Assembly (NCBI GenBank): GCA_038886195.1
Contig: JAVZYK010000001.1
Span: 80,339-144,338 of the forward strand
Origin: Candidatus Pacearchaeota archaeon
GTDB taxonomy: Archaea; Nanobdellota; Nanobdellia; Pacearchaeales; UBA284
Length of the DNA: 64,000 nt
Direction: 5' to 3'
The translations under genes and the position numbers were made by a program. Under the pieces are notes generated by a model. It was not told where the DNA came from. It did not search any database and saw nothing but the letters and a program-made list of their open reading frames with translations. Numbering within the stretch: the first letter of the stretch is position 1; each line of letters begins with the position of its first letter. Shown one piece after another: positions 1-64,000 of the stretch.

Positions 1-1154
1 AGGTGTCTTTCTACGATATAGCCTATGTCCAATTCTTCAACAAGTTGTTCTCTAAGCTCTTCAGTTATTCTCTTTCTTTTGCCATCTGGTCTTATAATAC
101 CGCTTGCAGCTGGATAATCAATCTTTTTAACAATATCTTTCAATTTTTTTATGTTCTGTGAAGTAACTCTTTCTGGAACTGTTAAGACGCGAGCTATTTC
201 AAATGGTACGCCAACTTCGTTAAGTTCGATATAAGGATCTGGTGATACTACGGTTCTTGAGCTGAAATTTACTCGTTTTCCAGCAAGATTATGTCTTATT
301 CTTCCTTCCTTTCCTTTGATTCTTTCTGTTATCGTTTTTAATGGTTGTCCGCTTCGGTGTCTTGCGGGAGGAATATGAGCAATAGTATTATCAAAGAAAG
401 TTGTCACATGATATTGTAATAGATCCCATAAATCTTCGATAATTACTTCTGGAGCGCCAGCATTAAGATTTTCCCACAATCTTTGATTTGCTCTTACGAT
501 ATCGCTAAGTTTGTGAGTCAAATCATCTTCACTACGTTCTCCCGTTTCTAAAGTGATTGAAGGCCTTACTGTTACAGGAGGTACAAGAAGCAAAGTCAAT
601 ACAGCCCATTCAGGACGACAGAATTTTGGGTTAATGCCAAGCACTTCACAATCTTCATTAGAAATTTTTGCAAGTCTTTCACGGATTTCTATTGGGAATA
701 TTCTTGTTTTTCCTATATAGAAGTTGGTTGGTTTTTCTAATTTTATCTTTTCTTGTTTTGCTCCGCAATGTGGACATTTTTTTACTGTTCTTGCTTTTTC
801 TACCTTTTTTTGTTTTATTTCTTCATCTGTTAAAAGAATTCTGCCGCATTCTTGACAAGTGCTCTTTAGACACAATTCAATAAGTGGAAGGAATTTGATA
901 TGTAAAACAGGCCTTGCTAATTCAATGTAGCCAAAATGTCCTAAACATTCTTTTAATGTTCCACCACAAGTTCTGCATCTAACACCAGGTCCAGAAGCTC
1001 CGAGTCTTAAATCCATTAATCCTCCATCTACTGGGTAGCCATCCATATCGTAAAGTTCTGGAGTTACAATTTTTACTGCCCCAAATTTCTTAATTTGCTC
1101 CGGCGAAAATAATGAAAATTGAATTTCTTTAACTTGCTTGATGATCGGTTCCAT
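1..1154 (-). CDS. rpoA1: DNA-directed RNA polymerase subunit A' (N-terminal part; the gene runs off the window start)
   Basis: Minus-strand ATG at 1154..1152 gives MEPIIKQVKEIQFSLFSPEQIKKFGAV... with the zinc-binding CxxC...CxxC clamp region and LRLG motifs typical of RpoA'/Rpb1 N-terminus. It lies immediately downstream of rpoB' as in the canonical archaeal rpoH-B-A operon. It is not in the supplied ORF track, presumably because it has no in-window stop. Confidence 0.85.
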   Translation of the reverse strand, partial: MEPIIKQVKEIQFSLFSPEQIKKFGAVKIVTPELYDMDGYPVDGGLMDLRLGASGPGVRCRTCGGTLKECLGHFGYIELARPVLHIKFLPLIELCLKSTCQECGRILLTDEEIKQKKVEKARTVKKCPHCGAKQEKIKLEKPTNFYIGKTRIFPIEIRERLAKISNEDCEVLGINPKFCRPEWAVLTLLLVPPVTVRPSITLETGERSEDDLTHKLSDIVRANQRLWENLNAGAPEVIIEDLWDLLQYHVTTFFDNTIAHIPPARHRSGQPLKTITERIKGKEGRIRHNLAGKRVNFSSRTVVSPDPYIELNEVGVPFEIARVLTVPERVTSQNIKKLKDIVKKIDYPAASGIIRPDGKRKRITEELREQLVEELDIGYIVERH

Positions 1155-1168
1155 TTTTTTAATTATTG

Positions 1169-2968
1169 TTAGTCTTCATATTTATTTTTCAATATTAAAC
1201 GAGGCAATAAATGTAATGAAATGAGCTCTTCGAACAAAAGTTTTGAAGCATAAGATATTTCTACAGGCTCTAGTTTGGAATTTCCGCATAAAGGACATAT
1301 TTCTCTTTTTCTTAACTTATCTTTAATGCCAAAGCTCCCGCATTTCGGGCAGATGTTTACTATAACGTTATCTGAACTGAATCTTTCTTTTAGCAGCAAT
1401 GAAGAGCCGTGTGCAACTAATGCATCTTTTTCCATTTCTCCCAATCTTAATGCGCCTCCTTTGGCTCTGCCTTCTACCGGCTGTCTTGTTAAAAGAGTAA
1501 TTTTGCCAGAAGCTCTTGCTTGTATTTTATTTGCTACCATGTATTTCAATTTTAGATAATACATGTTGCCTACAAATATCTTGGCTTCTAAAGGTTTTCC
1601 TGTTAATCCGTCGTAAAGAGTTTCTTTTCCATCAGATCTGAAGCCCAATTCCAATAAGAATTTTTCAAGTTCTTCTATGCTTTGTTCAGAAAATGCTGTA
1701 CCATCTATATTTTCGCCTTTTAAACATCCAACTTTTCCTCCAAGAAGTTCGATAAGATAAGATACAGTCATTCTGCTTGGCAGTCCATGAGGATTGAAAA
1801 TTAAATCTGGCTTAACTCCTTGAGCTGTAAAAGGCAAGTCTTCTTCTGGTGCAATCATTCCGATTACTCCTTTCTGGCCATGCGGAGTAGCGAATTTATC
1901 CCCAAGTTCAGGAATTCTATTGTCTCTTGTCCTTACTTGTACTATTTTTCTACCTTCACCATCTATCGTTATAAAAACAGCATCAACTATGCCCTTTTCA
2001 CTCTGTCTAATAACAGTGCTGTTTTCTTTTTTGGCTCTCGCTAATGAAATTTCTTCCATTTCTAGCAAAAACTTCGGAGGAGAAACTTTGCCTATAACGA
2101 CATCTTCTTCAGAGAGTTCAGCTTCTGGATAAACAATACCGTCTTCTTCAAGATTCCTATAAACTTTTTCAGTTCTATAGCCGCTTACATCTTTTGTTGG
2201 AATGCAAATTTCATCTTTTAAATTACCAGTATAATGAAGTTCTACTGAAGTATATGGCCTAAAATAAGTGCTACGTCCCAAACCTCTTTCTATTGAAGCT
2301 TTATTTATAACTATAGCATCACTCATGTTATAACCTTCGAAAGGCATTATTGCTACCACGACATTTTGTCCGGCCGGATAGAAATTTTTAATAGTGTCAT
2401 AGACGAAACTCTTAACTATTGGTTTCTGAGGGTAATGAAGTATGCTTACATCAGTATCTATTAAGTCAAGATAGTTTGCAGCGTATAAGCCCAAAGCTTG
2501 TTTTTGTGTTTTACTACCTCTGTTAAGTCTAGAACTATGATCGTGATTGGCAAAAGGTACTAAGGCAGTGATTAAACCAAACATGGCTATTGGACTTATT
2601 TCAACATGAGTATGTTCTGGAGTTAATTCATCAGGAGTCATTGCTATTAATAAGTTGTCTTCTTCTGCAGCATCTACATACTCTATTATGCCTAGATTAA
2701 CCAAATCATCCCAGTTTAATTCTCCTTTGATTATTGCTTCTATATGCTCTTGCTTAAGCATTGACTTGCCATCTTTTGCTATAATTAGAGGTCGTAGAAC
2801 TCTGCCGCTATCCGTGGTTAAAAAAATAGTGTTTATTATTTTATCAAATCTTACACTCAATTCTTGAGGAAATTCACCGTTTCTTCTTTTTTCTCGGATT
2901 TGTTGGACAAATGTTTCAGCATTGTCTACTTCGCCTATAAATCTTCCATTATAAAATACATCAACCAT
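1169..2968 (-). CDS. rpoB1: DNA-directed RNA polymerase subunit B' (C-terminal half of split RpoB)
   Basis: 599 aa. GDKFATPHGQKGV catalytic-region motif and a C-terminal Zn ribbon (CPKCGS...CPLCGN). It follows B'' directly, which is the archaeal split rpoB arrangement. Confidence 0.92.
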   Translation of the reverse strand: MVDVFYNGRFIGEVDNAETFVQQIREKRRNGEFPQELSVRFDKIINTIFLTTDSGRVLRPLIIAKDGKSMLKQEHIEAIIKGELNWDDLVNLGIIEYVDAAEEDNLLIAMTPDELTPEHTHVEISPIAMFGLITALVPFANHDHSSRLNRGSKTQKQALGLYAANYLDLIDTDVSILHYPQKPIVKSFVYDTIKNFYPAGQNVVVAIMPFEGYNMSDAIVINKASIERGLGRSTYFRPYTSVELHYTGNLKDEICIPTKDVSGYRTEKVYRNLEEDGIVYPEAELSEEDVVIGKVSPPKFLLEMEEISLARAKKENSTVIRQSEKGIVDAVFITIDGEGRKIVQVRTRDNRIPELGDKFATPHGQKGVIGMIAPEEDLPFTAQGVKPDLIFNPHGLPSRMTVSYLIELLGGKVGCLKGENIDGTAFSEQSIEELEKFLLELGFRSDGKETLYDGLTGKPLEAKIFVGNMYYLKLKYMVANKIQARASGKITLLTRQPVEGRAKGGALRLGEMEKDALVAHGSSLLLKERFSSDNVIVNICPKCGSFGIKDKLRKREICPLCGNSKLEPVEISYASKLLFEELISLHLLPRLILKNKYED

Positions 2969-2971
2969 TTT

Positions 2972-4450
2972 TTATTTGAAAGTTTTCATTCCCATTTTTT
3001 CTAAAGCATTTATGAATTCCTTTTCTTCAAGTTTCACCGTGGTGCTTACTTTGGCTAACATAGATAAATTTTTTCTTAATCCTATGCTTGTTCCTTCTGG
3101 AGTTTCTATAGGACAAAACCTTCCATAATGGGTTGGATGCAAAGTCCTCGCTTTGAAATTTTCCTGTTCAGACGGAAGTAAGCTTACAACTCTTTGTAGT
3201 TGAGATAATACTGCTAAGCCATTTGTTTTATCCATATTCTGTGTTACTCCTGTTCTTTGTCCTATCCATGAACCGGTAGCTAATGCGCTTTCAATTCTAT
3301 GTGAGAATAAAGTTGACTTTGCAAGACTTTTGATCGAATAAAATTTTTTCTTCCTTGCAATTTTTAATAAATTGTGTTGTAAATCTCTAACAAATATAGT
3401 TAAATTCACTCTGAACAAGTCGGTTAACAAATCACCACTTAAACGAACACGTTTATTAGCATAATGGTCTTTATCGCTTTCTAGTTTTAATTCCTTAGCT
3501 ATTAGAAAATGTTTTATTAATTTACATAATGTGAGCGCTTTTTCTTTCCTGTTTTCTGGTTTTGTTCCTATATGCGATAAGAAAGTTGAGTCAAGTCTAG
3601 CTTTAACTCTATCAAGAATTTCTTTTTTCGTTCCTTCTAGTGACATTAGTTGTGCTATTGCAATCATCGCACTTTCTGAATCTTGAATTGAAGCATGTTC
3701 ATATAGATTTACTATAAGCGCTTCAGATTCCTTTCCTATAAGAGATGCAATATCAGAATCTTTTGTTATGCCCAGCGCTTTTATAACAAGAATTGCAGGA
3801 ATGTTCTTGAACCTAGAGAATGAAACATAAATGATGCCTTCTGAAGATTGATTAATTGTTATAGGAATTCTATAAGCTCCGCGGCTTGAAAAAAGTCTTA
3901 AAGCAAGTCCTTTTGGAGTTTCTTCTGTAAATGCTTGATTTTGCGCTAAATCTTCTATCATCACTAAAACTCGCTCGTTTCCATTAATTATAAAGTATCC
4001 TCCTGGATCGTTAGGATCTTCATAATTTTTAATCAATTCTTCAGAAGACATTCCATGAATATTACAATATTTGCTTTTAACCATTATCGGAATTTTTCCT
4101 ATTTCCACTGGAGTATATTCTTTATTTCCTATTCCTATTTCAAGATAGATAGGAGCGGAATATGTTATTTTTCTAAGTCTTGCTTCAATTGGCAAAATGT
4201 TGCGAATGGAACCGTCAGCTTCTACGATTTGCGGCTTACCTACGCTAATTTTTCCTAACCACAATTCTATTTCATCTTTAGGAATTTCTTCATTAATTGT
4301 ATCGATTATTTGTTGTAGTTTATTGTCTATAAAATCATTAAATGAGAGAATGTTAGATTCTATTAAAGAATGTTCTTGAAGATATTTTTTAATTAATATG
4401 TTCATCGTATCTTTTTTCTTTATTTCGTCCTTATTTTCTACATCTGTCAT
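2972..4450 (-). CDS. rpoB2: DNA-directed RNA polymerase subunit B'' (N-terminal half of split RpoB)
   Basis: 492 aa with RpoB N-terminal lobe and protrusion-like sequence. Its position between rpoH and rpoB' matches the canonical archaeal operon. Confidence 0.9.
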   Translation of the reverse strand: MTDVENKDEIKKKDTMNILIKKYLQEHSLIESNILSFNDFIDNKLQQIIDTINEEIPKDEIELWLGKISVGKPQIVEADGSIRNILPIEARLRKITYSAPIYLEIGIGNKEYTPVEIGKIPIMVKSKYCNIHGMSSEELIKNYEDPNDPGGYFIINGNERVLVMIEDLAQNQAFTEETPKGLALRLFSSRGAYRIPITINQSSEGIIYVSFSRFKNIPAILVIKALGITKDSDIASLIGKESEALIVNLYEHASIQDSESAMIAIAQLMSLEGTKKEILDRVKARLDSTFLSHIGTKPENRKEKALTLCKLIKHFLIAKELKLESDKDHYANKRVRLSGDLLTDLFRVNLTIFVRDLQHNLLKIARKKKFYSIKSLAKSTLFSHRIESALATGSWIGQRTGVTQNMDKTNGLAVLSQLQRVVSLLPSEQENFKARTLHPTHYGRFCPIETPEGTSIGLRKNLSMLAKVSTTVKLEEKEFINALEKMGMKTFK

Positions 4451-4461
4451 TTTTAATACAG

Positions 4462-4671
4462 CTATGGAACAACCAAACGATAATAAAAGACTTTTCCAGT
4501 TTTAGTTTTGCGTTCTATTTTAATTATATCTCCAACTTTTGCGTCTTCTGGCAAAGCAGGATCTTTCTTTCTAATTTTTGGCAGCTGTTGTGGAGTAATA
4601 TTAAATTTTTCTAGCAGTGCCTTAGATTCTTCTGGCTTTAGTTTCGTATGCTTTGGCTGTAGAACATGCAT
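4462..4671 (-). CDS. rpoH: DNA-directed RNA polymerase subunit H (Rpb5-like)
   Basis: 69 aa (MHVLQPKHTKL...GDIIKIERKTKTGKVFYYRLVV), typical RpoH/Rpb5 C-terminal-domain sequence. It is the first gene of the rpoH-B''-B'-A' operon. Confidence 0.85.
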   Translation of the reverse strand: MHVLQPKHTKLKPEESKALLEKFNITPQQLPKIRKKDPALPEDAKVGDIIKIERKTKTGKVFYYRLVVP

Positions 4672-4863
4672 TTTTTCGACTATAAAAACAAAAATATCAT
4701 AGATAGTTTTTAAATCTTTTGGTTTCTTGTTTTTTCATTCTTATTGATTATTTTTATTATATATTTTATTATTTTTAATTGTAGCCACTATTTAATAGAT
4801 AAACAATCGAAAGATTTATAAATAATGTTATCTTTGAAAAATAGTAAAAATTTATAACAAAAA

Positions 4864-5652
4864 ATGACATTAAAAAGCGATTTAATAAAAAAAATTAAAT
4901 ATCATTTTGGCTTAAATATTTATGAAAGCAAAGTTTGGCTTGCTCTTTTGAGTAAGTCTATAGCCACAGTTGGCGAGATTGCAGAAATTTCAGGAGTTCC
5001 TAGAAGCAGGGTTTATGATGTTCTAGAAAGTTTAGAAAAGCAAGGTTTTGCTATAGCCAAATTAGGAAAACCTATAAAATATATTGCCGTAAAACCAGCA
5101 GTAGTTATAGAACACCTTAAAAATAATATTTTAAAAAATGCAGAAGAAAAAGCAAAAAATTTGGCTTCTATAAAAGAAACCGAAGAATATAGAGAGTTGG
5201 AGTTATTGCATAGCAAAGGCATTAAACCTGTACAACCAGAAGATCTTAGTTCCGCAATAAAAGGCAAACAGAATATTTATGCTCATATGAAGGAACTAAT
5301 ATCAAATGCAGAAAAAGAAGTGACAATTGTTTCCAATGCAGAATCTCTAAGACAAGAAGCATATTTTTTGAAACCCATATTTGATAAATTAAAAGCACAG
5401 GGTAAGGCAATTCATATAGCAGTAAGCGATAATCCTGAAAGCAAAGTCAATTTATCAGCTTTGTCAAAAGAATTGGGAGTGCCTATTAGAAAGATAAAGA
5501 TTAATGCAAAATTTTGTATAGTTGATAATTCAAAGCTTTTGGTTTTTGTTACGCCAAATGCGGATGATGAAAAAGAATTGGCTGTATGGATAAATAGTCC
5601 ATTTTTCTCTAGAGCTTTAACTACATTTTTATTACCTATTTGGCACGCTTAA
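4864..5652 (+). CDS. TrmB-family transcriptional regulator (paralog 1)
   Basis: 262 aa. N-terminal winged HTH (VWLALLSKSIATVGEIAEISGVPRSRVYDVLESLEKQGF) typical of TrmB. Its N-terminal 80 aa are nearly superimposable on the product of 31970..32788. Confidence 0.7.
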   Translation: MTLKSDLIKKIKYHFGLNIYESKVWLALLSKSIATVGEIAEISGVPRSRVYDVLESLEKQGFAIAKLGKPIKYIAVKPAVVIEHLKNNILKNAEEKAKNLASIKETEEYRELELLHSKGIKPVQPEDLSSAIKGKQNIYAHMKELISNAEKEVTIVSNAESLRQEAYFLKPIFDKLKAQGKAIHIAVSDNPESKVNLSALSKELGVPIRKIKINAKFCIVDNSKLLVFVTPNADDEKELAVWINSPFFSRALTTFLLPIWHA

Positions 5653-5725
5653 ATTTAATTTTTATATTTTCTGTAGAATTATTCAAGAGAAAAAAAGAAA
5701 AAAAACAAAAATAGAAAAAAGAGTT

Positions 5726-6070
5726 TTAACCTTTAGCCATAGAGAATACTGATTTTAGGGCTACGATTATTGTAGCTGGTACGAATAACATCAACATGTT
5801 GTTTAAGATATTCTGCAAGAAAGCTATGTCCCCTATTTTTAACATTGCAAAAACTGAACCACCAAAGTAGCTAACGATTACAAGAATCGCGCCAGCCAAT
5901 AAGAAAGGCTGTACTTCTACATCTGCTATGTTCAATAGTCCTATGATAATACCTATTATCACTAGAAGCCATCCAAGCCATAAGCCATATGCGAAAAATC
6001 CAAAGATTACTGCAAGAATAACTCCAATAAGGAAAGCCCACGCTCCTATTAAATTCTTTTTTTTAGACAT
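5726..6070 (-). CDS. small hydrophobic membrane protein, function unknown
   Basis: 114 aa with 3-4 predicted TM helices. No recognisable motif. Confidence 0.4.
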   Translation of the reverse strand: MSKKKNLIGAWAFLIGVILAVIFGFFAYGLWLGWLLVIIGIIIGLLNIADVEVQPFLLAGAILVIVSYFGGSVFAMLKIGDIAFLQNILNNMLMLFVPATIIVALKSVFSMAKG

Positions 6071-6165
6071 TTTACCTCCTTTTTATTTTAATATTAAATC
6101 TAGAAGACTAATCTCTTTTTAAAGTTTTTGTTTATTTTTTTCTATTATTGAGTGAATTTTAATAG

Positions 6166-6238
6166 AGCGCGGGGTGGGACTCGCACCCACGAATACTCGC
6201 TCTGCAGGCGAGCGCCGTTGCTACTGGGCCACCCGCGC
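6166..6238 (-). tRNA. tRNA-Cys (anticodon GCA)
   Basis: Hand-folded cloverleaf on the minus strand. Acceptor GCGCGGG/CCCGCGC, anticodon stem CTCGC/GCGAG with loop CTGCAGA, T-arm GTGGG-TGCGAGT-CCCAC. 73 nt with no encoded CCA. GC-rich island in an AT-rich background. Confidence 0.85.
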
Positions 6239-6302
6239 TTAAATTATTAATAAAATCATTAAGAATCAGTGCTTTTTAAATTTTTTATTGAATTGTTTAA
6301 TT

Positions 6303-6575
6303 TTATTTGAAAGAAATTTCTTTTAAAAACTCAAGGATTTCTTGTTCTGTTTTATATTCCTTTTTGGTTCTGTTTTTAATGTATAGGGCATGATTATAGC
6401 CAATTATTAATTTAAAATCTCCTTTAAAAATTTCTATCTCTGGATTTTTGTTATATCTTAGAATAAAATTGTAACCTTTATCCAACGCTAGTATTTTTCT
6501 TCCAATTTCTTCTATTGTCATCAATGGGCTTTTAATTTTTTCTTCTATGTTTTTATTTTTTCCAACTTCAGTCAT
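6303..6575 (-). CDS. hypothetical protein
   Basis: The track ORF 6303..6617 would overlap tRNA-Arg. Starting at the internal Met (MTEVGKNK..., about 90 aa) avoids the overlap. No motif recognised. Confidence 0.35.
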   Translation of the reverse strand: MTEVGKNKNIEEKIKSPLMTIEEIGRKILALDKGYNFILRYNKNPEIEIFKGDFKLIIGYNHALYIKNRTKKEYKTEQEILEFLKEISFK

Positions 6576-6587
6576 TTTTATTTTAAA

Positions 6588-6662
6588 CGGGCCCGACAGG
6601 ATTTGAACCTGCGACATCTTGCTTAGAAGGCAAGCGCTCTATCCAGGCTGAGCTACGGGCCC
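6588..6662 (-). tRNA. tRNA-Arg (anticodon TCT)
   Basis: Minus-strand cloverleaf. Acceptor GGGCCCG/CGGGCCC, D-arm GCTC..GAGC, anticodon stem CTTGC/GCAAG with loop CTTCTAA, T-arm GCAGG-TTCAAAT-CCTGT, discriminator G. 75 nt. Confidence 0.85.
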
Positions 6663-6704
6663 ATAATATCTATAAGTATTACAAATTTATAAAGTTTTAG
6701 AAAA

Positions 6705-7394
6705 TTATTTGTTATCTTCAACTGCTTTTTTAATATTCTCTAAAAAAGCATTTTTACAAATTTTACTAAATGCCACTACTTTATTTTTTCCATGCTCTTT
6801 TGCATATCTTAATGCAATATTTGCTTTTTCAAAAAGAGTTTGTTCGTTACTCTTTTCTTTGTTTTTTGGCATAAATCTCTCATAAAGGCTTTTTATTTCT
6901 ACATTTTCTTTTTCTAAAGGTTTGTTTTGAGCCACCCCTATACTAACAGTAACACCATAGTTAAATAAAAATTTGTCCGCCATAATTAAATTACGAAGTC
7001 GTTCGGCCATCTTTTCTGCTTCTTCTTCTTTAGTTTCGGGCATAAGTACTACAAATTCTTCTCCACCGAAACGAGCCGCAATATCTGTTTCACGAATGTT
7101 GCTTTTTATTATAGTAGCAACAAGTTGTAAAATTTCATCGCCTCGAAGATAGCCGTAATTGTCATTTATTTTTTTAAAATCATCTATATCTATAATGATT
7201 AATGAAAGAATTCTACCGTAGCGTTCAGAAATTGCTAGCTCATGTTTAAACTCAGAACTAAAATATCTGTAATTGTAAAGCTGCGTTTTTGTGTCTACAG
7301 TTGCTAGATAGTATAGTTTTGCTATTTTTTGTGCGTCCAATGTTATTTCTTTTTTGTCACTGTTTTGTCCAAGAATTTTTTTAAGCCAATCCAT
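6705..7394 (-). CDS. GGDEF-domain protein (putative diguanylate cyclase, GGEEF variant), no sensor domain
   Basis: 229 aa with the full GGDEF signature set: YNYRYF (the DxLTGLxNRR region), IIIDIDDFKKINDNYGYLRGDEIL, RFGGEEFVV, SIGVA, ALRYAKEHGKNKV. Confidence 0.75.
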   Translation of the reverse strand: MDWLKKILGQNSDKKEITLDAQKIAKLYYLATVDTKTQLYNYRYFSSEFKHELAISERYGRILSLIIIDIDDFKKINDNYGYLRGDEILQLVATIIKSNIRETDIAARFGGEEFVVLMPETKEEEAEKMAERLRNLIMADKFLFNYGVTVSIGVAQNKPLEKENVEIKSLYERFMPKNKEKSNEQTLFEKANIALRYAKEHGKNKVVAFSKICKNAFLENIKKAVEDNK

Positions 7395-7451
7395 TTTTTA
7401 TATATTGTAATTATAAATTATATTTAAAAATCTAACTATTCTCGTCATATT

Positions 7452-8219
7452 ATGATAGATTGTCATTGTCATTTAGAACAAAAGGATTATGATAAAGATC
7501 GCGAACGAATAATAGAACAGTGCAAGCAAAAGCTCAAGGCTTTAGTAACTTGCGCAGCACATCCTAGAGACATTACATTGACATTAGAATTAGTTAAAAA
7601 ATATAAAGGGTTTGTTTTTTGTTCTGTAGGAATACATCCTGAATACATTAAAGAAATCTCAGAAAAAGAAATTAATAAAACAATTAAAGAAATTGAGGAA
7701 AATAAACGAGAGATTTCTGCAATAGGTGAGATAGGTTTAGATTATTATTGGATTAAAGAGCCAGAGTGGAGAGAAAAACAAAAAGAATTGTTTAGGAAAA
7801 TGATTGTTCTAGCTAAAAGATTAAATTTGCCTTTAATAATTCATAGCAGAGATGCAACAGAAGACGCAATAAAAATTTTAGAACAAGAAGGGATGAAAAA
7901 TAAAAGGGTTTTAATGCATATGTTTAATGATCGAAAATTTCTTCAAAGAGTTATTGACAATGATTGGTTCATTTCAATTGGTCCTGGAATAAAAAAATCA
8001 AAAGATATAAAGAAAATCGCAAGAGACACGCCTTTATCAAAGATAATGCTCGAAACAGATTCGCCTTGGTTTGCACAAGAAGGACAGAAATATGGAATGC
8101 CATTGAATGTTAAAATCGCTTGTGAGAAAATTGCCGAAATTAAACACATCTCGATAGAAGAAGTTGAAAAGCAAACAGATTTAAATGCTATTGAGTTTTT
8201 TAATCTTGGGATAAAATGA
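7452..8219 (+). CDS. tatD: TatD-family metal-dependent hydrolase/DNase
   Basis: 255 aa. N-terminal IDCHCHL metal-binding motif, then MHMFNDR and LETDSPW motifs typical of the TatD fold. Confidence 0.8.
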   Translation: MIDCHCHLEQKDYDKDRERIIEQCKQKLKALVTCAAHPRDITLTLELVKKYKGFVFCSVGIHPEYIKEISEKEINKTIKEIEENKREISAIGEIGLDYYWIKEPEWREKQKELFRKMIVLAKRLNLPLIIHSRDATEDAIKILEQEGMKNKRVLMHMFNDRKFLQRVIDNDWFISIGPGIKKSKDIKKIARDTPLSKIMLETDSPWFAQEGQKYGMPLNVKIACEKIAEIKHISIEEVEKQTDLNAIEFFNLGIK

Positions 8220-8476
8220 ATATATTAACAATTATATTAGTGATCATTATTGCTTTGTTAGGCTATCCAACAGGGCTATTAATTGCGAAATTTACAGAAG
8301 AAGAACTTCACACAGGAAGAAAATGGTTTAAGTTGATCATTGTTGTATGTATTTTAGCAATAATTGTTTCGATTTTCATTGCTAAAGCCGAAACTTTGCT
8401 TTTTTTGATTTCAAGTTTTATTTTCATCTTGCTAGTGGCCCTAGCATCTTTAATTAAATCGAGGAAAAAGAAGTAA
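8216..8476 (+). CDS. small membrane protein (2 TM), unknown function
   Basis: 86 aa. Its start overlaps the tatD stop by 4 nt (ATGA-type coupling), and its stop abuts the dph5 start. Strongly hydrophobic with a C-terminal KKK. Confidence 0.4.
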   Translation: MNILTIILVIIIALLGYPTGLLIAKFTEEELHTGRKWFKLIIVVCILAIIVSIFIAKAETLLFLISSFIFILLVALASLIKSRKKK

Positions 8477-8477
8477 A

Positions 8478-9200
8478 ATGCTATATCTCATTGGCCTTGG
8501 ACTTGATTTGAAAGATATCTCATTAAAAGGAATGGAAGCAATAAAAAAATGCCACAAGATTTATTTAGAAATTTACACAACTTTGTTGCCTTACAAAAAA
8601 GCAGCTTTAGAAAAGATTATCGGGAAGAAAGTCATTATAGCTATGCGCGAGGATGTTGAGAATAAAGGAAAAGAATTTGTAAAAGAAGCCCAGAAGAAAA
8701 ATGTCGCACTATTAGTTTATGGCGATCCTCTGGCTGCGACAACACACATCTCGTTACTTCAAGAGGCAAAGAAACTAAAAGTGCCAGTTAAAGTTTTACA
8801 CAATAGCTCAATTTTTAATGCAATCAGCGAAACTGGCTTACATCTTTACAAGTTCGGTAAAACCGCCTCGATTCCAGAATGGCATAAAGGCTATGAACCG
8901 GTTTCTTTTTTTAATGTAGTTAAGGAAAATTTAAGCATTAATGCACATACTTTGTTACTTGTTGATATTGGGTTAAGTTTTGAAAAAGCATTGTATGAGT
9001 TGGAAAAAGCCTCGAGAGGCATGATTGATAATATAATTGTTTGCTCGAGGCTCGGAACAGATGAACAATATATAGTTTATAGCACATTGAAAGAGTTATT
9101 GAAAAATAAAAAGATTCAAGCAAAAGTCAAAGAACCTTTTTGTTTCATTGTTCCTGCTTCGTTGCACTTTACAGAAGCCGAGTTTTTAGAGTTGTTTTGA
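8478..9200 (+). CDS. dph5: diphthine synthase (diphthamide biosynthesis methyltransferase)
   Basis: 240 aa. N-terminal MLYLIGLGL...DI(S/T)LKG...IYLE, the tetrapyrrole-methylase-fold signature of archaeal/eukaryotic Dph5. Consistent with an aEF-2-containing archaeon. Confidence 0.85.
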   Translation: MLYLIGLGLDLKDISLKGMEAIKKCHKIYLEIYTTLLPYKKAALEKIIGKKVIIAMREDVENKGKEFVKEAQKKNVALLVYGDPLAATTHISLLQEAKKLKVPVKVLHNSSIFNAISETGLHLYKFGKTASIPEWHKGYEPVSFFNVVKENLSINAHTLLLVDIGLSFEKALYELEKASRGMIDNIIVCSRLGTDEQYIVYSTLKELLKNKKIQAKVKEPFCFIVPASLHFTEAEFLELF

Positions 9201-9207
9201 ATTGAAT

Positions 9208-9972
9208 TTAAATTTTAATTTCTAATGCTAACCCAAAAATGTTTGTAACATCTTTTCCAGAGGGCCATTTCTGTTCATTATAGAATTCTAATGCTCCAGT
9301 TCTTTTTTTATTTGTAATGCCCAAACCAAGCTTTATGTTTTCATCAAGTTTTTGTCCTATTTGAGTTAGATTTAAGTTTATTAAAGGTTTATAAGAAAAA
9401 TAAAATTGTTTAAAGAATTTATAAAATTCTAACTTCATTCCAGTTTCATAATTTATGTCATAATTCCTTGGATTAATTATTTTTCCAATATAAATCTGCC
9501 AGCAATTTTGAAATTGAGAAAAGGGGTTTTTAGTTAGGGTAATTTTTTCTAAATTATAAGATTTTATTTCAGCTTCGTTTTTATTATCAACTAAATGCTG
9601 GCACCAGTGTTGGTGTGAAATTGATAATTCTATATTTTTACCAAGGGAGTGGCTTAAAGAAGCATTCCATTTGTAGAATTCATATTTCGGAGAATGAGAA
9701 GCGTAAAATGAAGCGAAAGGATTTACTTCTTTCATTAAAGTCCCTTTGGAACAATTAAAATTAAATGAAATGCCTTTGTATTTTAAAAGTTGAGATTCAA
9801 GTCCAAGTTCGACGGTTCTGTCTGTGTTCGTTATGTCTGTTATCTTCTGAATGATGATGCCTGAATTGAAATTGAATTTTGCTTTTGGCAACAACTCCAG
9901 AGAACTTGAAGTATTTAAAGAATTAGCAATTATTAAAGAAGCAAGTGAAGCGACTAAAGGAATGATTGACAT
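9208..9972 (-). CDS. secreted hypothetical protein (Sec-type signal peptide)
   Basis: 254 aa. N-terminal hydrophobic signal (MSIIPLVASLASLIIANSLN). Rich in N/K/F/Y, with no catalytic motif recognised. Confidence 0.45.
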   Translation of the reverse strand: MSIIPLVASLASLIIANSLNTSSSLELLPKAKFNFNSGIIIQKITDITNTDRTVELGLESQLLKYKGISFNFNCSKGTLMKEVNPFASFYASHSPKYEFYKWNASLSHSLGKNIELSISHQHWCQHLVDNKNEAEIKSYNLEKITLTKNPFSQFQNCWQIYIGKIINPRNYDINYETGMKLEFYKFFKQFYFSYKPLINLNLTQIGQKLDENIKLGLGITNKKRTGALEFYNEQKWPSGKDVTNIFGLALEIKI

Positions 9973-10093
9973 TTTGTTTTTATTTATTAAATTTAATTTT
10001 CAAATTTTTAATTTTTTAGTTTCGTTTATTTTTAAAATTTCCTCAATAAACAAACATAAAATTTTATAAAGAAAAAGAAGGGAAAAATAAAAA

Positions 10094-10166
10094 TAGGTAT
10101 AAAAAATACCTAAAAATAGGTAAAATATTTAAAATAAAAAGATTTAAATACCTAAAAATAGGTAAA
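10094..10166. promoter_or_regulatory. repeated palindromic operator-like elements upstream of the HEPN/MNT pair
   Basis: Half-sites TAGGTA(10094-99), TACCTA(10107-12)-AAAA-TAGGTA(10117-22), TACCTA(10149-54)-AAAA-TAGGTA(10159-64). The 20-nt unit AATACCTAAAAATAGGTAAA occurs twice, at 10105-10124 and 10147-10166, 42 bp apart. The second copy ends 6 bp before the ATG at 10172. Confidence 0.6.
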
Positions 10167-10171
10167 TATCT

Positions 10172-10705
10172 ATGAAAAGAGACGCTGAGAGCACATTTCT
10201 CGAATTATTAAAAATAAAAGCAATAGTTAAACTAACTGATATAGAAAGAGAAGACTATTTAAGATTTTTTGAGTCTACTTATAAAGATAATCTAGAAACT
10301 GCCATAGATAATTTAAGAAAACACCCTAGATGGAGTATTATCTCGGGCTATTATGCAATGCATGATTTGGCCAAGTTATTTCTTGCTAAAAAATATAGTT
10401 TAAAGATTGTCGATAGAGTGCATTTTGCAACTATTATTGCCTTGTCTAGCGTCTTGAAAGAAAATGAACAACAAATATCAGAAGCGATAGCTCTATTAAA
10501 AAAAGCAAAAGAAATTTTTGATGAAAATATTATTGGCATTAAACCAACAGAATTAGTTTCTTATTTAAGAAAGGGGAAAAGTGAAAGAGAAAAGGCCCAA
10601 TACTATCATCCAAAAATAGATTTAAAGGAAATTTCTGAAAAAGCTTCGTACTTTCTTGATGGCGTTGTTAAACCTTTTATTAAACTAATGGAGAAAATAA
10701 TATAG
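10172..10705 (+). CDS. putative HEPN-domain protein (toxin-like partner of the adjacent nucleotidyltransferase)
   Basis: 177 aa, predicted all-helical. C-terminal R-x6-H (SEREKAQYYH) fits the HEPN Rx4-6H motif. Directly upstream of a minimal nucleotidyltransferase gene and directly downstream of a repeated palindrome. Confidence 0.45.
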   Translation: MKRDAESTFLELLKIKAIVKLTDIEREDYLRFFESTYKDNLETAIDNLRKHPRWSIISGYYAMHDLAKLFLAKKYSLKIVDRVHFATIIALSSVLKENEQQISEAIALLKKAKEIFDENIIGIKPTELVSYLRKGKSEREKAQYYHPKIDLKEISEKASYFLDGVVKPFIKLMEKII

Positions 10706-10743
10706 ATAAAAAATGAAAAATAAAGAAATGCAAAAATAATAAA

Positions 10744-11313
10744 ATGTTAAGTACAATTTTATCATCAAAGTCAAATTTCAAAGTTTTAAAACTATTCTCT
10801 CTTGCACCAGGCAAACCATTAACAAGAAAGACAATTAAAGAATTTACAAAATTGCCCAATGTTTCTTTAGATATGGCTTTAAATAAATTAATTAAAGAAG
10901 AAATTTTAGAAGAAGAAAAAAGGCTTTTAAAATTAAATTTATCTAATGAAAAAACGATAGCAATTCTTGAACTACTAAAAAAAGAATCAAAAATGTTAAG
11001 GGAGATTCCTTACAAGATATGGTTGCTTTTATTTGATTTTACAATGGCGGCACAAAAAACAAGATTTAAGAAAGCATTTTTATTTGGCTCGTGGGCAAAA
11101 CACATTGCTAGAGAAGATTCTGATGTTGATATAGCATTAATAATAGAAAAAAAAGACATAAAACAAGAAATGCTTGTTGAAAAATTGGCTGAACACTTAG
11201 AAGATAAATACAAAAGAAAGATCCAGCTGCATTTTTTTGAAGAAGAACAATTCAAAAAAGCCAGAACCACTTTAGCAAAAGAGATACAAAAAGAAGCAAT
11301 TGAGATTTTTTAG
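10744..11313 (+). CDS. nucleotidyltransferase (MNT/Pol-beta superfamily) with N-terminal winged-helix domain
   Basis: 189 aa. LFGSWAKHIAREDSDVDIALI is the hG[GS]x9-13Dh[DE]h minimal nucleotidyltransferase signature. The N-terminal about 90 aa look like a wHTH. Confidence 0.65.
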   Translation: MLSTILSSKSNFKVLKLFSLAPGKPLTRKTIKEFTKLPNVSLDMALNKLIKEEILEEEKRLLKLNLSNEKTIAILELLKKESKMLREIPYKIWLLLFDFTMAAQKTRFKKAFLFGSWAKHIAREDSDVDIALIIEKKDIKQEMLVEKLAEHLEDKYKRKIQLHFFEEEQFKKARTTLAKEIQKEAIEIF

Positions 11314-11406
11314 GAAAAATCAATCAAAGCAAATAACAAAAAGCAAATAAAACATAAAATTTTATAAAGGCAAAAATCTTAAAAGTTAAGGAAAAAAGAA
11401 GGGAAA

Positions 11407-12819
11407 ATGGTGAAAAGAGGAGCGTTGTTATTAGCTGGCATTATAATCTTCTTTATTTTTGCAAGCTCATTAACATCTGCAGCAAGTTGTTATTGTGATT
11501 CTTGTGCAGATTGTACAAGTAAATTGAATAATTCTTCTTGCACAGAAGTAAAATTAACAGCAAACATAATAAACTTTGTAGGCACTTGCATTGATAATCC
11601 TGCAGGTTTCAATAACAAAGTGTTTGATTGCCAAGGATATAAAATAGATGGAGATGATCTGAGATATAATTATGGAATTTACTTAAATGGCAAGCAAAAC
11701 AATACAATAAAAAATTGTGTAATTACTGACTTTTATGTTGGAATTTATTTATGGTTTTCATGGGAAAACACCCTAACAAACAACACTGCAAGCTCAAATA
11801 ATTTTGGAATTTATTTATATTATTCATCAGACAACGAGATAACAAATGCAAATGTAAGAGAAAATGAGGAGATTGGAATTGTGTTATCCTCTACTAATAA
11901 TACTAAAATTAAAAATTGTATAATTAAAGGAAATCCTTGCGATAAGTGTATATTTGTCAAAGGAAGTGGGGCGCGTCATAACTATATTACTAAAACTGAA
12001 ATTCATTCTTGTGCAACAGGAATTTTAATTTATGATTATGGTATAGGTTCTTATGCTAGTTTAACAGTTAATCAAAGCTATATTCACGACAATACTGACC
12101 AAGGCATTAGGATTTATGGCGGTAATGAAATGGGTTTAGTTTTAATAGATAGCGTAATAACTGCCAACGGAAAAGGAGTGTATTTGGATCATCGATGGGG
12201 AGCACATAAAGATCCTAAAGGATTTCTTTACAATTCCACAATCTGTAATAATACACTTGATTTGCAAATAGATACTAAAGATAATTATGATAAAGATTGT
12301 GCTGGAAGCTATGCTAAGACAATTGGTGGCACTAACGCTAATTGTCCTAATCTTAATAATTTTTGTCCAACCTTTCCTTCTTCAGGTTGTGTTTGGCAAG
12401 GAGTTTGTTCAAGATACGTACCGGCAAAAGGTGCTTCTAGCACTTTTGAATTCCCTAACATAAATTTTTGTCCTGCAATTCCAGACGAGTGCAAAAATCA
12501 ATCACCGGATCACATTGTTTGCCGCAATAACGAGGCTTATAATTGTCAGGGTTGCGGCGGATGGTATCGTGATGTTAGTTTAGATTATATATGTAAACCA
12601 AATTATTGTTTAGGGAACTATTCGACGGGATGGGTAAAATATAGAAATCATGAGAATTGCACTTCAATTAACGATTTTTATTCGGGCTGTGTAATTGACA
12701 TTACTGGAGATGGGATTTATGATAAACTTTGTTGTCCTGTTTATGATAGTCTAAATTACAATATAGCTTTGTTTGAGCCAACATCTGATATGTACTCCTT
12801 TTGTCGAAGTGTAAAATGA
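11407..12819 (+). CDS. secreted cysteine-rich protein with right-handed parallel beta-helix (PbH1/NosD-like) repeats
   Basis: 470 aa. The N-terminus MVKRGALLLAGIIIFFIFA could be either a Sec or a class III signal peptide (KRG|A). Repeated NNxxGIYL and NxIxNC rungs, many Cys. Paralogous to the partial ORF at 62904..64000 (shared DC[QN]GYKI[DQ]GDD...KNC[VI] block). Confidence 0.65.
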   Translation: MVKRGALLLAGIIIFFIFASSLTSAASCYCDSCADCTSKLNNSSCTEVKLTANIINFVGTCIDNPAGFNNKVFDCQGYKIDGDDLRYNYGIYLNGKQNNTIKNCVITDFYVGIYLWFSWENTLTNNTASSNNFGIYLYYSSDNEITNANVRENEEIGIVLSSTNNTKIKNCIIKGNPCDKCIFVKGSGARHNYITKTEIHSCATGILIYDYGIGSYASLTVNQSYIHDNTDQGIRIYGGNEMGLVLIDSVITANGKGVYLDHRWGAHKDPKGFLYNSTICNNTLDLQIDTKDNYDKDCAGSYAKTIGGTNANCPNLNNFCPTFPSSGCVWQGVCSRYVPAKGASSTFEFPNINFCPAIPDECKNQSPDHIVCRNNEAYNCQGCGGWYRDVSLDYICKPNYCLGNYSTGWVKYRNHENCTSINDFYSGCVIDITGDGIYDKLCCPVYDSLNYNIALFEPTSDMYSFCRSVK

Positions 12820-15800
12820 GAAATATGAAAAAAATAAAAATAGAGAGAAAAATAAAAACAGAGGAATTATTTATGCTAACTTTTTTCGTGATAGCTTTTT
12901 TATTTGTCTCTTCGTTTTCAAAAGCCAATGGACTACTACACTGTACTGGTTGGGGTTTTCGGAATATTACAAATTATTGGGGCTGTTGTAATGGTAGTCA
13001 TTTTGATGGCACTAAAGGAATAGCGATGCCTTATGTGATGCAACAAACAGTTTTTTACAGCTACCATTGTTGTGGAGATAATGATGGCGTTTGTCCAGAA
13101 GATTTTAATAGCTCGCATGCTGGCGGGCGTATAAGTTGTGCTCCTAATGGAGACCCTGATTGTGGCTCGCTGCCGCTCCAATGCAACCTAACTTCTGCGA
13201 CGATAACTCCGAACTGTAGGGGCATTCCTGGGAACACTCAGGGATGTGATGTTGGAGATAATATAACTGTGACAGCGACCTTTGCGGGAAATTGTCAGGA
13301 AGTTAAGGCTCTTGAAACTAAGATTAAAGATACAAATTGTGAATTGTCTTTAGAAATTCCTTGCACAGTTAGTAGCAGTGGAAGCTGTAGTGGCGTTGCT
13401 ACTATTCGAGTAGTGCCAGATGGTTGTGAAAATAAAATAGTATATTTAAGAAATGCGACTGCATGGAATGAAACTCTTGCCGGTGCAGGACAAGTGAGGA
13501 TGGTTGTTACTTATAACGACACCCAACAACATCTTAACGGAGGTTTCAAGTTCTCTGAAAAAATTTTAAAGTTTATTGATTTGATTATATGGCCGCCGAG
13601 CGCGCTGATCCAAGTTGGAAACTTGTTTGAATGGAACTTGACAGCAGTGTTTTTCAATCAAACGAGCGGTGAGAATGTCACAAAGTATGTTGCAAATGAC
13701 GACCCTTACTCGCAGTTTTTTTATTCTAATCCGAATGTCGCGCATCATCCTGGCTCGCCTTATCCTAACAGAATCTCCAAAGGATTCTCTGCAGGCGAAA
13801 CCAATGTTGTAGGAACGTGGCCATGGCCTTGGAATTACAAACAAGACACTGCCCTATTAAAAGTTATCAATCCAACAGGTTGTGTCATATCTTTAGCAGC
13901 AATAATACCTTACTGCAGGCCTGGCGGCTGTAATGTTAGCGACAAGATCAATTTGAATGTAAAAGTCAATAGCCCTAGCTGTGATCCTGATTCAAATCCT
14001 TCAAGAATAGTTATGAAAGGACATGATTCTTCGCTTTTGTGCAATGTGGAGCTGAGTGTTGATGGAATCTATTGCGATGGCCTTGGCAACTGCAACAAAA
14101 ATTATACTATAAATTCAATTTCTGATGATTGTGCTGGCAAGACTGTCATGATTAAAGTGACTGAACTTTATAATGCAACCGGTCCTTTAGCGAGCTTGCA
14201 GGGCAACTTCGGCTCATTTCAGTTTTGGGCGCCGGCGCCTGAAGAACCGAGCTATATTACATTATGGCCTAGAGATTGGCATGCTAAAGTTGGCGATAGT
14301 GTTTCTTATGACGTTTGGGCCCATTATCCTACCAATCCTCCTAAAAATGTAACAACTGATGAATATACAAATTATAGTTCGAGCAATAACGTGGTTGCTT
14401 ATCAAATTAGTCCTAAAAACGTGTTTTATGGCAACAGTACTGGCACTACAACAATAACTGCAAGATATCCTAAAGGCTATAATTATGCTAAAGAAAATAG
14501 CACTTCACTTTATGTTTATCCTCATACTGATTGCGAGATTTTGGATGCTAATATGAGTTTTAATTGTGATGATAGTATTGGCGGCATTCCTCAATGTAAT
14601 AATGGCGACACAATTGATTTAGGAGTTGTTGTTAATCAACAATGTTATAATTTGAATATTGCAAAAATACAAATGAGAGCTCATGAAAAGTTTAATCAAG
14701 CAAATCATGGCTCTTGCAGTTTTGATATGAATGCGAGCTTTACTCAACAAGCCTGTTCCTATAATGATGGAAATTATTTCTGCCATGGAACATGGACTGT
14801 TGGAGTTCCTCCAAGTTGTCAAGGTAAAAACGTTATTGTTGATGGAGTTATAGTTTATAATTATTCAGGTAATTTTTTAGATTCAAGACAAGGCTATATA
14901 GGAAACTTTAGTTTTGTTGAAACGCCTCAGTCATTAAGAGCGATTATTGTTACTCCAAATGAAGGCGCAACATTTAATCTCTCTGAAAACCCTGTTGCTA
15001 ATTTTACACAAGCAAGCATTGGCCAGATAACTAATTGGACATGGCTTTATAGAAAGATAACAATTCCACAATCACCTTGGACAGTTCTTAGATCAACTTC
15101 AAACCCGAATGAAGCAAACATAACTAATTACGATTTTAGTTATTATGGTTGGAAAGGGGGCAATTATGATATAAACTTGACTGTTAGCAATTTAAGCTTA
15201 AGTGATGATGATATTGTTGAGATAACTTTAATTGACAACTATACGCCAATTGCCAATATAACTCGACCTTTGTGGCATGTCATACTTTATAACAATAGCG
15301 TAGTTTTTGATTCTGAATGCTTTGATCCTAACAATAATCCTTTAAACGTTACATGGTATTTTGATGATAATACTAATGTTAGCGGTCCTTATTTACAATT
15401 CAAAAATGTAACTCATATTTTTGGCCAAGCAAAACCCAATTTCTTTAGAGCATGGCTTAATGTGACTGATGGTCAAAATTCGTCAGTAGATTATGTTGAA
15501 TTTAAAATAGCTTATTGTTATCATAACAACAATTATTATTTTGCAGGTTCTTGTATTGGGCAAAATAATTTGTATTGTAATAAGAATGATTGTAATGAAT
15601 TTGGTGAATGCAATGTTGTTGCTGATTGTAGAAAATGTAATAACTGTCCAAGCAGCTATTATTGTGATGGGATGACTGGCAATTGTAGTCAAGGACCAGG
15701 ACCACAAGGCTGTCAACAATATGATCAGCAACAGTGTAACGCTCAGATAGGTTGTTATTGGGACGCTTGTAAAGCTTGTAATGATCCACAAAAACCAATT

Positions 15801-16292
15801 CGCTCTTGTTCTGATTATACTAGACCAAGTGCTTGTAATAATGACAGTACTAATTGTCAAGTAGGAATGCCTAATCATGGTTTAGGAACAGAAATTTGTG
15901 ATACATTGATTGAAACTCCTCCTGGAAGTGGCAATTATTCTTTAGTTAATAATTGTCACTGTGAATGGAATTCAAATATTAATAATTGTACTTTAGCTTA
16001 TACTTTAATTCCACAAAACCAAAATGGCGGAGGCCAGCCGCAACCAGAAGATTGCCAGTATCAAATAATAGCAGAAGATTGTGGAAGCTGTCAAGTTAGT
16101 GGAAGGGAGGGAAGAAATGTTAGTTACAAAAGAGTTTTTGGCGATCCTAATGTTTGTGTTGATCGTTCATGGTGTCAGCCTTGTGGCTTGTTGTTCAGAC
16201 CATTACCATTCTTTGAATGGTGGCAAGCCATTGTTGTAGTTGGATTGGTTGTTGTAGTTTATGCCTTTATGCTTAGAAGAAAATATTTATAA
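12816..16292 (+). CDS. giant cysteine-rich surface protein (about 1158 aa) with N-terminal signal peptide and C-terminal TM anchor
   Basis: The track start at 12801 is a TTG. ATG at 12816 overlaps the upstream stop (ATGA), with a further ATG at 12825. Signal peptide LFMLTFFVIAFLFVSSFSKANG, more than 70 Cys, many N-x-S/T sequons. The C-terminal WWQAIVVVGLVVVVYAFMLRRKYL is a single TM with a short basic tail. No enzymatic motif. Confidence 0.7.
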   Translation: MRNMKKIKIERKIKTEELFMLTFFVIAFLFVSSFSKANGLLHCTGWGFRNITNYWGCCNGSHFDGTKGIAMPYVMQQTVFYSYHCCGDNDGVCPEDFNSSHAGGRISCAPNGDPDCGSLPLQCNLTSATITPNCRGIPGNTQGCDVGDNITVTATFAGNCQEVKALETKIKDTNCELSLEIPCTVSSSGSCSGVATIRVVPDGCENKIVYLRNATAWNETLAGAGQVRMVVTYNDTQQHLNGGFKFSEKILKFIDLIIWPPSALIQVGNLFEWNLTAVFFNQTSGENVTKYVANDDPYSQFFYSNPNVAHHPGSPYPNRISKGFSAGETNVVGTWPWPWNYKQDTALLKVINPTGCVISLAAIIPYCRPGGCNVSDKINLNVKVNSPSCDPDSNPSRIVMKGHDSSLLCNVELSVDGIYCDGLGNCNKNYTINSISDDCAGKTVMIKVTELYNATGPLASLQGNFGSFQFWAPAPEEPSYITLWPRDWHAKVGDSVSYDVWAHYPTNPPKNVTTDEYTNYSSSNNVVAYQISPKNVFYGNSTGTTTITARYPKGYNYAKENSTSLYVYPHTDCEILDANMSFNCDDSIGGIPQCNNGDTIDLGVVVNQQCYNLNIAKIQMRAHEKFNQANHGSCSFDMNASFTQQACSYNDGNYFCHGTWTVGVPPSCQGKNVIVDGVIVYNYSGNFLDSRQGYIGNFSFVETPQSLRAIIVTPNEGATFNLSENPVANFTQASIGQITNWTWLYRKITIPQSPWTVLRSTSNPNEANITNYDFSYYGWKGGNYDINLTVSNLSLSDDDIVEITLIDNYTPIANITRPLWHVILYNNSVVFDSECFDPNNNPLNVTWYFDDNTNVSGPYLQFKNVTHIFGQAKPNFFRAWLNVTDGQNSSVDYVEFKIAYCYHNNNYYFAGSCIGQNNLYCNKNDCNEFGECNVVADCRKCNNCPSSYYCDGMTGNCSQGPGPQGCQQYDQQQCNAQIGCYWDACKACNDPQKPIRSCSDYTRPSACNNDSTNCQVGMPNHGLGTEICDTLIETPPGSGNYSLVNNCHCEWNSNINNCTLAYTLIPQNQNGGGQPQPEDCQYQIIAEDCGSCQVSGREGRNVSYKRVFGDPNVCVDRSWCQPCGLLFRPLPFFEWWQAIVVVGLVVVVYAFMLRRKYL

Positions 16293-16344
16293 AAAAGACT
16301 AACTTGACTGGGTAAAAAGAGGTTAATTAAAAACGAGAAAAAAA

Positions 16345-19095
16345 ATGAAAAGAAAAGAGACAAGTATGGCAATGGCAGCAATTGTGCTGTCACTTTTTAT
16401 TTTATTGTTTTCATTTAGCTTTAGTTCTGCAACTGTTACGCCAGGAACGCCATTTTTTAATTTATCTCAAACAAGTTTTGGGCCAGGGCAAGTTATTGAA
16501 GGTTTCTTAAATTTTTCTTTAACCGATCATCCTGGCAATACAATTGTTAGAGCAACTATAAATCCTGGAGCTGTGACAAAAGAAACTACTCTTTTGAATT
16601 TCTTGAAAAATGCAACCGTGACTTTCAATTGTAATCCAACCGACTGTAATATAACTTATAATGCAACTAATGCTGGAACAACAAAAACAATATCTTTAAG
16701 TCAAGAAACTGAAGCTTATTATAGTTTGGTCGCTTTTGGTTCGAATGTTCAAGTTCAGAATTTAAGTTTTACAATGCAAGGTTCTAGCAATGCGCAGCCT
16801 GTTTGTTATGAAACTCCTTTTAAAGTTGATTTGCTTGATGATGGTATTATTGATTTTGAATATAAGGAAGTTTCGGGCTATTGTCCTCAGCGTGCGAGTA
16901 ATTGTTTTGATCCCAGTGTGGCAACACAAGTTGGTTTGTTAAGCACTACGCCTTCCTGTCAGAAAATATGGCTCAACAAGACTGGTAAGGTTAATGTTAG
17001 TGCTGTGTTAAAGCGAGAGGGCGAGCCTCAAAACCACGATATTGAATTTTTAATTTATGATTCTAATGGATTATTAAAAGGTAGCTGCAGTGTTAGTGGC
17101 TGGGAAGTTCAAGAAAATTTTGCTCCTGTAAGCTGTATTATAGGCGAAGATGAATACGGACAGCCAACCGGTTTTTATATTAGTAAAGCAGATAATTATT
17201 TTGTCTGTGTTAAGGCCTTAGGCAATATTTATTCAATAAAAAAGGAATCTCAAGGAGAGATTTGTGGTTTTTATGGTAATCCGCCTTCATCTGTTTTTAC
17301 AGAAGATTATGCAATTTATGTTTCAGAAGGTAAGTTTGCACCTTTCAATGGCGAGGCTTTTTTCAATGAAACTACAGCAATAGGAACACAAAATTTAATT
17401 GCCGCAATTCAAAGCTATCTTCAAACAAAATATAGCAATAATTGTTCTAGTGGTTGTGTAATTCCAATGAGATTTATTTCATTAGCAAGCCAACAAGTTA
17501 CACTTAATAATTTAAATTTTATTTATGCTCCAGGCCCTGGGCAAAGCGGTACAATCGACCATTATTTTTATGATCTAACTGTTGTTCCGCCCAAACTTAA
17601 TATGACTCAACAACTGGTTCAATTGCGAGCATTAAATACTACTGCACCACAACAACAAGGAAGCTATAGCATTAGTGTAATGATCATTGGCGGGCCTTCA
17701 GGGTCAGCGACTTTTAGAGTTGAGCCGGTTCCTCAAGTTCATAGCGTTTATCCTTTAACAGTTATTCCAGGTCAATCAACAACGTTCCATGTTGTAGCAA
17801 CAGCTCCTGCTGGAAGACAAATTGTAAGTTACATTTGGAATTGGGGTGATGGGTCTGGTGAAATAACTACTACTGAGCCAACTGCTTCACACATTTATAA
17901 TCAAGGAAGCTATACTTTAACTGTGAAAGTCCAAGATAATGCTTCGCTTGTCGGAAGCAAAAGTTTCACTATTGTTGCCAATATAACAAAGGAATTGTTA
18001 AACACAACGATAAATTCATTACTCGCTCGAGTTAATGCAATAACTTTACAGTTCAATGCTTTAGAGCCATGGTATAGAGACGCATTGGGTTTAAACTTAT
18101 CAAATATTAATTCAACTTTGCTAACTTTCAAAACACAATTGTCAACAGCAACTCAAACACAATTGGCCTCGATGTTTGAAACAGTTAATCAATACAAGAA
18201 TCAAGTTCCTTTAAATATAACTGACTCGTTGATCTTGAGAGAGTCGCCTTATTTCGTAAACTTAGAAAATATAAATCCTCAGTATATTTCTGAAATCACT
18301 GATGAAACTTATAGCTCGAACTTGGAAGAGCAATATAAAAATACCATTGTTTTATGGCAAGAAGAAAATTTAGACTTAACTCTTAGCGGTCAAATCAAAA
18401 CATTTGTTTATGAAACAACTTCTGAAGACAAGTTAACTGTTGTTAATATAAAACTTGCTCCTAAGACAAGTTTAAACGAAGTTTATCTTGTTTTCTCTTT
18501 GCCGAGTGGCGTTAGTTATAGTAATGTTAAAATTAAGCAAGGAAATTTTGAAACAAGCGACTTGAATGATGCGATTGGCTTTACATTTTCGGATTTAAGC
18601 TCGAGTGAAACTATAAGTTTGGCATTGCCAGGCAAGCACGATTTTTCACAATTAACATTTTATGCTTCTCCAAAGCTTGCAGAATTGAAAGTTGAAAGTG
18701 GCACGATTATGCCTGGAAAAGAAAAAAAGGCGCCTTGGGGTTTGGCTATATTTTTAATGATTGTGATCGTTTTGGTTGTCATTGCTGTTTTGTGGTTTTT
18801 ATGGCGTGGTTACAGTGAAAAGCTTGAAAAAAAATTGTTTAAGAGCCCTATGGATTTATATAATTTAATGAGTTTTATTTCAGGAGCTAAGGCAAAAGGT
18901 TTGAGAAAAGATGAAATTGAAGAACAACTTTTGAAAGCAGGATGGAATAAACAACAAATTAATTACGCATGGAAAAAATTAGAAAAGCAAGAAAAAGCAA
19001 AAGGCAAGAAGGGAAAAGAAAGAGAGATTCGACCATTGGGCGTGGGCGAAGAAGTTTTTCCTTATAAAAGCATTTACAAAAGAATTAAGCACTAG
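16345..19095 (+). CDS. large secreted/surface protein (916 aa) with C-terminal TM anchor and cytoplasmic tail
   Basis: Sec-type signal peptide (MAMAAIVLSLFILLFSFSFSSA). Thr/Ser/Asn-rich with many sequons. C-terminal TM LAIFLMIVIVLVVIAVLWFLW followed by an approximately 90 aa K/E-rich tail. Confidence 0.7.
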   Translation: MKRKETSMAMAAIVLSLFILLFSFSFSSATVTPGTPFFNLSQTSFGPGQVIEGFLNFSLTDHPGNTIVRATINPGAVTKETTLLNFLKNATVTFNCNPTDCNITYNATNAGTTKTISLSQETEAYYSLVAFGSNVQVQNLSFTMQGSSNAQPVCYETPFKVDLLDDGIIDFEYKEVSGYCPQRASNCFDPSVATQVGLLSTTPSCQKIWLNKTGKVNVSAVLKREGEPQNHDIEFLIYDSNGLLKGSCSVSGWEVQENFAPVSCIIGEDEYGQPTGFYISKADNYFVCVKALGNIYSIKKESQGEICGFYGNPPSSVFTEDYAIYVSEGKFAPFNGEAFFNETTAIGTQNLIAAIQSYLQTKYSNNCSSGCVIPMRFISLASQQVTLNNLNFIYAPGPGQSGTIDHYFYDLTVVPPKLNMTQQLVQLRALNTTAPQQQGSYSISVMIIGGPSGSATFRVEPVPQVHSVYPLTVIPGQSTTFHVVATAPAGRQIVSYIWNWGDGSGEITTTEPTASHIYNQGSYTLTVKVQDNASLVGSKSFTIVANITKELLNTTINSLLARVNAITLQFNALEPWYRDALGLNLSNINSTLLTFKTQLSTATQTQLASMFETVNQYKNQVPLNITDSLILRESPYFVNLENINPQYISEITDETYSSNLEEQYKNTIVLWQEENLDLTLSGQIKTFVYETTSEDKLTVVNIKLAPKTSLNEVYLVFSLPSGVSYSNVKIKQGNFETSDLNDAIGFTFSDLSSSETISLALPGKHDFSQLTFYASPKLAELKVESGTIMPGKEKKAPWGLAIFLMIVIVLVVIAVLWFLWRGYSEKLEKKLFKSPMDLYNLMSFISGAKAKGLRKDEIEEQLLKAGWNKQQINYAWKKLEKQEKAKGKKGKEREIRPLGVGEEVFPYKSIYKRIKH

Positions 19096-21436
19096 GCTTC
19101 GGAACTTTTGGGGCTGGAGACAATTTTTTCTTTACTATTGTTTTAACAGCTGTTTTTTGTGGCATTGCCGGTTTTGCCATTGCCATGGGTTTGGGCATTG
19201 GCTTTATAGGAGCTTGAGCTGTTTGAGGCATTGTTCTAGTAGTAATTGATGGCAATCCTCTTGGCGGCATGCCTCTAGGTGGAATTCCAAAACCATATTC
19301 AATTGTTGGAGGAGCCGCTTTTGGCTTGCCTTTAATTTTTATTTTGCCTGTTTTGATAAGATAGAACAGTGCTAAAATAATTACGACGATAATTATTATA
19401 ATTAAAATTGTTGTTGGAAAACCACCTTTTTTCTTGCATTCGCCCAAGCAGCATCTTGAAACATCAGATGCTTGTTTAATTGTGCCTTTACAAGTCATGC
19501 TAGCATTACATGGCACACCTCTTTGTGCTGAACATGATTTTAAACATTGACCTTCACAACATTTCAATGCATCGCTTGTTTCATAACTATTGCCACCAAC
19601 ACAATTTTCATCTGTTTCACATTTATTATAATTACAAGTTTTAGGAATGCACCTGCCGCCTTGTATGCAACAAGTGGTTAAGCCATTGGTGTCAGAGGCA
19701 TTTACAAGAACGCCATCTTTACAATCTTCATCACTAGAACAAATTTCGCCACCTTTTTGCTGGCAAGTTTGTGGTGCTTCAGTACAATAGGCTGTTTGAC
19801 AACAATATAAAGTATCGCTTGCTTGAATCCATTTATCTTGCAAGCAAGAATAGCCAGAATTAGGATCACAATAGGAGCCATTAGCTTGCTGGCAAGTTAA
19901 TGTTGCTGTCGAGCAAATTCCTTTACAACAATAAGGCGAGTCACTGGAATAGATGAAAGGAACTATTCTTCCTTGACTTGTACATTCTTGGCCAAGTCCA
20001 CAAACTGTGCCGCCTATTTCGCTAACACATAATGAAATGCTATAGTTTTTACAACAAACTCCGCTTTGGCAACTATAAGGAACTTGGGCTTCTGTGTTTG
20101 AGCAACTTTGTTTGCATTCTCCATATTTCATTTCACAATTAAAGCTTGAAGTTAAATTACAGCACTCTAAAGTTTCAGAACAATAATAGCTTAAAATTGA
20201 TCCATTTAAAACACTACAGTTTGAGACACAATTGAAGCCATAGATTTCACATTCGGTGCGCCATTCGAAATTTGGCCAAACTCCATAAAGCAAAATGGCT
20301 GTTTCTCTAATGTTATCACAACCAGGACATTCCCATGAACCGGCATTAGTTCCAGTTTTTATCTGTTGCTGTAATAATTTTTCTTTAAGTTTTGTTATAT
20401 TTGCATTGATTGTAGAGCCGGTAATTGAAGCAAGGCCCGTGTCATGATATTTATTGTATGCTGTATTGTTAGCAACTATTAAGCCATCTGTACCTTGCAA
20501 TAAAGCAATTGTTTCAGCATAGTTTTGCTGAGAAGTTAATTTATAAAGAATTGCTTCTGGAAGGAATTTTTTATTTTCATTTGCTTTCATAACAAGATAA
20601 GGAATAAAAATTCTTGAAATACTGGGTTGATTAGCAAAAGCATAAGCTGTCCATAAAGTCGCTTCATAATCACAATTGCCCATATTAGCAATACATTTTG
20701 TTATTAGCTTTAATGAAATCACCTCTAAAGGTTGAGCACTTAAGGTTGAACTTACGACATAATATTCTTTTTGTACTCCTGTTTTTTCAAAAAGAAAATT
20801 TCCCATAAAACTGTCGTTACAAGTTATATTGAATTCTTTTTCAAAACATTGTTGGCTCGGGTTTAATTGAAGCCAATACGTTGCATTACTAAAACATTCT
20901 GTGCTACTTAAACTAGAAACTTGGCCTTTTTTATCAAACTCGACAGAAATTTCTGTTGTATCATAGCGGATCATACAGAGTAGATTATTGTTTTGTGGCT
21001 GTGTTAACTGCAAAAGCCAATTACCTCCGATTGCTATTGTAGGTGTAATTGTATTGTTCAGAAGCCATTCGCTTGCTTTGCTTGAATCTTTATTTACAGA
21101 ATCAAGAACAATTTTGGCAAGAGCTGTGTCGAAGGCATTACAACCTGAAGAGGGCCAGCAAGTTCCATTATTATAAGATTTTTGTAATAAAGATCTTATA
21201 GAAGCATCGATTTGATTTTGTGTCAGCTTTTCTTTTAAAGCAAGAAAAGAAAAAACATGTTGTTGTAAATTTAAATTTTGCCATCTTCCGACTGCTTTGC
21301 CTTGAAGCCATGTGTAAGCTTTCTTTATTTGTAAGGTTTCGTCTTGCTGCTGAGCTAAAACTGAAATAGAAAAAATAAAAAAAGAGATGAGAATTATTGC
21401 TATAAAAATTAATGAAATTCCTCTTTTCGAAACCAT
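19085..21436 (-). CDS. large cysteine-rich surface protein (783 aa) with possible class III signal peptide, C-terminal TM and Pro-rich tail
   Basis: N-terminus MVSKRGISLIFIAIILISFFIF. The C-terminal third has tandem Cys-rich modules (xSDxxxCCxGxC repeats). TM (TTILIIIIIVVIILALFYLI) followed by a Pro/Met/Lys-rich tail (PPRGMPPRGLP...KPMPKPMAMAKPAMP). The 3' end overlaps the 3' end of the convergent 916-aa gene by 11 nt. Confidence 0.7.
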   Translation of the reverse strand: MVSKRGISLIFIAIILISFFIFSISVLAQQQDETLQIKKAYTWLQGKAVGRWQNLNLQQHVFSFLALKEKLTQNQIDASIRSLLQKSYNNGTCWPSSGCNAFDTALAKIVLDSVNKDSSKASEWLLNNTITPTIAIGGNWLLQLTQPQNNNLLCMIRYDTTEISVEFDKKGQVSSLSSTECFSNATYWLQLNPSQQCFEKEFNITCNDSFMGNFLFEKTGVQKEYYVVSSTLSAQPLEVISLKLITKCIANMGNCDYEATLWTAYAFANQPSISRIFIPYLVMKANENKKFLPEAILYKLTSQQNYAETIALLQGTDGLIVANNTAYNKYHDTGLASITGSTINANITKLKEKLLQQQIKTGTNAGSWECPGCDNIRETAILLYGVWPNFEWRTECEIYGFNCVSNCSVLNGSILSYYCSETLECCNLTSSFNCEMKYGECKQSCSNTEAQVPYSCQSGVCCKNYSISLCVSEIGGTVCGLGQECTSQGRIVPFIYSSDSPYCCKGICSTATLTCQQANGSYCDPNSGYSCLQDKWIQASDTLYCCQTAYCTEAPQTCQQKGGEICSSDEDCKDGVLVNASDTNGLTTCCIQGGRCIPKTCNYNKCETDENCVGGNSYETSDALKCCEGQCLKSCSAQRGVPCNASMTCKGTIKQASDVSRCCLGECKKKGGFPTTILIIIIIVVIILALFYLIKTGKIKIKGKPKAAPPTIEYGFGIPPRGMPPRGLPSITTRTMPQTAQAPIKPMPKPMAMAKPAMPQKTAVKTIVKKKLSPAPKVPKPSA

Positions 21437-21505
21437 GTTTTTTTAAAGTTATTAAGCTTTAAAAAACTTTTTAAATATCAAAAGCTTGGGATATTGACGA
21501 AAAAA

Positions 21506-22303
21506 ATGTTAAGCAAAAGAGGCAATAATCAAGACAAAAAAGGCCAAGTCACTTTGTTTATAATTATTGCTATTGTCATTGTGGCCATAATTATTCTTGC
21601 CTTGATTCTTGTGCCGAAACTTTTTCCTAAAAAAATTCCAGCTGCGAAAATAACTGATCCTGAAGCTTACATTCAAGATTGTATAAATCTTGCGCTAGAG
21701 CCCATGGTTGAAACTCTCGCAAGCCAAGGAGGTTATCTTGAATTAGGCAATTGTATTTTTTATAAAAATGTTTGCAGACATTATTTATGTTATGTTACAA
21801 TTCCTTACACAGCCTGTGTTAATCAAGAACCATTACTTAAAGAAAAAATTGAATCAATTTTAAAACAAAAATTGCAGCAAGATAATGTTGTTTCGAATTG
21901 CATTAATAAATTTCAAGAAGCTGCCTCGAAACAAGGCTATGATGTTTCAACATGCAGCTCGCCAACATTTTCAGTAAATTTGACAGAAGGCAAAGTTAAT
22001 GTGCCAATTAAATGTGAAATGACTTTAGTTAAGGGCGAAGAAGTCAAGAGAATAGAAAAAATTAATCCTTATTTGCAATGGCCTTTATATGAGTTTGTGC
22101 TGCTTGCTAAAGAAATCATAAATGACGAGATTACAAACACTGATTTTGATCAAGTTGCTTATATGTTAAGACATTATTGGGTTGAAATTGAAAAGTTCAG
22201 AACAAGCGATGATTCAAAAATTTATACTCTTCGCGAGAGAGCGAGTGGCAAAGAATTTGTCTTTGCTGTGAGAAACTATGTATTGCCGCCTGGACTGATG
22301 TAA
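21506..22303 (+). CDS. pilin-like protein with archaeal class III (prepilin-type) signal peptide
   Basis: The track start at 21494 is a TTG. The first ATG at 21506 gives MLSKRGNNQDKKGQVTLFIIIAIVIVAIIILALILV, i.e. a charged leader, then KG|Q, then a 24-residue hydrophobic stretch, which is the FlaK/PibD substrate pattern. About 265 aa, with a Cys-containing globular domain after the hydrophobic segment. Confidence 0.55.
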   Translation: MLSKRGNNQDKKGQVTLFIIIAIVIVAIIILALILVPKLFPKKIPAAKITDPEAYIQDCINLALEPMVETLASQGGYLELGNCIFYKNVCRHYLCYVTIPYTACVNQEPLLKEKIESILKQKLQQDNVVSNCINKFQEAASKQGYDVSTCSSPTFSVNLTEGKVNVPIKCEMTLVKGEEVKRIEKINPYLQWPLYEFVLLAKEIINDEITNTDFDQVAYMLRHYWVEIEKFRTSDDSKIYTLRERASGKEFVFAVRNYVLPPGLM

Positions 22304-22336
22304 AATGAAAAATAAAAAAAAGAAAAAGAAAACAAC

Positions 22337-25300
22337 ATGTGGAAAGGAAAAACTCTAAAAATGATAAAGAATAAAAAGAAGATAAAAGAAATTGATTTAA
22401 TAATTTCATTATTTCTTATAGTTTTGACAATTTTGATGCCAATAACCTTTACAGCTTTACAACCTGAAATTGATCTTGTTAAAGGAGAGATAAAACCAAA
22501 TCCTGTTATTGATTCTTTTGCTTCTGTTTTTTCAAAAGTCATTGGATTTTTTGATGTTGTGCCGAGTGTTATGGCACAAGATCTGGGTTGTTGTGAAATT
22601 ATGAAAAATGGAGCAAAATGTCAAATTAGTACTGAAGATGAATGTCAATCACAATGGCATCAAGGCCAGAGTTGTGATACAATTTGTCAAATTGGTTGTT
22701 GTATTGATTCACAAGGCTTTTGTTCTAAGCAAGCGATTTCAACACAATGTCTTGTTCCGCCTGCATTAAAATTTGTTCAAAATGATCCAAATTGTCAACA
22801 AGACATTCTATGTAAAATGGGTTGTTGTACTGTTGGTTATCAAAAAATTTGGACAACTAACTTAACTTGTTCTAATATTTATCATGGTGTCTGGGACGGG
22901 AATGTTCCTGACGAATTGACATGCATTCAACAAGCTTCTCAAGAACAAAGAGGTTGTTGCAGAAGTTATGCTGGCTGTGAATACATTACGGGAGCTGAAT
23001 GTTCAAGCAAATCAGGAAGTTTCTTTCCTAATATGAAATGTTATAGTGGCGTTCCTGGATGCAATTGCCAATTAAATTCTGAAGGAAAATGTGTTGAAGG
23101 ATTTCCTGATTTATACAAAGCCGATAGTTGCGGAAATGCTTATATTGATGAAATTAAAGAGCAATGCTCTGCAAACGGAGGATTTTGCAATGCAAGTTCA
23201 AACAAATGTCAATCTGGAACCTGTTTTGATGTTTATGATAATTACAACAAAAACAATGGAGATTTTACAGCGCTGCCTGGAAGACATGGACAATTAAGAG
23301 AGAGCGGGGAGTCATGGTGTGTTTATGACAGGCCGGATTTGGTTTGGGGAAATGGGACAGAGCCAGCCGGTTCAAGGCATTGGAGATGTTACTGTGTGAA
23401 TGGTATTGAAACATGCGAACCTGCTTCTGATTACAGACAGGAGATATGCGCTGAGACCTTGTTTGATATAAATAAAGGGAAATTAGAAGATATAAATTAT
23501 ACACAAAGATATTCTAGTTCAAATTATAGAAGTGTAGCGGTTTTTGTTGGCAATCCATGGAGAACGTGTATTTTACTTAATGACGAGGAAAAATGCAATG
23601 CAAATCCTGGCTGTTTTTGGATTACTGGTTTTGCGCCCCTTATAGGGAAAAACGCAGTAGATATCTTTAGGATTGAAGATGGCAAAGAGAAGGGGTGGGC
23701 CGGAGTAAGGGCGGATAGTTTAGCAGAAATCGACAGCGGAGACCCACAATTGGGCACTGTAGTTGGGCCGCCTAGATGCCTTCCAAAAATTCCACCAGGG
23801 CTTGATGTTGGTTTTTTTACTCAATTCCAAAACAAAGAGACTGTCTGCAAGCTGGGGAGTTATTCTTGCACAGTCAAAGACAGACTTTCAGGTGGAGATG
23901 AAAATCCAGAATGTGATGACAATGAATGGATGGAGTTGATGGCTCACAGATGCAGAGCAATTGCAGATTGTGGTGTTTGGTTTAATTATTTACATGCTCC
24001 TTCCGCGAGTCCTCCAGTATACACTGCAACGCAAGATGGAATTCTTATAGCTGAAGTGACTCCTGAATATGATTCCGAAGGAAACGTTAGTGCAAAAGAG
24101 ATTGAAATAAACTATAAACTGTTAGATAATAATTTTACAAAGTTTGAAGAATATAGGGAGATAATAAATGATCCTTCCAAAACTTTTGATATGAAAAGGG
24201 AAAAGGGGGGAGAAGGCGGTTGGGGTTGGGCATTGTTGGTTGATGTTATAGGTTACCTGGTGGCGGCGTTATTTCCAGGAGAGTCGGGTTGGGGTTTGGG
24301 TTTAAGTTTTGAGAAGTTCCGCTTGGTTGGTGCTTGGTGGAGCGGAGAAGAAGTTGGTTTACTTAATGCATACACAGGTATCGCTATTATCTGTTTCGTT
24401 ATTGCGTGGGTTATTCCGGGCCCTCAGTGGGCTAAAGAAACTTTCAGAACATTGGGTTATGGCTTTGCAGCCAAAGGCATTGCAACAGCGCTTGGAGCTT
24501 CAACTCCAGTAGGATGGATTATAGGGGCAGTAGCACTGATTACTTATGCTTTGTTCTTCGCGGTTTGGGATGTTGATCATATGGTTGTTGAATGCTATCC
24601 TTATATGCCGCCTGTGGGCGGAGATGATTGCGAAAAATGCAATGATGATCCAATGAGGCCTTGTTCTAAGTACAGATGCGAATCACTTGGAACTGCTTGT
24701 GTTTGGAAGGGCACAACAGCTGATGGAGTTCCTTGCGAACAGAGCCCTGAACAAGAGTGCGGAATTTGCCAGAAAGAAAATAATGATGGAGCACCTCCTT
24801 TGATTACAAAAGTCTCTGTAAAAGAAGAAGGTTATAGTGTTTCGCCTTCACAGCCAGGAATGCCTCCATCAACAATAGTTATTTCAAAAAATGGCGGCAT
24901 TGATCCCTGGAGTTCTTTCACCGTTACACTTGAGTTTAACGAAAGAGCAGTTTGTAAATGGTATAATAAGCACACTTTGAGCTTCAGTGACATGCCTCCG
25001 GTTTGGTTTGATAGTAATACTTGGAAATACAGTCAGACAATGACAATCCCTGTAGGACAATTGCTTCAAGGCTATAATACTGTTCAGATTTATTTGAGAT
25101 GCGCCGATAGCTATATGAATGCTAATATTGGTGAATATATTTTGCAATTTAACGTTTCAACAACTGACTTAACACCGCCGGTTGTTTTGGGCACAGATAG
25201 AGATTATTATAATAAATTTTCATATGGCGTGACTGAATTGCCTTTATCGATTTATGTTAATGAGATGGCTAAATGCAGATGGGCGAAGCAAGATGTTGAC

Positions 25301-26047
25301 TATAGCTTGATGGGCGGCGAGTGCAGTACAACATTAACACAAACTGGCTTTAAGTGTAACACAACTTTAACTGGCTTACAATCAGAGCCGCCTGGAATTG
25401 CAAATACCTTTTATATTAGATGCAATGACACTTCAGGCAATGTTATGCAGCAATCTTATCAATTAATTCTTTATCCTACTTTGCCTTTAAAAATTATCAA
25501 TATTATACCAGAAAACGGCGCTCACGTTAAAGGTTGTGAGATTAGTGGCGTGGAGCTTGAAGTTGAAACAGCTGAAGGAGCCGAGAATGGCAAGGCAATA
25601 TGCTACTGGCAAAATGGCACTCAATGGCAAAGATTTACTGTTACGAATGATGTTGTTCATTTAACTAATTTATCTGCTGTGAGCCAGACTGTAAATATTA
25701 AATGTTATGATTCTGCATTGAATGTTGCTCAGAATTCAACAAGCTTTACAGTTGAGGCAGATCAAACACCGCCAACCATAACAAGAATCTTTAAAGATGG
25801 CTCGCAACTTGTTATAAGGACTGATGAAGATGCTACATGTGCTTATCATTATGCTTGGGGACAGAAAATTAATAATTGTAATTTTGTTGCTAACAATACA
25901 ATGCAAGCAAGAAAATTTACTACAACTGGCGGAACTGAACATAGGACAGAATGGGACGACGAGCCTTGGTATGTTAAGTGTTATGACAGTTGTGGCAATG
26001 GAATAAACAATCCTTGCACAATAGTTTATCCTTCTGAACTTGAATAA
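22337..26047 (+). CDS. giant cysteine-rich membrane protein (1236 aa) with a central multi-TM segment
   Basis: N-terminal signal anchor, then an approximately 600 aa Cys-rich region with repeated GCC/CxxxxxxC modules. A central hydrophobic block (GWGWALLVDVIGYLVAALF..., IAIICFVIAWVIPG, IIGAVALITYALFFAVW) predicts 3-4 TM helices. A further approximately 480 aa Cys-containing domain follows. Confidence 0.7.
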   Translation: MWKGKTLKMIKNKKKIKEIDLIISLFLIVLTILMPITFTALQPEIDLVKGEIKPNPVIDSFASVFSKVIGFFDVVPSVMAQDLGCCEIMKNGAKCQISTEDECQSQWHQGQSCDTICQIGCCIDSQGFCSKQAISTQCLVPPALKFVQNDPNCQQDILCKMGCCTVGYQKIWTTNLTCSNIYHGVWDGNVPDELTCIQQASQEQRGCCRSYAGCEYITGAECSSKSGSFFPNMKCYSGVPGCNCQLNSEGKCVEGFPDLYKADSCGNAYIDEIKEQCSANGGFCNASSNKCQSGTCFDVYDNYNKNNGDFTALPGRHGQLRESGESWCVYDRPDLVWGNGTEPAGSRHWRCYCVNGIETCEPASDYRQEICAETLFDINKGKLEDINYTQRYSSSNYRSVAVFVGNPWRTCILLNDEEKCNANPGCFWITGFAPLIGKNAVDIFRIEDGKEKGWAGVRADSLAEIDSGDPQLGTVVGPPRCLPKIPPGLDVGFFTQFQNKETVCKLGSYSCTVKDRLSGGDENPECDDNEWMELMAHRCRAIADCGVWFNYLHAPSASPPVYTATQDGILIAEVTPEYDSEGNVSAKEIEINYKLLDNNFTKFEEYREIINDPSKTFDMKREKGGEGGWGWALLVDVIGYLVAALFPGESGWGLGLSFEKFRLVGAWWSGEEVGLLNAYTGIAIICFVIAWVIPGPQWAKETFRTLGYGFAAKGIATALGASTPVGWIIGAVALITYALFFAVWDVDHMVVECYPYMPPVGGDDCEKCNDDPMRPCSKYRCESLGTACVWKGTTADGVPCEQSPEQECGICQKENNDGAPPLITKVSVKEEGYSVSPSQPGMPPSTIVISKNGGIDPWSSFTVTLEFNERAVCKWYNKHTLSFSDMPPVWFDSNTWKYSQTMTIPVGQLLQGYNTVQIYLRCADSYMNANIGEYILQFNVSTTDLTPPVVLGTDRDYYNKFSYGVTELPLSIYVNEMAKCRWAKQDVDYSLMGGECSTTLTQTGFKCNTTLTGLQSEPPGIANTFYIRCNDTSGNVMQQSYQLILYPTLPLKIINIIPENGAHVKGCEISGVELEVETAEGAENGKAICYWQNGTQWQRFTVTNDVVHLTNLSAVSQTVNIKCYDSALNVAQNSTSFTVEADQTPPTITRIFKDGSQLVIRTDEDATCAYHYAWGQKINNCNFVANNTMQARKFTTTGGTEHRTEWDDEPWYVKCYDSCGNGINNPCTIVYPSELE

Positions 26048-26159
26048 AGAAAGACAGCAATTTATTTTTTATCGTCTGTAAATTAAAGATATTTTTCAGT
26101 AACGTAATGTTTAAATAGTGGATAAAAGATAAAATAATAAAGTTAAAGGTAAAAGAAAG

Positions 26160-26798
26160 ATGGCAAATCCATTCAATTTTTTAATAAGGCTTTTTAATGA
26201 TGTTTTCGGAACAAAGAAAAACATAAAATTAGGTTTTTATGGCCCTCCAAATAGCGGCAAGACAACTTTGGCTAATAGAATTTGCAAAGATTGGACTGGC
26301 GAAGAATTGGGAGAAGTATCGAAAATTCCTCATGAAACAAGAGAGGTTCAATTTAAAGAAAAAGTTGATATTAACTTCAATAATAAAAAAGCTACATTTA
26401 AGATTATCGATACTCCAGGTATAGCTACAAAAATAGATTATGAAGAATTTTTACACTATGGTTTGAATGTTAAAGAGGCAAAAAAAAGAGCTAAAGAAGC
26501 TACACAAGGAGTTATTGAAGCAATAAAATGGTTAGATGATATGGACGCTGTTGTTGTGGTTCTTGATTCTACAAAAAATCCTTATACACAAGTTAATATT
26601 ACAATCATAGGCAATCTTGCAGCAAGAAAAATTCCTGTTTTAATTGCAGCTAATAAAATAGATTTAAGAGGTTCTAAAGTTAAAAAAATTGAAGCAGCGT
26701 TTCCAGAGTACAAAGTTGTTGGCATTAGCGCAAAACAAGGCCACAATATGGATTCATTTTATGCTTCGCTTTTCGATTTAATAAAAAAGAGGAAATAA
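26160..26798 (+). CDS. small P-loop GTPase (MMR_HSR1/Era-like, archaeal)
   Basis: 212 aa. G1 GPPNSGKTT, G3 DTPG, G4 NKID. First gene of a tightly spaced three-gene cassette. Confidence 0.7.
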   Translation: MANPFNFLIRLFNDVFGTKKNIKLGFYGPPNSGKTTLANRICKDWTGEELGEVSKIPHETREVQFKEKVDINFNNKKATFKIIDTPGIATKIDYEEFLHYGLNVKEAKKRAKEATQGVIEAIKWLDDMDAVVVVLDSTKNPYTQVNITIIGNLAARKIPVLIAANKIDLRGSKVKKIEAAFPEYKVVGISAKQGHNMDSFYASLFDLIKKRK

Positions 26799-26800
26799 AA

Positions 26801-27187
26801 ATGGGGAAAAATATAACTTTACAATTTTTACCATATGCTGAAATAGCTTATCTTTCTAGTTATCAAAGAGTTAAGAAACTTGTGGAATTGGCTTCTCAAG
26901 AAAAAATTTTGTTAATTCAAGGAAAGTTGGCGCCAGAAGAAGAAGCTGATTTAATTTCAGAAACAATGAAAGCAATAGGCAAGAAAAGTTCAAAGTTTAA
27001 AGGAATTGAACTTGCAAGCTTTGTTCCTAAAGTTAAAAATGTGTCTTTTGGGCAGACAGTGAAAGAAAGCATTGCTCGAGCTTTATTAGGAAGCGATAGA
27101 GACGTCTTTACTGTGATTGGACCAGCAACAATTGTTCGCGAAATAAAGAAGGATCCTACAAAAATACAATTGTTATTAAGAAAATAA
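26801..27187 (+). CDS. conserved-looking archaeal hypothetical protein (partner of the GTPase)
   Basis: 128 aa. Its start is 3 nt after the GTPase stop, preceded by AAGAGGAAA (SD-like). No motif recognised. Confidence 0.45.
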   Translation: MGKNITLQFLPYAEIAYLSSYQRVKKLVELASQEKILLIQGKLAPEEEADLISETMKAIGKKSSKFKGIELASFVPKVKNVSFGQTVKESIARALLGSDRDVFTVIGPATIVREIKKDPTKIQLLLRK

Positions 27188-27219
27188 AAAAGAGAAAAGA
27201 ATAAATACTATGAATTTTT

Positions 27220-27600
27220 ATGTTATTTATGGCTCATCGATGTGTTCGTTGCGGAAAAATTTACAATTCTACCGCTCCCGAGATTTTGAAAGGTTGTAGT
27301 TGTGGTTCTCATTATTTTTTCTTTTTTCGCGACGAGGATATTAAGTTAAAGGAAGAAACTGAAAAATTAACTAGGGAAGAAAGAGAAGAGATAATGCAAG
27401 ATATTAAAGAGATTATTGGGGTGGAAGTAGAAAAGCCAGTCATTCTTGATTTGGAATCAATCAGAATAACAAAGCCTGGGAAATTTGAAATTGATCTCGT
27501 TAGTTTGTTCAAGAGAAAACCAGTAATTTATAAAGTTGCAGAAGGAAAATATATCATAGATATTCCATCTACATTTCATTTTACAATGAAAAAAGAATAA
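27220..27600 (+). CDS. Zn-ribbon-containing small protein (partner of the GTPase)
   Basis: 126 aa. The N-terminal CVRCGKIY...CSCGS is a four-Cys ribbon. Third gene of the cassette. Confidence 0.45.
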   Translation: MLFMAHRCVRCGKIYNSTAPEILKGCSCGSHYFFFFRDEDIKLKEETEKLTREEREEIMQDIKEIIGVEVEKPVILDLESIRITKPGKFEIDLVSLFKRKPVIYKVAEGKYIIDIPSTFHFTMKKE

Positions 27601-27667
27601 AATAGAAAGATTTATATATTGGTTTTTATTAGTTTTTCTACAATAAAATAGTGACAAATTATTAAAA

Positions 27668-28018
27668 ATGATCAATTATAAAGAATTTAAAAATAAAGAT
27701 GTTCTTGCAATTATAAGAGATGCCCAATTAGCTATATCTGATTTGCTTGAACAAGATAGTTGGAAAAAATATGAAAATTCTGTTAGACAAGGAAATAATG
27801 AACCAGAAAAAACATTCATTACTCAAATTAGAAATTTCGCAGATAATAGGACTTCTAGAGATTTAATTTATAAATTAGCCGAAGATGCTGATAACTTAAG
27901 AAAACGATTAAGAAAAGGAGATTTGAATTTTAAAATTGACGATCAATTAAAAAAGAATATTTACAGGGCACTTTCAACTTATGTTGGACTAATAACTTTA
28001 ATAGAGGGAGAAAATTAG
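27668..28018 (+). CDS. hypothetical protein
   Basis: 116 aa. Helical and charged, no motif recognised. Confidence 0.35.
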   Translation: MINYKEFKNKDVLAIIRDAQLAISDLLEQDSWKKYENSVRQGNNEPEKTFITQIRNFADNRTSRDLIYKLAEDADNLRKRLRKGDLNFKIDDQLKKNIYRALSTYVGLITLIEGEN

Positions 28019-28021
28019 TTA

Positions 28022-28732
28022 TTAACCCATATAGCTCAATTGTTTCTTTTCTTTTTCTGTTTTGACTTCAGCGAGTTTTGTAAATAAATCCCGTAATTTT
28101 TCTTCGAATTCTTTGGCTTTTTGGAAAAGCGGTTTAGGATCGATTGTCAAGCCAAGATATTTATCAAGAATTTCTATTAGCTTTGCAGCTCCTTTGTTGT
28201 CGGGAAGTTCAGAATGAGTTTCAACAAAAAAACATGTCAATGGAGTTTCTTTCATTTTCATTAATAATGCTCCAGTTACTCCTATTATTATACCTTCATC
28301 TAAAGGCTTAACTTTCATTGCTTGAATCGCTTTCTTTTTTTCTTCTCTATTGGTATAAAAAAATGTCTGCGGTTCTTTTATCTGGACTGTTGATGCAACG
28401 CCCTCTAATCCAATAAACTCTTTAGCTTTCAATTCTTTGGCCAACCTCACTAAAGTGTCGGCAATCTCCCATTCTAAGCCATCAACTGGAGTTACTGCTT
28501 GAACAAGCAAAATGTTTGTTTTTTTATCATAAAAAATTTCTAAAGGATATATTAAAGAAGATTTGTGAATTGCAGCAACGGGCATTATTTTCTCACTAGT
28601 TATTCTACCTATTGGCTTTGCGCCAAGATGCCTTATAAGAAACTCTGTCGCAATAGTTGAAACAAAACCGAAACCAGGAAAGCCTTCTATAATTATAGGT
28701 CTTTCAGGCCTTTCATCAAGTTCAATTCTCAT
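28022..28732 (-). CDS. PAC2-family (proteasome assembly chaperone-like) protein
   Basis: 236 aa. N-terminal IIIEGFPGFGFVSTIA matches the G(F/L)PGxGxVG motif of archaeal PAC2/PbaA-like proteins. Confidence 0.6.
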   Translation of the reverse strand: MRIELDERPERPIIIEGFPGFGFVSTIATEFLIRHLGAKPIGRITSEKIMPVAAIHKSSLIYPLEIFYDKKTNILLVQAVTPVDGLEWEIADTLVRLAKELKAKEFIGLEGVASTVQIKEPQTFFYTNREEKKKAIQAMKVKPLDEGIIIGVTGALLMKMKETPLTCFFVETHSELPDNKGAAKLIEILDKYLGLTIDPKPLFQKAKEFEEKLRDLFTKLAEVKTEKEKKQLSYMG

Positions 28733-28812
28733 TTTTCCTCTTTTTTATTAGTGCTAAAAGTTGATAAGGTTTATAAAGCTTTTTGCTTTTTTACAGAACA
28801 GAAAAATTAAAA

Positions 28813-30504
28813 ATGGAAGTAGAATATAAGCTAAAAGAGGTGCTGAAAAAAATAACCGGTTTGAAGGAAATAAGTTTAGAAATTCCTAAACCTGAATTTG
28901 GAGACTACGCCTTTGCTTGTTTTTCTTTAGCTAGAGAACAGAAAAAAAATCCGAATAATGTTGCTAAAGAGCTCGTCGAAAAATTGCAATCACAATTACC
29001 TAAAGAAATCTCTAAAATTGAAGCAGTTAATGGTTATATAAATTTTTCAGTTGATAAATCTAATTTTTTAAAAGCTGTTATTGAAAAAATTCTTAAAGAT
29101 AAAGAAAAATTCGGTTCGTTGAATTTAAAAGGAAAAGCATTAATTGAGCATACTAGTATTAATCCGAACGCATCACCTCATGTTGGCAGGATAAGGAATG
29201 CGATAATTGGCGATATTCTAGCAAGGCTCTTAAGATTTCACGGCTATAAAACAGAGGTACATTATTATGTTAATGATGTCTCAAAACAGATGGCTTTGCT
29301 TGTGCTTGGCTCAAAAGGGAATGAAACTTTTGATGATTTGTTGAAACTTTATGTTGAAATGTCAAAAAAAATGGAATCGGATCCTGAAATTGAAAAGAAA
29401 GTTTTCGAAATTTTAGAAAAAATAGAAAAGAAAGATAAAGAAACTATTGCTAAATTAAATAGGCTTGTTAAAATAGCCATTGAGGGTCAAAGAAATATTT
29501 TAGCTAAATTAGGAATATTTTATGATTCGTTTGATTATGAATCAAAATATCTTGAAAAAGGAAAGTTAAAAGATGTTTTAAAACAGTTTGAAAAAACTAA
29601 GAGGTTAGAAAAAGATGTAGAAGGCCGTTATGTTTTAAATCAAAGCAACATGAAATGGCAATTTGAAAAAGAGATGAAATCGCCTATTCTAGTTTTGACC
29701 AGAAGCGATGGTACTGGACTTTATGTTTTAAGAGACATTGCCTATACTATTGACAAAATGAAAAAAGCTCCAGTCAACATCATTGTTCTCGGCGAAGATC
29801 ATAAACTTTATTTTAAACAACTAACAGCCGCTTTGGAATTGCTTGGTTACAATGCTCCTAGAGTGGTGCATTATTCTTTTATTCTTCTTAAAACAAAAAA
29901 AGGTGTCAAAAAAATGTCTACAAGGAGAGGAGAGATCATTCTTGTGAGTGATTTTGTTGAGGAGGCTATAAAAAAAGCTGAGAAAGAAATTAAAAAAAGG
30001 AAAAGAGAAAACAAGATTGATTTGAAAAAAGTAGCGGAAGCAATTGCAATAGGGGCAATTCGTTATAGTATTGCAAAGGTTGAACAAGATAAAGGAATTT
30101 TATTTGATTGGAATGAAGCTTTGAATTTTGAAGGCAATTCAGGACCTTATTTACAATACGTTTATGCTAGAGCTTCGAATATTTTGAAAAAATTAGAAGA
30201 AAAAAAAGGAAAGTTAAAAGAGGCAAGTTATAATGATATTAATGATAAAGAATATACTCTTGCTAAAGAACTTTCTTTATTTCCAGAAATAACTAAAATT
30301 TCTTTAGAACAATTAAAACCTTATTTGCTTTGTAATTACGCTTATAAGTTAGCCCAACTGTTTAACGATTTTTATGAATCTTGTCCTGTAATCAATGCTG
30401 AAGCAGGAATCAAAGAACGGAGAGTTTCATTGGTTAGAGCTACAAAACAAGTTTTAGCCAATGTTCTTAATATTATTGGAGTCCCAGTTCTTGAGGCAAT
30501 GTAA
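28813..30504 (+). CDS. argS: arginyl-tRNA synthetase
   Basis: The track start at 28783 is a TTG. ATG at 28813 gives MEVEYKLKE.... Class I HIGH-type motif (NPNASPHVGRIRNAIIGD), KMSK-like MSTRRGE region, C-terminal DALR anticodon-binding region. Confidence 0.85.
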   Translation: MEVEYKLKEVLKKITGLKEISLEIPKPEFGDYAFACFSLAREQKKNPNNVAKELVEKLQSQLPKEISKIEAVNGYINFSVDKSNFLKAVIEKILKDKEKFGSLNLKGKALIEHTSINPNASPHVGRIRNAIIGDILARLLRFHGYKTEVHYYVNDVSKQMALLVLGSKGNETFDDLLKLYVEMSKKMESDPEIEKKVFEILEKIEKKDKETIAKLNRLVKIAIEGQRNILAKLGIFYDSFDYESKYLEKGKLKDVLKQFEKTKRLEKDVEGRYVLNQSNMKWQFEKEMKSPILVLTRSDGTGLYVLRDIAYTIDKMKKAPVNIIVLGEDHKLYFKQLTAALELLGYNAPRVVHYSFILLKTKKGVKKMSTRRGEIILVSDFVEEAIKKAEKEIKKRKRENKIDLKKVAEAIAIGAIRYSIAKVEQDKGILFDWNEALNFEGNSGPYLQYVYARASNILKKLEEKKGKLKEASYNDINDKEYTLAKELSLFPEITKISLEQLKPYLLCNYAYKLAQLFNDFYESCPVINAEAGIKERRVSLVRATKQVLANVLNIIGVPVLEAM

Positions 30505-30548
30505 TATTTAACTGTAATGTTTTTATATTTTGTCTTTTTAATTATTTT

Positions 30549-31865
30549 ATGTCTTATAATGTTTATGTTGAAACTTATGGCTGTAGTGCGAATCAGAGCA
30601 ATTCAGAAATAATGAAGGGAATTCTAGCCAGTCATGGCTTTAATATAGTTAGCAATGAAAATATCGCTGACGTTGTAATTATAAACAGTTGCATAGTTAA
30701 AGGACCAACACTCAAGAAAATGGAAGAAAGAATAAAGCATTTTTCTATAAAAAAAGCAAAATTAATTGTTGCCGGTTGTATGCCTGAAGTTTTTTTAGAC
30801 CGAATTAAGAAGTTTGCTCCAGAAGCTTCTATTGTAAGCGTTCATCATATTAAAGATATTATAAAGGCTGTGAAAGGTATTTTAGAGAATAAACGTTTAG
30901 AATTTGTTGGAAAAACTAAAGAAATAAAATTAAATTTGCCTAGAATTTCTGAAAATAAAACAATTGGAATAATTCAGATTGCTCAAGGCTGCATAAATGA
31001 TTGTAGTTATTGTATTGTTAAACGGGTTAAAGGCAATTTGTTTTCTTATCCTATAGAAAGTATTATCAAAGATGTTAAAAATGCTTTAGCGCAAGGATGT
31101 AAAGAGATATGGTTGACAAGTCAAGATAATGCCTGTTATGGAGTAGATAGAGGGAATAATGAATTGTCTTTATTATTAAAAGAAATTTTAAGTTTAAAAG
31201 GCAGGTTTTTTGTTCGTTTAGGAATGATGAATCCTTCGTCTCTTTTGCCGATCGTAGATGATATTATAGAATGTTATAAAAGCGATAAAATGTTTAAATT
31301 TTTACATTTACCTGTTCAAAGCGGTTCAGACAGAATATTGAAATTAATGAATAGGAATTATAAAGTAAAAGATTTTTTATTTATAGTTAATAAATTTAGG
31401 AATACATTTCCTGAACTAAATTTGAGCACAGATATAATAGTTGGTTTTCCCGGCGAGACTAGAGAAGATTTTAGAAAAACTTTAGAACTTGTTGAAAAAA
31501 TTAGGCCAGATATAATTAATGTTTCAAAATTCTGGCCAATGCCAGGAACTAAAGCAGCTACATTGAAACAAATCGATGAAAAAGAAAAAAAGAAAAGAGC
31601 AACTAAATTAATGAAATTGCATAACAAAATAGCTCTTGAGAAAAATAAAGAATTCGTTGGAAAAAAGATGAAAATTCTAATTGATGAAAAAGGTTTTAAT
31701 GATAAAAACAGCAAAAGTTTTTTAGGAAGGAATGAAAGTTATAAACTTGTTGTGGTTAAGTTTTTAGAGAACTGCAGAGAAAATTTAATTGGAAAATTTG
31801 TTAATGTTAAAATTACAGATTATAGAAATCATTACCTAATTGGAACTTTAGAGACTAAAAGATAG
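30549..31865 (+). CDS. radical-SAM methylthiotransferase, MiaB/MtaB (e-MtaB, CDKAL1-like) family
   Basis: 438 aa. N-terminal MTTase domain (VETYGCSANQ), radical SAM CxxxCxxC (GCINDCSYC), C-terminal TRAM-like region. Confidence 0.8.
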   Translation: MSYNVYVETYGCSANQSNSEIMKGILASHGFNIVSNENIADVVIINSCIVKGPTLKKMEERIKHFSIKKAKLIVAGCMPEVFLDRIKKFAPEASIVSVHHIKDIIKAVKGILENKRLEFVGKTKEIKLNLPRISENKTIGIIQIAQGCINDCSYCIVKRVKGNLFSYPIESIIKDVKNALAQGCKEIWLTSQDNACYGVDRGNNELSLLLKEILSLKGRFFVRLGMMNPSSLLPIVDDIIECYKSDKMFKFLHLPVQSGSDRILKLMNRNYKVKDFLFIVNKFRNTFPELNLSTDIIVGFPGETREDFRKTLELVEKIRPDIINVSKFWPMPGTKAATLKQIDEKEKKKRATKLMKLHNKIALEKNKEFVGKKMKILIDEKGFNDKNSKSFLGRNESYKLVVVKFLENCRENLIGKFVNVKITDYRNHYLIGTLETKR

Positions 31866-31969
31866 AGACTAAAAAATAAATTTTAAATATAAAAACAAGT
31901 ATAATTATTTCTTCGTTCTACCTCTTTTTTGTTCTTGAGCAGGCCCGCTTTATTGCGGCAGCGGTTCTT

Positions 31970-32788
31970 TTATTGTAGTTTAACTTTATTCAAAGGAGTC
32001 ATCTTTTCCCATGATGAATCAAAAATTTGTGCTATTGCGTTAGCGAAGAATGGACTATTGATCCAAACTCCTACATCGTAATTTGGATGTACCTCTTCAT
32101 CGTCTAAGATTAAAAACATAAGTTCTTTGTTGTCTGTTAGCGCGAATCTTGCCTTTATTTTGCCGTGTTTCACTTCTGCTATTTTGCTAAGTTCTTTAGC
32201 AATCTTATAGTTTTTTGGTGTTATGGGCGCCGCTATTCTTACACTCACTCCTCTTTTTTTTGCTCTTTCTATGGCAGCTTTCAAACTTTCAAATTTTCTA
32301 TTTAAACCATCTGCTGTTGTAGCTATTGTTACATTCTTTGTGGCATTTCTAATCATCATATCTAAATGATTGTAAATGTTGTGTCTACCCCTGATAGCAC
32401 CACTCAAGTCTGTAGGTTCAATATATTTTATTCCTGTCGTATATAGTTGATTTAATTCTTGAAGTACGTCGCTGTTTTTTAGTTCGTCTAATCTTTTTGA
32501 CATATCTTGCGCTTCTCTTACAACATTTCTCTTAACTCTCTCAACAACTTCGTCTGGTTTTAATGCTACAAATTTTATTGGCTTGCCCAATTTCATCACT
32601 ACAAAACCTTTTTTCTCCAAAGATTCAAGAATGTCATAGGTTCTTGATCGAGGCACTCCAGAAATATCGCTTAACTCGCCTGCTGTTGAAACGCCTCTAG
32701 AAAGCAAAGCAGTCCACACCTTTACTTCGTAGAGATTTAAACCGAAAATCTTGCGAAGTCTGCTCAAAAACTCTTCTTTAACAACCAT
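31970..32788 (-). CDS. TrmB-family transcriptional regulator (paralog 2)
   Basis: 272 aa. N-terminal wHTH nearly identical in pattern to 4864..5652 (VWTALLSRGVSTAGELSDISGVPRSRTYDILESLEKKGF), with a divergent C-terminal domain. Confidence 0.7.
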   Translation of the reverse strand: MVVKEEFLSRLRKIFGLNLYEVKVWTALLSRGVSTAGELSDISGVPRSRTYDILESLEKKGFVVMKLGKPIKFVALKPDEVVERVKRNVVREAQDMSKRLDELKNSDVLQELNQLYTTGIKYIEPTDLSGAIRGRHNIYNHLDMMIRNATKNVTIATTADGLNRKFESLKAAIERAKKRGVSVRIAAPITPKNYKIAKELSKIAEVKHGKIKARFALTDNKELMFLILDDEEVHPNYDVGVWINSPFFANAIAQIFDSSWEKMTPLNKVKLQ

Positions 32789-32869
32789 TTTTATTTACTT
32801 TAGCATAACGATTTTATAGTCATTAGTGTTCTTAATATAGAGTAGTATTTAAAGTTTTCTATACTGAAT

Positions 32870-35773
32870 TTATATTACATCAAAAGATATTTTGACTATT
32901 TTATTTTTTATTTTTTCTTCATAATTATATTTATATTTTTTTGATGATTTTTCGAGTTTTATTTCTACAGCATTGACTTTTTCTTTTATTATTTTTTCAG
33001 AATTTTTAACATATTTTTGCAATAATTCATCTAAGTCTAAAGTAAGCATTATTTTTTGCTCTTTTGTTAACCCTGCTTTTTTTCTTGTTTCTTGTATTGC
33101 TCTCATTAGTTCGCGAACATAGCCTTCGGCTTCAAGTTCTGGAGTTAGCTTTGTTTCAAGTTCTACTTCTATACCTTCTTTCTTAGTTAGTTTAAACTCA
33201 ATTCTTTTAACATTAACTTGTCTCATTATTATTTCCTGTAGTTCTTTACTTATTTTCTTATTTATTTTAATTGTAAGCAGCGGTAGAGGCCATCTTAATC
33301 CTAGAGATGCAGCTGATCTTAAAGCCAAAGCTTTTTCGATTATTTCTAGCGCTACGGAAAATTCTTTTTCAAGTTGAACATCTATAGCTTTTTCATTTAC
33401 TTTTGGCCATTCGGCCATATGAATCGATTCTTCTTTTAGTCCAAAAGCATTTTTCATTTCTAGGAAAATCGCTTCTGTTATATAAGGACAAACAGGTGCA
33501 AACAGTTTAATTATATTTATCATTGATTCGTAAATCGTATAGAGAACTGCTTCCTTTTCTTTTTCTGAACCTAACGAAGATTTTTCTCGAACAAATTGAA
33601 TATACACTCTACTAAGTTCTAAAAATAAAGTTTCTATTTTTGCAACAATTTCGTCAAGTTTATAATTTTCGTAAAGCTTCGTAACTTCTTTTATTGTTGA
33701 ATTTAGACGTGAAAGAATATATTTTTCTTCAATCGAAAGTTCTGGTTTAATTTTTACAGGATTTTTATTGATTAGTTTGGCGAGTTCAAGCAAATAATTT
33801 TTAATATTCCAAAGAACGTTTATATTTCTTTGCTTTTGTTTCATTCCTTCCCATGAAAAATTAAGATTCTCTCCCGCCCTACATTCAGTCATATAATAGC
33901 GGAATAAATCGACACCATATTTGTTAATAACTTCATAAGGAGAAACAACATTGCCAAGAGATTTTGACATTTTCATGCCTTGCCAATCAAGAATCATGCC
34001 ATGAACATATACTGCTTTATAGCAAGATTTTTTTAAAGCTATAAAACTACATATTTGAAGCATAGAAAACCATAATCTAATTTGTTCATTTGCTTCTAGA
34101 ATAAAATCTGCTGGGAACCATTTTTTAAAAAAATCTTTTCTTGAAGGATAATATAAACAATTCCAAGAAGTAGTTCCAGAATCTAACCAAACATCAAGAA
34201 CATCCGGAATTCTAGTCATTGAATTTTTACATTTAGGACAATTTAACTTTACAGAATCAATCCAAGGTCTATGCAAATCTTCTGGCAATTTATTTTGAGA
34301 TTTTTCTTTAAGTTCTTCAATAGAGCCTATAACTTCTATTGTTTTACAATTAGGATTAGAACATTCCCATATAGGCACAGGGGTTCCCCAAAATCTTTGT
34401 CTTGTAATACTATTATCTTTTAATGATTTTATCCATGAATCGAAAGCATCTTTAGCCCATTTCGGAACCCATCTAACTGATTGATTCGCTTTTATTATAT
34501 CTGGAATTAAATCTTCTATTTTTAGAAACCATTGTTCTGTTGCTCTAAAGATTACGGGATTGTGGCATCTCCAGCACAGAGGATATTCGTGTTCAACTTC
34601 TGTGGTGGCAAGTAAGGATCCTTTGACTTTTAACATGTTTATTATTTTATCATCATCTTTTTTTGCTGTAAAACCCTTTAAGAAATTAATTTCAGTTAAA
34701 CATCCTTTTTCATCTAAAGTATTAAAAGGAGGAATGTCATATTTTTGTCCAACTTCAAAATCTTCAGGCCCACATCCTGGAGCACAATGAACAAGGCCCG
34801 TACCAGCATCTGTCGTTACATATTCTTCGCTTAATACAACTGTATGAACGTTTTTGTGTTTTTTCTTTAAGTCATCAAAAATATTTTTCATTTCTTGATA
34901 AAATGGATGTTCATATTCAATACCTTCAAGTTCTTTACCTTTTATTTCTTCAATTATTTTAAATTTCTTTTCAAAAACACTAGTCATAACAACATTTGCT
35001 AAAGCCTTGGCCAGAATCCAAATTTCGCCCTTTTCTTCTCCTTCTTCAATCTGAACTTTTACATATTCAATTTCGGGATTAACCATTACAGCAAGATTAT
35101 AAGGAATTGTCCAAGGAGTTGTTGTCCATATTATTAGATATTCTTTAGATTTGTTTTTTAGTTTAAATTTTAGGAAAATGCTTTTGTCTTTAACGCTTTC
35201 ATATTCAAGTTCATGTTTTGCGAGAGCTGTTTCACAACTTGCACACCAATGCATAATTTTCTTTCCTTTGTAAAGTCTTTTTTGTTCCCAAGCTTTTTTG
35301 ATAAGAAACCATTCATTGCTCATGAACTCATTATCTATTGGTTTATAAGCATTCTTGAAATCCATCCAGACCGCAAGTTTCCACAAGTCTCGGTTCATTT
35401 CAGCCAATCTTGCTAAGGAGTAGTTTTTACATTCTATGTTAAATTTGTCTAAACCGAACTTCAGAATTTCTTTTTTATCTTTAAGTTTGAGTAGTTTTTG
35501 AACGGCATTTTCTGTTGGCAAGCCATGCATATCGTAGCCGGCACGATCCCAAACATTAAAACCTTGCATTCTTTTGAATCTTAAAACAGTATCTTTTAAG
35601 CAATTATTCCAAGCATGTCCTATATGAAGATAACCTGATGTGTAAGGAGGGCCTTGTAAGAAATAAAATTTCTTTCCTCTTTTGTTTTTTTCTTTAACTT
35701 TTTCATATATTTTATTTTTATTCCAAAATTCCAATATTTCTTCCTCTTTAGTTTTAAAGTCATATATAGTCAT
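32870..35773 (-). CDS. ileS: isoleucyl-tRNA synthetase
   Basis: 967 aa. HIGH region (PPYTSGYLHIGHAWN), GYDMHGLPTE, CWRCHNPVIFRATEQWF, ITRQRFWGTPVPIW, Zn ribbon CPKC...DVLDVWLDSG, KMSKS. This motif combination matches IleRS better than ValRS or LeuRS. Confidence 0.85.
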   Translation of the reverse strand: MTIYDFKTKEEEILEFWNKNKIYEKVKEKNKRGKKFYFLQGPPYTSGYLHIGHAWNNCLKDTVLRFKRMQGFNVWDRAGYDMHGLPTENAVQKLLKLKDKKEILKFGLDKFNIECKNYSLARLAEMNRDLWKLAVWMDFKNAYKPIDNEFMSNEWFLIKKAWEQKRLYKGKKIMHWCASCETALAKHELEYESVKDKSIFLKFKLKNKSKEYLIIWTTTPWTIPYNLAVMVNPEIEYVKVQIEEGEEKGEIWILAKALANVVMTSVFEKKFKIIEEIKGKELEGIEYEHPFYQEMKNIFDDLKKKHKNVHTVVLSEEYVTTDAGTGLVHCAPGCGPEDFEVGQKYDIPPFNTLDEKGCLTEINFLKGFTAKKDDDKIINMLKVKGSLLATTEVEHEYPLCWRCHNPVIFRATEQWFLKIEDLIPDIIKANQSVRWVPKWAKDAFDSWIKSLKDNSITRQRFWGTPVPIWECSNPNCKTIEVIGSIEELKEKSQNKLPEDLHRPWIDSVKLNCPKCKNSMTRIPDVLDVWLDSGTTSWNCLYYPSRKDFFKKWFPADFILEANEQIRLWFSMLQICSFIALKKSCYKAVYVHGMILDWQGMKMSKSLGNVVSPYEVINKYGVDLFRYYMTECRAGENLNFSWEGMKQKQRNINVLWNIKNYLLELAKLINKNPVKIKPELSIEEKYILSRLNSTIKEVTKLYENYKLDEIVAKIETLFLELSRVYIQFVREKSSLGSEKEKEAVLYTIYESMINIIKLFAPVCPYITEAIFLEMKNAFGLKEESIHMAEWPKVNEKAIDVQLEKEFSVALEIIEKALALRSAASLGLRWPLPLLTIKINKKISKELQEIIMRQVNVKRIEFKLTKKEGIEVELETKLTPELEAEGYVRELMRAIQETRKKAGLTKEQKIMLTLDLDELLQKYVKNSEKIIKEKVNAVEIKLEKSSKKYKYNYEEKIKNKIVKISFDVI

Positions 35774-35864
35774 TTTACAATCAAATATTATAAATTAAAT
35801 TCCTCTTTTTAAATTTTATTTTTAAAATAAAAAAGAGATAAAAATAAAAATAAAAGAAAAAACT

Positions 35865-36050
35865 TTACCAATCTTCATCAATATCTTCTTCTACCTCTTC
35901 ATCCATTTCTTCATCATCAACGTCTTCTGAAAATTCTTCATCTTCTATATCTTCTTCATCTTCTGTTTCTTCCTCTTCTTCATCGAAATCTTCATCTTCT
36001 TCTTCAAAATCTTCTTCATCTTCAATCTCTTCCTCTTTCTTTTTTGACAT
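35865..36050 (-). CDS. highly acidic small protein (D/E about 70%), uncertain
   Basis: 61 aa, essentially poly-D/E, ending in W. GGAGGT lies about 14 nt upstream of the ATG. Could be a real acidic protein or a low-complexity artefact. Confidence 0.3.
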   Translation of the reverse strand: MSKKKEEEIEDEEDFEEEDEDFDEEEEETEDEEDIEDEEFSEDVDDEEMDEEVEEDIDEDW

Positions 36051-36151
36051 CTTAACTTGTAACCTCCATTTAATCAGTTGTTTTTAACAAAAATAAGGGC
36101 TTTATAAATTTTGCTGTTTTCAACGAATCTTATAGAAAAATTTAAAATTTT

Positions 36152-36664
36152 TTATTTAAAGTTTCTAGTGTTAAATACTTTGTTTTTTTCAATTAAAGTT
36201 ATTGCTGCTTTGTCTCCAATTATTTCTACTTTAATAATTTTGTCAGGATTACTTAGATCTACTTTTGGCTTATTGACTACGTCTGTTAGTTTTATGATAA
36301 GGTCTTTAGGATATTCTTTTTTTGTTTCTCTTTTAGCAAGTTCCATTTTCCATTTTTCTTCATTTTTTATTCCTTTTTGAATTTCTGCTATCGTTTTTTG
36401 CATTTCTTTAATTTCTGCTTTACACCAGGCATCAACAGGCCACCAGCTGAATGTATAGTTAAATTTCTCTACATCTTTTTTAATAATTTCAAAAAGCTTG
36501 TCGATTAATTTTCTTGCGTCTTTAACTTTTAGTTGTGCTAAACCGTTGCTTATTTTCATTATTTTTCCACTTTTATCTATTTCTTCTAATAATGCTTCAA
36601 TTTCTTTTTTAGCACTTTCTTGGTGCACTGGGTCAAAAGTAACCAATAAGTTAATTTCGGCCAT
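36152..36664 (-). CDS. predicted RNA-binding protein, THUMP-domain-like
   Basis: 170 aa. The N-terminal MAEINLLVTFDP...E...A..EI and the C-terminal VDLSNPDKIIKVEIIGDKAAITL resemble the stand-alone archaeal THUMP family (COG1818-like). Confidence 0.45.
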   Translation of the reverse strand: MAEINLLVTFDPVHQESAKKEIEALLEEIDKSGKIMKISNGLAQLKVKDARKLIDKLFEIIKKDVEKFNYTFSWWPVDAWCKAEIKEMQKTIAEIQKGIKNEEKWKMELAKRETKKEYPKDLIIKLTDVVNKPKVDLSNPDKIIKVEIIGDKAAITLIEKNKVFNTRNFK

Positions 36665-36739
36665 ATTATTTCTTTAACACCTCCTTATTTAAAATAAAAA
36701 ATATCTATATATAGTTTTCTATATTTTTAAATACTAGTT

Positions 36740-36862
36740 TTTAATCTAAACGGCAGCCATTCTTCTTAGTTTTCTTTTTCTTTTCTCTCGTTTCATGCGC
36801 TTGCGCTGCCACTTCCATCTCATTTGCCTCTTTTTTTTCCAGCGTCTAGATGAGCGCTTCAT
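36740..36862 (-). CDS. very basic K/R/W-rich 40-aa peptide, ribosomal protein L41e-like
   Basis: Absent from the track (under 60 aa). ATG 2 codons after the rpoL stop. MKRSSRRWKKKRQMRWKWQRKRMKREKKKKK... resembles L41e ([25 protein letters not shown]). Confidence 0.35.
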
Positions 36863-36868
36863 TTTAAT

Positions 36869-37141
36869 CTACTTATTTTTCATAGCTTTTTTAAATTCTG
36901 CAAGAAGTTCTTGATTTGTTTTTTTAATTTTTTCTATTGTTTCAAGCAATACCTTTTTAGCTTCTTTTCCGTTAGTTCTTAAGATAAGATGAGGATTCTT
37001 GCTCGGATGTTCGCGCTTCCATGCCGCAAGCTCGGTTGCTTTATCTTGCCATAACATATCTCGCATTAATTCTGCTATCGTAAGATTGTCTATTTCAATT
37101 TCAATAAAATTCTTTTCCTTTTTGATTACTTTAACTTCCAT
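36869..37141 (-). CDS. rpoL: DNA-directed RNA polymerase subunit L (Rpb11-like)
   Basis: 90 aa. FIEIEIDNLTIAELMRDML...ELAAWKREHPSKNPHLILRTNGKEAKKVLLETIEKI fits the RpoL/Rpb11 dimerisation-domain pattern. Confidence 0.7.
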   Translation of the reverse strand: MEVKVIKKEKNFIEIEIDNLTIAELMRDMLWQDKATELAAWKREHPSKNPHLILRTNGKEAKKVLLETIEKIKKTNQELLAEFKKAMKNK

Positions 37142-37172
37142 TTTAATTTATATAGAAGTTTTTTATCGTTAT

Positions 37173-37847
37173 TTAAATCTTTTCTTCATGCTGTTCCTTT
37201 TTTTCTTTATTTTCTTCAGTTAATTCTGTATCAATTTTTTCTTCTATTTCTTTTGTTTCTTTTTTTGATATCAGCTTCATTCTTTCTAGAATATCTCTTA
37301 TAGTGATTCTTTTTGTAGCTTCTGAACTGAAATCTAAAGGAATGTCAGAAACTTCCTCTTGGGAAGGTTGTGAAATTTGTGATGACAATTGAGTTAATGA
37401 TCGCGTAGTTGCTTGAGATTGCGACTGGAAATCTTTAAAATTTTTTTCTACATATTCTTTAAATTCATCTTCATCGAGAACTTCAAATTTTTTTCTTTCT
37501 GTTTTGAAAGATTCTAAAGGCTCTATCGTTGAGGATGTTATTTTGGCTTTTTTTTCTTCATACCTTTTTCTTAAATCTTCAAGTTTAACTGGTTGAGGCC
37601 TCTCGATTCTTTTCGGCATTATTCCTGTCAACCTTCTCATTACATCGCTGACTGTAGTCTTTTCCATCTTTTCAATATTGATATGAGAAGGTTTTTTTAG
37701 AACAATAGCGTTGTTTGCTATAACACATCTGTTACATATTCTTTTAGCTTTTCCGTCTACAATAGCATCTACAAGAAAATCTTTTGTAAGGCATTCTTCG
37801 CATTCTTCTTCAGGTTCATTTCTAAAAGATTTTAAAGACTCAAACAT
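37173..37847 (-). CDS. hypothetical Zn-ribbon protein
   Basis: The track start at 37913 would overlap the divergent GT2 start codon. The internal ATG at 37847 (MFESLKSF...) is more plausible. CEEC...CNRC four-Cys ribbon, then a charged, S/Q-rich region. Confidence 0.4.
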   Translation of the reverse strand: MFESLKSFRNEPEEECEECLTKDFLVDAIVDGKAKRICNRCVIANNAIVLKKPSHINIEKMEKTTVSDVMRRLTGIMPKRIERPQPVKLEDLRKRYEEKKAKITSSTIEPLESFKTERKKFEVLDEDEFKEYVEKNFKDFQSQSQATTRSLTQLSSQISQPSQEEVSDIPLDFSSEATKRITIRDILERMKLISKKETKEIEEKIDTELTEENKEKKEQHEEKI

Positions 37848-37902
37848 TTTTTTTTTTAAGAAAGAAATAAAATTTATAACTTTTAATATTTTTCTATATT
37901 CT

Positions 37903-38961
37903 ATGATATCCATTGTAATTCCTACATTAAATGAAGCTCAGAATATTGAGATTCTTTTGAGAAGGATTATAAAATTGAGAAATAAGTTAAAAGATTATGA
38001 AATAATTGTTGCGGACAGCAATAGCAAAGACAATACAGTCACTATAGCTAAGAATCTCGCTTCTAGATATAAATGGCCAATAAAAGTTATACAAACAGGA
38101 AATGCTGATTTAAGTAATGCGATTGTTAGAGCTTTGTTTTCTGTACGAGGAGATGTTGTTGTAATTATGGACGCAGATCTACAGCATCCTCCCGAACTTT
38201 TACCAAAAATGTTACAAATTTTAGAAAAAGGAAACGATATTGTGATAGCTTCTAGATTTGTGAAAGGTTCTAAAATTAATTTTGGTTTTTCTCGCATTCT
38301 AGTATCAAAAACTTATAGATTTTTGGCTCATTTGTTTGTTCCTAAAACTAAAGGAATTAAAGATCCTGCTTCTGGTTTTTTTGTTTTTAGAAAAAAAATT
38401 TTAAAGAACGTTAGACTTAAACCTTTGGGATTTAAAATACTTTTAGAAATTTTGGCCAAAGGAAAATATGATGGTGTTGTAGAAATTCCGTTTAATTTTA
38501 AAAATAGAGAAAAAGGTAAAAGCAAATTTAATTTTAAACAAACAAGTTTGGCTTTTAAACATTTGTTAAAGTTAGCAAAGCATAACAAAGAACATTTGAG
38601 ATTTTTAAAATTTCTTATTGTTGGTGCAAGCGGCATAGTTGTTAATGAAGGATTGCTTTGGCTTTTGACAGAGTCTGGTTTATTTTATCTTTTTTCAAGT
38701 TTAATCGCTATAGAAGCTTCAATTGTTTCAAATTTTATATTAAATGATTTGTGGACATTTAGAAAAGATAGAAAAGGTTTGTTTTTTACAAGATTTTTGA
38801 AATTTAATTTATCAAGAGCAATGGCTTCTTTAGTAATTAATTTTATAGTTCTATGGCTCTTAACTGTTTTTGGTTTACATTATTTAATATCTAATTTAAT
38901 TGGAATTGTAGTTGCGACTATTTTGACTTATCTTACTAGCTTGTGGTGGGTTTGGAAATAA
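37903..38961 (+). CDS. GT2 glycosyltransferase, dolichyl-phosphate mannose/glucose synthase-like, with C-terminal GtrA-like TM domain
   Basis: The true start is the internal ATG (MISIVIPTLNE). The track ORF starts upstream at 37711. IVIPTLNE, DSNSKDNT and MDADLQHPP (DxD-type) motifs are typical of DPM-synthase-like GT2. The C-terminal 4 TM (FLIVGASGIVVNEGLLWLL...) are GtrA-like. Confidence 0.8.
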   Translation: MISIVIPTLNEAQNIEILLRRIIKLRNKLKDYEIIVADSNSKDNTVTIAKNLASRYKWPIKVIQTGNADLSNAIVRALFSVRGDVVVIMDADLQHPPELLPKMLQILEKGNDIVIASRFVKGSKINFGFSRILVSKTYRFLAHLFVPKTKGIKDPASGFFVFRKKILKNVRLKPLGFKILLEILAKGKYDGVVEIPFNFKNREKGKSKFNFKQTSLAFKHLLKLAKHNKEHLRFLKFLIVGASGIVVNEGLLWLLTESGLFYLFSSLIAIEASIVSNFILNDLWTFRKDRKGLFFTRFLKFNLSRAMASLVINFIVLWLLTVFGLHYLISNLIGIVVATILTYLTSLWWVWK

Positions 38962-38964
38962 AAA

Positions 38965-40452
38965 ATGAAAAAGAGAAAATTTAAAGATTGGTTTAAAAAT
39001 AAAAATGAATTAATTATTTTTCTAATTTCATTTTTTATAGCTTTGACTTTCTTTTTATGGCAACGCAGATTCTTTTCATGGGATTTTTCGGTTTATATGA
39101 TGAATGCAGAATATGCTTTGGGTTTAGGTAATGGTTATGGAAATTATTTTGAGTGGCTCAGGCCTCCTTTTGTTCCTTTCTTACTGATGATTTTTAGGCC
39201 TCTTGGAAGAACTTTTGCGGCCTACTTCTTTGTAATTTTTTCTACATCTCTTTATTTTTTCTCTTTAAAGTTATTTCATGATAAGTTCCTAAAGAATATA
39301 GATAATTCGTGGATTTTTTATATTTTTGCTATTAATCCTTTTGTGCTCGGCTATGGCTTAGGCATTGGTACAGAATTGATTTCTTTATCTTTAATCATTC
39401 TTTTTGTTGTTTTTTCTTTTTCTCCTGTTGGCTTTGTTTTTTTAGGATTGTCTATTTTAACAAGATATTCTAATGCTATTTTATTTCCATTGGTTTTTTT
39501 ATCCAAGAATATTAAGAAAATATTAATGGGATTTGTAATTATTTTAATGGTGTTTTTACCATGGTTTTTTATAAATTATGTGTTTACGGGCCATTTTTTT
39601 ACTAGCGTTGGTGATTATTATGCTTTAAATTCTCTTGAGCAAGCGCCAGCAAAATTTGACTTATGGTTGTTATCTTATCATTTATTACTTGCTTTAAACG
39701 CATGTTTGCCTTTCTTAATTCTTGGAATTTTTAAAAAAAATAAGAATGAAAGAAAAAACAAAGAATTGTTTATAATTATGATTTCCATTGTTATTTTGAC
39801 TTTGTTAATGTACTCAATTAATTCTATAAAAGAACCTAGATTTCTTTTCAATCTTGCATTGCCCGCTTGTTATTTTTCTGTTTTAGGTTTTAATTCTATC
39901 GAAAAATTAAAAGGTGAAAAAAGGACAATAGTAAAAACTGTTCTGATAATTTTTCTTTTAGTTTTATCTCTTTTTACATTTGTTTTTGCAGAAAATACTA
40001 GCAAAGGATTTATTGGAGAAGAAGAAATGACAAAACAAATAATTAAAAAAACAGACAATTGTACTATAGCGAGCGATTTATGGATTTATTTTAATTGGTA
40101 TGGAAAGAAGGCAATTCCTGCCCCGATGGCGCTGAATTTAGTTGAAACAAACGAACCAGAAATTTTTTCAATGATAGATCAAGGTTACAATATAATTTTA
40201 TTTAAAAATTCAGAATCATTTACTAAAAATAAAAATTTCGTAGAAGATCTAAAAAATTATTTAGTAGAGGATAATGAAAAGTACATTTGGCTTAGAAATA
40301 AAGAAAAATGTAAAATTGACGAAAAAATAAACAGAACATATATAGATTCTTTGAAACCTTTTGGCGAATTTTCTAAAGACTTCAGTGGCTGCGATGCTTT
40401 AATGACTAGATTAAACTTGAGGAAAGTATGTGAAATGTTTAAATTTTTATAA
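38965..40452 (+). CDS. polytopic membrane protein, possible GT-C type glycosyltransferase
   Basis: 495 aa. At least 10 predicted TM helices followed by an approximately 130 aa soluble C-terminal domain. Its start is 4 nt after the DPM-synthase stop. Assignment is by topology and context only. Confidence 0.35.
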   Translation: MKKRKFKDWFKNKNELIIFLISFFIALTFFLWQRRFFSWDFSVYMMNAEYALGLGNGYGNYFEWLRPPFVPFLLMIFRPLGRTFAAYFFVIFSTSLYFFSLKLFHDKFLKNIDNSWIFYIFAINPFVLGYGLGIGTELISLSLIILFVVFSFSPVGFVFLGLSILTRYSNAILFPLVFLSKNIKKILMGFVIILMVFLPWFFINYVFTGHFFTSVGDYYALNSLEQAPAKFDLWLLSYHLLLALNACLPFLILGIFKKNKNERKNKELFIIMISIVILTLLMYSINSIKEPRFLFNLALPACYFSVLGFNSIEKLKGEKRTIVKTVLIIFLLVLSLFTFVFAENTSKGFIGEEEMTKQIIKKTDNCTIASDLWIYFNWYGKKAIPAPMALNLVETNEPEIFSMIDQGYNIILFKNSESFTKNKNFVEDLKNYLVEDNEKYIWLRNKEKCKIDEKINRTYIDSLKPFGEFSKDFSGCDALMTRLNLRKVCEMFKFL

Positions 40453-40485
40453 AATTTTTGTAAGAATCGTAAAATTATAAAAGCA

Positions 40486-41157
40486 TTATAAAAGTTCTTC
40501 CAATTCAGATTTGACAAGGTAACTGTATTTTTCTCCATTTATGATTAAAGTCGGTAGGCCAGTTATGTTGTATTTTAAGATCAAAGCTTTAGTCGCTTGA
40601 TTTTTTGAATTTGCATCAAATGCAAAAACATAAACAGGAGCGCCTTTCTTTTGTTCATTATGTTCATAAACAACTTGATCAAGAATTTTGCCTTGGTCTT
40701 CACAGCCATCAACACTGCCCTTCGGATCTGCTTTTTTGTTTGTATAAAAAAATAAAACTATATTGAATTCCTTGCCACATTCATATTTAATCATTTCAAG
40801 CTGTTGCAAGGTTTTTATTTCTATAAGTTCGTATATTTCTTTTTTTGCCATAACTTCTTCATTTTCTTTCCCAAGTCTTTTTTCAAGTTCTGTTAGCATT
40901 TTTCCTAAAGAAGCCTTTTCTTCAAATAAATCCTCTATATCTAAATTACAAACGTCACGTTCTAAAACAGAATCTCTTACTTCTAATGCCACTAAGTCGA
41001 CAAGAAATCTTTCTTCTGTTTGCTTGAATTCTTCTAATTGAGTCATTGCTATGTAATTTCCAAGAAGCAATCCAAATAAAAAAATTATGGTTGCTAAAAT
41101 TAATGCTGTTATTAACAGCCATAAATTGGTAGATTTAGATCTTTTAATCGAACTCAT
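40486..41157 (-). CDS. membrane-anchored protein with possible thioredoxin-like C-terminal region (no CxxC)
   Basis: 223 aa. N-terminal TM, a coiled middle. The C-terminal ...NITGLPTLIINGEKY resembles the thioredoxin/DsbA-fold strand-turn, but no CxxC is present. Confidence 0.3.
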   Translation of the reverse strand: MSSIKRSKSTNLWLLITALILATIIFLFGLLLGNYIAMTQLEEFKQTEERFLVDLVALEVRDSVLERDVCNLDIEDLFEEKASLGKMLTELEKRLGKENEEVMAKKEIYELIEIKTLQQLEMIKYECGKEFNIVLFFYTNKKADPKGSVDGCEDQGKILDQVVYEHNEQKKGAPVYVFAFDANSKNQATKALILKYNITGLPTLIINGEKYSYLVKSELEELL

Positions 41158-41179
41158 TTTAAACTATTCTTTTATTATT

Positions 41180-42457
41180 TTACCAACTCACTTTTAATTT
41201 AAAAACATATTTTATTACTCCTTCTAGACAAAAAAGTATTAAAATCCACCCATAAATAAATACAAAAACAAGGTAATCTAATAAGTTGATTTTTTCTTTT
41301 AGTTTTGTTAATGCGAAAGAAAAAAAGAGAACTGAAAGCAATAAAGCAAAAATGCTTAGGATGATTCTTGGATCAGAGATAAAAAGTAATGCTTTGAATA
41401 GATTAATTTCAAATTCCAGTCGAAAACGTACTCCTAGTAAAAAATCATAAATTAAGTTATAAGCATTATATACTAATCCATATAAAACTATCGATGCAGC
41501 AGCAAGCATTATGGCAGTTCCTAAAATCACTGTAACTGGCAAAAAAAATGTTCCTAGCGCGCCATATTTCGGAGAAATGAGATGTTTATATTTTACCATA
41601 TTTTGGAAAGTTCCATGCCACCATCTTATGCGCTCTTTTCGCAATTTATTAAATTTTTCTGGGACTATTGTAGTAATTTTTTTGTCTAAAAAAACTATAT
41701 TATAACCTAAGGATTTTACTCTAAGAGCTATTTCAAAATCTTCTGTTAAAGTTTTTTCATCATAGTAGCCGGCCTTTCTGAAAAATTCAGATTTAAATAT
41801 AGTAAAAGCTGGGGCAATACATACCGCATCGACCCTGCCAAGCAAATATCTATAGAAAGAAGTCATCAAATATTCTATCTTCTGCATCCTTGCAAGAAAT
41901 TTTTTTTCGTTGTAGGGCATCATCCAAGAGGTAACTGCCATTACATTTTCATCTTGGAAAAATGGAATGGCCTCTTTTAGCAAGTTTCTTGGGATAAAAG
42001 TATCTGCGTCAAGATGCGCTATTAATAAAGATTTTTGATTTTTTGTTAAATTTTGTCCTTTTTTTGAAAATAAATATCTTAAACCGAAATTAAGAACATG
42101 AGATTTATATCCTGTACTTTTTTCTCTTTGTAATAATATTATTTTTCTGTTTTTTTTAGAATATTTTTTAATTAAATCTTGTGCAACCTTTGGAGTATTG
42201 TCGGTGCTGGCATCATTTATAATTATTGTTGTGATTTTTCCTTTATAATCTTGGTTAATTATTCTTTTTACACACTCTTCTAGAACTTCTTGAACGTTTT
42301 TGGCTGGAATCAAGAAAACCACATTTGGAAAAATATTTGTTGTTTTTGGTTTTTGCTCTTTCTTAAAAAGTATAAGTAAGTAGAATATGGCTATAAAAAA
42401 TCCAATAAATAATATAGGATATAAAACCCATATAGGCAATTGAGGAAGTGCCGCCAT
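41180..42457 (-). CDS. membrane-bound GT2 glycosyltransferase (processive synthase-like)
   Basis: 425 aa. N-terminal TM, IINDASTDNT, HLDADT (DxD), QRIRWWHG-like (QxxRW) motif, several C-terminal TM helices. Confidence 0.75.
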   Translation of the reverse strand: MAALPQLPIWVLYPILFIGFFIAIFYLLILFKKEQKPKTTNIFPNVVFLIPAKNVQEVLEECVKRIINQDYKGKITTIIINDASTDNTPKVAQDLIKKYSKKNRKIILLQREKSTGYKSHVLNFGLRYLFSKKGQNLTKNQKSLLIAHLDADTFIPRNLLKEAIPFFQDENVMAVTSWMMPYNEKKFLARMQKIEYLMTSFYRYLLGRVDAVCIAPAFTIFKSEFFRKAGYYDEKTLTEDFEIALRVKSLGYNIVFLDKKITTIVPEKFNKLRKERIRWWHGTFQNMVKYKHLISPKYGALGTFFLPVTVILGTAIMLAAASIVLYGLVYNAYNLIYDFLLGVRFRLEFEINLFKALLFISDPRIILSIFALLLSVLFFSFALTKLKEKINLLDYLVFVFIYGWILILFCLEGVIKYVFKLKVSW

Positions 42458-42528
42458 AAGATAAAAAAGCCGGAAATGATATAAAAAGATTATCCTATTT
42501 TAATGCAATCTTTTTTAGATTGTTTTTA

Positions 42529-43374
42529 TTATGCTAGAGCTCTAGTTGCTGTAACTATTAGATATGTTATTATAAGCAAAATTGTGCTGTGTTTTATTCC
42601 ATATTTTATTGAACCTTCGCTGAGTTTGCCAATTACTAAGCCGGCAAACAGAGCTTGCATTAACAAAAGAATGAAAAAAGAACGTTCAATAAGTTCTTGG
42701 GAGGCTTGTTGTCCGAAAGAAATTCCTATGCCTTCTACTTTAGCACTTTCTAGGCCTGTGGTGCCAAGGGCTCCTGTAATCATGGGTATGAATTTTAATT
42801 CTACAAAAAGCATGATGATAATAAAAATAAAGAAAATTATGTAGCCCTGTACAACCATACTATAAACTCTAGAAGCCCTTTCTTTTTTTAAATCTTCAAT
42901 TTCTGTAACATTCTTTACTACCGCAGTAAGAACATTTCCTATTTCGCCACCAGAAGTTTCAGCTTCTATGATAAGTTCAATACTCCTCGATACAACTTTG
43001 TTTTTAACTTCAGATGCAAAAGTTCTTAATGCCTGTTTTAAAGGAATGGCTAACAAGATTTGATTTGCAAGTTTTTTAATATGGGGTGTTAAACTTCCAT
43101 AATCTTTTGCAGATACATGAACTATGCTTCTAGAGATGGAGCTTCCTGCTTTAACGCTTTCTACTAAATCTCGAACAAATTCAAGGAACATCTCTTCTTT
43201 TTCTTTTTCACGACCAGTTTCGGTAATTATAGATATTAAGAATGGAATGACTGCAATCACTACTGCCAAACCTATTAAAAAGAGCAAGAGTTTAGTTTTA
43301 GCAAAAAAAATTAAACTCAGGATTATTAAAACAATTCCTATTACAATGCTTATTATTTGTATTTTTTTTACCAT
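42529..43374 (-). CDS. type II secretion system F-domain membrane protein (TadC/FlaJ-like), short form
   Basis: 281 aa, 3-4 TM with a central soluble T2SSF-like helical domain. Adjacent to a second TadC-like gene and a secretion ATPase. Confidence 0.6.
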   Translation of the reverse strand: MVKKIQIISIVIGIVLIILSLIFFAKTKLLLFLIGLAVVIAVIPFLISIITETGREKEKEEMFLEFVRDLVESVKAGSSISRSIVHVSAKDYGSLTPHIKKLANQILLAIPLKQALRTFASEVKNKVVSRSIELIIEAETSGGEIGNVLTAVVKNVTEIEDLKKERASRVYSMVVQGYIIFFIFIIIMLFVELKFIPMITGALGTTGLESAKVEGIGISFGQQASQELIERSFFILLLMQALFAGLVIGKLSEGSIKYGIKHSTILLIITYLIVTATRALA

Positions 43375-43395
43375 TTTTGATTCTTTATTTAATTT

Positions 43396-44670
43396 TTAAA
43401 CTTCTGGTTGAGTCATTTTTAGAAAAACTAAAAATGCTATATTTAATACTGCAATTGCAACAACGCCTAAATTAGCCAATACCGAAATGTTCATCGCTAA
43501 GAAAGTAGTTCCAAGGACAGACATTATTGCTAGGATCAACATGAAAATTAAAGGTGCAGCTATTAGTAACGCAGTGTAAATGTCAGAGTACATTCCTATG
43601 ACAGCAGTATAACGTTCTCTGCTTAATTTATAATCCAACAACAAGTTTTTTGCCTTTTCATTTAAATAAGTAGTTAAGTCACCTCCTGTTGTTATTGTTG
43701 TGGCCATGCCATTAAGTAAATCGCTTAATTTTCTACTTGAAGTTATCTTAGCTACATTTCTTAATGAAGTAGTTAAATCATAGCCGTAGATATTTATTTG
43801 GTTAACTATTTTTCTTATTTCAACGCTAAACGCTCTATATTCTTTAGTTAAAGCTATGATCGAGAATATTTTTGAAGGTTCAACCTTGCTAGAAGCAATT
43901 GCTGCCATATGAGAGACAGCAAAAGGCAATTCAGCTTCTATTTTTTTTCTTGTTGATGATGCAACATTTGCAGGATAACTTAAGGCAAGGAAAAATACTA
44001 TTGAAGTTACAATTAGGGCTATAACAAGATTTCTTATTACCGCAACAATTGTTCCTTCTAGAGCAAATGCGAGTGCTAAAGCCATAGTAACTGAAAGGAT
44101 TAAAGTAATGAATGTTATAAAAACAATTAATGAAATGTAGGCTGTTAGCATATATGGCATATTTGCTTTTTTCAAGTCATTGCCAAGGCTTTTGAATAAT
44201 TTTCTTTTAGAAAGTTTATAGGAAAATTCTCCGAAGATTTTGCTGGCAAATATAGCAAAAGCAGAAGGTTTTGTAATGATGAGATATTCTTCTTTTTCTT
44301 CAACTTTCTTTTTAAGTCTTGCTTTCATATCTTTAATCGCTTTTTCACTTAAGTTCAATTCTTCCATAAATTTTTTCTTGCTCTCGTCTTCTATATAAAC
44401 GGGCCCGGTTGCTGTAACTATCCTTTGAATTTTTAGAGGCAAACTTTCTTTTTTTTCAGCTTTTACAATTTCAAACCTTAAATTTGGTAAAAAAGCCGTT
44501 ATTGAATTATTGATTAACATTATTTGTTTTATTAAAGATTGAGAAGTTTCTTCTAGGATTTTTTTTTCATCTTCTTTTGCTGTTTCGTATGCAAGAGCTA
44601 TTGAGTTGAGTTCTTCTAGTATATTTCTTATTTTTTGAATATTTGCTCTAACTTTATCTATTTCTTCCAT
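43396..44670 (-). CDS. type II secretion system F-domain membrane protein (TadC/FlaJ-like), long form
   Basis: 424 aa. An N-terminal soluble coiled region, then a polytopic domain with paired T2SSF-like repeats. Immediately downstream of the ATPase and the 58-aa ORF. Confidence 0.6.
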   Translation of the reverse strand: MEEIDKVRANIQKIRNILEELNSIALAYETAKEDEKKILEETSQSLIKQIMLINNSITAFLPNLRFEIVKAEKKESLPLKIQRIVTATGPVYIEDESKKKFMEELNLSEKAIKDMKARLKKKVEEKEEYLIITKPSAFAIFASKIFGEFSYKLSKRKLFKSLGNDLKKANMPYMLTAYISLIVFITFITLILSVTMALALAFALEGTIVAVIRNLVIALIVTSIVFFLALSYPANVASSTRKKIEAELPFAVSHMAAIASSKVEPSKIFSIIALTKEYRAFSVEIRKIVNQINIYGYDLTTSLRNVAKITSSRKLSDLLNGMATTITTGGDLTTYLNEKAKNLLLDYKLSRERYTAVIGMYSDIYTALLIAAPLIFMLILAIMSVLGTTFLAMNISVLANLGVVAIAVLNIAFLVFLKMTQPEV

Positions 44671-44678
44671 TTTTTTAT

Positions 44679-44855
44679 TTAACTTAAACTTTTTATTTCT
44701 GCATTTATTTCATTATTTATTTTTTCAAGTTCCTGTCTCAGCTCATTAAATTTCTTTTCATCTCCTAGTTGTTTTGATTGTTCTAAATCAAATAATATTT
44801 GTTCTGCAGAAACAACAAGTTGCATTAAAAAAGTTATTTTTTGTAAAGAGATCAT
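44679..44855 (-). CDS. 58-aa coiled-coil ORF translationally coupled to the secretion ATPase
   Basis: Absent from the track (under 60 aa). Its ATG overlaps the ATPase TGA stop (ATGA). It translates to MISLQKITFLMQLVVSAEQILFDLEQSKQLGDEKKFNELRQELEKINNEINAEIKSLS, with no TM. Its stop lies 8 nt before the TadC ATG. Confidence 0.4.
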   Translation of the reverse strand: MISLQKITFLMQLVVSAEQILFDLEQSKQLGDEKKFNELRQELEKINNEINAEIKSLS

Positions 44856-46438
44856 TTTTTAATTAATTTTGGCGGCAAATATTTTGTTAGAACCTCGCTA
44901 GGATTTTTATAATAATCATTTATTATTCTTTGCACTTCTGTAAAATCAAAAATTTTCTTTTTATAAAGTTCAAAAATGAGTCGTGTTCTTAAACGAAATT
45001 CTTCTAACAATTGCTCTTTGCTTAAACCATATCTTTTCATTATTTTTTCAAAAACTTTACTTTCTGTTTTGAAGAAAAAGGCATCTTTTGCAGGATCCCA
45101 TATAAAAGGGGTGTTAGTAACTGCAATTCCTTCCGGAGTAACTTCAACAATTTCAACTATTTCTCGAAGCCTTCTTGTTTCTTGTTTTTTAACTATTGCA
45201 TGAGTCATAACTGCGACAGCATCTAAAGTATTGACTAAAGTTGGTGAAAGATTTATTGGAGGCGTCTCTAAACGTCTTATAACTGCTTCAACCGAGTCGG
45301 CATGCATTGTACTTAAAGAAGGATGACCTGATGCCATCGCTTGAAATAATACAAATGCTTCTTTACCTCTAACTTCACCAACAATAACGTAATCAGGATT
45401 TTGCCTGAACGATTCTTTTAATAAAGTAAACATATCTATTTCACCAATTCCACTTATGCCGGTTCTTGCAACGCTTGGCAGCCAGTTTTCTCTTGGCAAG
45501 TTTATTTCTCTGGTATCTTCTACTGAGACAACACGCGCTTCAGGAGGAATAAAAAAAGCCAAAGCATTTAGCATCGACGTCTTTCCGGATCCGGTTCCTC
45601 CAGCGACTAAAACATTACATTTGTATTGCATCAATATCCAAAAATAAGCCAACATTTCTGGTGAAAGAGTATTCATTGATATTAGTTGAATAGGAGTCCA
45701 AGGAATTTTCGTGAATTTTCTTATAGTAAAAGTAGGTCCTTTACTAGTGACTTCTGTTGTATAGGTTGCATTCACTCTTGAACCATCAGGAAGAGTTCCA
45801 TCAAGAAGAGGCGAGGCATAAGAAACATACCTCCCACATCTTTGTGCTAATTTTTCTACAAAACTGGCAAGTTTATTCATATTTTTATATATGAGATTGG
45901 TTCTCATATTTCTGTAGATTCTATGTACAATATAAACAGGAGTTCCTACTCCATTACATTCTATGTCTTCAATAAAGAAATCTCTTATTAAAGGTTCTAT
46001 TTCATTTAAACCGATAAAATCTCTATAAATATAATAAAAAAGCCTGTTATAACTATCTTCACTGACATTTCTGCCCAATTCTTTTAAAAGAACCTTTGTC
46101 ATTTTATCAAGATACTCTAAGATAGCTTCCTGTGTTTTTTCAGTTACTGCTCCAAGATTGATTAGTTCTAACATTCCTGCTTCAAGTTCTTCAAGAATTT
46201 TGGTTTCAAAATCATTCAACAAAGGTTCTTCTATATCATAAACTACTTCTCCAATGTTGGGATTCCAGTAAATGTGAGCTGTAACATAAGGCGAAATTAA
46301 AACATATCTAACATTAATTTTAGTTTTATCTTCTATTCTTGGTAAAGAAGGTATTTCTGGTGTGAGATTTATTGCGGGGTGCTTTGGTTTAGGTAATCCG
46401 GGAGGTTTTGGTATTGAAGGTGGTAATGGAAAAGGCAT
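44852..46438 (-). CDS. type II/IV secretion system ATPase (archaeal TadA/FlaI/VirB11-like)
   Basis: 528 aa. Walker A GGTGSGKTS, Asp box/Walker B (IVGEVRG), His-box region, N-terminal PAS-like region. P-rich extreme N-terminus. Confidence 0.8.
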   Translation of the reverse strand: MPFPLPPSIPKPPGLPKPKHPAINLTPEIPSLPRIEDKTKINVRYVLISPYVTAHIYWNPNIGEVVYDIEEPLLNDFETKILEELEAGMLELINLGAVTEKTQEAILEYLDKMTKVLLKELGRNVSEDSYNRLFYYIYRDFIGLNEIEPLIRDFFIEDIECNGVGTPVYIVHRIYRNMRTNLIYKNMNKLASFVEKLAQRCGRYVSYASPLLDGTLPDGSRVNATYTTEVTSKGPTFTIRKFTKIPWTPIQLISMNTLSPEMLAYFWILMQYKCNVLVAGGTGSGKTSMLNALAFFIPPEARVVSVEDTREINLPRENWLPSVARTGISGIGEIDMFTLLKESFRQNPDYVIVGEVRGKEAFVLFQAMASGHPSLSTMHADSVEAVIRRLETPPINLSPTLVNTLDAVAVMTHAIVKKQETRRLREIVEIVEVTPEGIAVTNTPFIWDPAKDAFFFKTESKVFEKIMKRYGLSKEQLLEEFRLRTRLIFELYKKKIFDFTEVQRIINDYYKNPSEVLTKYLPPKLIKK

Positions 46439-46490
46439 TTTCTTTTTTACCTCTTTTATTACTTAAATAGAAGAATTTGTTATTTAAATC

Positions 46491-46658
46491 TTACTTCTTC
46501 TTTTCTTTAGTTATCCATTTTTGTTTTCTACTTCTATTCATATTGAAATGTTTTCTACATTTGCTAGAACAAAAATGAAGTATTTTGCCTTCAAGAGTTA
46601 CAAACATGATTCCTCTACCAGGTTCAATTTCTTTTGAACAAAAAAAACATTTTGTCAT
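46491..46658 (-). CDS. rpl24e: ribosomal protein L24e
   Basis: Absent from the track (55 aa). Translates to [55 protein letters not shown], the classic L24e C4 zinc-ribbon sequence. Downstream of rps28e as in the conserved L7Ae-S28e-L24e cluster. Confidence 0.85.
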
Positions 46659-46664
46659 TTTTCA

Positions 46665-46964
46665 TTAAGTGAAAGCTCCTTTCATAACTTTTGTTTTTAT
46701 TCGTCTTGCTTCAATTTGTGTTTCACGTAACATTAAAATATCTTTCAGACGTATTGGACCTTTAACATTCCTTCTTATGGTTTTGCCTTTTTCAGGGCCT
46801 TGCAGTATTTTTACTTTAACTTGAGTTAATTCACCCCTAAAACCCGTTCTTCCCAATATTTCTTCGACAACGGCCGGAACTGCTTCATTGTAAATTATTT
46901 TTTCTATACCTTTCATTTCTGTAGCTCCACCTTCTCGTAACCTTTGCTGTTTTTTGCTTCCCAT
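46665..46964 (-). CDS. rps28e: ribosomal protein S28e
   Basis: [55 protein letters not shown] matches S28e. The true start is probably the internal Met (MKGIEKI...), near 46916. Confidence 0.85.
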
Positions 46965-47007
46965 TCTTATATAACTACTTGTTTAATTTTTTATTAAATA
47001 TAGTTTT

Positions 47008-47337
47008 TTATTTTTCCTTTTTGATTAATTGTGCAATCTGTGAAGCCGCATCACCAGCATCTACGATTGCAACGGCAGATGCCGCTACATTAATTCCTGC
47101 TGAAGCTCCTAACTTTTTCTTTGAATCCACTGTAACGAAAGGAATGCCTTTTTCTTTACATAGAGCAGGCAAATGTTGTGTTATTTCTGCAGGTTGGACA
47201 TCTTCTGCTATTACTACTAATTTTGCATTGCCACGCTCAATTGCTTTAGTAGTTTCATTAATGCCTTTTTCTATTTTTCCACTCTTTCTTGCAGTTTCTA
47301 CGATTTCATAGACAGAAACCATTTTAACCTCCCTCAT
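47008..47337 (-). CDS. rpl7ae: ribosomal protein L7Ae (also sRNP/RNase P subunit)
   Basis: 109 aa. SGKIEKGINETTKAIERGNAKLVVIAEDVQPAEI...LPALCKEKGIPFVTVDSKKKLGASAGI is a near-canonical L7Ae. Confidence 0.9.
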   Translation of the reverse strand: MREVKMVSVYEIVETARKSGKIEKGINETTKAIERGNAKLVVIAEDVQPAEITQHLPALCKEKGIPFVTVDSKKKLGASAGINVAASAVAIVDAGDAASQIAQLIKKEK

Positions 47338-47396
47338 ATTTAATTAAATCAGTCATATGGTTAAAAGAATTAATGAAAATTGCTTTAAAAAGATTT

Positions 47397-48092
47397 CTAA
47401 AAACAAGCCATAATTTTTCTAATGTTTGATTGTATCGTTTGTGTCAAAGCATAAGTATCAAAATCTTTTCCTCTTATAAAATCGTTTGGATTTATTTGTT
47501 TATCATAAATTATAATATACTCTTTTCTTTTTTTATTTATTTTCATTAATTCTACAGATGGAACAATTATTGAATTGAATCTTGTTTTATTTTTCTTTAA
47601 ATTGTTTTTTAATCTAATTTTATAAGCTAAAGCTAAACCTCTTTTTGCTATGAATTCTTCAGGATTGTCTGTATTAAAATTTCCAGAAACTGCTATTAAT
47701 ACATACCTTGGCTCATTTTTGTTTAGATCCTCGGTATCAATCACTTCTGCTATAGTTTCTAAATCTTTTTTAGCACATCTTGTCTCGTTACCTTCAATCC
47801 ATTTTCCATTTAACAATCTTATAAATGGTTCTAACCACCATCTTTTAAGATACCACCTGGGCATTTCTTTTTTTATTATTAAATAAAACTGTTCTTTCAA
47901 AGCAAGCCCTATCGGAATAGATCTTTCTATATTTGTATGCGTGGTTGCTATTACTATTCTATAACTATTGGGCACTTTTTCTAAGTTCTCTTTACCATAA
48001 GTTTTTATGTCTCCTAAAAATGAATATATGGGCGTAAGAACAAAATTAGATATAAAATTATAGAATCCTTTTTTAATGCTTTCATATGCCAT
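47397..48092 (-). CDS. hypothetical protein (possibly degenerate acyltransferase-like)
   Basis: 231 aa. No clear motif. A weak HxxxxE stretch (IATTHTNIE) gives only a vague resemblance to PlsC-type acyltransferases. Confidence 0.3.
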   Translation of the reverse strand: MAYESIKKGFYNFISNFVLTPIYSFLGDIKTYGKENLEKVPNSYRIVIATTHTNIERSIPIGLALKEQFYLIIKKEMPRWYLKRWWLEPFIRLLNGKWIEGNETRCAKKDLETIAEVIDTEDLNKNEPRYVLIAVSGNFNTDNPEEFIAKRGLALAYKIRLKNNLKKNKTRFNSIIVPSVELMKINKKRKEYIIIYDKQINPNDFIRGKDFDTYALTQTIQSNIRKIMACF

Positions 48093-48283
48093 TTTTCCTT
48101 TTTAAGCCATATAAATTTATAATTATTTTTGCTTTTAAATATATAAATAAAAAAAGAAAAAGATAAAAATAAAAAAGAAAAAACAAAGGGTTCAAATAAA
48201 ATAAAATAATTTTCCCTTGTTTTTTATTTGGCCTTTCGTTTTCTTCGGCTGGTCTCCGATTGGCTTTTTCGTGTTTGCCTTTT

Positions 48284-49651
48284 TTAGTAGTAGCTTTCAA
48301 GTTCTGGTTTTTCTTCAGTTGTTTTGTTTTGCTTTATCAATGTGATAACAAGTAAAACAATGATCACTACTGCAAGCACTATTCCTACTATCATTAAGAA
48401 AATTTTCCAATCAAATGCAGTTCCTGAAACATTGGCAGAGAAGTTATATTGCTTAGCTTCATTGCCATATTTAACACGAACTGTGAAAGGATAAATTCTT
48501 GATTCTGCATCTTTGTCAATCTCTAAGTTGATTGTAACAATCTTGCTTTCACCGTTGTTAAGTCTGAAAGTCGCAGGAACAACTGTTGCAGTTGCCCAAC
48601 CTTCTGTTCCCAAAACCTCGATTATGAAGTTTTCAGAAGTTTCTCCTATGTTGGTTATAAACAAACTGTAAGTTGCAGTTGAACCTTTGTTAGATTTAAC
48701 TTCTGTAATTTGAGGCATTATCTGGATGTTTCTTTCTAGTTGCTTTTCAACAACAATTGTTCTCGTTTCCTTGTCACTGACTTCAGTATTGTAAGCTTTT
48801 ATTTCAAGAGTGTAAGTTCCTTCAGTGTTTGGTAATGGAAGAGCTATTGTAACTTTTTCAGTATCTTCAACTTTACCATAACCATCGTAAGCTTCAATAT
48901 CACCAACATAGACATTTCTTGAAATGCCAAGTTCTGGTATGCTTACTTTGAGATAAACGTCTTCTGCTTTGTGATTGCCTCTGTTCTTAACAACAACATC
49001 AACGTATAAAGTGCTTCCAGCATTGAAAGTGCTGGTGCATTGGCCGCAGACACCTCTGTAATAGTTTTGATGGTCATACAAGTCAATGCTTAGGATGTCA
49101 AGAACATTGGCAATTCTTTGAACACTCATGTCTATCTTGGCTTCATCAACACCAGTTAACTCGTGGTTGCTTTCAATTTTGGCATACAAAGTGTAAAGAA
49201 CTCGAGCATCAATGTCATGAGGAATGTCTAAGACCAATGTCTTAGAGTAAAGATTTCCTCTGAAAACATCGAATTCAGTTGTTCTTGCTTCTATTTCCTC
49301 ACGATAACCATTAAGCCATACATGTAACTTAACATTGCTCAAGTCTTTGTTGCTTTTGAAAACAACCTTCACAGAAAGTTGTGAGTCTCTCTCTAGAGCT
49401 GGAGTTGAATACTGGTAAGTATAACATCTCCATCTCACAATGGTCGCTTCAGTTGTTGGAATTGTTGGATCGTAAGGAGGCCAAGAGTATTGATAGCAAA
49501 AACCATGCCATACAGCGTTACCTTCAACATAAACAGTCATTTCTTTTATATCTGGCATGCTAGGTTCTTGCCATGAATCTGCTAAAACAGTTGTAACTGC
49601 AAAAATTGCTACTAAGGCCATAACAAAAAACAAGCCAAGTTTGTTTTTCAT
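48284..49651 (-). CDS. secreted surface protein with C-terminal TM anchor (beta-rich, CARDB/DUF11-like repeats suspected)
   Basis: 455 aa. Sec signal peptide (MKNKLGLFFVMALVAIFAVTTVLA), beta-strand-rich middle, C-terminal TM IFLMIVGIVLAVVIIVLLVITLI plus a short tail. Confidence 0.6.
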   Translation of the reverse strand: MKNKLGLFFVMALVAIFAVTTVLADSWQEPSMPDIKEMTVYVEGNAVWHGFCYQYSWPPYDPTIPTTEATIVRWRCYTYQYSTPALERDSQLSVKVVFKSNKDLSNVKLHVWLNGYREEIEARTTEFDVFRGNLYSKTLVLDIPHDIDARVLYTLYAKIESNHELTGVDEAKIDMSVQRIANVLDILSIDLYDHQNYYRGVCGQCTSTFNAGSTLYVDVVVKNRGNHKAEDVYLKVSIPELGISRNVYVGDIEAYDGYGKVEDTEKVTIALPLPNTEGTYTLEIKAYNTEVSDKETRTIVVEKQLERNIQIMPQITEVKSNKGSTATYSLFITNIGETSENFIIEVLGTEGWATATVVPATFRLNNGESKIVTINLEIDKDAESRIYPFTVRVKYGNEAKQYNFSANVSGTAFDWKIFLMIVGIVLAVVIIVLLVITLIKQNKTTEEKPELESYY

Positions 49652-49889
49652 TTTGTTTTGTTTATTTTTAATTTAGTTATTTAAATTCAGCGATTTATCA
49701 CGATTAAGATCATTTAAATCGCCTAATTATTACTATTTTATAGTTAAAACACCTTTATAAACTTTTCGTTTTTCGGTTTTTTGATACTACTTATAAGAAA
49801 TTACATTATCTTAAAAAAAGAATGTAAAAAAATTTAAAATGTTTTATAAATCGACGATAAAAAGCGTTAGGATAAGTTGGTGGTAACAT

Positions 49890-50906
49890 TCATTTGAGCC
49901 ACTTAACATCAACATCATCAGTTCGCTCATAAGGCTTGATGTCCGCTTTGTCAGGCGAAATTGTTTGGCCCGCTTTAAACATAAGTATGCCTGTCCAAGC
50001 TATCATTGCAGCATTATCAACAAGAACATCATTAGGAGGCCAAAAGGCTTTAGCCCCTCGCTCTTTGCACATTATGCTTGCCATTTCCTGAAGCCTTTTA
50101 TTGCAAGCAACACCACCACCAAGCAACAGTTCATTTTTCTTGAGATGAGCCATGGCTCTTTCGCTTACTTCAATCAACATAGCAAAAGCATATTCTTGTA
50201 AAGAAAAAGCCAAATCCTCAAGCTTAAAACCTTTATCATATTTTTGTTTCAAGTTAGTAAGTAAGCCAGAAAAAGCAACATCCATGCCTTTAACAGTGTA
50301 AGGCAATTCTATCAGATTGTTGCTTTTGCTAGCCAATTCAGCAATTTTTGGGCCGCCTGGAAAGCCCAAACCAACATAGCGAGCAAAAGAATCAATAAAA
50401 TTTCCTATACCAATGTCAAGGGTTTCTCCAAAAATCCTATACTTTCCAGCAGCATAACTTATTATTTGTGTATTGGCGCCTGAACAATAAAGCAGTACAG
50501 GATCTTTGCATTTGCATAACTTTCTTCCTATTTCAAGATGAGCAATACAATGATTTACTGGCACGAGGGGCTTTTTTGTCTTTCGAGCCAGTTCTTTGGC
50601 AAGATACAAGCCTCTCAACAAGCATGGAGCCAAGCCAGGGCCTTGAGAATAAGCTATAATGTCTATATCGTTAAGCGATAAGCCGGCCTCATTCAGCGCC
50701 TGATTTAAAACCTTGTCCTTTACAGCATCGTGATGCTTGGCAGCTTCAACAGGAATTATGCCTCCTTTTTCTGTCGTGTATGTGTCTTTTACATTGCTCA
50801 AGATTTTGCAATCCGAATCAACAATAGCCACACCGAATGTGTGAGCAGTGGCTTCGATGCCCAAACATAATAATTTTTTCACCATCTTATTTTCTCTTTT
50901 TTTCAT
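49890..50906 (-). CDS. kae1: tRNA N6-adenosine threonylcarbamoyltransferase Kae1 (KEOPS catalytic subunit)
   Basis: 338 aa. LCLGIEATAHTFGVAIV N-terminal ASKHA motif, metal-binding HxxxH region (HCIAHLEIG), GGGVACN. An alternative start is at the second Met (50885). Confidence 0.85.
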   Translation of the reverse strand: MKKRENKMVKKLLCLGIEATAHTFGVAIVDSDCKILSNVKDTYTTEKGGIIPVEAAKHHDAVKDKVLNQALNEAGLSLNDIDIIAYSQGPGLAPCLLRGLYLAKELARKTKKPLVPVNHCIAHLEIGRKLCKCKDPVLLYCSGANTQIISYAAGKYRIFGETLDIGIGNFIDSFARYVGLGFPGGPKIAELASKSNNLIELPYTVKGMDVAFSGLLTNLKQKYDKGFKLEDLAFSLQEYAFAMLIEVSERAMAHLKKNELLLGGGVACNKRLQEMASIMCKERGAKAFWPPNDVLVDNAAMIAWTGILMFKAGQTISPDKADIKPYERTDDVDVKWLK

Positions 50907-51082
50907 GAATAATTCAGCAAGAAGGGATTTTTATATTTTTATAATAAAAAGAAAGAGGCTTTTAGCGCCCAAAATCTCTCATATGACTGGAGCAATTGTT
51001 GGTCCAATTGGAGAAATAGTTTGTATAAGGAATAAAAACAATTTTAGAAGACCAATTAAAACAGAAAAAAACGATTCTTGTT

Positions 51083-51418
51083 TTGGGAGCACAAGGAAAG
51101 TTTAAAAAACTTTTTGAATATTATTGGGAGCAATGGAACAGAAGAAGAGAAAAATTAAAGATACCAATTAAGGTAATCTATAATGCAAGTCTAAAAGAAG
51201 AAAAACTTAAGCAAAAAGAAATTTTTAAATTGAAACTTGCTACTATTAAATTTTTGACAAAAGATTTTGATTTTCCGTCTACTATAAATATATGGCATGA
51301 CAAGGTTGCTACAATTTTATGGACAGAACAACCACTTGCCTTTGTGTTTGAAAGTAAGGAAGCTACAAAAAGTTATACAATTTTTTTTGAACTTCTATGG
51401 AATTTAGCAGAATTTTGA
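51083..51418 (+). pseudogene. possible remnant of a TrmB-family C-terminal domain (ORF with no ATG anywhere)
   Basis: The 111-aa frame starts with TTG and contains no internal Met. Its tail (INIWHDKVATILWTEQPLAFVFESKEATKSYTIFFELLW) loosely resembles the C-terminal domains of the two TrmB paralogs (…AVWINSPFF…F…W). It sits in an unusually gene-poor stretch. Confidence 0.25.
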
Positions 51419-51647
51419 ATTTTTTTGGCTTTATAATTTTAATGATTTTACATTTTTTATGCGTGTGGAACCAAGATTACTCCTATTTCGTTACGTCCCG
51501 TCGGCTCTCGCCTTCAACTCTCGGTCTTCGCTAACGCTCAGAGGACTTAACAACGATACTCAGAGTCTTTCAAACTTCCTAGATACAAAACTCTTATATT
51601 CATATTTTCATAAAAATTAGAAACTCTGCTTTGAAAAAGAAATAAAT

Positions 51648-52652
51648 CTATTTGAGATACATCATATCAAATTTTGCTTGTTTGCCCTTTATTGTTAAGA
51701 TTCCTGCCATTCCATTATAAATTTTTCCATCTAAGTTTTGCCATATCTCGAGTGTACCAAAATTAGCAGTAAATTGCTTTGCCCATTCTCCTTGTTTAAT
51801 TAGTTTTCCATCATATGTTGCAGCATATCCGCCAGCTTCGTGAATATGTCCGACAACTGCAAACGGAATATTATTTTCTCTCATCATTTCAGTTGTAGTT
51901 ACATCACCAACATCATTTCCAGAATAAATAGTTGCAGGACCTGCTCTTCCATCGGTTTTAGTTTTGCCTGCACCATGAGCAATTAACACGACTGCATCAT
52001 CCAATCCTTCACGAAATTTTCCTGTTGCTCTAATGAAATCAGGTTTTGCCCAATAGCCATCATCTGGAATAAGTTGCCTTCCAGGAATTTTAAATGTTTG
52101 ATAACCAGGCAGACTTACAAAATCAACATCATCTCCATCAAAAACTCTAAACTGCGTCATATCAATGACATTTTTATATTTTGCAGTTACTTCAGCAAGA
52201 GCCGATTCATAATCTTTTTTTCTTTCATGATTTCCAGGAATTACAAATACAGGCAAACCAGTTTCAGCAACTACTTCCAAAACTTGTTTTATTTTATCTT
52301 TATCTGAGTTAGAATCTCTTTGACCATATCTTATTGTTTCATTAATTGCCAAATCTCCAGGCATAATAATTCCATCTACTCCCATTTCCTTGAATTTTTG
52401 TGCAAACGCTCTTGCTTTCTCGACCTCTCCATGAGCATCAGAAATAACACCATATCTTGCTTCATTATCCTCATCAGAATTTAATTGAGAAACCTTATTT
52501 CCATCAAATCTGTATTCCCCCCCATTGATTGTTCTGACTATTGGAGTTGTCTGACTTACCTTAGACTCTAAATCATTTTTACCTTTACATCCAACCACGC
52601 CTAAAGCAAGAGTTCCTAGTAGTCCATATAATATTAAATTTTTACATTTCAT
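51648..52652 (-). CDS. calcineurin-like metallophosphoesterase with lipoprotein-type signal peptide
   Basis: 334 aa. The N-terminal MKCKNLILYGLLGTLALGVVGC has a lipobox (VVGC). GDLAI, GNHE and VVGHIHE metallophosphatase motifs. Confidence 0.7.
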   Translation of the reverse strand: MKCKNLILYGLLGTLALGVVGCKGKNDLESKVSQTTPIVRTINGGEYRFDGNKVSQLNSDEDNEARYGVISDAHGEVEKARAFAQKFKEMGVDGIIMPGDLAINETIRYGQRDSNSDKDKIKQVLEVVAETGLPVFVIPGNHERKKDYESALAEVTAKYKNVIDMTQFRVFDGDDVDFVSLPGYQTFKIPGRQLIPDDGYWAKPDFIRATGKFREGLDDAVVLIAHGAGKTKTDGRAGPATIYSGNDVGDVTTTEMMRENNIPFAVVGHIHEAGGYAATYDGKLIKQGEWAKQFTANFGTLEIWQNLDGKIYNGMAGILTIKGKQAKFDMMYLK

Positions 52653-53123
52653 AACATGACTAAAGAGGCATTTACTTATAAAGCTTTCGGTAGATTTACT
52701 ACTAAATAATTACTATGATAAAAACTACTGCCCCCCAACTTTTTAGTCCTTCGGACATTTTGTCTGCTTCGCAGTTATTCTATAAACCGACGATAATCCA
52801 AAATATTATCTTTAACTCTAAAATTTTGCCTTTGGCATCGTTACACTAAAGATTAGGTCTTCCCTTTCGTCAGACGCGTACAATATTATGAGCCAAGAAG
52901 AAACATTGATTTAGAAGAAGTCTGAATTTTGTTCTTAAAAAATATAAGAAAAGATTAGAGGAAGATTCCTAAAGAATTTGCGGGATTTGAAGCTTTCTTA
53001 AATTTTTTGATGATCTAATTTTTCTTTTTCATAAACTTCAAACTCTCGAAAAAATCTGTTATTTCAGTTCCTGGATACTCCGACCAGCCTATCCCCCCAT
53101 TTTTTCAACAAATTTAAATATAA

Positions 53124-53708
53124 ATGAATTCTAACGAATTTATGCTTGAACCATTAATTGTTACTTTCGCATTAGTACTAATTTCAGAGATTGCCGATAA
53201 ATCCCAATTAGTAATCCTTGGGCTGGCGTTGAAATACAAATCCCCTCTTAAGATTTTTCTTATCGGATTATCTGCTCAGGTTTCAATGGATTTGCTTGCT
53301 ATTCTTGCTGGCGCTTTTTTTAGTTTTTATTTGCCATTCAACCTGATTAAGATATTGATTGCTATTTTGTTTATTCTTTTTGGGCTATGGATTTTCGCTC
53401 AGCCATATTTCATCAAAGCCAAAAACGGCGGTAAAAAACTTTCAACTAAAATGCCCTTAGCAAGCTTATTTCTAACTGTTTTTCTTAGTGAATTTGGGGA
53501 TAAAACACAGATAACATCGGGCTTATTGACTGCCAAATACCAATCTCCTGTTCTTGTCCTAATAGGATTGACTTCAGCTCTTGCAGTAGTGATTGCGATA
53601 TATGTTTTAATAGGTACAAAACTTGCTGAAAAAATCCCAAGCAAGGCGATAAACGTAGTTACATCTGTTCTATTTATTCTGTTTGGTTTATTCAGTTTGT
53701 TAAGTTAA
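53124..53708 (+). CDS. UPF0016/GDT1-family membrane protein (putative Mn2+/Ca2+:H+ transporter)
   Basis: 194 aa, 6 TM. Two copies of the family signature E-x-[GA]-D-K-[ST] (SEIADKSQ and SEFGDKTQ). Confidence 0.7.
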   Translation: MNSNEFMLEPLIVTFALVLISEIADKSQLVILGLALKYKSPLKIFLIGLSAQVSMDLLAILAGAFFSFYLPFNLIKILIAILFILFGLWIFAQPYFIKAKNGGKKLSTKMPLASLFLTVFLSEFGDKTQITSGLLTAKYQSPVLVLIGLTSALAVVIAIYVLIGTKLAEKIPSKAINVVTSVLFILFGLFSLLS

Positions 53709-53836
53709 TTGCTAACGCTCCTCCCTTGACTACATTCCCTGAAAAGATATATTTTTAAATCCTTTAAAATAATTTGAAATATGAAAGAGTTACAAAAACG
53801 AATCAAAGAATTTTGTAAGTTTCGCTGGCTCCGAAA

Positions 53837-54076
53837 ATGATAGTTAATAAATCTCAATTTTCTATGTGCAAACGCTGTGAATTTGATGCCAAATGTTGTA
53901 AAATTGTGCCTCCCATGATTTTTGAATTTGAACGAATAAATTTTCAAAATCACATAATTTTTGATAAATTTAAAGGTAAACAAATTCCTTTATTAAAAAA
54001 ACATGGCAAGACTTGCATTTTTTTGAAAAATAATAAATGTCAGATTTATAAAAAAAAAGACCATTTAATTGTATAA
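53837..54076 (+). CDS. YkgJ/UPF0153-like Cys-cluster protein fragment (possibly frameshifted; continues in 54181..54423)
   Basis: 79 aa with CKRCEFDAKCCK and C...CQIY motifs like the CxxCxxCC family, but truncated. A second ORF of 80 aa follows in another frame after a 100-nt gap. Confidence 0.25.
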   Translation: MIVNKSQFSMCKRCEFDAKCCKIVPPMIFEFERINFQNHIIFDKFKGKQIPLLKKHGKTCIFLKNNKCQIYKKKDHLIV

Positions 54077-54468
54077 TATTTCCTTTTGATATTAGAAAAA
54101 TTAAAGGAAAACTATATTCTAAAGTAAAATCCATTACATCCATTACGACAGTTGAAAAGTTTAAAGAAGTTATTGAGAAAATGAGAAAATGTGACAAAAT
54201 ATATGGCAAAGTTATAATATCTGATTTTTATGACTTGCCGGAAAACCAAAAATTTGATTGTATAATTGGAGATATTTGGCCAGATATAGATGCAAGATTT
54301 TTAAAAGATTATGTAAAATTTAAAAATAAAGCTCAAAAACTTCTAAAAAAGAACGGTAAAATTTTGGCTTGGGGTAAAGACTATTTTGAATTTTTATTGA
54401 AGAAGAGAAAGCTAGCTTATTAATTCCTAATAAATTTCTAGTGTGTGCGCCCAAGACAAGATTATATT

Positions 54469-55125
54469 TTATCGGCTTCTTTTCACTCCAACTTTTTTAC
54501 AATAACGCGCTATAGGGCATTTGCTGCACAGGGGTGAGATTGGCTTACATATAGTTTTGCCGAACAAGACAAAGATAGCATTAAACTCTCGCCAGTAACG
54601 TTTTGGCAAGATTGACTCGAGAGCTTTTTCTGTTTGTTCTGGTGTTTTTGTTTTGACCCAGCCAAGGCGATTAGGAATTCTGTGGCAATGGGTGTCTATA
54701 GGCAATACATTCTGACAAAAAGCAAATGATAAAACTATGTTTGCTGTCTTAGGACCGATGCCTTTTATTGATAGCAATTCTTGTTTGTTGTTTGGGACTT
54801 TTCCTTTGTATTTTTCAAGTAAGACTTTTGAAACATACTTGAGTGTGCGGGCTTTCTTTTTATAATGGCCAGAACTATAGATAAGCTTTTCTAATTTCTT
54901 AAGAGGCATGTTCGCTATAGCTTCTGGAGTAACAGCAACTGCAAATAATTGTTTTGAAACTTTTTCAGTGTTTTTGTCTTGGGTTCTGAGCGAGAGAAGG
55001 CAAGAAATAAGAATTTTGAAAGGATCTTCTTTTTGGCAGCGCATCCTGTTGAGAGTGGTTTTCTCGCTGTAGTTAAAATATCTTGCAAGAATGTTCATTA
55101 CCTTATCGATATTTTTTGTTTTCAT
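54469..55125 (-). CDS. nth: endonuclease III (HhH-GPD DNA glycosylase with 4Fe-4S cluster)
   Basis: The track start at 55143 is a TTG. ATG at 55125 (MKTKNIDKV...). HhH motif LLSIKGIGPKTANIVL, catalytic D (PIDTHCHRI), C-terminal CKPISPLCSKCPIARYC cluster ligands. Confidence 0.8.
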   Translation of the reverse strand: MKTKNIDKVMNILARYFNYSEKTTLNRMRCQKEDPFKILISCLLSLRTQDKNTEKVSKQLFAVAVTPEAIANMPLKKLEKLIYSSGHYKKKARTLKYVSKVLLEKYKGKVPNNKQELLSIKGIGPKTANIVLSFAFCQNVLPIDTHCHRIPNRLGWVKTKTPEQTEKALESILPKRYWREFNAIFVLFGKTICKPISPLCSKCPIARYCKKVGVKRSR

Positions 55126-55209
55126 GTTTGTTATAAATATCAATTAGATTTAAAAAATTTTAGAATAAAATAAAAAGAAAAAAGAAAGAACAGAAAAAGA
55201 TATGAGTTT

Positions 55210-55335
55210 TTACTTCTTTTTCTTTTTTCGTCCGCCACGAGCCATCTTTGCTTCACAGACATTACCTTTTGCATCTACATAGTATAAGTATCCTGGTTTT
55301 CTCTTCACTGCATTCTTTATAAGGACTTTTCCCAT
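55210..55335 (-). CDS. 41-aa basic small protein with strong Shine-Dalgarno, unknown function
   Basis: Absent from the track. AAGGAGGTAAAA lies 5 nt upstream of the ATG. Translates to MGKVLIKNAVKRKPGYLYYVDAKGNVCEAKMARGGRKKKKK. Looks like a genuine small gene but I could not place the family. Confidence 0.4.
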   Translation of the reverse strand: MGKVLIKNAVKRKPGYLYYVDAKGNVCEAKMARGGRKKKKK

Positions 55336-55415
55336 TTGTTTTACCTCCTTTTAATTTAGTAGGCTAATTATAACCTTAGCCTTTTTAATTTAAATTTTAA
55401 AAGACAAGGTTATAT

Positions 55416-55832
55416 TTAAATGTTTTGTTCGACGATATTTTTACTTTCTAGCGACGAATTTGAAAGCTTTTTGAACTTGTTATAAAGTTTGTCTATCTTG
55501 GCTCTTGTCACGACATTATGATGTAAAAAGCCACCACCAAAAGTTTTAGGAATGTGTAAGAGCTCATGGATAAGAGTCTTGATTTGCTCTTCTTCTTTTT
55601 GCTTGTCATAAGTTTCAGAAATAACTTCAATAACATAAGCAGGCTCCATTGCTAAAACTTGTTGCATTATCTTTGGTAAAGCATGGCATCGGGCAATAAT
55701 TCCTTTTGAATTTGAACCATAGCTCCTTACACAATAAACTCGTTCTGGATTGATGTGATTCAATTCAAGAACTTTAACAATTAACTCAATTCTTTTCTTT
55801 ATGTCTGGTGCGTCTTGATATTTTATTACCAT
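55416..55832 (-). CDS. predicted zinc metallopeptidase (HExxH)
   Basis: 138 aa. HELLHIPKTFGGGFLHH contains an HExxH plus a third His, resembling the small archaeal predicted-metallopeptidase / SprT-WLM-like fold. Confidence 0.4.
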   Translation of the reverse strand: MVIKYQDAPDIKKRIELIVKVLELNHINPERVYCVRSYGSNSKGIIARCHALPKIMQQVLAMEPAYVIEVISETYDKQKEEEQIKTLIHELLHIPKTFGGGFLHHNVVTRAKIDKLYNKFKKLSNSSLESKNIVEQNI

Positions 55833-55844
55833 TTTTTATAATGT

Positions 55845-56054
55845 TTATCTTATTTCTATAATTTTTTCTTTTGAGCTTAGGCCTTTTACTATTCTTATTT
55901 GAGAGCTTGAAACTTTATAATGTTTTGCTAATGTTTTGATTAACTCGATATTGGCTTTATTTTTCTCTGCCGGCGCCTTTATATAAGCAATATTTTCTTT
56001 TTCTACAAATTTGCTTTCAGGAGAATTGGGTTTTATTTTCAATTTTAACAACAT
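55845..56054 (-). CDS. DUF167/YggU-family small protein
   Basis: 69 aa. [14 protein letters not shown]...[44 protein letters not shown] matches the UPF0235/YggU pattern. Confidence 0.5.
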
Positions 56055-56114
56055 ATTTCGATAAAGAGAAAAACATTTATAAAGTTAGTTGTGAACTTTA
56101 ATCTATTGTTTAAA

Positions 56115-56537
56115 ATGGGATTGATGAGTGCAAGAAAGTTGAAAAAGAAGCGCAAGAAGGCGCGCTGGGCTGATTGGAACTATAGAAAAAGAATGTTGCG
56201 TTTAAAAGAAAAGAGCGATCCTCTTGAAGGTGCAAGTCAAGCAAGAGGAATTGTTTTAGAAAAAGTTCAATTTGAAGCAAAACAGCCCAACTCTGCAATG
56301 CGTAAATGTGTTAGAGTTCAGCTCATCAAAAATAACAAACAAGTTACTGCTTTTATTCCAGGAAATCTTGCTCAAAGATTTATTGATGAACATGACGAGG
56401 TTATTATAGAGTCGATTGGTGGCAAACAAGGTCGTGCTAAGGGCGACATTCCTTGTGTTAGATATCAAGTTATAAAAGTCAATGATCAGCCATTACAAAT
56501 GCTTGTAAAAGGCAAGATTGAAAAGGGAAGAAGATAA
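56115..56537 (+). CDS. rps12: ribosomal protein S12 (uS12)
   Basis: The track start at 56091 is a GTG. ATG at 56115 or 56124. [59 protein letters not shown] is canonical archaeal S12. Confidence 0.9.
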
Positions 56538-56539
56538 AA

Positions 56540-56758
56540 ATGGATGTAAGAAAATTTTTTAAAGATTTTATTGATACAGAAAAAAATTTGTGTGAAGCTC
56601 AAGGAATAACTGAAATTTTAAAACAGGAATATGGAATTCAATTTGGTAAAGGTTATGTTTTTTATTTATTAAGATCAATAGAGAATAAGAGAGTTATGCA
56701 TAATGAAGCTGAAGACTCTTTTTTAGTGTTAAAATGTAAGGAGGAGTTTGGTGAATAA
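56540..56758 (+). CDS. hypothetical 72-aa protein inserted between rps12 and rps7
   Basis: Its start is 3 nt after the S12 stop and its stop is 2 nt before the S7 ATG. No motif recognised. Confidence 0.4.
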   Translation: MDVRKFFKDFIDTEKNLCEAQGITEILKQEYGIQFGKGYVFYLLRSIENKRVMHNEAEDSFLVLKCKEEFGE

Positions 56759-56759
56759 A

Positions 56760-57344
56760 ATGAAAATTTTTGGCATTTATGATGTTTCTGAAGTAAAAGT
56801 CGAAGATCCTGGATTAAAAAGATATATTAATCTAGACGCCAAGTTATTACCGAAAACAAAAGGAAAAGCTAGAGAAAAATTCGGAAAAAGTAAAGTGAAT
56901 ATTGTTGAAAGACTGATTAATGTTTTAGCGACACCAGGGCATAGAGGCAAAAAACACAAAATCATAACTAGAGTTTCTGGCAAATATTCACAAGAAGCAA
57001 AAGTTGTTTTAAAAGCATTTGAAATAATTAAAGAAAAAACACAACAAAATCCAATACAAGTTTTAGTAAAAGCAATTGAGAACGCAGCTCCTAGAGATGA
57101 AATAACTACAATAGAATATGGAGGTGCTCGTTATCCTCAGGCTGTTGATGTTTCTCCTTTACGGAGAGTCAATCTAGCCTTGCATAATATAGTTCATGGA
57201 GCTCATGATAAAGCTTTTGATTCCAAGAAAAAGCTTCCAGAAACTTTGGCTAATGAAATAATACTTGCAAGTCAAAACAATAGCGAGAGTTTTGCTATAA
57301 CCAAAAAAATAGAAATGGAAAAACAAGCAGACTCTGCAAGATAA
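56760..57344 (+). CDS. rps7: ribosomal protein S7 (uS7)
   Basis: The track start at 56748 is a TTG. ATG at 56760 with GGAGG 14 nt upstream. MKIFGIYDVSEVKVEDPGLKRYINL... and ...IEYGGARYPQAVDVSPLRRVNLAL match archaeal S7. Confidence 0.9.
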   Translation: MKIFGIYDVSEVKVEDPGLKRYINLDAKLLPKTKGKAREKFGKSKVNIVERLINVLATPGHRGKKHKIITRVSGKYSQEAKVVLKAFEIIKEKTQQNPIQVLVKAIENAAPRDEITTIEYGGARYPQAVDVSPLRRVNLALHNIVHGAHDKAFDSKKKLPETLANEIILASQNNSESFAITKKIEMEKQADSAR

Positions 57345-57368
57345 TTTGTGAAAATTAAAAAGTTAAAA

Positions 57369-57722
57369 ATGGATTTGAAGGAGACTATAGAGAACGATAC
57401 TAAAATAAGAAAAGATAAATTTGGAAAAAAGATAGCCCCATATGTAGATATAAAAATAGAAAATGTGAGACTAATTAGAAGCTCTGATCCAGATTTGAAA
57501 CAAATAAAAATCGATTTTTCAAAAAGTTATGATAATAAAATTAGAATTCCTTTTTCAGATGTTATTTCTGTTGAAGGAGAAGATATTAGTTCAAGAGAAA
57601 AAATAAAAAATTGTGCCATAAATTATTTTGATAAAGTTGTTAAAAGTGTTGAAAAAGAAGGAATAATTAGTATTAAATATTCCGAAAATCGCTATGTTTT
57701 TCATAGAGAGCTGAAAGAATAA
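57369..57722 (+). CDS. hypothetical 117-aa protein inserted between rps7 and aEF-2
   Basis: The track start at 57348 is a GTG. First ATG at 57369. Its stop is 2 nt before the EF-2 ATG. No motif recognised. Confidence 0.4.
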   Translation: MDLKETIENDTKIRKDKFGKKIAPYVDIKIENVRLIRSSDPDLKQIKIDFSKSYDNKIRIPFSDVISVEGEDISSREKIKNCAINYFDKVVKSVEKEGIISIKYSENRYVFHRELKE

Positions 57723-57723
57723 A

Positions 57724-59913
57724 ATGGCAAAAGAATCCAGAATAGAGAAATTTAAAAAATTGATGTATAAACAGAGCAATATTAGAAATATTTGTACAAG
57801 TGCGCATATCCATCATGGCAAAACTGCTATGACTGACAATTTACTTGCAGCAGCAGGAATGATGGCCGCAAAATATGCTGGCGATTTAGATAAAGGAATG
57901 CTTACTTGGCAACACGAAGATGAACAAACAAGACTATTGACAGTAGATGCAGCAAACGTCTCTATGGTTCATGAATATGAAGGTGAAGAGTATCTTATTA
58001 ACTTAATAGACACTCCAGGACACGTAGATTTTTCAGGAAATGTGACAAGGGCAATGAGAGCTGTCGACGGTACAATAGTTCTTGTTTGTGCAAGCGAAGG
58101 AATAATGCCTCAAACAGAAACTGTAATAAGACAAGCACTAAGGGAAAGAGTAAAACCAACCTTGTTTATTAATAAGTTTGATAGACTAATTACAGAACTG
58201 AAACTTAGTCCTGAAAAGATGCAAGAAAGAATTATAAAAATAATTAGAGATTTCAATAAATTAATTGAGAAATATGCTGAGCCAGAATATAAAGAAAAGT
58301 GGAAGGTAAATATAAACGATGGAAGTGTTGCTTTCGGTTCTGCAGTTGATAATTGGGCGTTATCGGTTCCATTTATGAAGAAAAGAAACGTTACTTTTAA
58401 GGACATAGTTAAAATCTATGATATGAATGAAGCTGAAAGGAAGGAATGGGTTTGGCAAAATGCTCCGTTATATGAGGTTGTGCTTGACATGGTTATAAAG
58501 CATCATCCATCACCTTTAGAAGCTCAGAAATATAGAATTCCAAAAATATGGCATGGCGATCTTGATAGCGAGATGGGTAAAGATCTATTGTCTTGTAATC
58601 CTAACGGAAAAGTGGCATTTATTATAACGAGAGTTATTGTTGATCCTAGAACAGGAAAAGAAATATCTGTAGGAAGGCTTTTTTCAGGAACACTTAGAGA
58701 AGGTATGGAAGTTTATCTAAACACAGCAAAAATAAGACAAAAAATTCAACAGGTAATGATTTATGATGGTATTAAAACAGAGCCTGTAGAAGAAATACCT
58801 GCAGGAAATGTTTTAGCAATAGCGGGAATATCTGGCAATGCTAGCGAAACTATAACAACCGAACCCGAAACTACATTTGAAGAAATAACTCATATTTTTG
58901 AGCCAGTCGTTACTCAAGCAATAGAAGCTAAAAAACCCACTGATTTACCGAAACTAATAACTGTATTAAAACAAGTTGCAAAAGAAGACCCAAGTATTAA
59001 AGTACAAATTAATGAAGAGACAGGACAACATTTATTAAGTGGTATGGGCGAATTGCATTTAGAAATTATTGCTAATAGAATAAGAACAGAAAAAGGTGTT
59101 GAAATCAAAACAAGTGAACCAATTGTTGTCTATAGAGAAACTGTTACTAAAGCTTCGAAAGAATTTGAGGGACGATCTCCTAATAAACACAATATATTTT
59201 ATTTAAAAGTAGAGCCTTTAGAAGATGCTGTTTATCAAGCAATTAAATCAGGAGAAATTCCAGAAACAAAGATAAAGAAAAAAGATGAGGCACTTTGGAA
59301 AAAACTAGTTTCTTTAGGAGTTAGTAATGAGGAAGCAAGACAATATCGAGAAATTTATAGAGACTCAGTTCTTCTTGACAAAACGAGAGGTATTGTAGCT
59401 ATAGGGGAAGTGATAGAATTAGTTATGGCCGCATTCGAACAAATATGTGAGCAAGGAATACTTGCAAGAGAACCTTGTATGAAATTAAAAGTTTCGTTAA
59501 TTGATTGTAAGTTACACGAAGATGCAATTCATAGAGGTCCTGCACAAGTCATTCCTGCAGTAAGGGATGCTATAAAAGCAGCCATTCTTGATGCGAAACC
59601 TGTTTTATTTGAACCCGTACAATTGCTTAAGTTTGAAGGTCCTATGAAGTTTATGTCGGAAATGACTTCTCTTATACAAAGTAAAAGAGGGCAGATACTT
59701 AATGTAGAGCAAGAAGATGAACATATTAGTATCGAAGCTAAAATGCCCGTTAACGAAATATTTGGTTTAAGTAATGAATTGCGTTCCGCTACTGAAGGCA
59801 GAGCTACTTTTTTCCTTGTAGATCAACTTTTCGAACAAGTTCCTAGAGAGCTTCAAGACAAAATTATAAGGCAAATAAGACAAAGAAAAGGCCTAACTGA
59901 AACTCAAATTTAA
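57724..59913 (+). CDS. fusA: translation elongation factor 2 (aEF-2)
   Basis: 729 aa. G1 AHIHHGKTAMTD, DTPGHVDF, NKFD. Full EF-2 domain set including the diphthamide-loop region. Confidence 0.9.
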   Translation: MAKESRIEKFKKLMYKQSNIRNICTSAHIHHGKTAMTDNLLAAAGMMAAKYAGDLDKGMLTWQHEDEQTRLLTVDAANVSMVHEYEGEEYLINLIDTPGHVDFSGNVTRAMRAVDGTIVLVCASEGIMPQTETVIRQALRERVKPTLFINKFDRLITELKLSPEKMQERIIKIIRDFNKLIEKYAEPEYKEKWKVNINDGSVAFGSAVDNWALSVPFMKKRNVTFKDIVKIYDMNEAERKEWVWQNAPLYEVVLDMVIKHHPSPLEAQKYRIPKIWHGDLDSEMGKDLLSCNPNGKVAFIITRVIVDPRTGKEISVGRLFSGTLREGMEVYLNTAKIRQKIQQVMIYDGIKTEPVEEIPAGNVLAIAGISGNASETITTEPETTFEEITHIFEPVVTQAIEAKKPTDLPKLITVLKQVAKEDPSIKVQINEETGQHLLSGMGELHLEIIANRIRTEKGVEIKTSEPIVVYRETVTKASKEFEGRSPNKHNIFYLKVEPLEDAVYQAIKSGEIPETKIKKKDEALWKKLVSLGVSNEEARQYREIYRDSVLLDKTRGIVAIGEVIELVMAAFEQICEQGILAREPCMKLKVSLIDCKLHEDAIHRGPAQVIPAVRDAIKAAILDAKPVLFEPVQLLKFEGPMKFMSEMTSLIQSKRGQILNVEQEDEHISIEAKMPVNEIFGLSNELRSATEGRATFFLVDQLFEQVPRELQDKIIRQIRQRKGLTETQI

Positions 59914-59914
59914 A

Positions 59915-60406
59915 ATGATACAAAGAACTTTGGTTTTGTTAAAACCAGATGCGGTACAAAGAGGCCTAACTGGCAGGATTCTCGAAAGATTTGAAAATGC
60001 TGGTTTAAAAATTGTGGCAATGAAAATGGTTTGGGCTGATGAGAAACTTGCGGACGAGCATTATAAAGACTTAGGAGAAAGACGAGGTCCGGAAGTTAAG
60101 AGAAGAATGGTTGAATTTTTGACAAAAACAGGACCAGTAATAGCTTTAGTTTTAGAAGGAGTCGAAGCAGTAGAAGTGGTGAGAAAACTTGTTGGCGGCA
60201 CAGAGCCCAAAACAGCTCTGCCAGGAACGATTCGTGGCGATTTCGCACATCTTAGTTTAGTTTACGGCGATAAAAAAAACAAAGGTGTGCCTAATTTAAT
60301 CCATGCTTCTGGTTCTGTTGAAGAGGCAAAAAAAGAAATTTCGTTATGGTTCAAGCCTAATGAAATTCATAGTTATAAGCTTAGTTATGAAGATCATGTT
60401 TTATAA
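59915..60406 (+). CDS. ndk: nucleoside diphosphate kinase
   Basis: 163 aa. TLVLLKPDAVQRGL, GTIRGDF, NLIHASGSVEEAKKEISLWF (active-site His). Confidence 0.85.
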   Translation: MIQRTLVLLKPDAVQRGLTGRILERFENAGLKIVAMKMVWADEKLADEHYKDLGERRGPEVKRRMVEFLTKTGPVIALVLEGVEAVEVVRKLVGGTEPKTALPGTIRGDFAHLSLVYGDKKNKGVPNLIHASGSVEEAKKEISLWFKPNEIHSYKLSYEDHVL

Positions 60407-60452
60407 TTAAAATTTTTTAAAAGAGGTAAAAAATAGAAAAGAGTTAATAAAA

Positions 60453-61067
60453 ATGGTTAAAGAAAAAGAAGAAAAGTTAAAATTAACCTTTAAGCCAATT
60501 GTTTTAGGAATTTCTGGAACAATTGCTAGTGGTAAAGATTTTGCTGCAAACTATATTGTTAAAGCCTATGGTTTTAAGAAAATAACTCTTAGCGATTATC
60601 TTAGAGCAGAAGCATTGAAACGAGGAAAAAAACCAAGTCGTGATTATTTAAGAAAATTACAAGCAGAACTCAGAAGAGAATATGGGGACGATTACCTTAT
60701 TTCTAAAGTTATTGAAACAATTTTGAAAAAAGATCATATGAGAATGAAGAATGTTGTTATAGTTGGTTTAAGAACTCCTCTAGAGACAAAGCTTGCTAAA
60801 GAAAAATTGAAAGCAAAATTAATTTTTGTAGATGCAAAACCTTTTATTCGTTATATGAGACAGAAAAAAAGACACAGAGCTTCTGGATTTTCTAAAACTT
60901 ACGAACAATTTTTGCATGAAGAAGCTTTAGAAAATGCGGCTTTTGATTTTCATAAAGTTAAAAAAATGACTAATTTTAAGATTGATAACAGCGGAACAAT
61001 TGATGAAATGAAAAAACAAATTGACATTATTATGAAAAAATTGAAATTAAAAAAATTAAAGAAATAA
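60453..61067 (+). CDS. P-loop nucleotide/nucleoside kinase family protein (CoaE/uridine-kinase-like fold)
   Basis: 204 aa. Walker A GISGTIASGKDF near the N-terminus. Exact substrate not inferable. Confidence 0.4.
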   Translation: MVKEKEEKLKLTFKPIVLGISGTIASGKDFAANYIVKAYGFKKITLSDYLRAEALKRGKKPSRDYLRKLQAELRREYGDDYLISKVIETILKKDHMRMKNVVIVGLRTPLETKLAKEKLKAKLIFVDAKPFIRYMRQKKRHRASGFSKTYEQFLHEEALENAAFDFHKVKKMTNFKIDNSGTIDEMKKQIDIIMKKLKLKKLKK

Positions 61068-61178
61068 AATTATAAATGATCTCATTTTATAGAAAAATTT
61101 TTAAACCCTAACCTCTCAAAAACTTATAGTTAAGGGGATTTTTAAAATTAATTAAAAATAAAAAGATTTTATTGAAAA

Positions 61179-62807
61179 ATGACTGAAAAACAACCCATAT
61201 ATATCTTGCCAGAAAATGTTCAAAGAATACTGGGTAGAGATGCTCAAAGAAACAATATTCTAGCTGCAAGAATCGTAGCAGAAACAGTTAAAACAACTTT
61301 AGGGCCTAAAGGCATGGACAAAATGCTTGTTGATAGCATTGGCAATATAACTGTTACTAATGATGGTGTCACAATTCTTGAAGAAATGGAAATCGAACAT
61401 CCTGCAGCAAAAATGATGGTAGAAATCGCTAAAACTCAGGAAGCAGAAGTAGGTGATGGAACAACTACTGCTGTAATAATTGCAGGCAAATTGCTAGAAA
61501 ATGCTGAAAAATTGCTCGATGAAAAAATTCATCCAACCGTCATAACAAGAGGTTATAAAATAGCTGCTGAGCGAGCACAACAAATAGCTAAAGAATTATC
61601 TGTTAAAGTTTCTCTTGAAGATGAAAATTTATTGAAACAAATAGTGATGACTGCAATGACTGGCAAAGGCGCGGAGTCAGCAAAAGAAAGATTAAGTGAA
61701 ATAGTAGTTAAAGCAGTAAAACAAGTAGTTGAGCAAAATGATTCTGGTTTATATATAGATAAAAATAATATAAAGTTAGAAAAGAAAAAAGGAGAAGGTA
61801 TAGAAGATACAGAGCTTATTAATGGTATTGTAATTGATAAAGAAAGGGTTTCTCCAGACATGCCTGCTACGGTTAAAAATGCAAAAATAGCCTTATTAGA
61901 TATGGCAATGGAAATAAAAGGTCCTGAAACTGAAGCTAAAATTCAAATTACAGCTCCAGAACAGCTTCAGGCTTTTATTGATCAAGAAGATAGAATTTTA
62001 AGAGAGATGGTTGAAAAAATAAAGAAAGTTGGAGCCAATGTTGTGCTATGCCAAAAGGGAATTGATGATGTTGCTCAATATTATCTTGCTAAAGCAGGAA
62101 TTTATGCAGTAAGAAGGATAAAAAAGAGCGACATGGAATTAATTGCTAAAGCAACTGGTGCAAAAATAATTAGTAATTTAAATGAATTAACTCAGGAAGA
62201 TTTGGGCAAAGCAAAACTTGTAAAAGAAGTTAAAGAAGGTGAAGAGGAAGGCATGACTTATATTACTGGTTGTGATAATCCTAAAGCCATTACAATTTTA
62301 ATTAGAGGCGGTACAGAACATGTAATTGATGAAGTTGAGAGGGCTATAAAAGATGGTATCGGCGATGTTGCTGTTGCTCTTGAAAAAGGCTACGTTGTTG
62401 CGGGCGGAGGCGCATTTGAGATGGAATTGGCAAAAAGGCTTGACGAGTTTTCACAAACCATTAAAGGAAGAGAACAATTGGCTATCAAGGCATTTGCGGA
62501 GTCTCTCGAAATAATTCCAAGAACCTTGGCTGAAAATGCTGGTTTAGATCCTATAGACATTTTAACAGAGCTTAAAGCAAGACATGACAGAAAAGAGTTT
62601 AATGCTGGCTTAGATTTGACGAGCGAGTCTAAAGAACAAGCAATATGTAATACTCTCGACAAAGGCATTATCGAACCTCTTGAAATTAAGAATCAAGCCA
62701 TTAAGAGTGCAACTGAAGTAGCAACAATGATTTTAAGAATTGATGATGTAATAGCCGCTGGAAAAAGTTCAACAAAAATGCCTGAAGCATCTGAGGAAGA
62801 ATATTAA
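61179..62807 (+). CDS. ths: thermosome subunit (group II chaperonin)
   Basis: 542 aa. [34 protein letters not shown], and the C-terminal GGGA...IEPL motifs are canonical. Confidence 0.9.
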
Positions 62808-62903
62808 TCTTTTTTTATTCTTAATGTTTTTTTGTTGAATTAAAAAAAATTATAAACCATCTTTTCCTCTAAGAAAGTAATAAAATAGAAAAAAAGAGGT
62901 AAG

Positions 62904-64000
62904 ATGAAACGAGCAATTTTGTTTATTTTTCTCGCCACTTTAGCTTTATTTTTCCTAAGCTTTAATGATGTCAAGGCAGACTGTATCGGCACGACAAAAA
63001 ATTTCAGTTGTGCTGACAGAACAGTTAATATAACTGAATCTTGCTATTTGAATGAAAGTATCAAGATTAGTGGCCATTCTTGTTTCGAGATTCACGGAAA
63101 CATGTTTAATGATATTAATGTTGATTGTAATGGCTATAAAATCCAAGGCGATGATGCTCAAGACACTTACGCTTTTGGTATTTTCGGGCAGAGAGTTGGG
63201 GTAAAAAATTGTATTGTTGAGGATTTTGACAAGGGGATTTATAGTGAAGGAGTTCAAAGCATAGGGATATTTAACAATACAGCCAGAAGCAATAAAAACG
63301 GATTTTACTTTAAGAATGCTAACCGTAACAACGTGGCTGGCAATATAGCTTACAACAATGAATTGGGCTTTTATGCGCAAGACTCAAACAATCTTGATTT
63401 TTATCACAATATTGTATATAATAATTTTGTAGGATTTTATTTAGAATCGAGCAACAACAATAAAATCTTTAATTTAACTGCATATAATAACAGTCAAAGA
63501 GGAATAAGATTCGAAAGAGCATCTAATAACACAATAAATCAGAGTATAGTAAATAATAATTTTGGCGATGGTATATTTTTCTGGAGTAGCGATTATAATG
63601 TTATTAGCAACACAGTCGCTAACTTAAATACTGGGCAAGGAATTTATTTATCTGGTTCTTCGCACAATATTATAAGTAACCTTACCATTTTACGCAATGA
63701 AGATAATGGGATTTATATTAATGAAAGTCAATCGGAAAACAACACAATAAGAAACAGCTATTTTGAAGATAATGATAGAGAATGTATTTTTATTGACGCA
63801 GGACATAATAATAGAATAGAAGGAAACGATCTTAATAATTGTACTAATGGGTTAAGCTTGTCAAATTCAGAAAATAACACAATTCTTTATAATGTAGCCC
63901 GCGCTTCTTCTAGAAACGGTTTTTTCGTTAGCTCCAATTCTAACAATAATTACCTTGCGCACAACATTGCTTATGATAATGATTTTGGTTTGTCGGTTAA
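62904..64000 (+). CDS. secreted parallel beta-helix repeat protein (partial, runs off window end), paralog of 11407..12819
   Basis: ATG at 62904 gives signal peptide MKRAILFIFLATLALFFLSF, then DCNGYKIQGDD...KNCIVEDFDKGIY, then more than 12 consecutive about-22-aa rungs (NNxxGIYL/GFYL). The track shows only a spurious antisense ORF (62955..63380) here. Confidence 0.65.
   Translation, partial: MKRAILFIFLATLALFFLSFNDVKADCIGTTKNFSCADRTVNITESCYLNESIKISGHSCFEIHGNMFNDINVDCNGYKIQGDDAQDTYAFGIFGQRVGVKNCIVEDFDKGIYSEGVQSIGIFNNTARSNKNGFYFKNANRNNVAGNIAYNNELGFYAQDSNNLDFYHNIVYNNFVGFYLESSNNNKIFNLTAYNNSQRGIRFERASNNTINQSIVNNNFGDGIFFWSSDYNVISNTVANLNTGQGIYLSGSSHNIISNLTILRNEDNGIYINESQSENNTIRNSYFEDNDRECIFIDAGHNNRIEGNDLNNCTNGLSLSNSENNTILYNVARASSRNGFFVSSNSNNNYLAHNIAYDNDFGLSV

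Follow-up and report, generated by a model that had tools for sequence, protein, structure and literature searches.

The window analyzed here, a 64-kb stretch of DNA from a tiny, symbiotic-type archaeon of the Pacearchaeota, encodes three proteins whose N termini resemble class III (prepilin-type) signals, and it raises the question of which of them, if any, are substrates of a prepilin peptidase and what part such a substrate might play at the cell surface. The initial annotation had taken all three for class III substrates, and their open reading frames and N-terminal sequences are as it had given them:

21506..22303, + strand: p265, a 265-aa pilin-like protein, member of the DPANN-wide 'KGQVT-F' superfamily
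19085..21436, - strand: p783, a 783-aa type I membrane surface protein
11407..12819, + strand: a 470-aa secreted protein, Cys-rich and with a parallel beta-helix (NosD-like; Pfam Beta_helix and NosD)

Each of the three N termini fits the FlaFind-type pattern, [KRDE][GA][ALIFQMVED][ILMVTAS]x3 followed by a hydrophobic stretch, and among relatives this fit is conserved in p265 and not in p783 or the 470-aa protein. Comparison of sequences supports the class III reading for p265 alone: in its family the predicted site, the Gln at +1, and the helix are conserved, while p783 and the 470-aa protein have predicted Sec signals with AxA-like sites.

Sec-type signals of p783 and the 470-aa protein

The signal peptides predicted for these two proteins are as follows (a slash marks a predicted cleavage site here and below):

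21353..21436, - strand: predicted Sec signal peptide of p783, M1-A28, with the signal peptidase I site VLA/QQQ
11407..11487, + strand: predicted Sec signal peptide of the 470-aa protein, M1-S27, with the site SAA/S or AAS/C

Behind its signal peptide, p783 has an (alpha/alpha)6-toroid domain, Cys-rich repeats, a C-terminal transmembrane (TM) helix, by which it is held at the membrane, and a Pro/Lys-rich tail. The FlaFind-type pattern is present in only 5 of its 28 relatives; many orthologues start with MEKKS or MKKQN, lacking K-R-G, and in many neither G nor A follows the basic residues. Conservation in this family is lowest in the h-region (25% identity versus 44 to 46%), and the orthologues' signals finish in VLA/Q, VQA/D, VIA/L, VSA/Q, or ISA/Q, with a conserved E-(L/I)-T-Q-(I/V)-K-K-(A/S)-Y-x-W-L beginning straight after these AxA-like sites. 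For the 470-aa protein, the comparison comprised 32 relatives that carry its module at their N termini, none of which fits the pattern. Those of them read by eye have an AxA-like site 0 to 3 residues before the motif C-x-C-x-x-C-x-x-C, and a crude test found such a site in 26 of the 32; the module also occurs internally in giant proteins, where no hydrophobic helix accompanies it.

In both families, the n-h-c organization, small residues at -3 and -1, a variable h-region, and a conserved mature start were found, and neither family combines a conserved site and H-domain with the lack of a signal peptidase I site that would mark class III substrates. Since the pattern is rarely kept among the relatives, the K-R-G fit of both proteins is due to chance, an ordinary n-region that happens to end in K-R-G. 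Sec signals with AxA-type sites were what the initial annotation itself had named as speaking against its proposal. Its full reading, in which all three proteins are class III substrates and serve as pilus-associated adhesins or tip proteins, draws on the fit of each window sequence to the pattern and could point to K-R-G in the n-regions of some close p783 orthologues, but it is contradicted by the comparative data on the p783 family, including the C-terminal TM anchor, and on the 470-aa family, and we consider it very improbable. By their predicted cleavage sites, p783 and the 470-aa protein are ordinary Sec-exported surface proteins and not class III substrates.

The N terminus of p265

p265 consists of a class III-type N terminus, a linker, and an alpha/beta globular domain, and its N terminus divides into two parts:

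21506..21544, + strand: predicted leader M1-G13 (MLSKRGNNQDKKG), with the predicted prepilin peptidase site G13/Q14
21545..21613, + strand: hydrophobic H-domain Q14-V36 (QVTLFIIIAIVIVAIIILALILV), followed by Pro37; identity by region is given below

The putative site reads K-K-G/Q-VTLFIIIAIVIVA and lies in the best-conserved stretch of the whole family. Q14 is invariant in 57 aligned family sequences, and conservation reaches at least 90% at K11, G13, T16, and F18, in relatives with as little as 21 to 25% overall identity; K11 reaches at least 90% in both alignments and G13 at least 90% in the 31-sequence alignment, where the few exceptions seen are Ala. Mean pairwise identity falls from 57% between -3 and +23 to 32% for the globular domain and 14% for the linker. 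Across the superfamily, leaders are short and basic, 4 to 34 residues long, and end in [KR][KR]-[GA] (114 proteins, among the matches listed). The FlaFind-type pattern is retained in 54 of 60 members of the p265 family and in 112 of the 114 proteins, among the matches listed, from a genome-wide motif scan. p265 thus has what class III signals are defined by, a short basic leader with [KR]-[GA] at -2/-1 and a conserved +1 Gln followed by a well-conserved helix of about 20 residues, and its predicted site and helix are conserved and pilin-like.

The same stretch could in principle be an ordinary Sec signal, with signal peptidase I cutting behind the hydrophobic segment and the globular domain secreted in soluble form. 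For 33 of 60 members, a crude AxA-like test does report a site close to where the hydrophobic run ends, but any Ala/Val/Leu-rich helix gives internal matches in this test as well. The segment after the +1 Gln measures 22 to 23 residues, and no part of the protein is better conserved, which is the reverse of what Sec h-regions show; it is directly followed by Pro in 11 of the 12 close relatives inspected and by Arg in the remaining one. Pro at +1 is known to block signal peptidase I. No residues suited to this enzyme were evident in the close relatives inspected, and we would be greatly surprised if p265 were exported in this way.

The top two PDB profile matches of p265 are archaellins aligned at the site (KkGQV---TLFIIIAIvIVA versus ERGQVgigTLIVFIAMVLVA), and these matches are weak and not significant (E values of 0.27 and 1.4). 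Neither of the Pfam class III/pilin models PF04021 and PF07790 matched the isolated N terminus, even at E values up to 10, and Pfam and NCBIfam gave no domain in p265. One JGI homologue (P0046) carries the source label 'UPF0333 family'. In the AlphaFold2 model, a helix of TM length (residues 12 to 39) is followed by a low-confidence linker, and the long alpha1 helix that canonical pilins pack against their globular part is not seen; searched against solved structures, the fold resembled nothing, pilin-like folds included. By both fold similarity and the course of alpha1, which in pilins continues into a beta-sheet globular domain, p265 does not have a pilin fold.

Giant partners and filament machinery

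The p265 superfamily is DPANN-wide and has no Pfam or NCBIfam model. A genome motif scan located at least 120 loci, nearly all in DPANN archaea, and the members fall into size classes of about 250 aa and about 600 to 720 aa, which are homologous beyond the N terminus (hhalign probability, 99.5%; E value, 1.6e-22); apart from the site, the superfamily diverges to about 20% identity. Its genes mostly stand directly upstream of a gene for a giant surface protein, in the window that of p1236; the large surface proteins encoded near p265 are the following:

22337..26047, + strand: p1236, a 1,236-aa Cys-rich membrane protein, the conserved partner just downstream of p265
12801..19095, + strand: two more large surface proteins (1,163 and 916 aa) of the same conserved cluster

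According to a hydropathy scan, p1236 comprises an N-terminal TM helix or signal, an ectodomain of about 600 aa, 3 to 4 central TM helices, and a C-terminal ectodomain; it matched nothing in Pfam or NCBIfam. The p265-p1236 gene pair is adjacent and on the same strand in three other loci (L002, L004, and L006). Among the matches listed, 44 of the 53 short-class genes examined and 31 of the 40 in the long class are followed by an open reading frame that begins at most 200 bp downstream on the same strand. Its product is a p1236 homologue for 28 of these 44 short-class genes; in 29 other cases, it is a giant secreted protein. The pairing of the p265 family with giant surface proteins is conserved. 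The 1,163-aa and 916-aa proteins have Sec-type signals and C-terminal TM anchors, with matches to PKD-like domains that are significant in the 916-aa protein and below the Pfam cutoff in the 1,163-aa protein, and the synteny of their genes is retained in two of the same loci (L002 and L006).

The filament assembly genes of the window stand elsewhere:

44852..46438, - strand: archaeal type IV filament assembly ATPase of the FlaI/GspE2/VirB11 family (Pfam T2SSE; E value, 4.7e-33)
44679..44855, - strand: conserved 58-aa open reading frame between the ATPase gene and the first platform gene
42529..44670, - strand: split platform protein, two genes (424 and 281 aa) with one T2SSF domain each

A Tad-like ATPase with TadC-like partners had been suggested for 42529 to 46438, and a T2SSE ATPase with two single-domain T2SSF proteins is what this region encodes. 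The ATPase scores 394 bits against the NCBIfam FlaI model, under its 550-bit cutoff, and its nearest solved proteins are Archaeoglobus fulgidus GspE2 (2oap), then FlaI, then CpaF; its best 120 homologues are 68 to 93% identical, and wherever a source is named, it is a member of the Pacearchaeota. On the 555-position ArlJ model, the 424-aa protein matches positions 9 to 249 and the 281-aa protein matches positions 267 to 548, which makes the two genes counterparts of the N- and C-terminal halves of FlaJ/ArlJ. Four other loci (L012, L013, L134, and L135) have kept the operon, each with an open reading frame of 53 to 99 aa at the position of the 58-aa one.

As had been stated for the window, neither a prepilin peptidase nor a short major pilin is encoded in it: there is no gene of the Peptidase_A24 type, no open reading frame with a G-x-G-D-x-K motif, and no short open reading frame that fits the FlaFind-type pattern. 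Every real multi-TM gene of the window has another Pfam assignment, except for a 114-aa open reading frame that is too small to be an A24 peptidase. Nor did a prepilin peptidase turn up in a close relative, in 10 kb on each side, or in any of the other loci inspected, and no short major pilin was seen in the loci of this lineage. EppA, major pilins of about 70 aa, minor pilins, and a FleN/MinD ATPase were looked for in the 64-kb window and in the syntenic loci L012 and L134, and none was present; the more distant L013 and L135 have 5 to 6 small pilin genes and no peptidase. DPANN filament loci whose ATPase is at least 70% identical encode small pilin-like proteins with [KR]G/Q sites (MEKKG/QFYLIAAIIIA and MIKRG/QFYIIAAAII), beside which stand proteins of the KG/ISPVIATILLV type; these sites are evidence in favor of the class III reading of p265. 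Next to the superfamily genes themselves, no filament ATPase, platform, or type IV pilus gene was seen in the 120 loci listed.

The missing prepilin peptidase and short major pilin and the missing link to filament genes have to be weighed against the class III reading of p265, as do the lack of a match to PF04021 or PF07790 and a model with a linker and no packed alpha1. The missing peptidase, the missing link to filament genes, the helix and linker of the model, and the lack of a pilin-like fold also speak for a rival reading, in which the N terminus is an uncleaved signal-anchor, a permanent helix derived from a pilin or archaellin as in FlaF/FlaG. p265 would then serve p1236 as a monotopic accessory, assembly, or anchoring factor and act independently of any pilus machinery. 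The tight, conserved adjacency to a multi-TM partner agrees with this, as does a published account in which the stator proteins of the archaellum are duplicated filament subunits (bioRxiv 10.64898/2026.04.22.720090), and packing against TM helices of p1236 could equally account for the conserved sequence of the helix. Such packing cannot be general, as the giant partners of long-class members mostly lack a central TM cluster in a crude hydropathy scan. Moreover, a signal-anchor leaves unexplained an invariant Gln that follows Gly or Ala and two basic residues in a superfamily otherwise only about 20% identical, and the combination basic-basic-[GA]-Gln is the recognition pattern of Gln-specific prepilin peptidases. 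We regard the uncleaved anchor as a tentative alternative of rather low probability.

Known systems and a possible role of p265

A close parallel to the p265 N terminus is found in the Epd pilins of Methanococcus maripaludis, whose leaders are likewise short and basic and end in K-G (or R-A); in these pilins, too, Gln stands at +1 and the hydrophobic helix begins directly behind it (PMC4371748; PMC4858521). EppA-dependent sites in this species, tabulated as FlaFind predictions, read KG/QV, KG/QI, KG/QL, and RA/QI; EppA needs the +1 Gln, and a review gives this residue as confirmed by mass spectrometry (PMC4371748). Both p265 and Epd pilins are often encoded apart from the assembly genes, an ATPase and two platform genes. 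Epd pilins are, however, far smaller, the major one having about 70 aa compared with 265 aa (PMC4371748; PMC4858521), and the residue reported at +5 in EppA substrates is Glu, where p265 has Phe (Q-V-T-L-F). Unlike Epd pilins, p265 has a linker between helix and globular domain and a fold with no solved relative, and an EppA gene was not found here. Archaellins such as PDB 9eq7_A and 9v96_A, which are FlaK/PibD substrates, resemble p265 across the site (RG/QVGIGTLIVFIAMVLVA versus KG/QV---TLFIIIAIVIVA), in a nonsignificant match (E value, 0.27) confined to the N terminus; in contrast to archaellum systems, this locus has no archaellum accessory genes and no archaellin domain, and its ATPase reaches 394 of the 550 bits set for FlaI.

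Large proteins that are not pilins can carry class III signals. The substrate-binding proteins of the Sulfolobales bindosome share with p265 a class III signal, a retained helix before the functional domain, and a gene position away from the filament locus (PMC4371748; bioRxiv 10.64898/2026.04.22.720090). Bindosome proteins are characterized by a substrate-binding domain and an associated ABC transporter; p265 has no such domain, nor any other from Pfam or NCBIfam, and instead of a nearby ABC transporter its neighbor is a giant surface protein. p265 and p1236 also resemble bacterial tip complexes of minor pilins or pseudopilins with a large adhesin that is not a pilin (FimU-PilVWX with PilY1; GspK-GspI-GspJ), in which a pilin-like protein larger than the major pilin goes with a very large surface protein, and an analogous arrangement was proposed for archaeal clade 1 systems by Makarova et al. 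(2016). The stator proteins FlaF/FlaG (ArlF/ArlG) also combine an archaellin-like helix with an extracellular globular domain and, like p265, act as membrane-anchored partners of envelope proteins. They have a beta-sandwich fold and lie within archaellum operons, and they are not known to have a conserved K-G/Q site.

With regard to the machinery, a VirB11/FlaI-family ATPase and two separate single-domain platform genes (TadB/TadC, EpdJ/EpdK) are common to system 1 (Epd type), some DPANN subsystem 4A loci, bacterial Tad, and the window locus, and CpaF among the closest solved relatives of the ATPase adds to the likeness to Tad. The two-platform arrangement has been reported for DPANN in some subsystem 4A loci (bioRxiv 10.64898/2026.04.22.720090). 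In contrast to these systems, the window locus has no pilin, prepilin peptidase, or FleN/MinD ATPase, and it is likened to them by gene arrangement.

Our results lead us to favor a mechanism in which p265, the only credible class III substrate of the three proteins, is linked to a prepilin peptidase, to filament machinery, and to p1236, and we put the probability of this reading as a whole at roughly 55%. The hydrophobic helix at its N terminus would insert p265 into the membrane and leave the basic leader on the cytoplasmic side, and an aspartic prepilin peptidase encoded outside the window and accepting +1 Gln, like EppA of Methanococcus, would remove the 13-residue leader MLSKRGNNQDKKG. Q14 would then be the first residue of a 23-residue hydrophobic helix retained on mature p265, which may hold the alpha/beta domain at the membrane surface; alternatively, the machinery encoded at 42529 to 46438 might build p265 into a pilus or short pseudopilus. 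In either case p265 would act with p1236, probably as its pilin-like adaptor or anchor, in the manner of a minor pilin with a large adhesin, and a role for p265 as a pilus-associated adhesin or tip protein, as initially suggested, is possible.

More speculatively, and with a probability well below one half, a surface system peculiar to DPANN archaea may be made up of the 'KGQVT-F' superfamily and its giant downstream partners. The pilin-like proteins would be cut by a prepilin peptidase and raised by the conserved ATPase and split platform into a short fiber or pseudopilus, which would display or anchor giant Cys-rich adhesins for attachment to host cells. Members of the superfamily would then be the main clients of the filament machine where, as in this lineage, conventional pilin cassettes are absent.

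Three N termini and their relatives

The class III (prepilin-type) reading was first proposed for three products of a run of six genes for large secreted or membrane proteins at 11407-26047:

11407-12819 (+), 470-aa protein with beta-helix/NosD domains
1163-aa protein with a PKD-like match below Pfam's cut-off
916-aa protein (+) with PKD domains
19085-21436 (-), 783-aa surface protein (p783), on the minus strand of the cluster
21506-22303 (+), 265-aa protein (p265), predicted site G13|Q14
22337-26047 (+), 1236-aa Cys-rich membrane protein (p1236), which with p265 makes up the remaining two genes

The N termini of the 265-, 783-, and 470-aa proteins are as the initial annotation quoted them, and all three fit the FlaFind-style pattern, which we take to be [KRDE][GA][ALIFQMVED][ILMVTAS]x3 plus a hydrophobic stretch; no other real gene of the window does, nor does any short ORF. 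Comparison with relatives upholds the reading for p265, whose site and helix are conserved, and removes it from the other two. The pattern is kept in only 5 of 28 full-length relatives of p783, many of which begin MEKKS or MKKQN and have neither Gly nor Ala behind the basic residues. Conservation in this family is lowest in the hydrophobic core (25% versus 44 to 46% for the mature protein). In the relatives read by eye, the core ends VLA|Q, VQA|D, VIA|L, VSA|Q, or ISA|Q, immediately ahead of a conserved E-(L/I)-T-Q-(I/V)-K-K-(A/S)-Y-x-W-L; a crude test finds an AxA-like site in 25 of the 28. Among 32 relatives of the 470-aa protein that carry the Cys-rich and beta-helix module at the N terminus, none has the class III pattern, and the Sec signals of those read by eye end 0 to 3 residues before C-x-C-x-x-C-x-x-C (26/32 by the crude test); copies of the module also lie inside giant proteins.

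Because the pattern is mostly lost in relatives and AxA-type sites stand before conserved mature sequence or the Cys motif, both proteins are, as judged from their sequences, Sec substrates, and the AxA-type sites seen by eye in relatives are what the annotation itself had named as speaking against its proposal. K-R-G is frequent in the n-region of Sec signal peptides of this lineage, so that class III prediction from the pattern alone over-calls here, two of the three proteins being cases in point; in p783 and the 470-aa protein, the tripeptide is best regarded as a local habit of the lineage's signal peptides and no mark of a cleavage site.

Both families have further features. The Cys motif and beta-helix module (11407-12819 in the window, 11727-14745 in a relative's locus, L010) is present in up to dozens of copies in giant proteins of up to 7434 aa, and, in a relative, a further NosD/beta-helix protein exceeding 1000 aa is encoded just past the window's 3' end. 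The C-terminal part of p783 (19085-19411, minus strand) is a Pro/Lys-rich cytoplasmic tail after a transmembrane (TM) helix, common to orthologues and ending in a conserved K-K-K-L-P-x-P-P-K-P-S, a possible docking motif. The 916-aa (+) and 783-aa (-) genes converge, and their 3' ends share 11 bp (19085-19095).

The p265 site and its wider family

The best-conserved part of the p265 family (60 homologues) consists of the residues around the proposed site. Q14 is invariant, and K11, G13, T16, F18, and I20 are at least 90% conserved, though relatives share only 21 to 30% overall identity; pairwise identity averages 57% over positions -3 to +23, compared with 32% in the globular domain and 14% in the linker. 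Leaders vary in length and always end in two basic residues followed by Gly (rarely Ala), and the helix, of 22 to 23 residues, is followed by Pro in all but one close relative inspected. We relied on these conservation profiles because the crude AxA-like test also matches inside Ala/Val/Leu-rich helices and does not discriminate for p265. At the sequence level, the layout matches the Gln +1 subtype of class III signals. Sites tabulated for the EppA-dependent pilins of M. maripaludis, which are FlaFind predictions, read KG|QV, KG|QI, KG|QL, and RA|QI, and Gln at +1 is described in a review as confirmed by mass spectrometry and needed by EppA (PMC4371748).

Against all PDB sequences, the family profile ranks two archaellins first, with an alignment that falls exactly at the site (KkGQV---TLFIIIAIvIVA versus ERGQVgigTLIVFIAMVLVA); since the E values of 0.27 and 1.4 are not significant, we regard these matches as only a hint in favor of the predicted site. 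p265 has no match among the curated Pfam models for class III signals and pilins, and Pfam and NCBIfam together return nothing for p265, p1236, or p783. The AlphaFold2 model of p265 (pLDDT, 92.9) comprises a helix at residues 12 to 39, a flexible linker, and an alpha/beta domain, a fold that is confidently predicted and has no solved relative. The linker favors the main rival explanation, in which the helix stays uncleaved and serves as a permanent anchor of the FlaF/FlaG kind, while the invariant G|Q with its two preceding basic residues favors cleavage.

A scan of bacteria and archaea, with one genome per species, for DNA encoding [KR][KR]GQ[VI]T-x-F[IV]I returned at least 120 loci, and those listed are almost all from Pace-, Woese-, and Nanoarchaeota. 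The encoded proteins, here called the KGQVT-F superfamily, form one BLAST cluster and among the listed loci are bimodal in length (about 250 aa and about 600 to 720 aa), with no complete protein shorter than 200 aa save one artefact-looking 50-aa ORF. With leader and helix removed, the short and long classes align over about 200 residues (99.5% probability; E value, 1.6e-22). No Pfam model matches any member, the long class included. Across the curated-model searches as a whole, matches to EssA, DUF5345, and similar families were set aside as TM-helix noise, and two weak Tad (TadE/G-like) matches (E value, 0.03) were unusable.

The members occupy a recurrent position. A same-strand ORF begins less than 200 bp downstream of 44 of 53 short-class genes (a p1236 homologue in 28 cases) and of 31 of 40 long-class genes (a giant secreted protein in 29 cases, up to more than 1900 aa), and one relative has three such pairs within 20 kb. 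p1236 itself consists of an N-terminal TM helix or signal, a Cys-rich ectodomain of about 600 aa, three to four central TM helices, and a second ectodomain. Two relatives' loci (L004, 20147-20692; L101, 6269-6784) encode, after a giant surface-protein gene (p1236-like in L101), proteins of about 170 to 180 aa that begin ...K-[KR]-A-Q-(M/Q)... and continue into a hydrophobic helix; they lack Pfam matches, have no counterpart in the window, and could represent a second pilin-like partner. A DPANN-specific secreted family, cls.004306 (NEQ255), has been described as "often next to arCOG02487" and as part of a predicted secretion system (PMC6393860, PMC5898192); none of that system's signature genes (MoxR ATPase, vWA protein, DUF4350) was among the Pfam results for the ORFs scanned.

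Filament genes and the setting of the cluster

None of the 120 superfamily loci listed has a filament ATPase or platform gene, and this lack of linkage to pilus genes again favors an uncleaved anchor. The window has such genes elsewhere:

42529-46438, filament ATPase gene and two platform genes
44679-44855 (-), 58-aa ORF between the ATPase gene and the first platform gene

The Tad-like ATPase with TadC-like partners noted earlier is real. Its nearest match is A. fulgidus GspE2, with FlaI second and CpaF third, and its FlaI family score falls short of the cut-off. Each platform protein corresponds to one half of ArlJ. The combination of an ATPase with a pair of platform genes has been reported as characteristic of system 1 (Epd-type), which occurs in DPANN, and of some DPANN 4A loci. 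The operon is conserved, with an ORF of 53 to 99 aa in the position of the 58-aa ORF, which has no family match, in all four relatives examined (L012, L013, L134, and L135).

Neither a prepilin peptidase nor a short major pilin had been visible in the window, and our searches agree. No Peptidase_A24 was found by Pfam among multi-TM ORFs, all real multi-TM genes being otherwise assigned except for a 114-aa ORF that is too small; a search for the G-x-G-D-x-K motif throughout the window and every locus was likewise negative, and neither the flanking 10 kb on a close relative's contig nor the filament loci of four relatives yielded a peptidase. The uncleaved anchor gains from this result. Short pilins were also missing, both among all window ORFs of 40 aa or more and among those of 35 aa or more near the ATPase locus. 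In the window lineage (also L012 and L134), no pilins adjoin the ATPase gene, and ribosomal protein genes lie upstream instead. Directly upstream of the ATPase gene in some more distant DPANN whose ATPases are at least 70% identical (L013, 6790-9953; L135, 7418-9953) are five to six small pilin genes, among them [KR]G|Q types (MEKKG|QFYLIAAIIIA) and canonical KG|ISPVIATILLV types, which hints, by inference, at a peptidase in the clade that would accept G|Q sites.

The window is archaeal, with a G+C content of about 32%, and encodes a split RNA polymerase B subunit, EF-2, a thermosome, and the origin-associated proteins OapB and OapC; almost all homologues of its proteins come from Candidatus Pacearchaeota. 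The genes from the 916-aa to the 1236-aa one form a syntenic block in relatives, where a different giant protein comes before it and, as in the window, an OapA-like GTPase, OapB, and OapC come after it (26160-27600, plus strand; order kept in L002 and L006). In CP061211.1, a 710-kb Pacearchaeota contig, the surface-protein cluster lies at about 27 to 47 kb.

A near-identical strain (GCA_038885395.1, contig JAWAAA010000003.1; 99% identity for p783) differs at the cluster's upstream end: the 177-, 189-, 470-, and 1163-aa genes (10172-16292) are replaced (L008, 1-2867) by a 263-aa protein starting 'MVKRGTFVFILAV...' and a different giant Cys-rich protein, in what looks like a variable surface-protein cassette. 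That contig also carries, about 6 to 8 kb upstream of the window start (L008, 19190-21592), a trio of secreted/TM proteins of 216, 150, and 406 aa, none with a significant Pfam match; the first begins MAEVSNG|FLALLIVIAIIVVVVGAW, with a pilin-like helix and a -2 residue that is not basic. At 6705-7394 (-), the window encodes a GGDEF diguanylate-cyclase domain protein (Pfam E value, 3e-39), and a PAS-GGDEF protein and response regulator lie near a relative's pilus locus (L012, 2300-3607). Genes for c-di-GMP are uncommon in archaea.

A putative pilin-like partner of giant surface proteins

Taken together, p265 is best read, from sequence and gene order, as a class III protein of pilin-like type whose partner is the giant protein encoded downstream. 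The leader would be cleaved at the predicted site, the protein would depend on a filament machine, and it might serve as an adaptor for its giant neighbor. Since class III signals on non-pilin proteins, such as bindosome binding proteins and minor pilins, are already known, p265 is not new in kind, while no earlier description seems to exist of its family, of its fold, or of the way it is constantly paired with giant surface proteins. It would extend such signals to a new lineage and gene arrangement.

Pacearchaeota and other DPANN archaea are believed to live fixed to other cells by largely undescribed means. With a pilin- or archaellin-type N terminus, a predicted fold without a solved relative, and a nearly fixed place before giant surface proteins, this widespread and unannotated family is a concrete candidate for part of the attachment apparatus.
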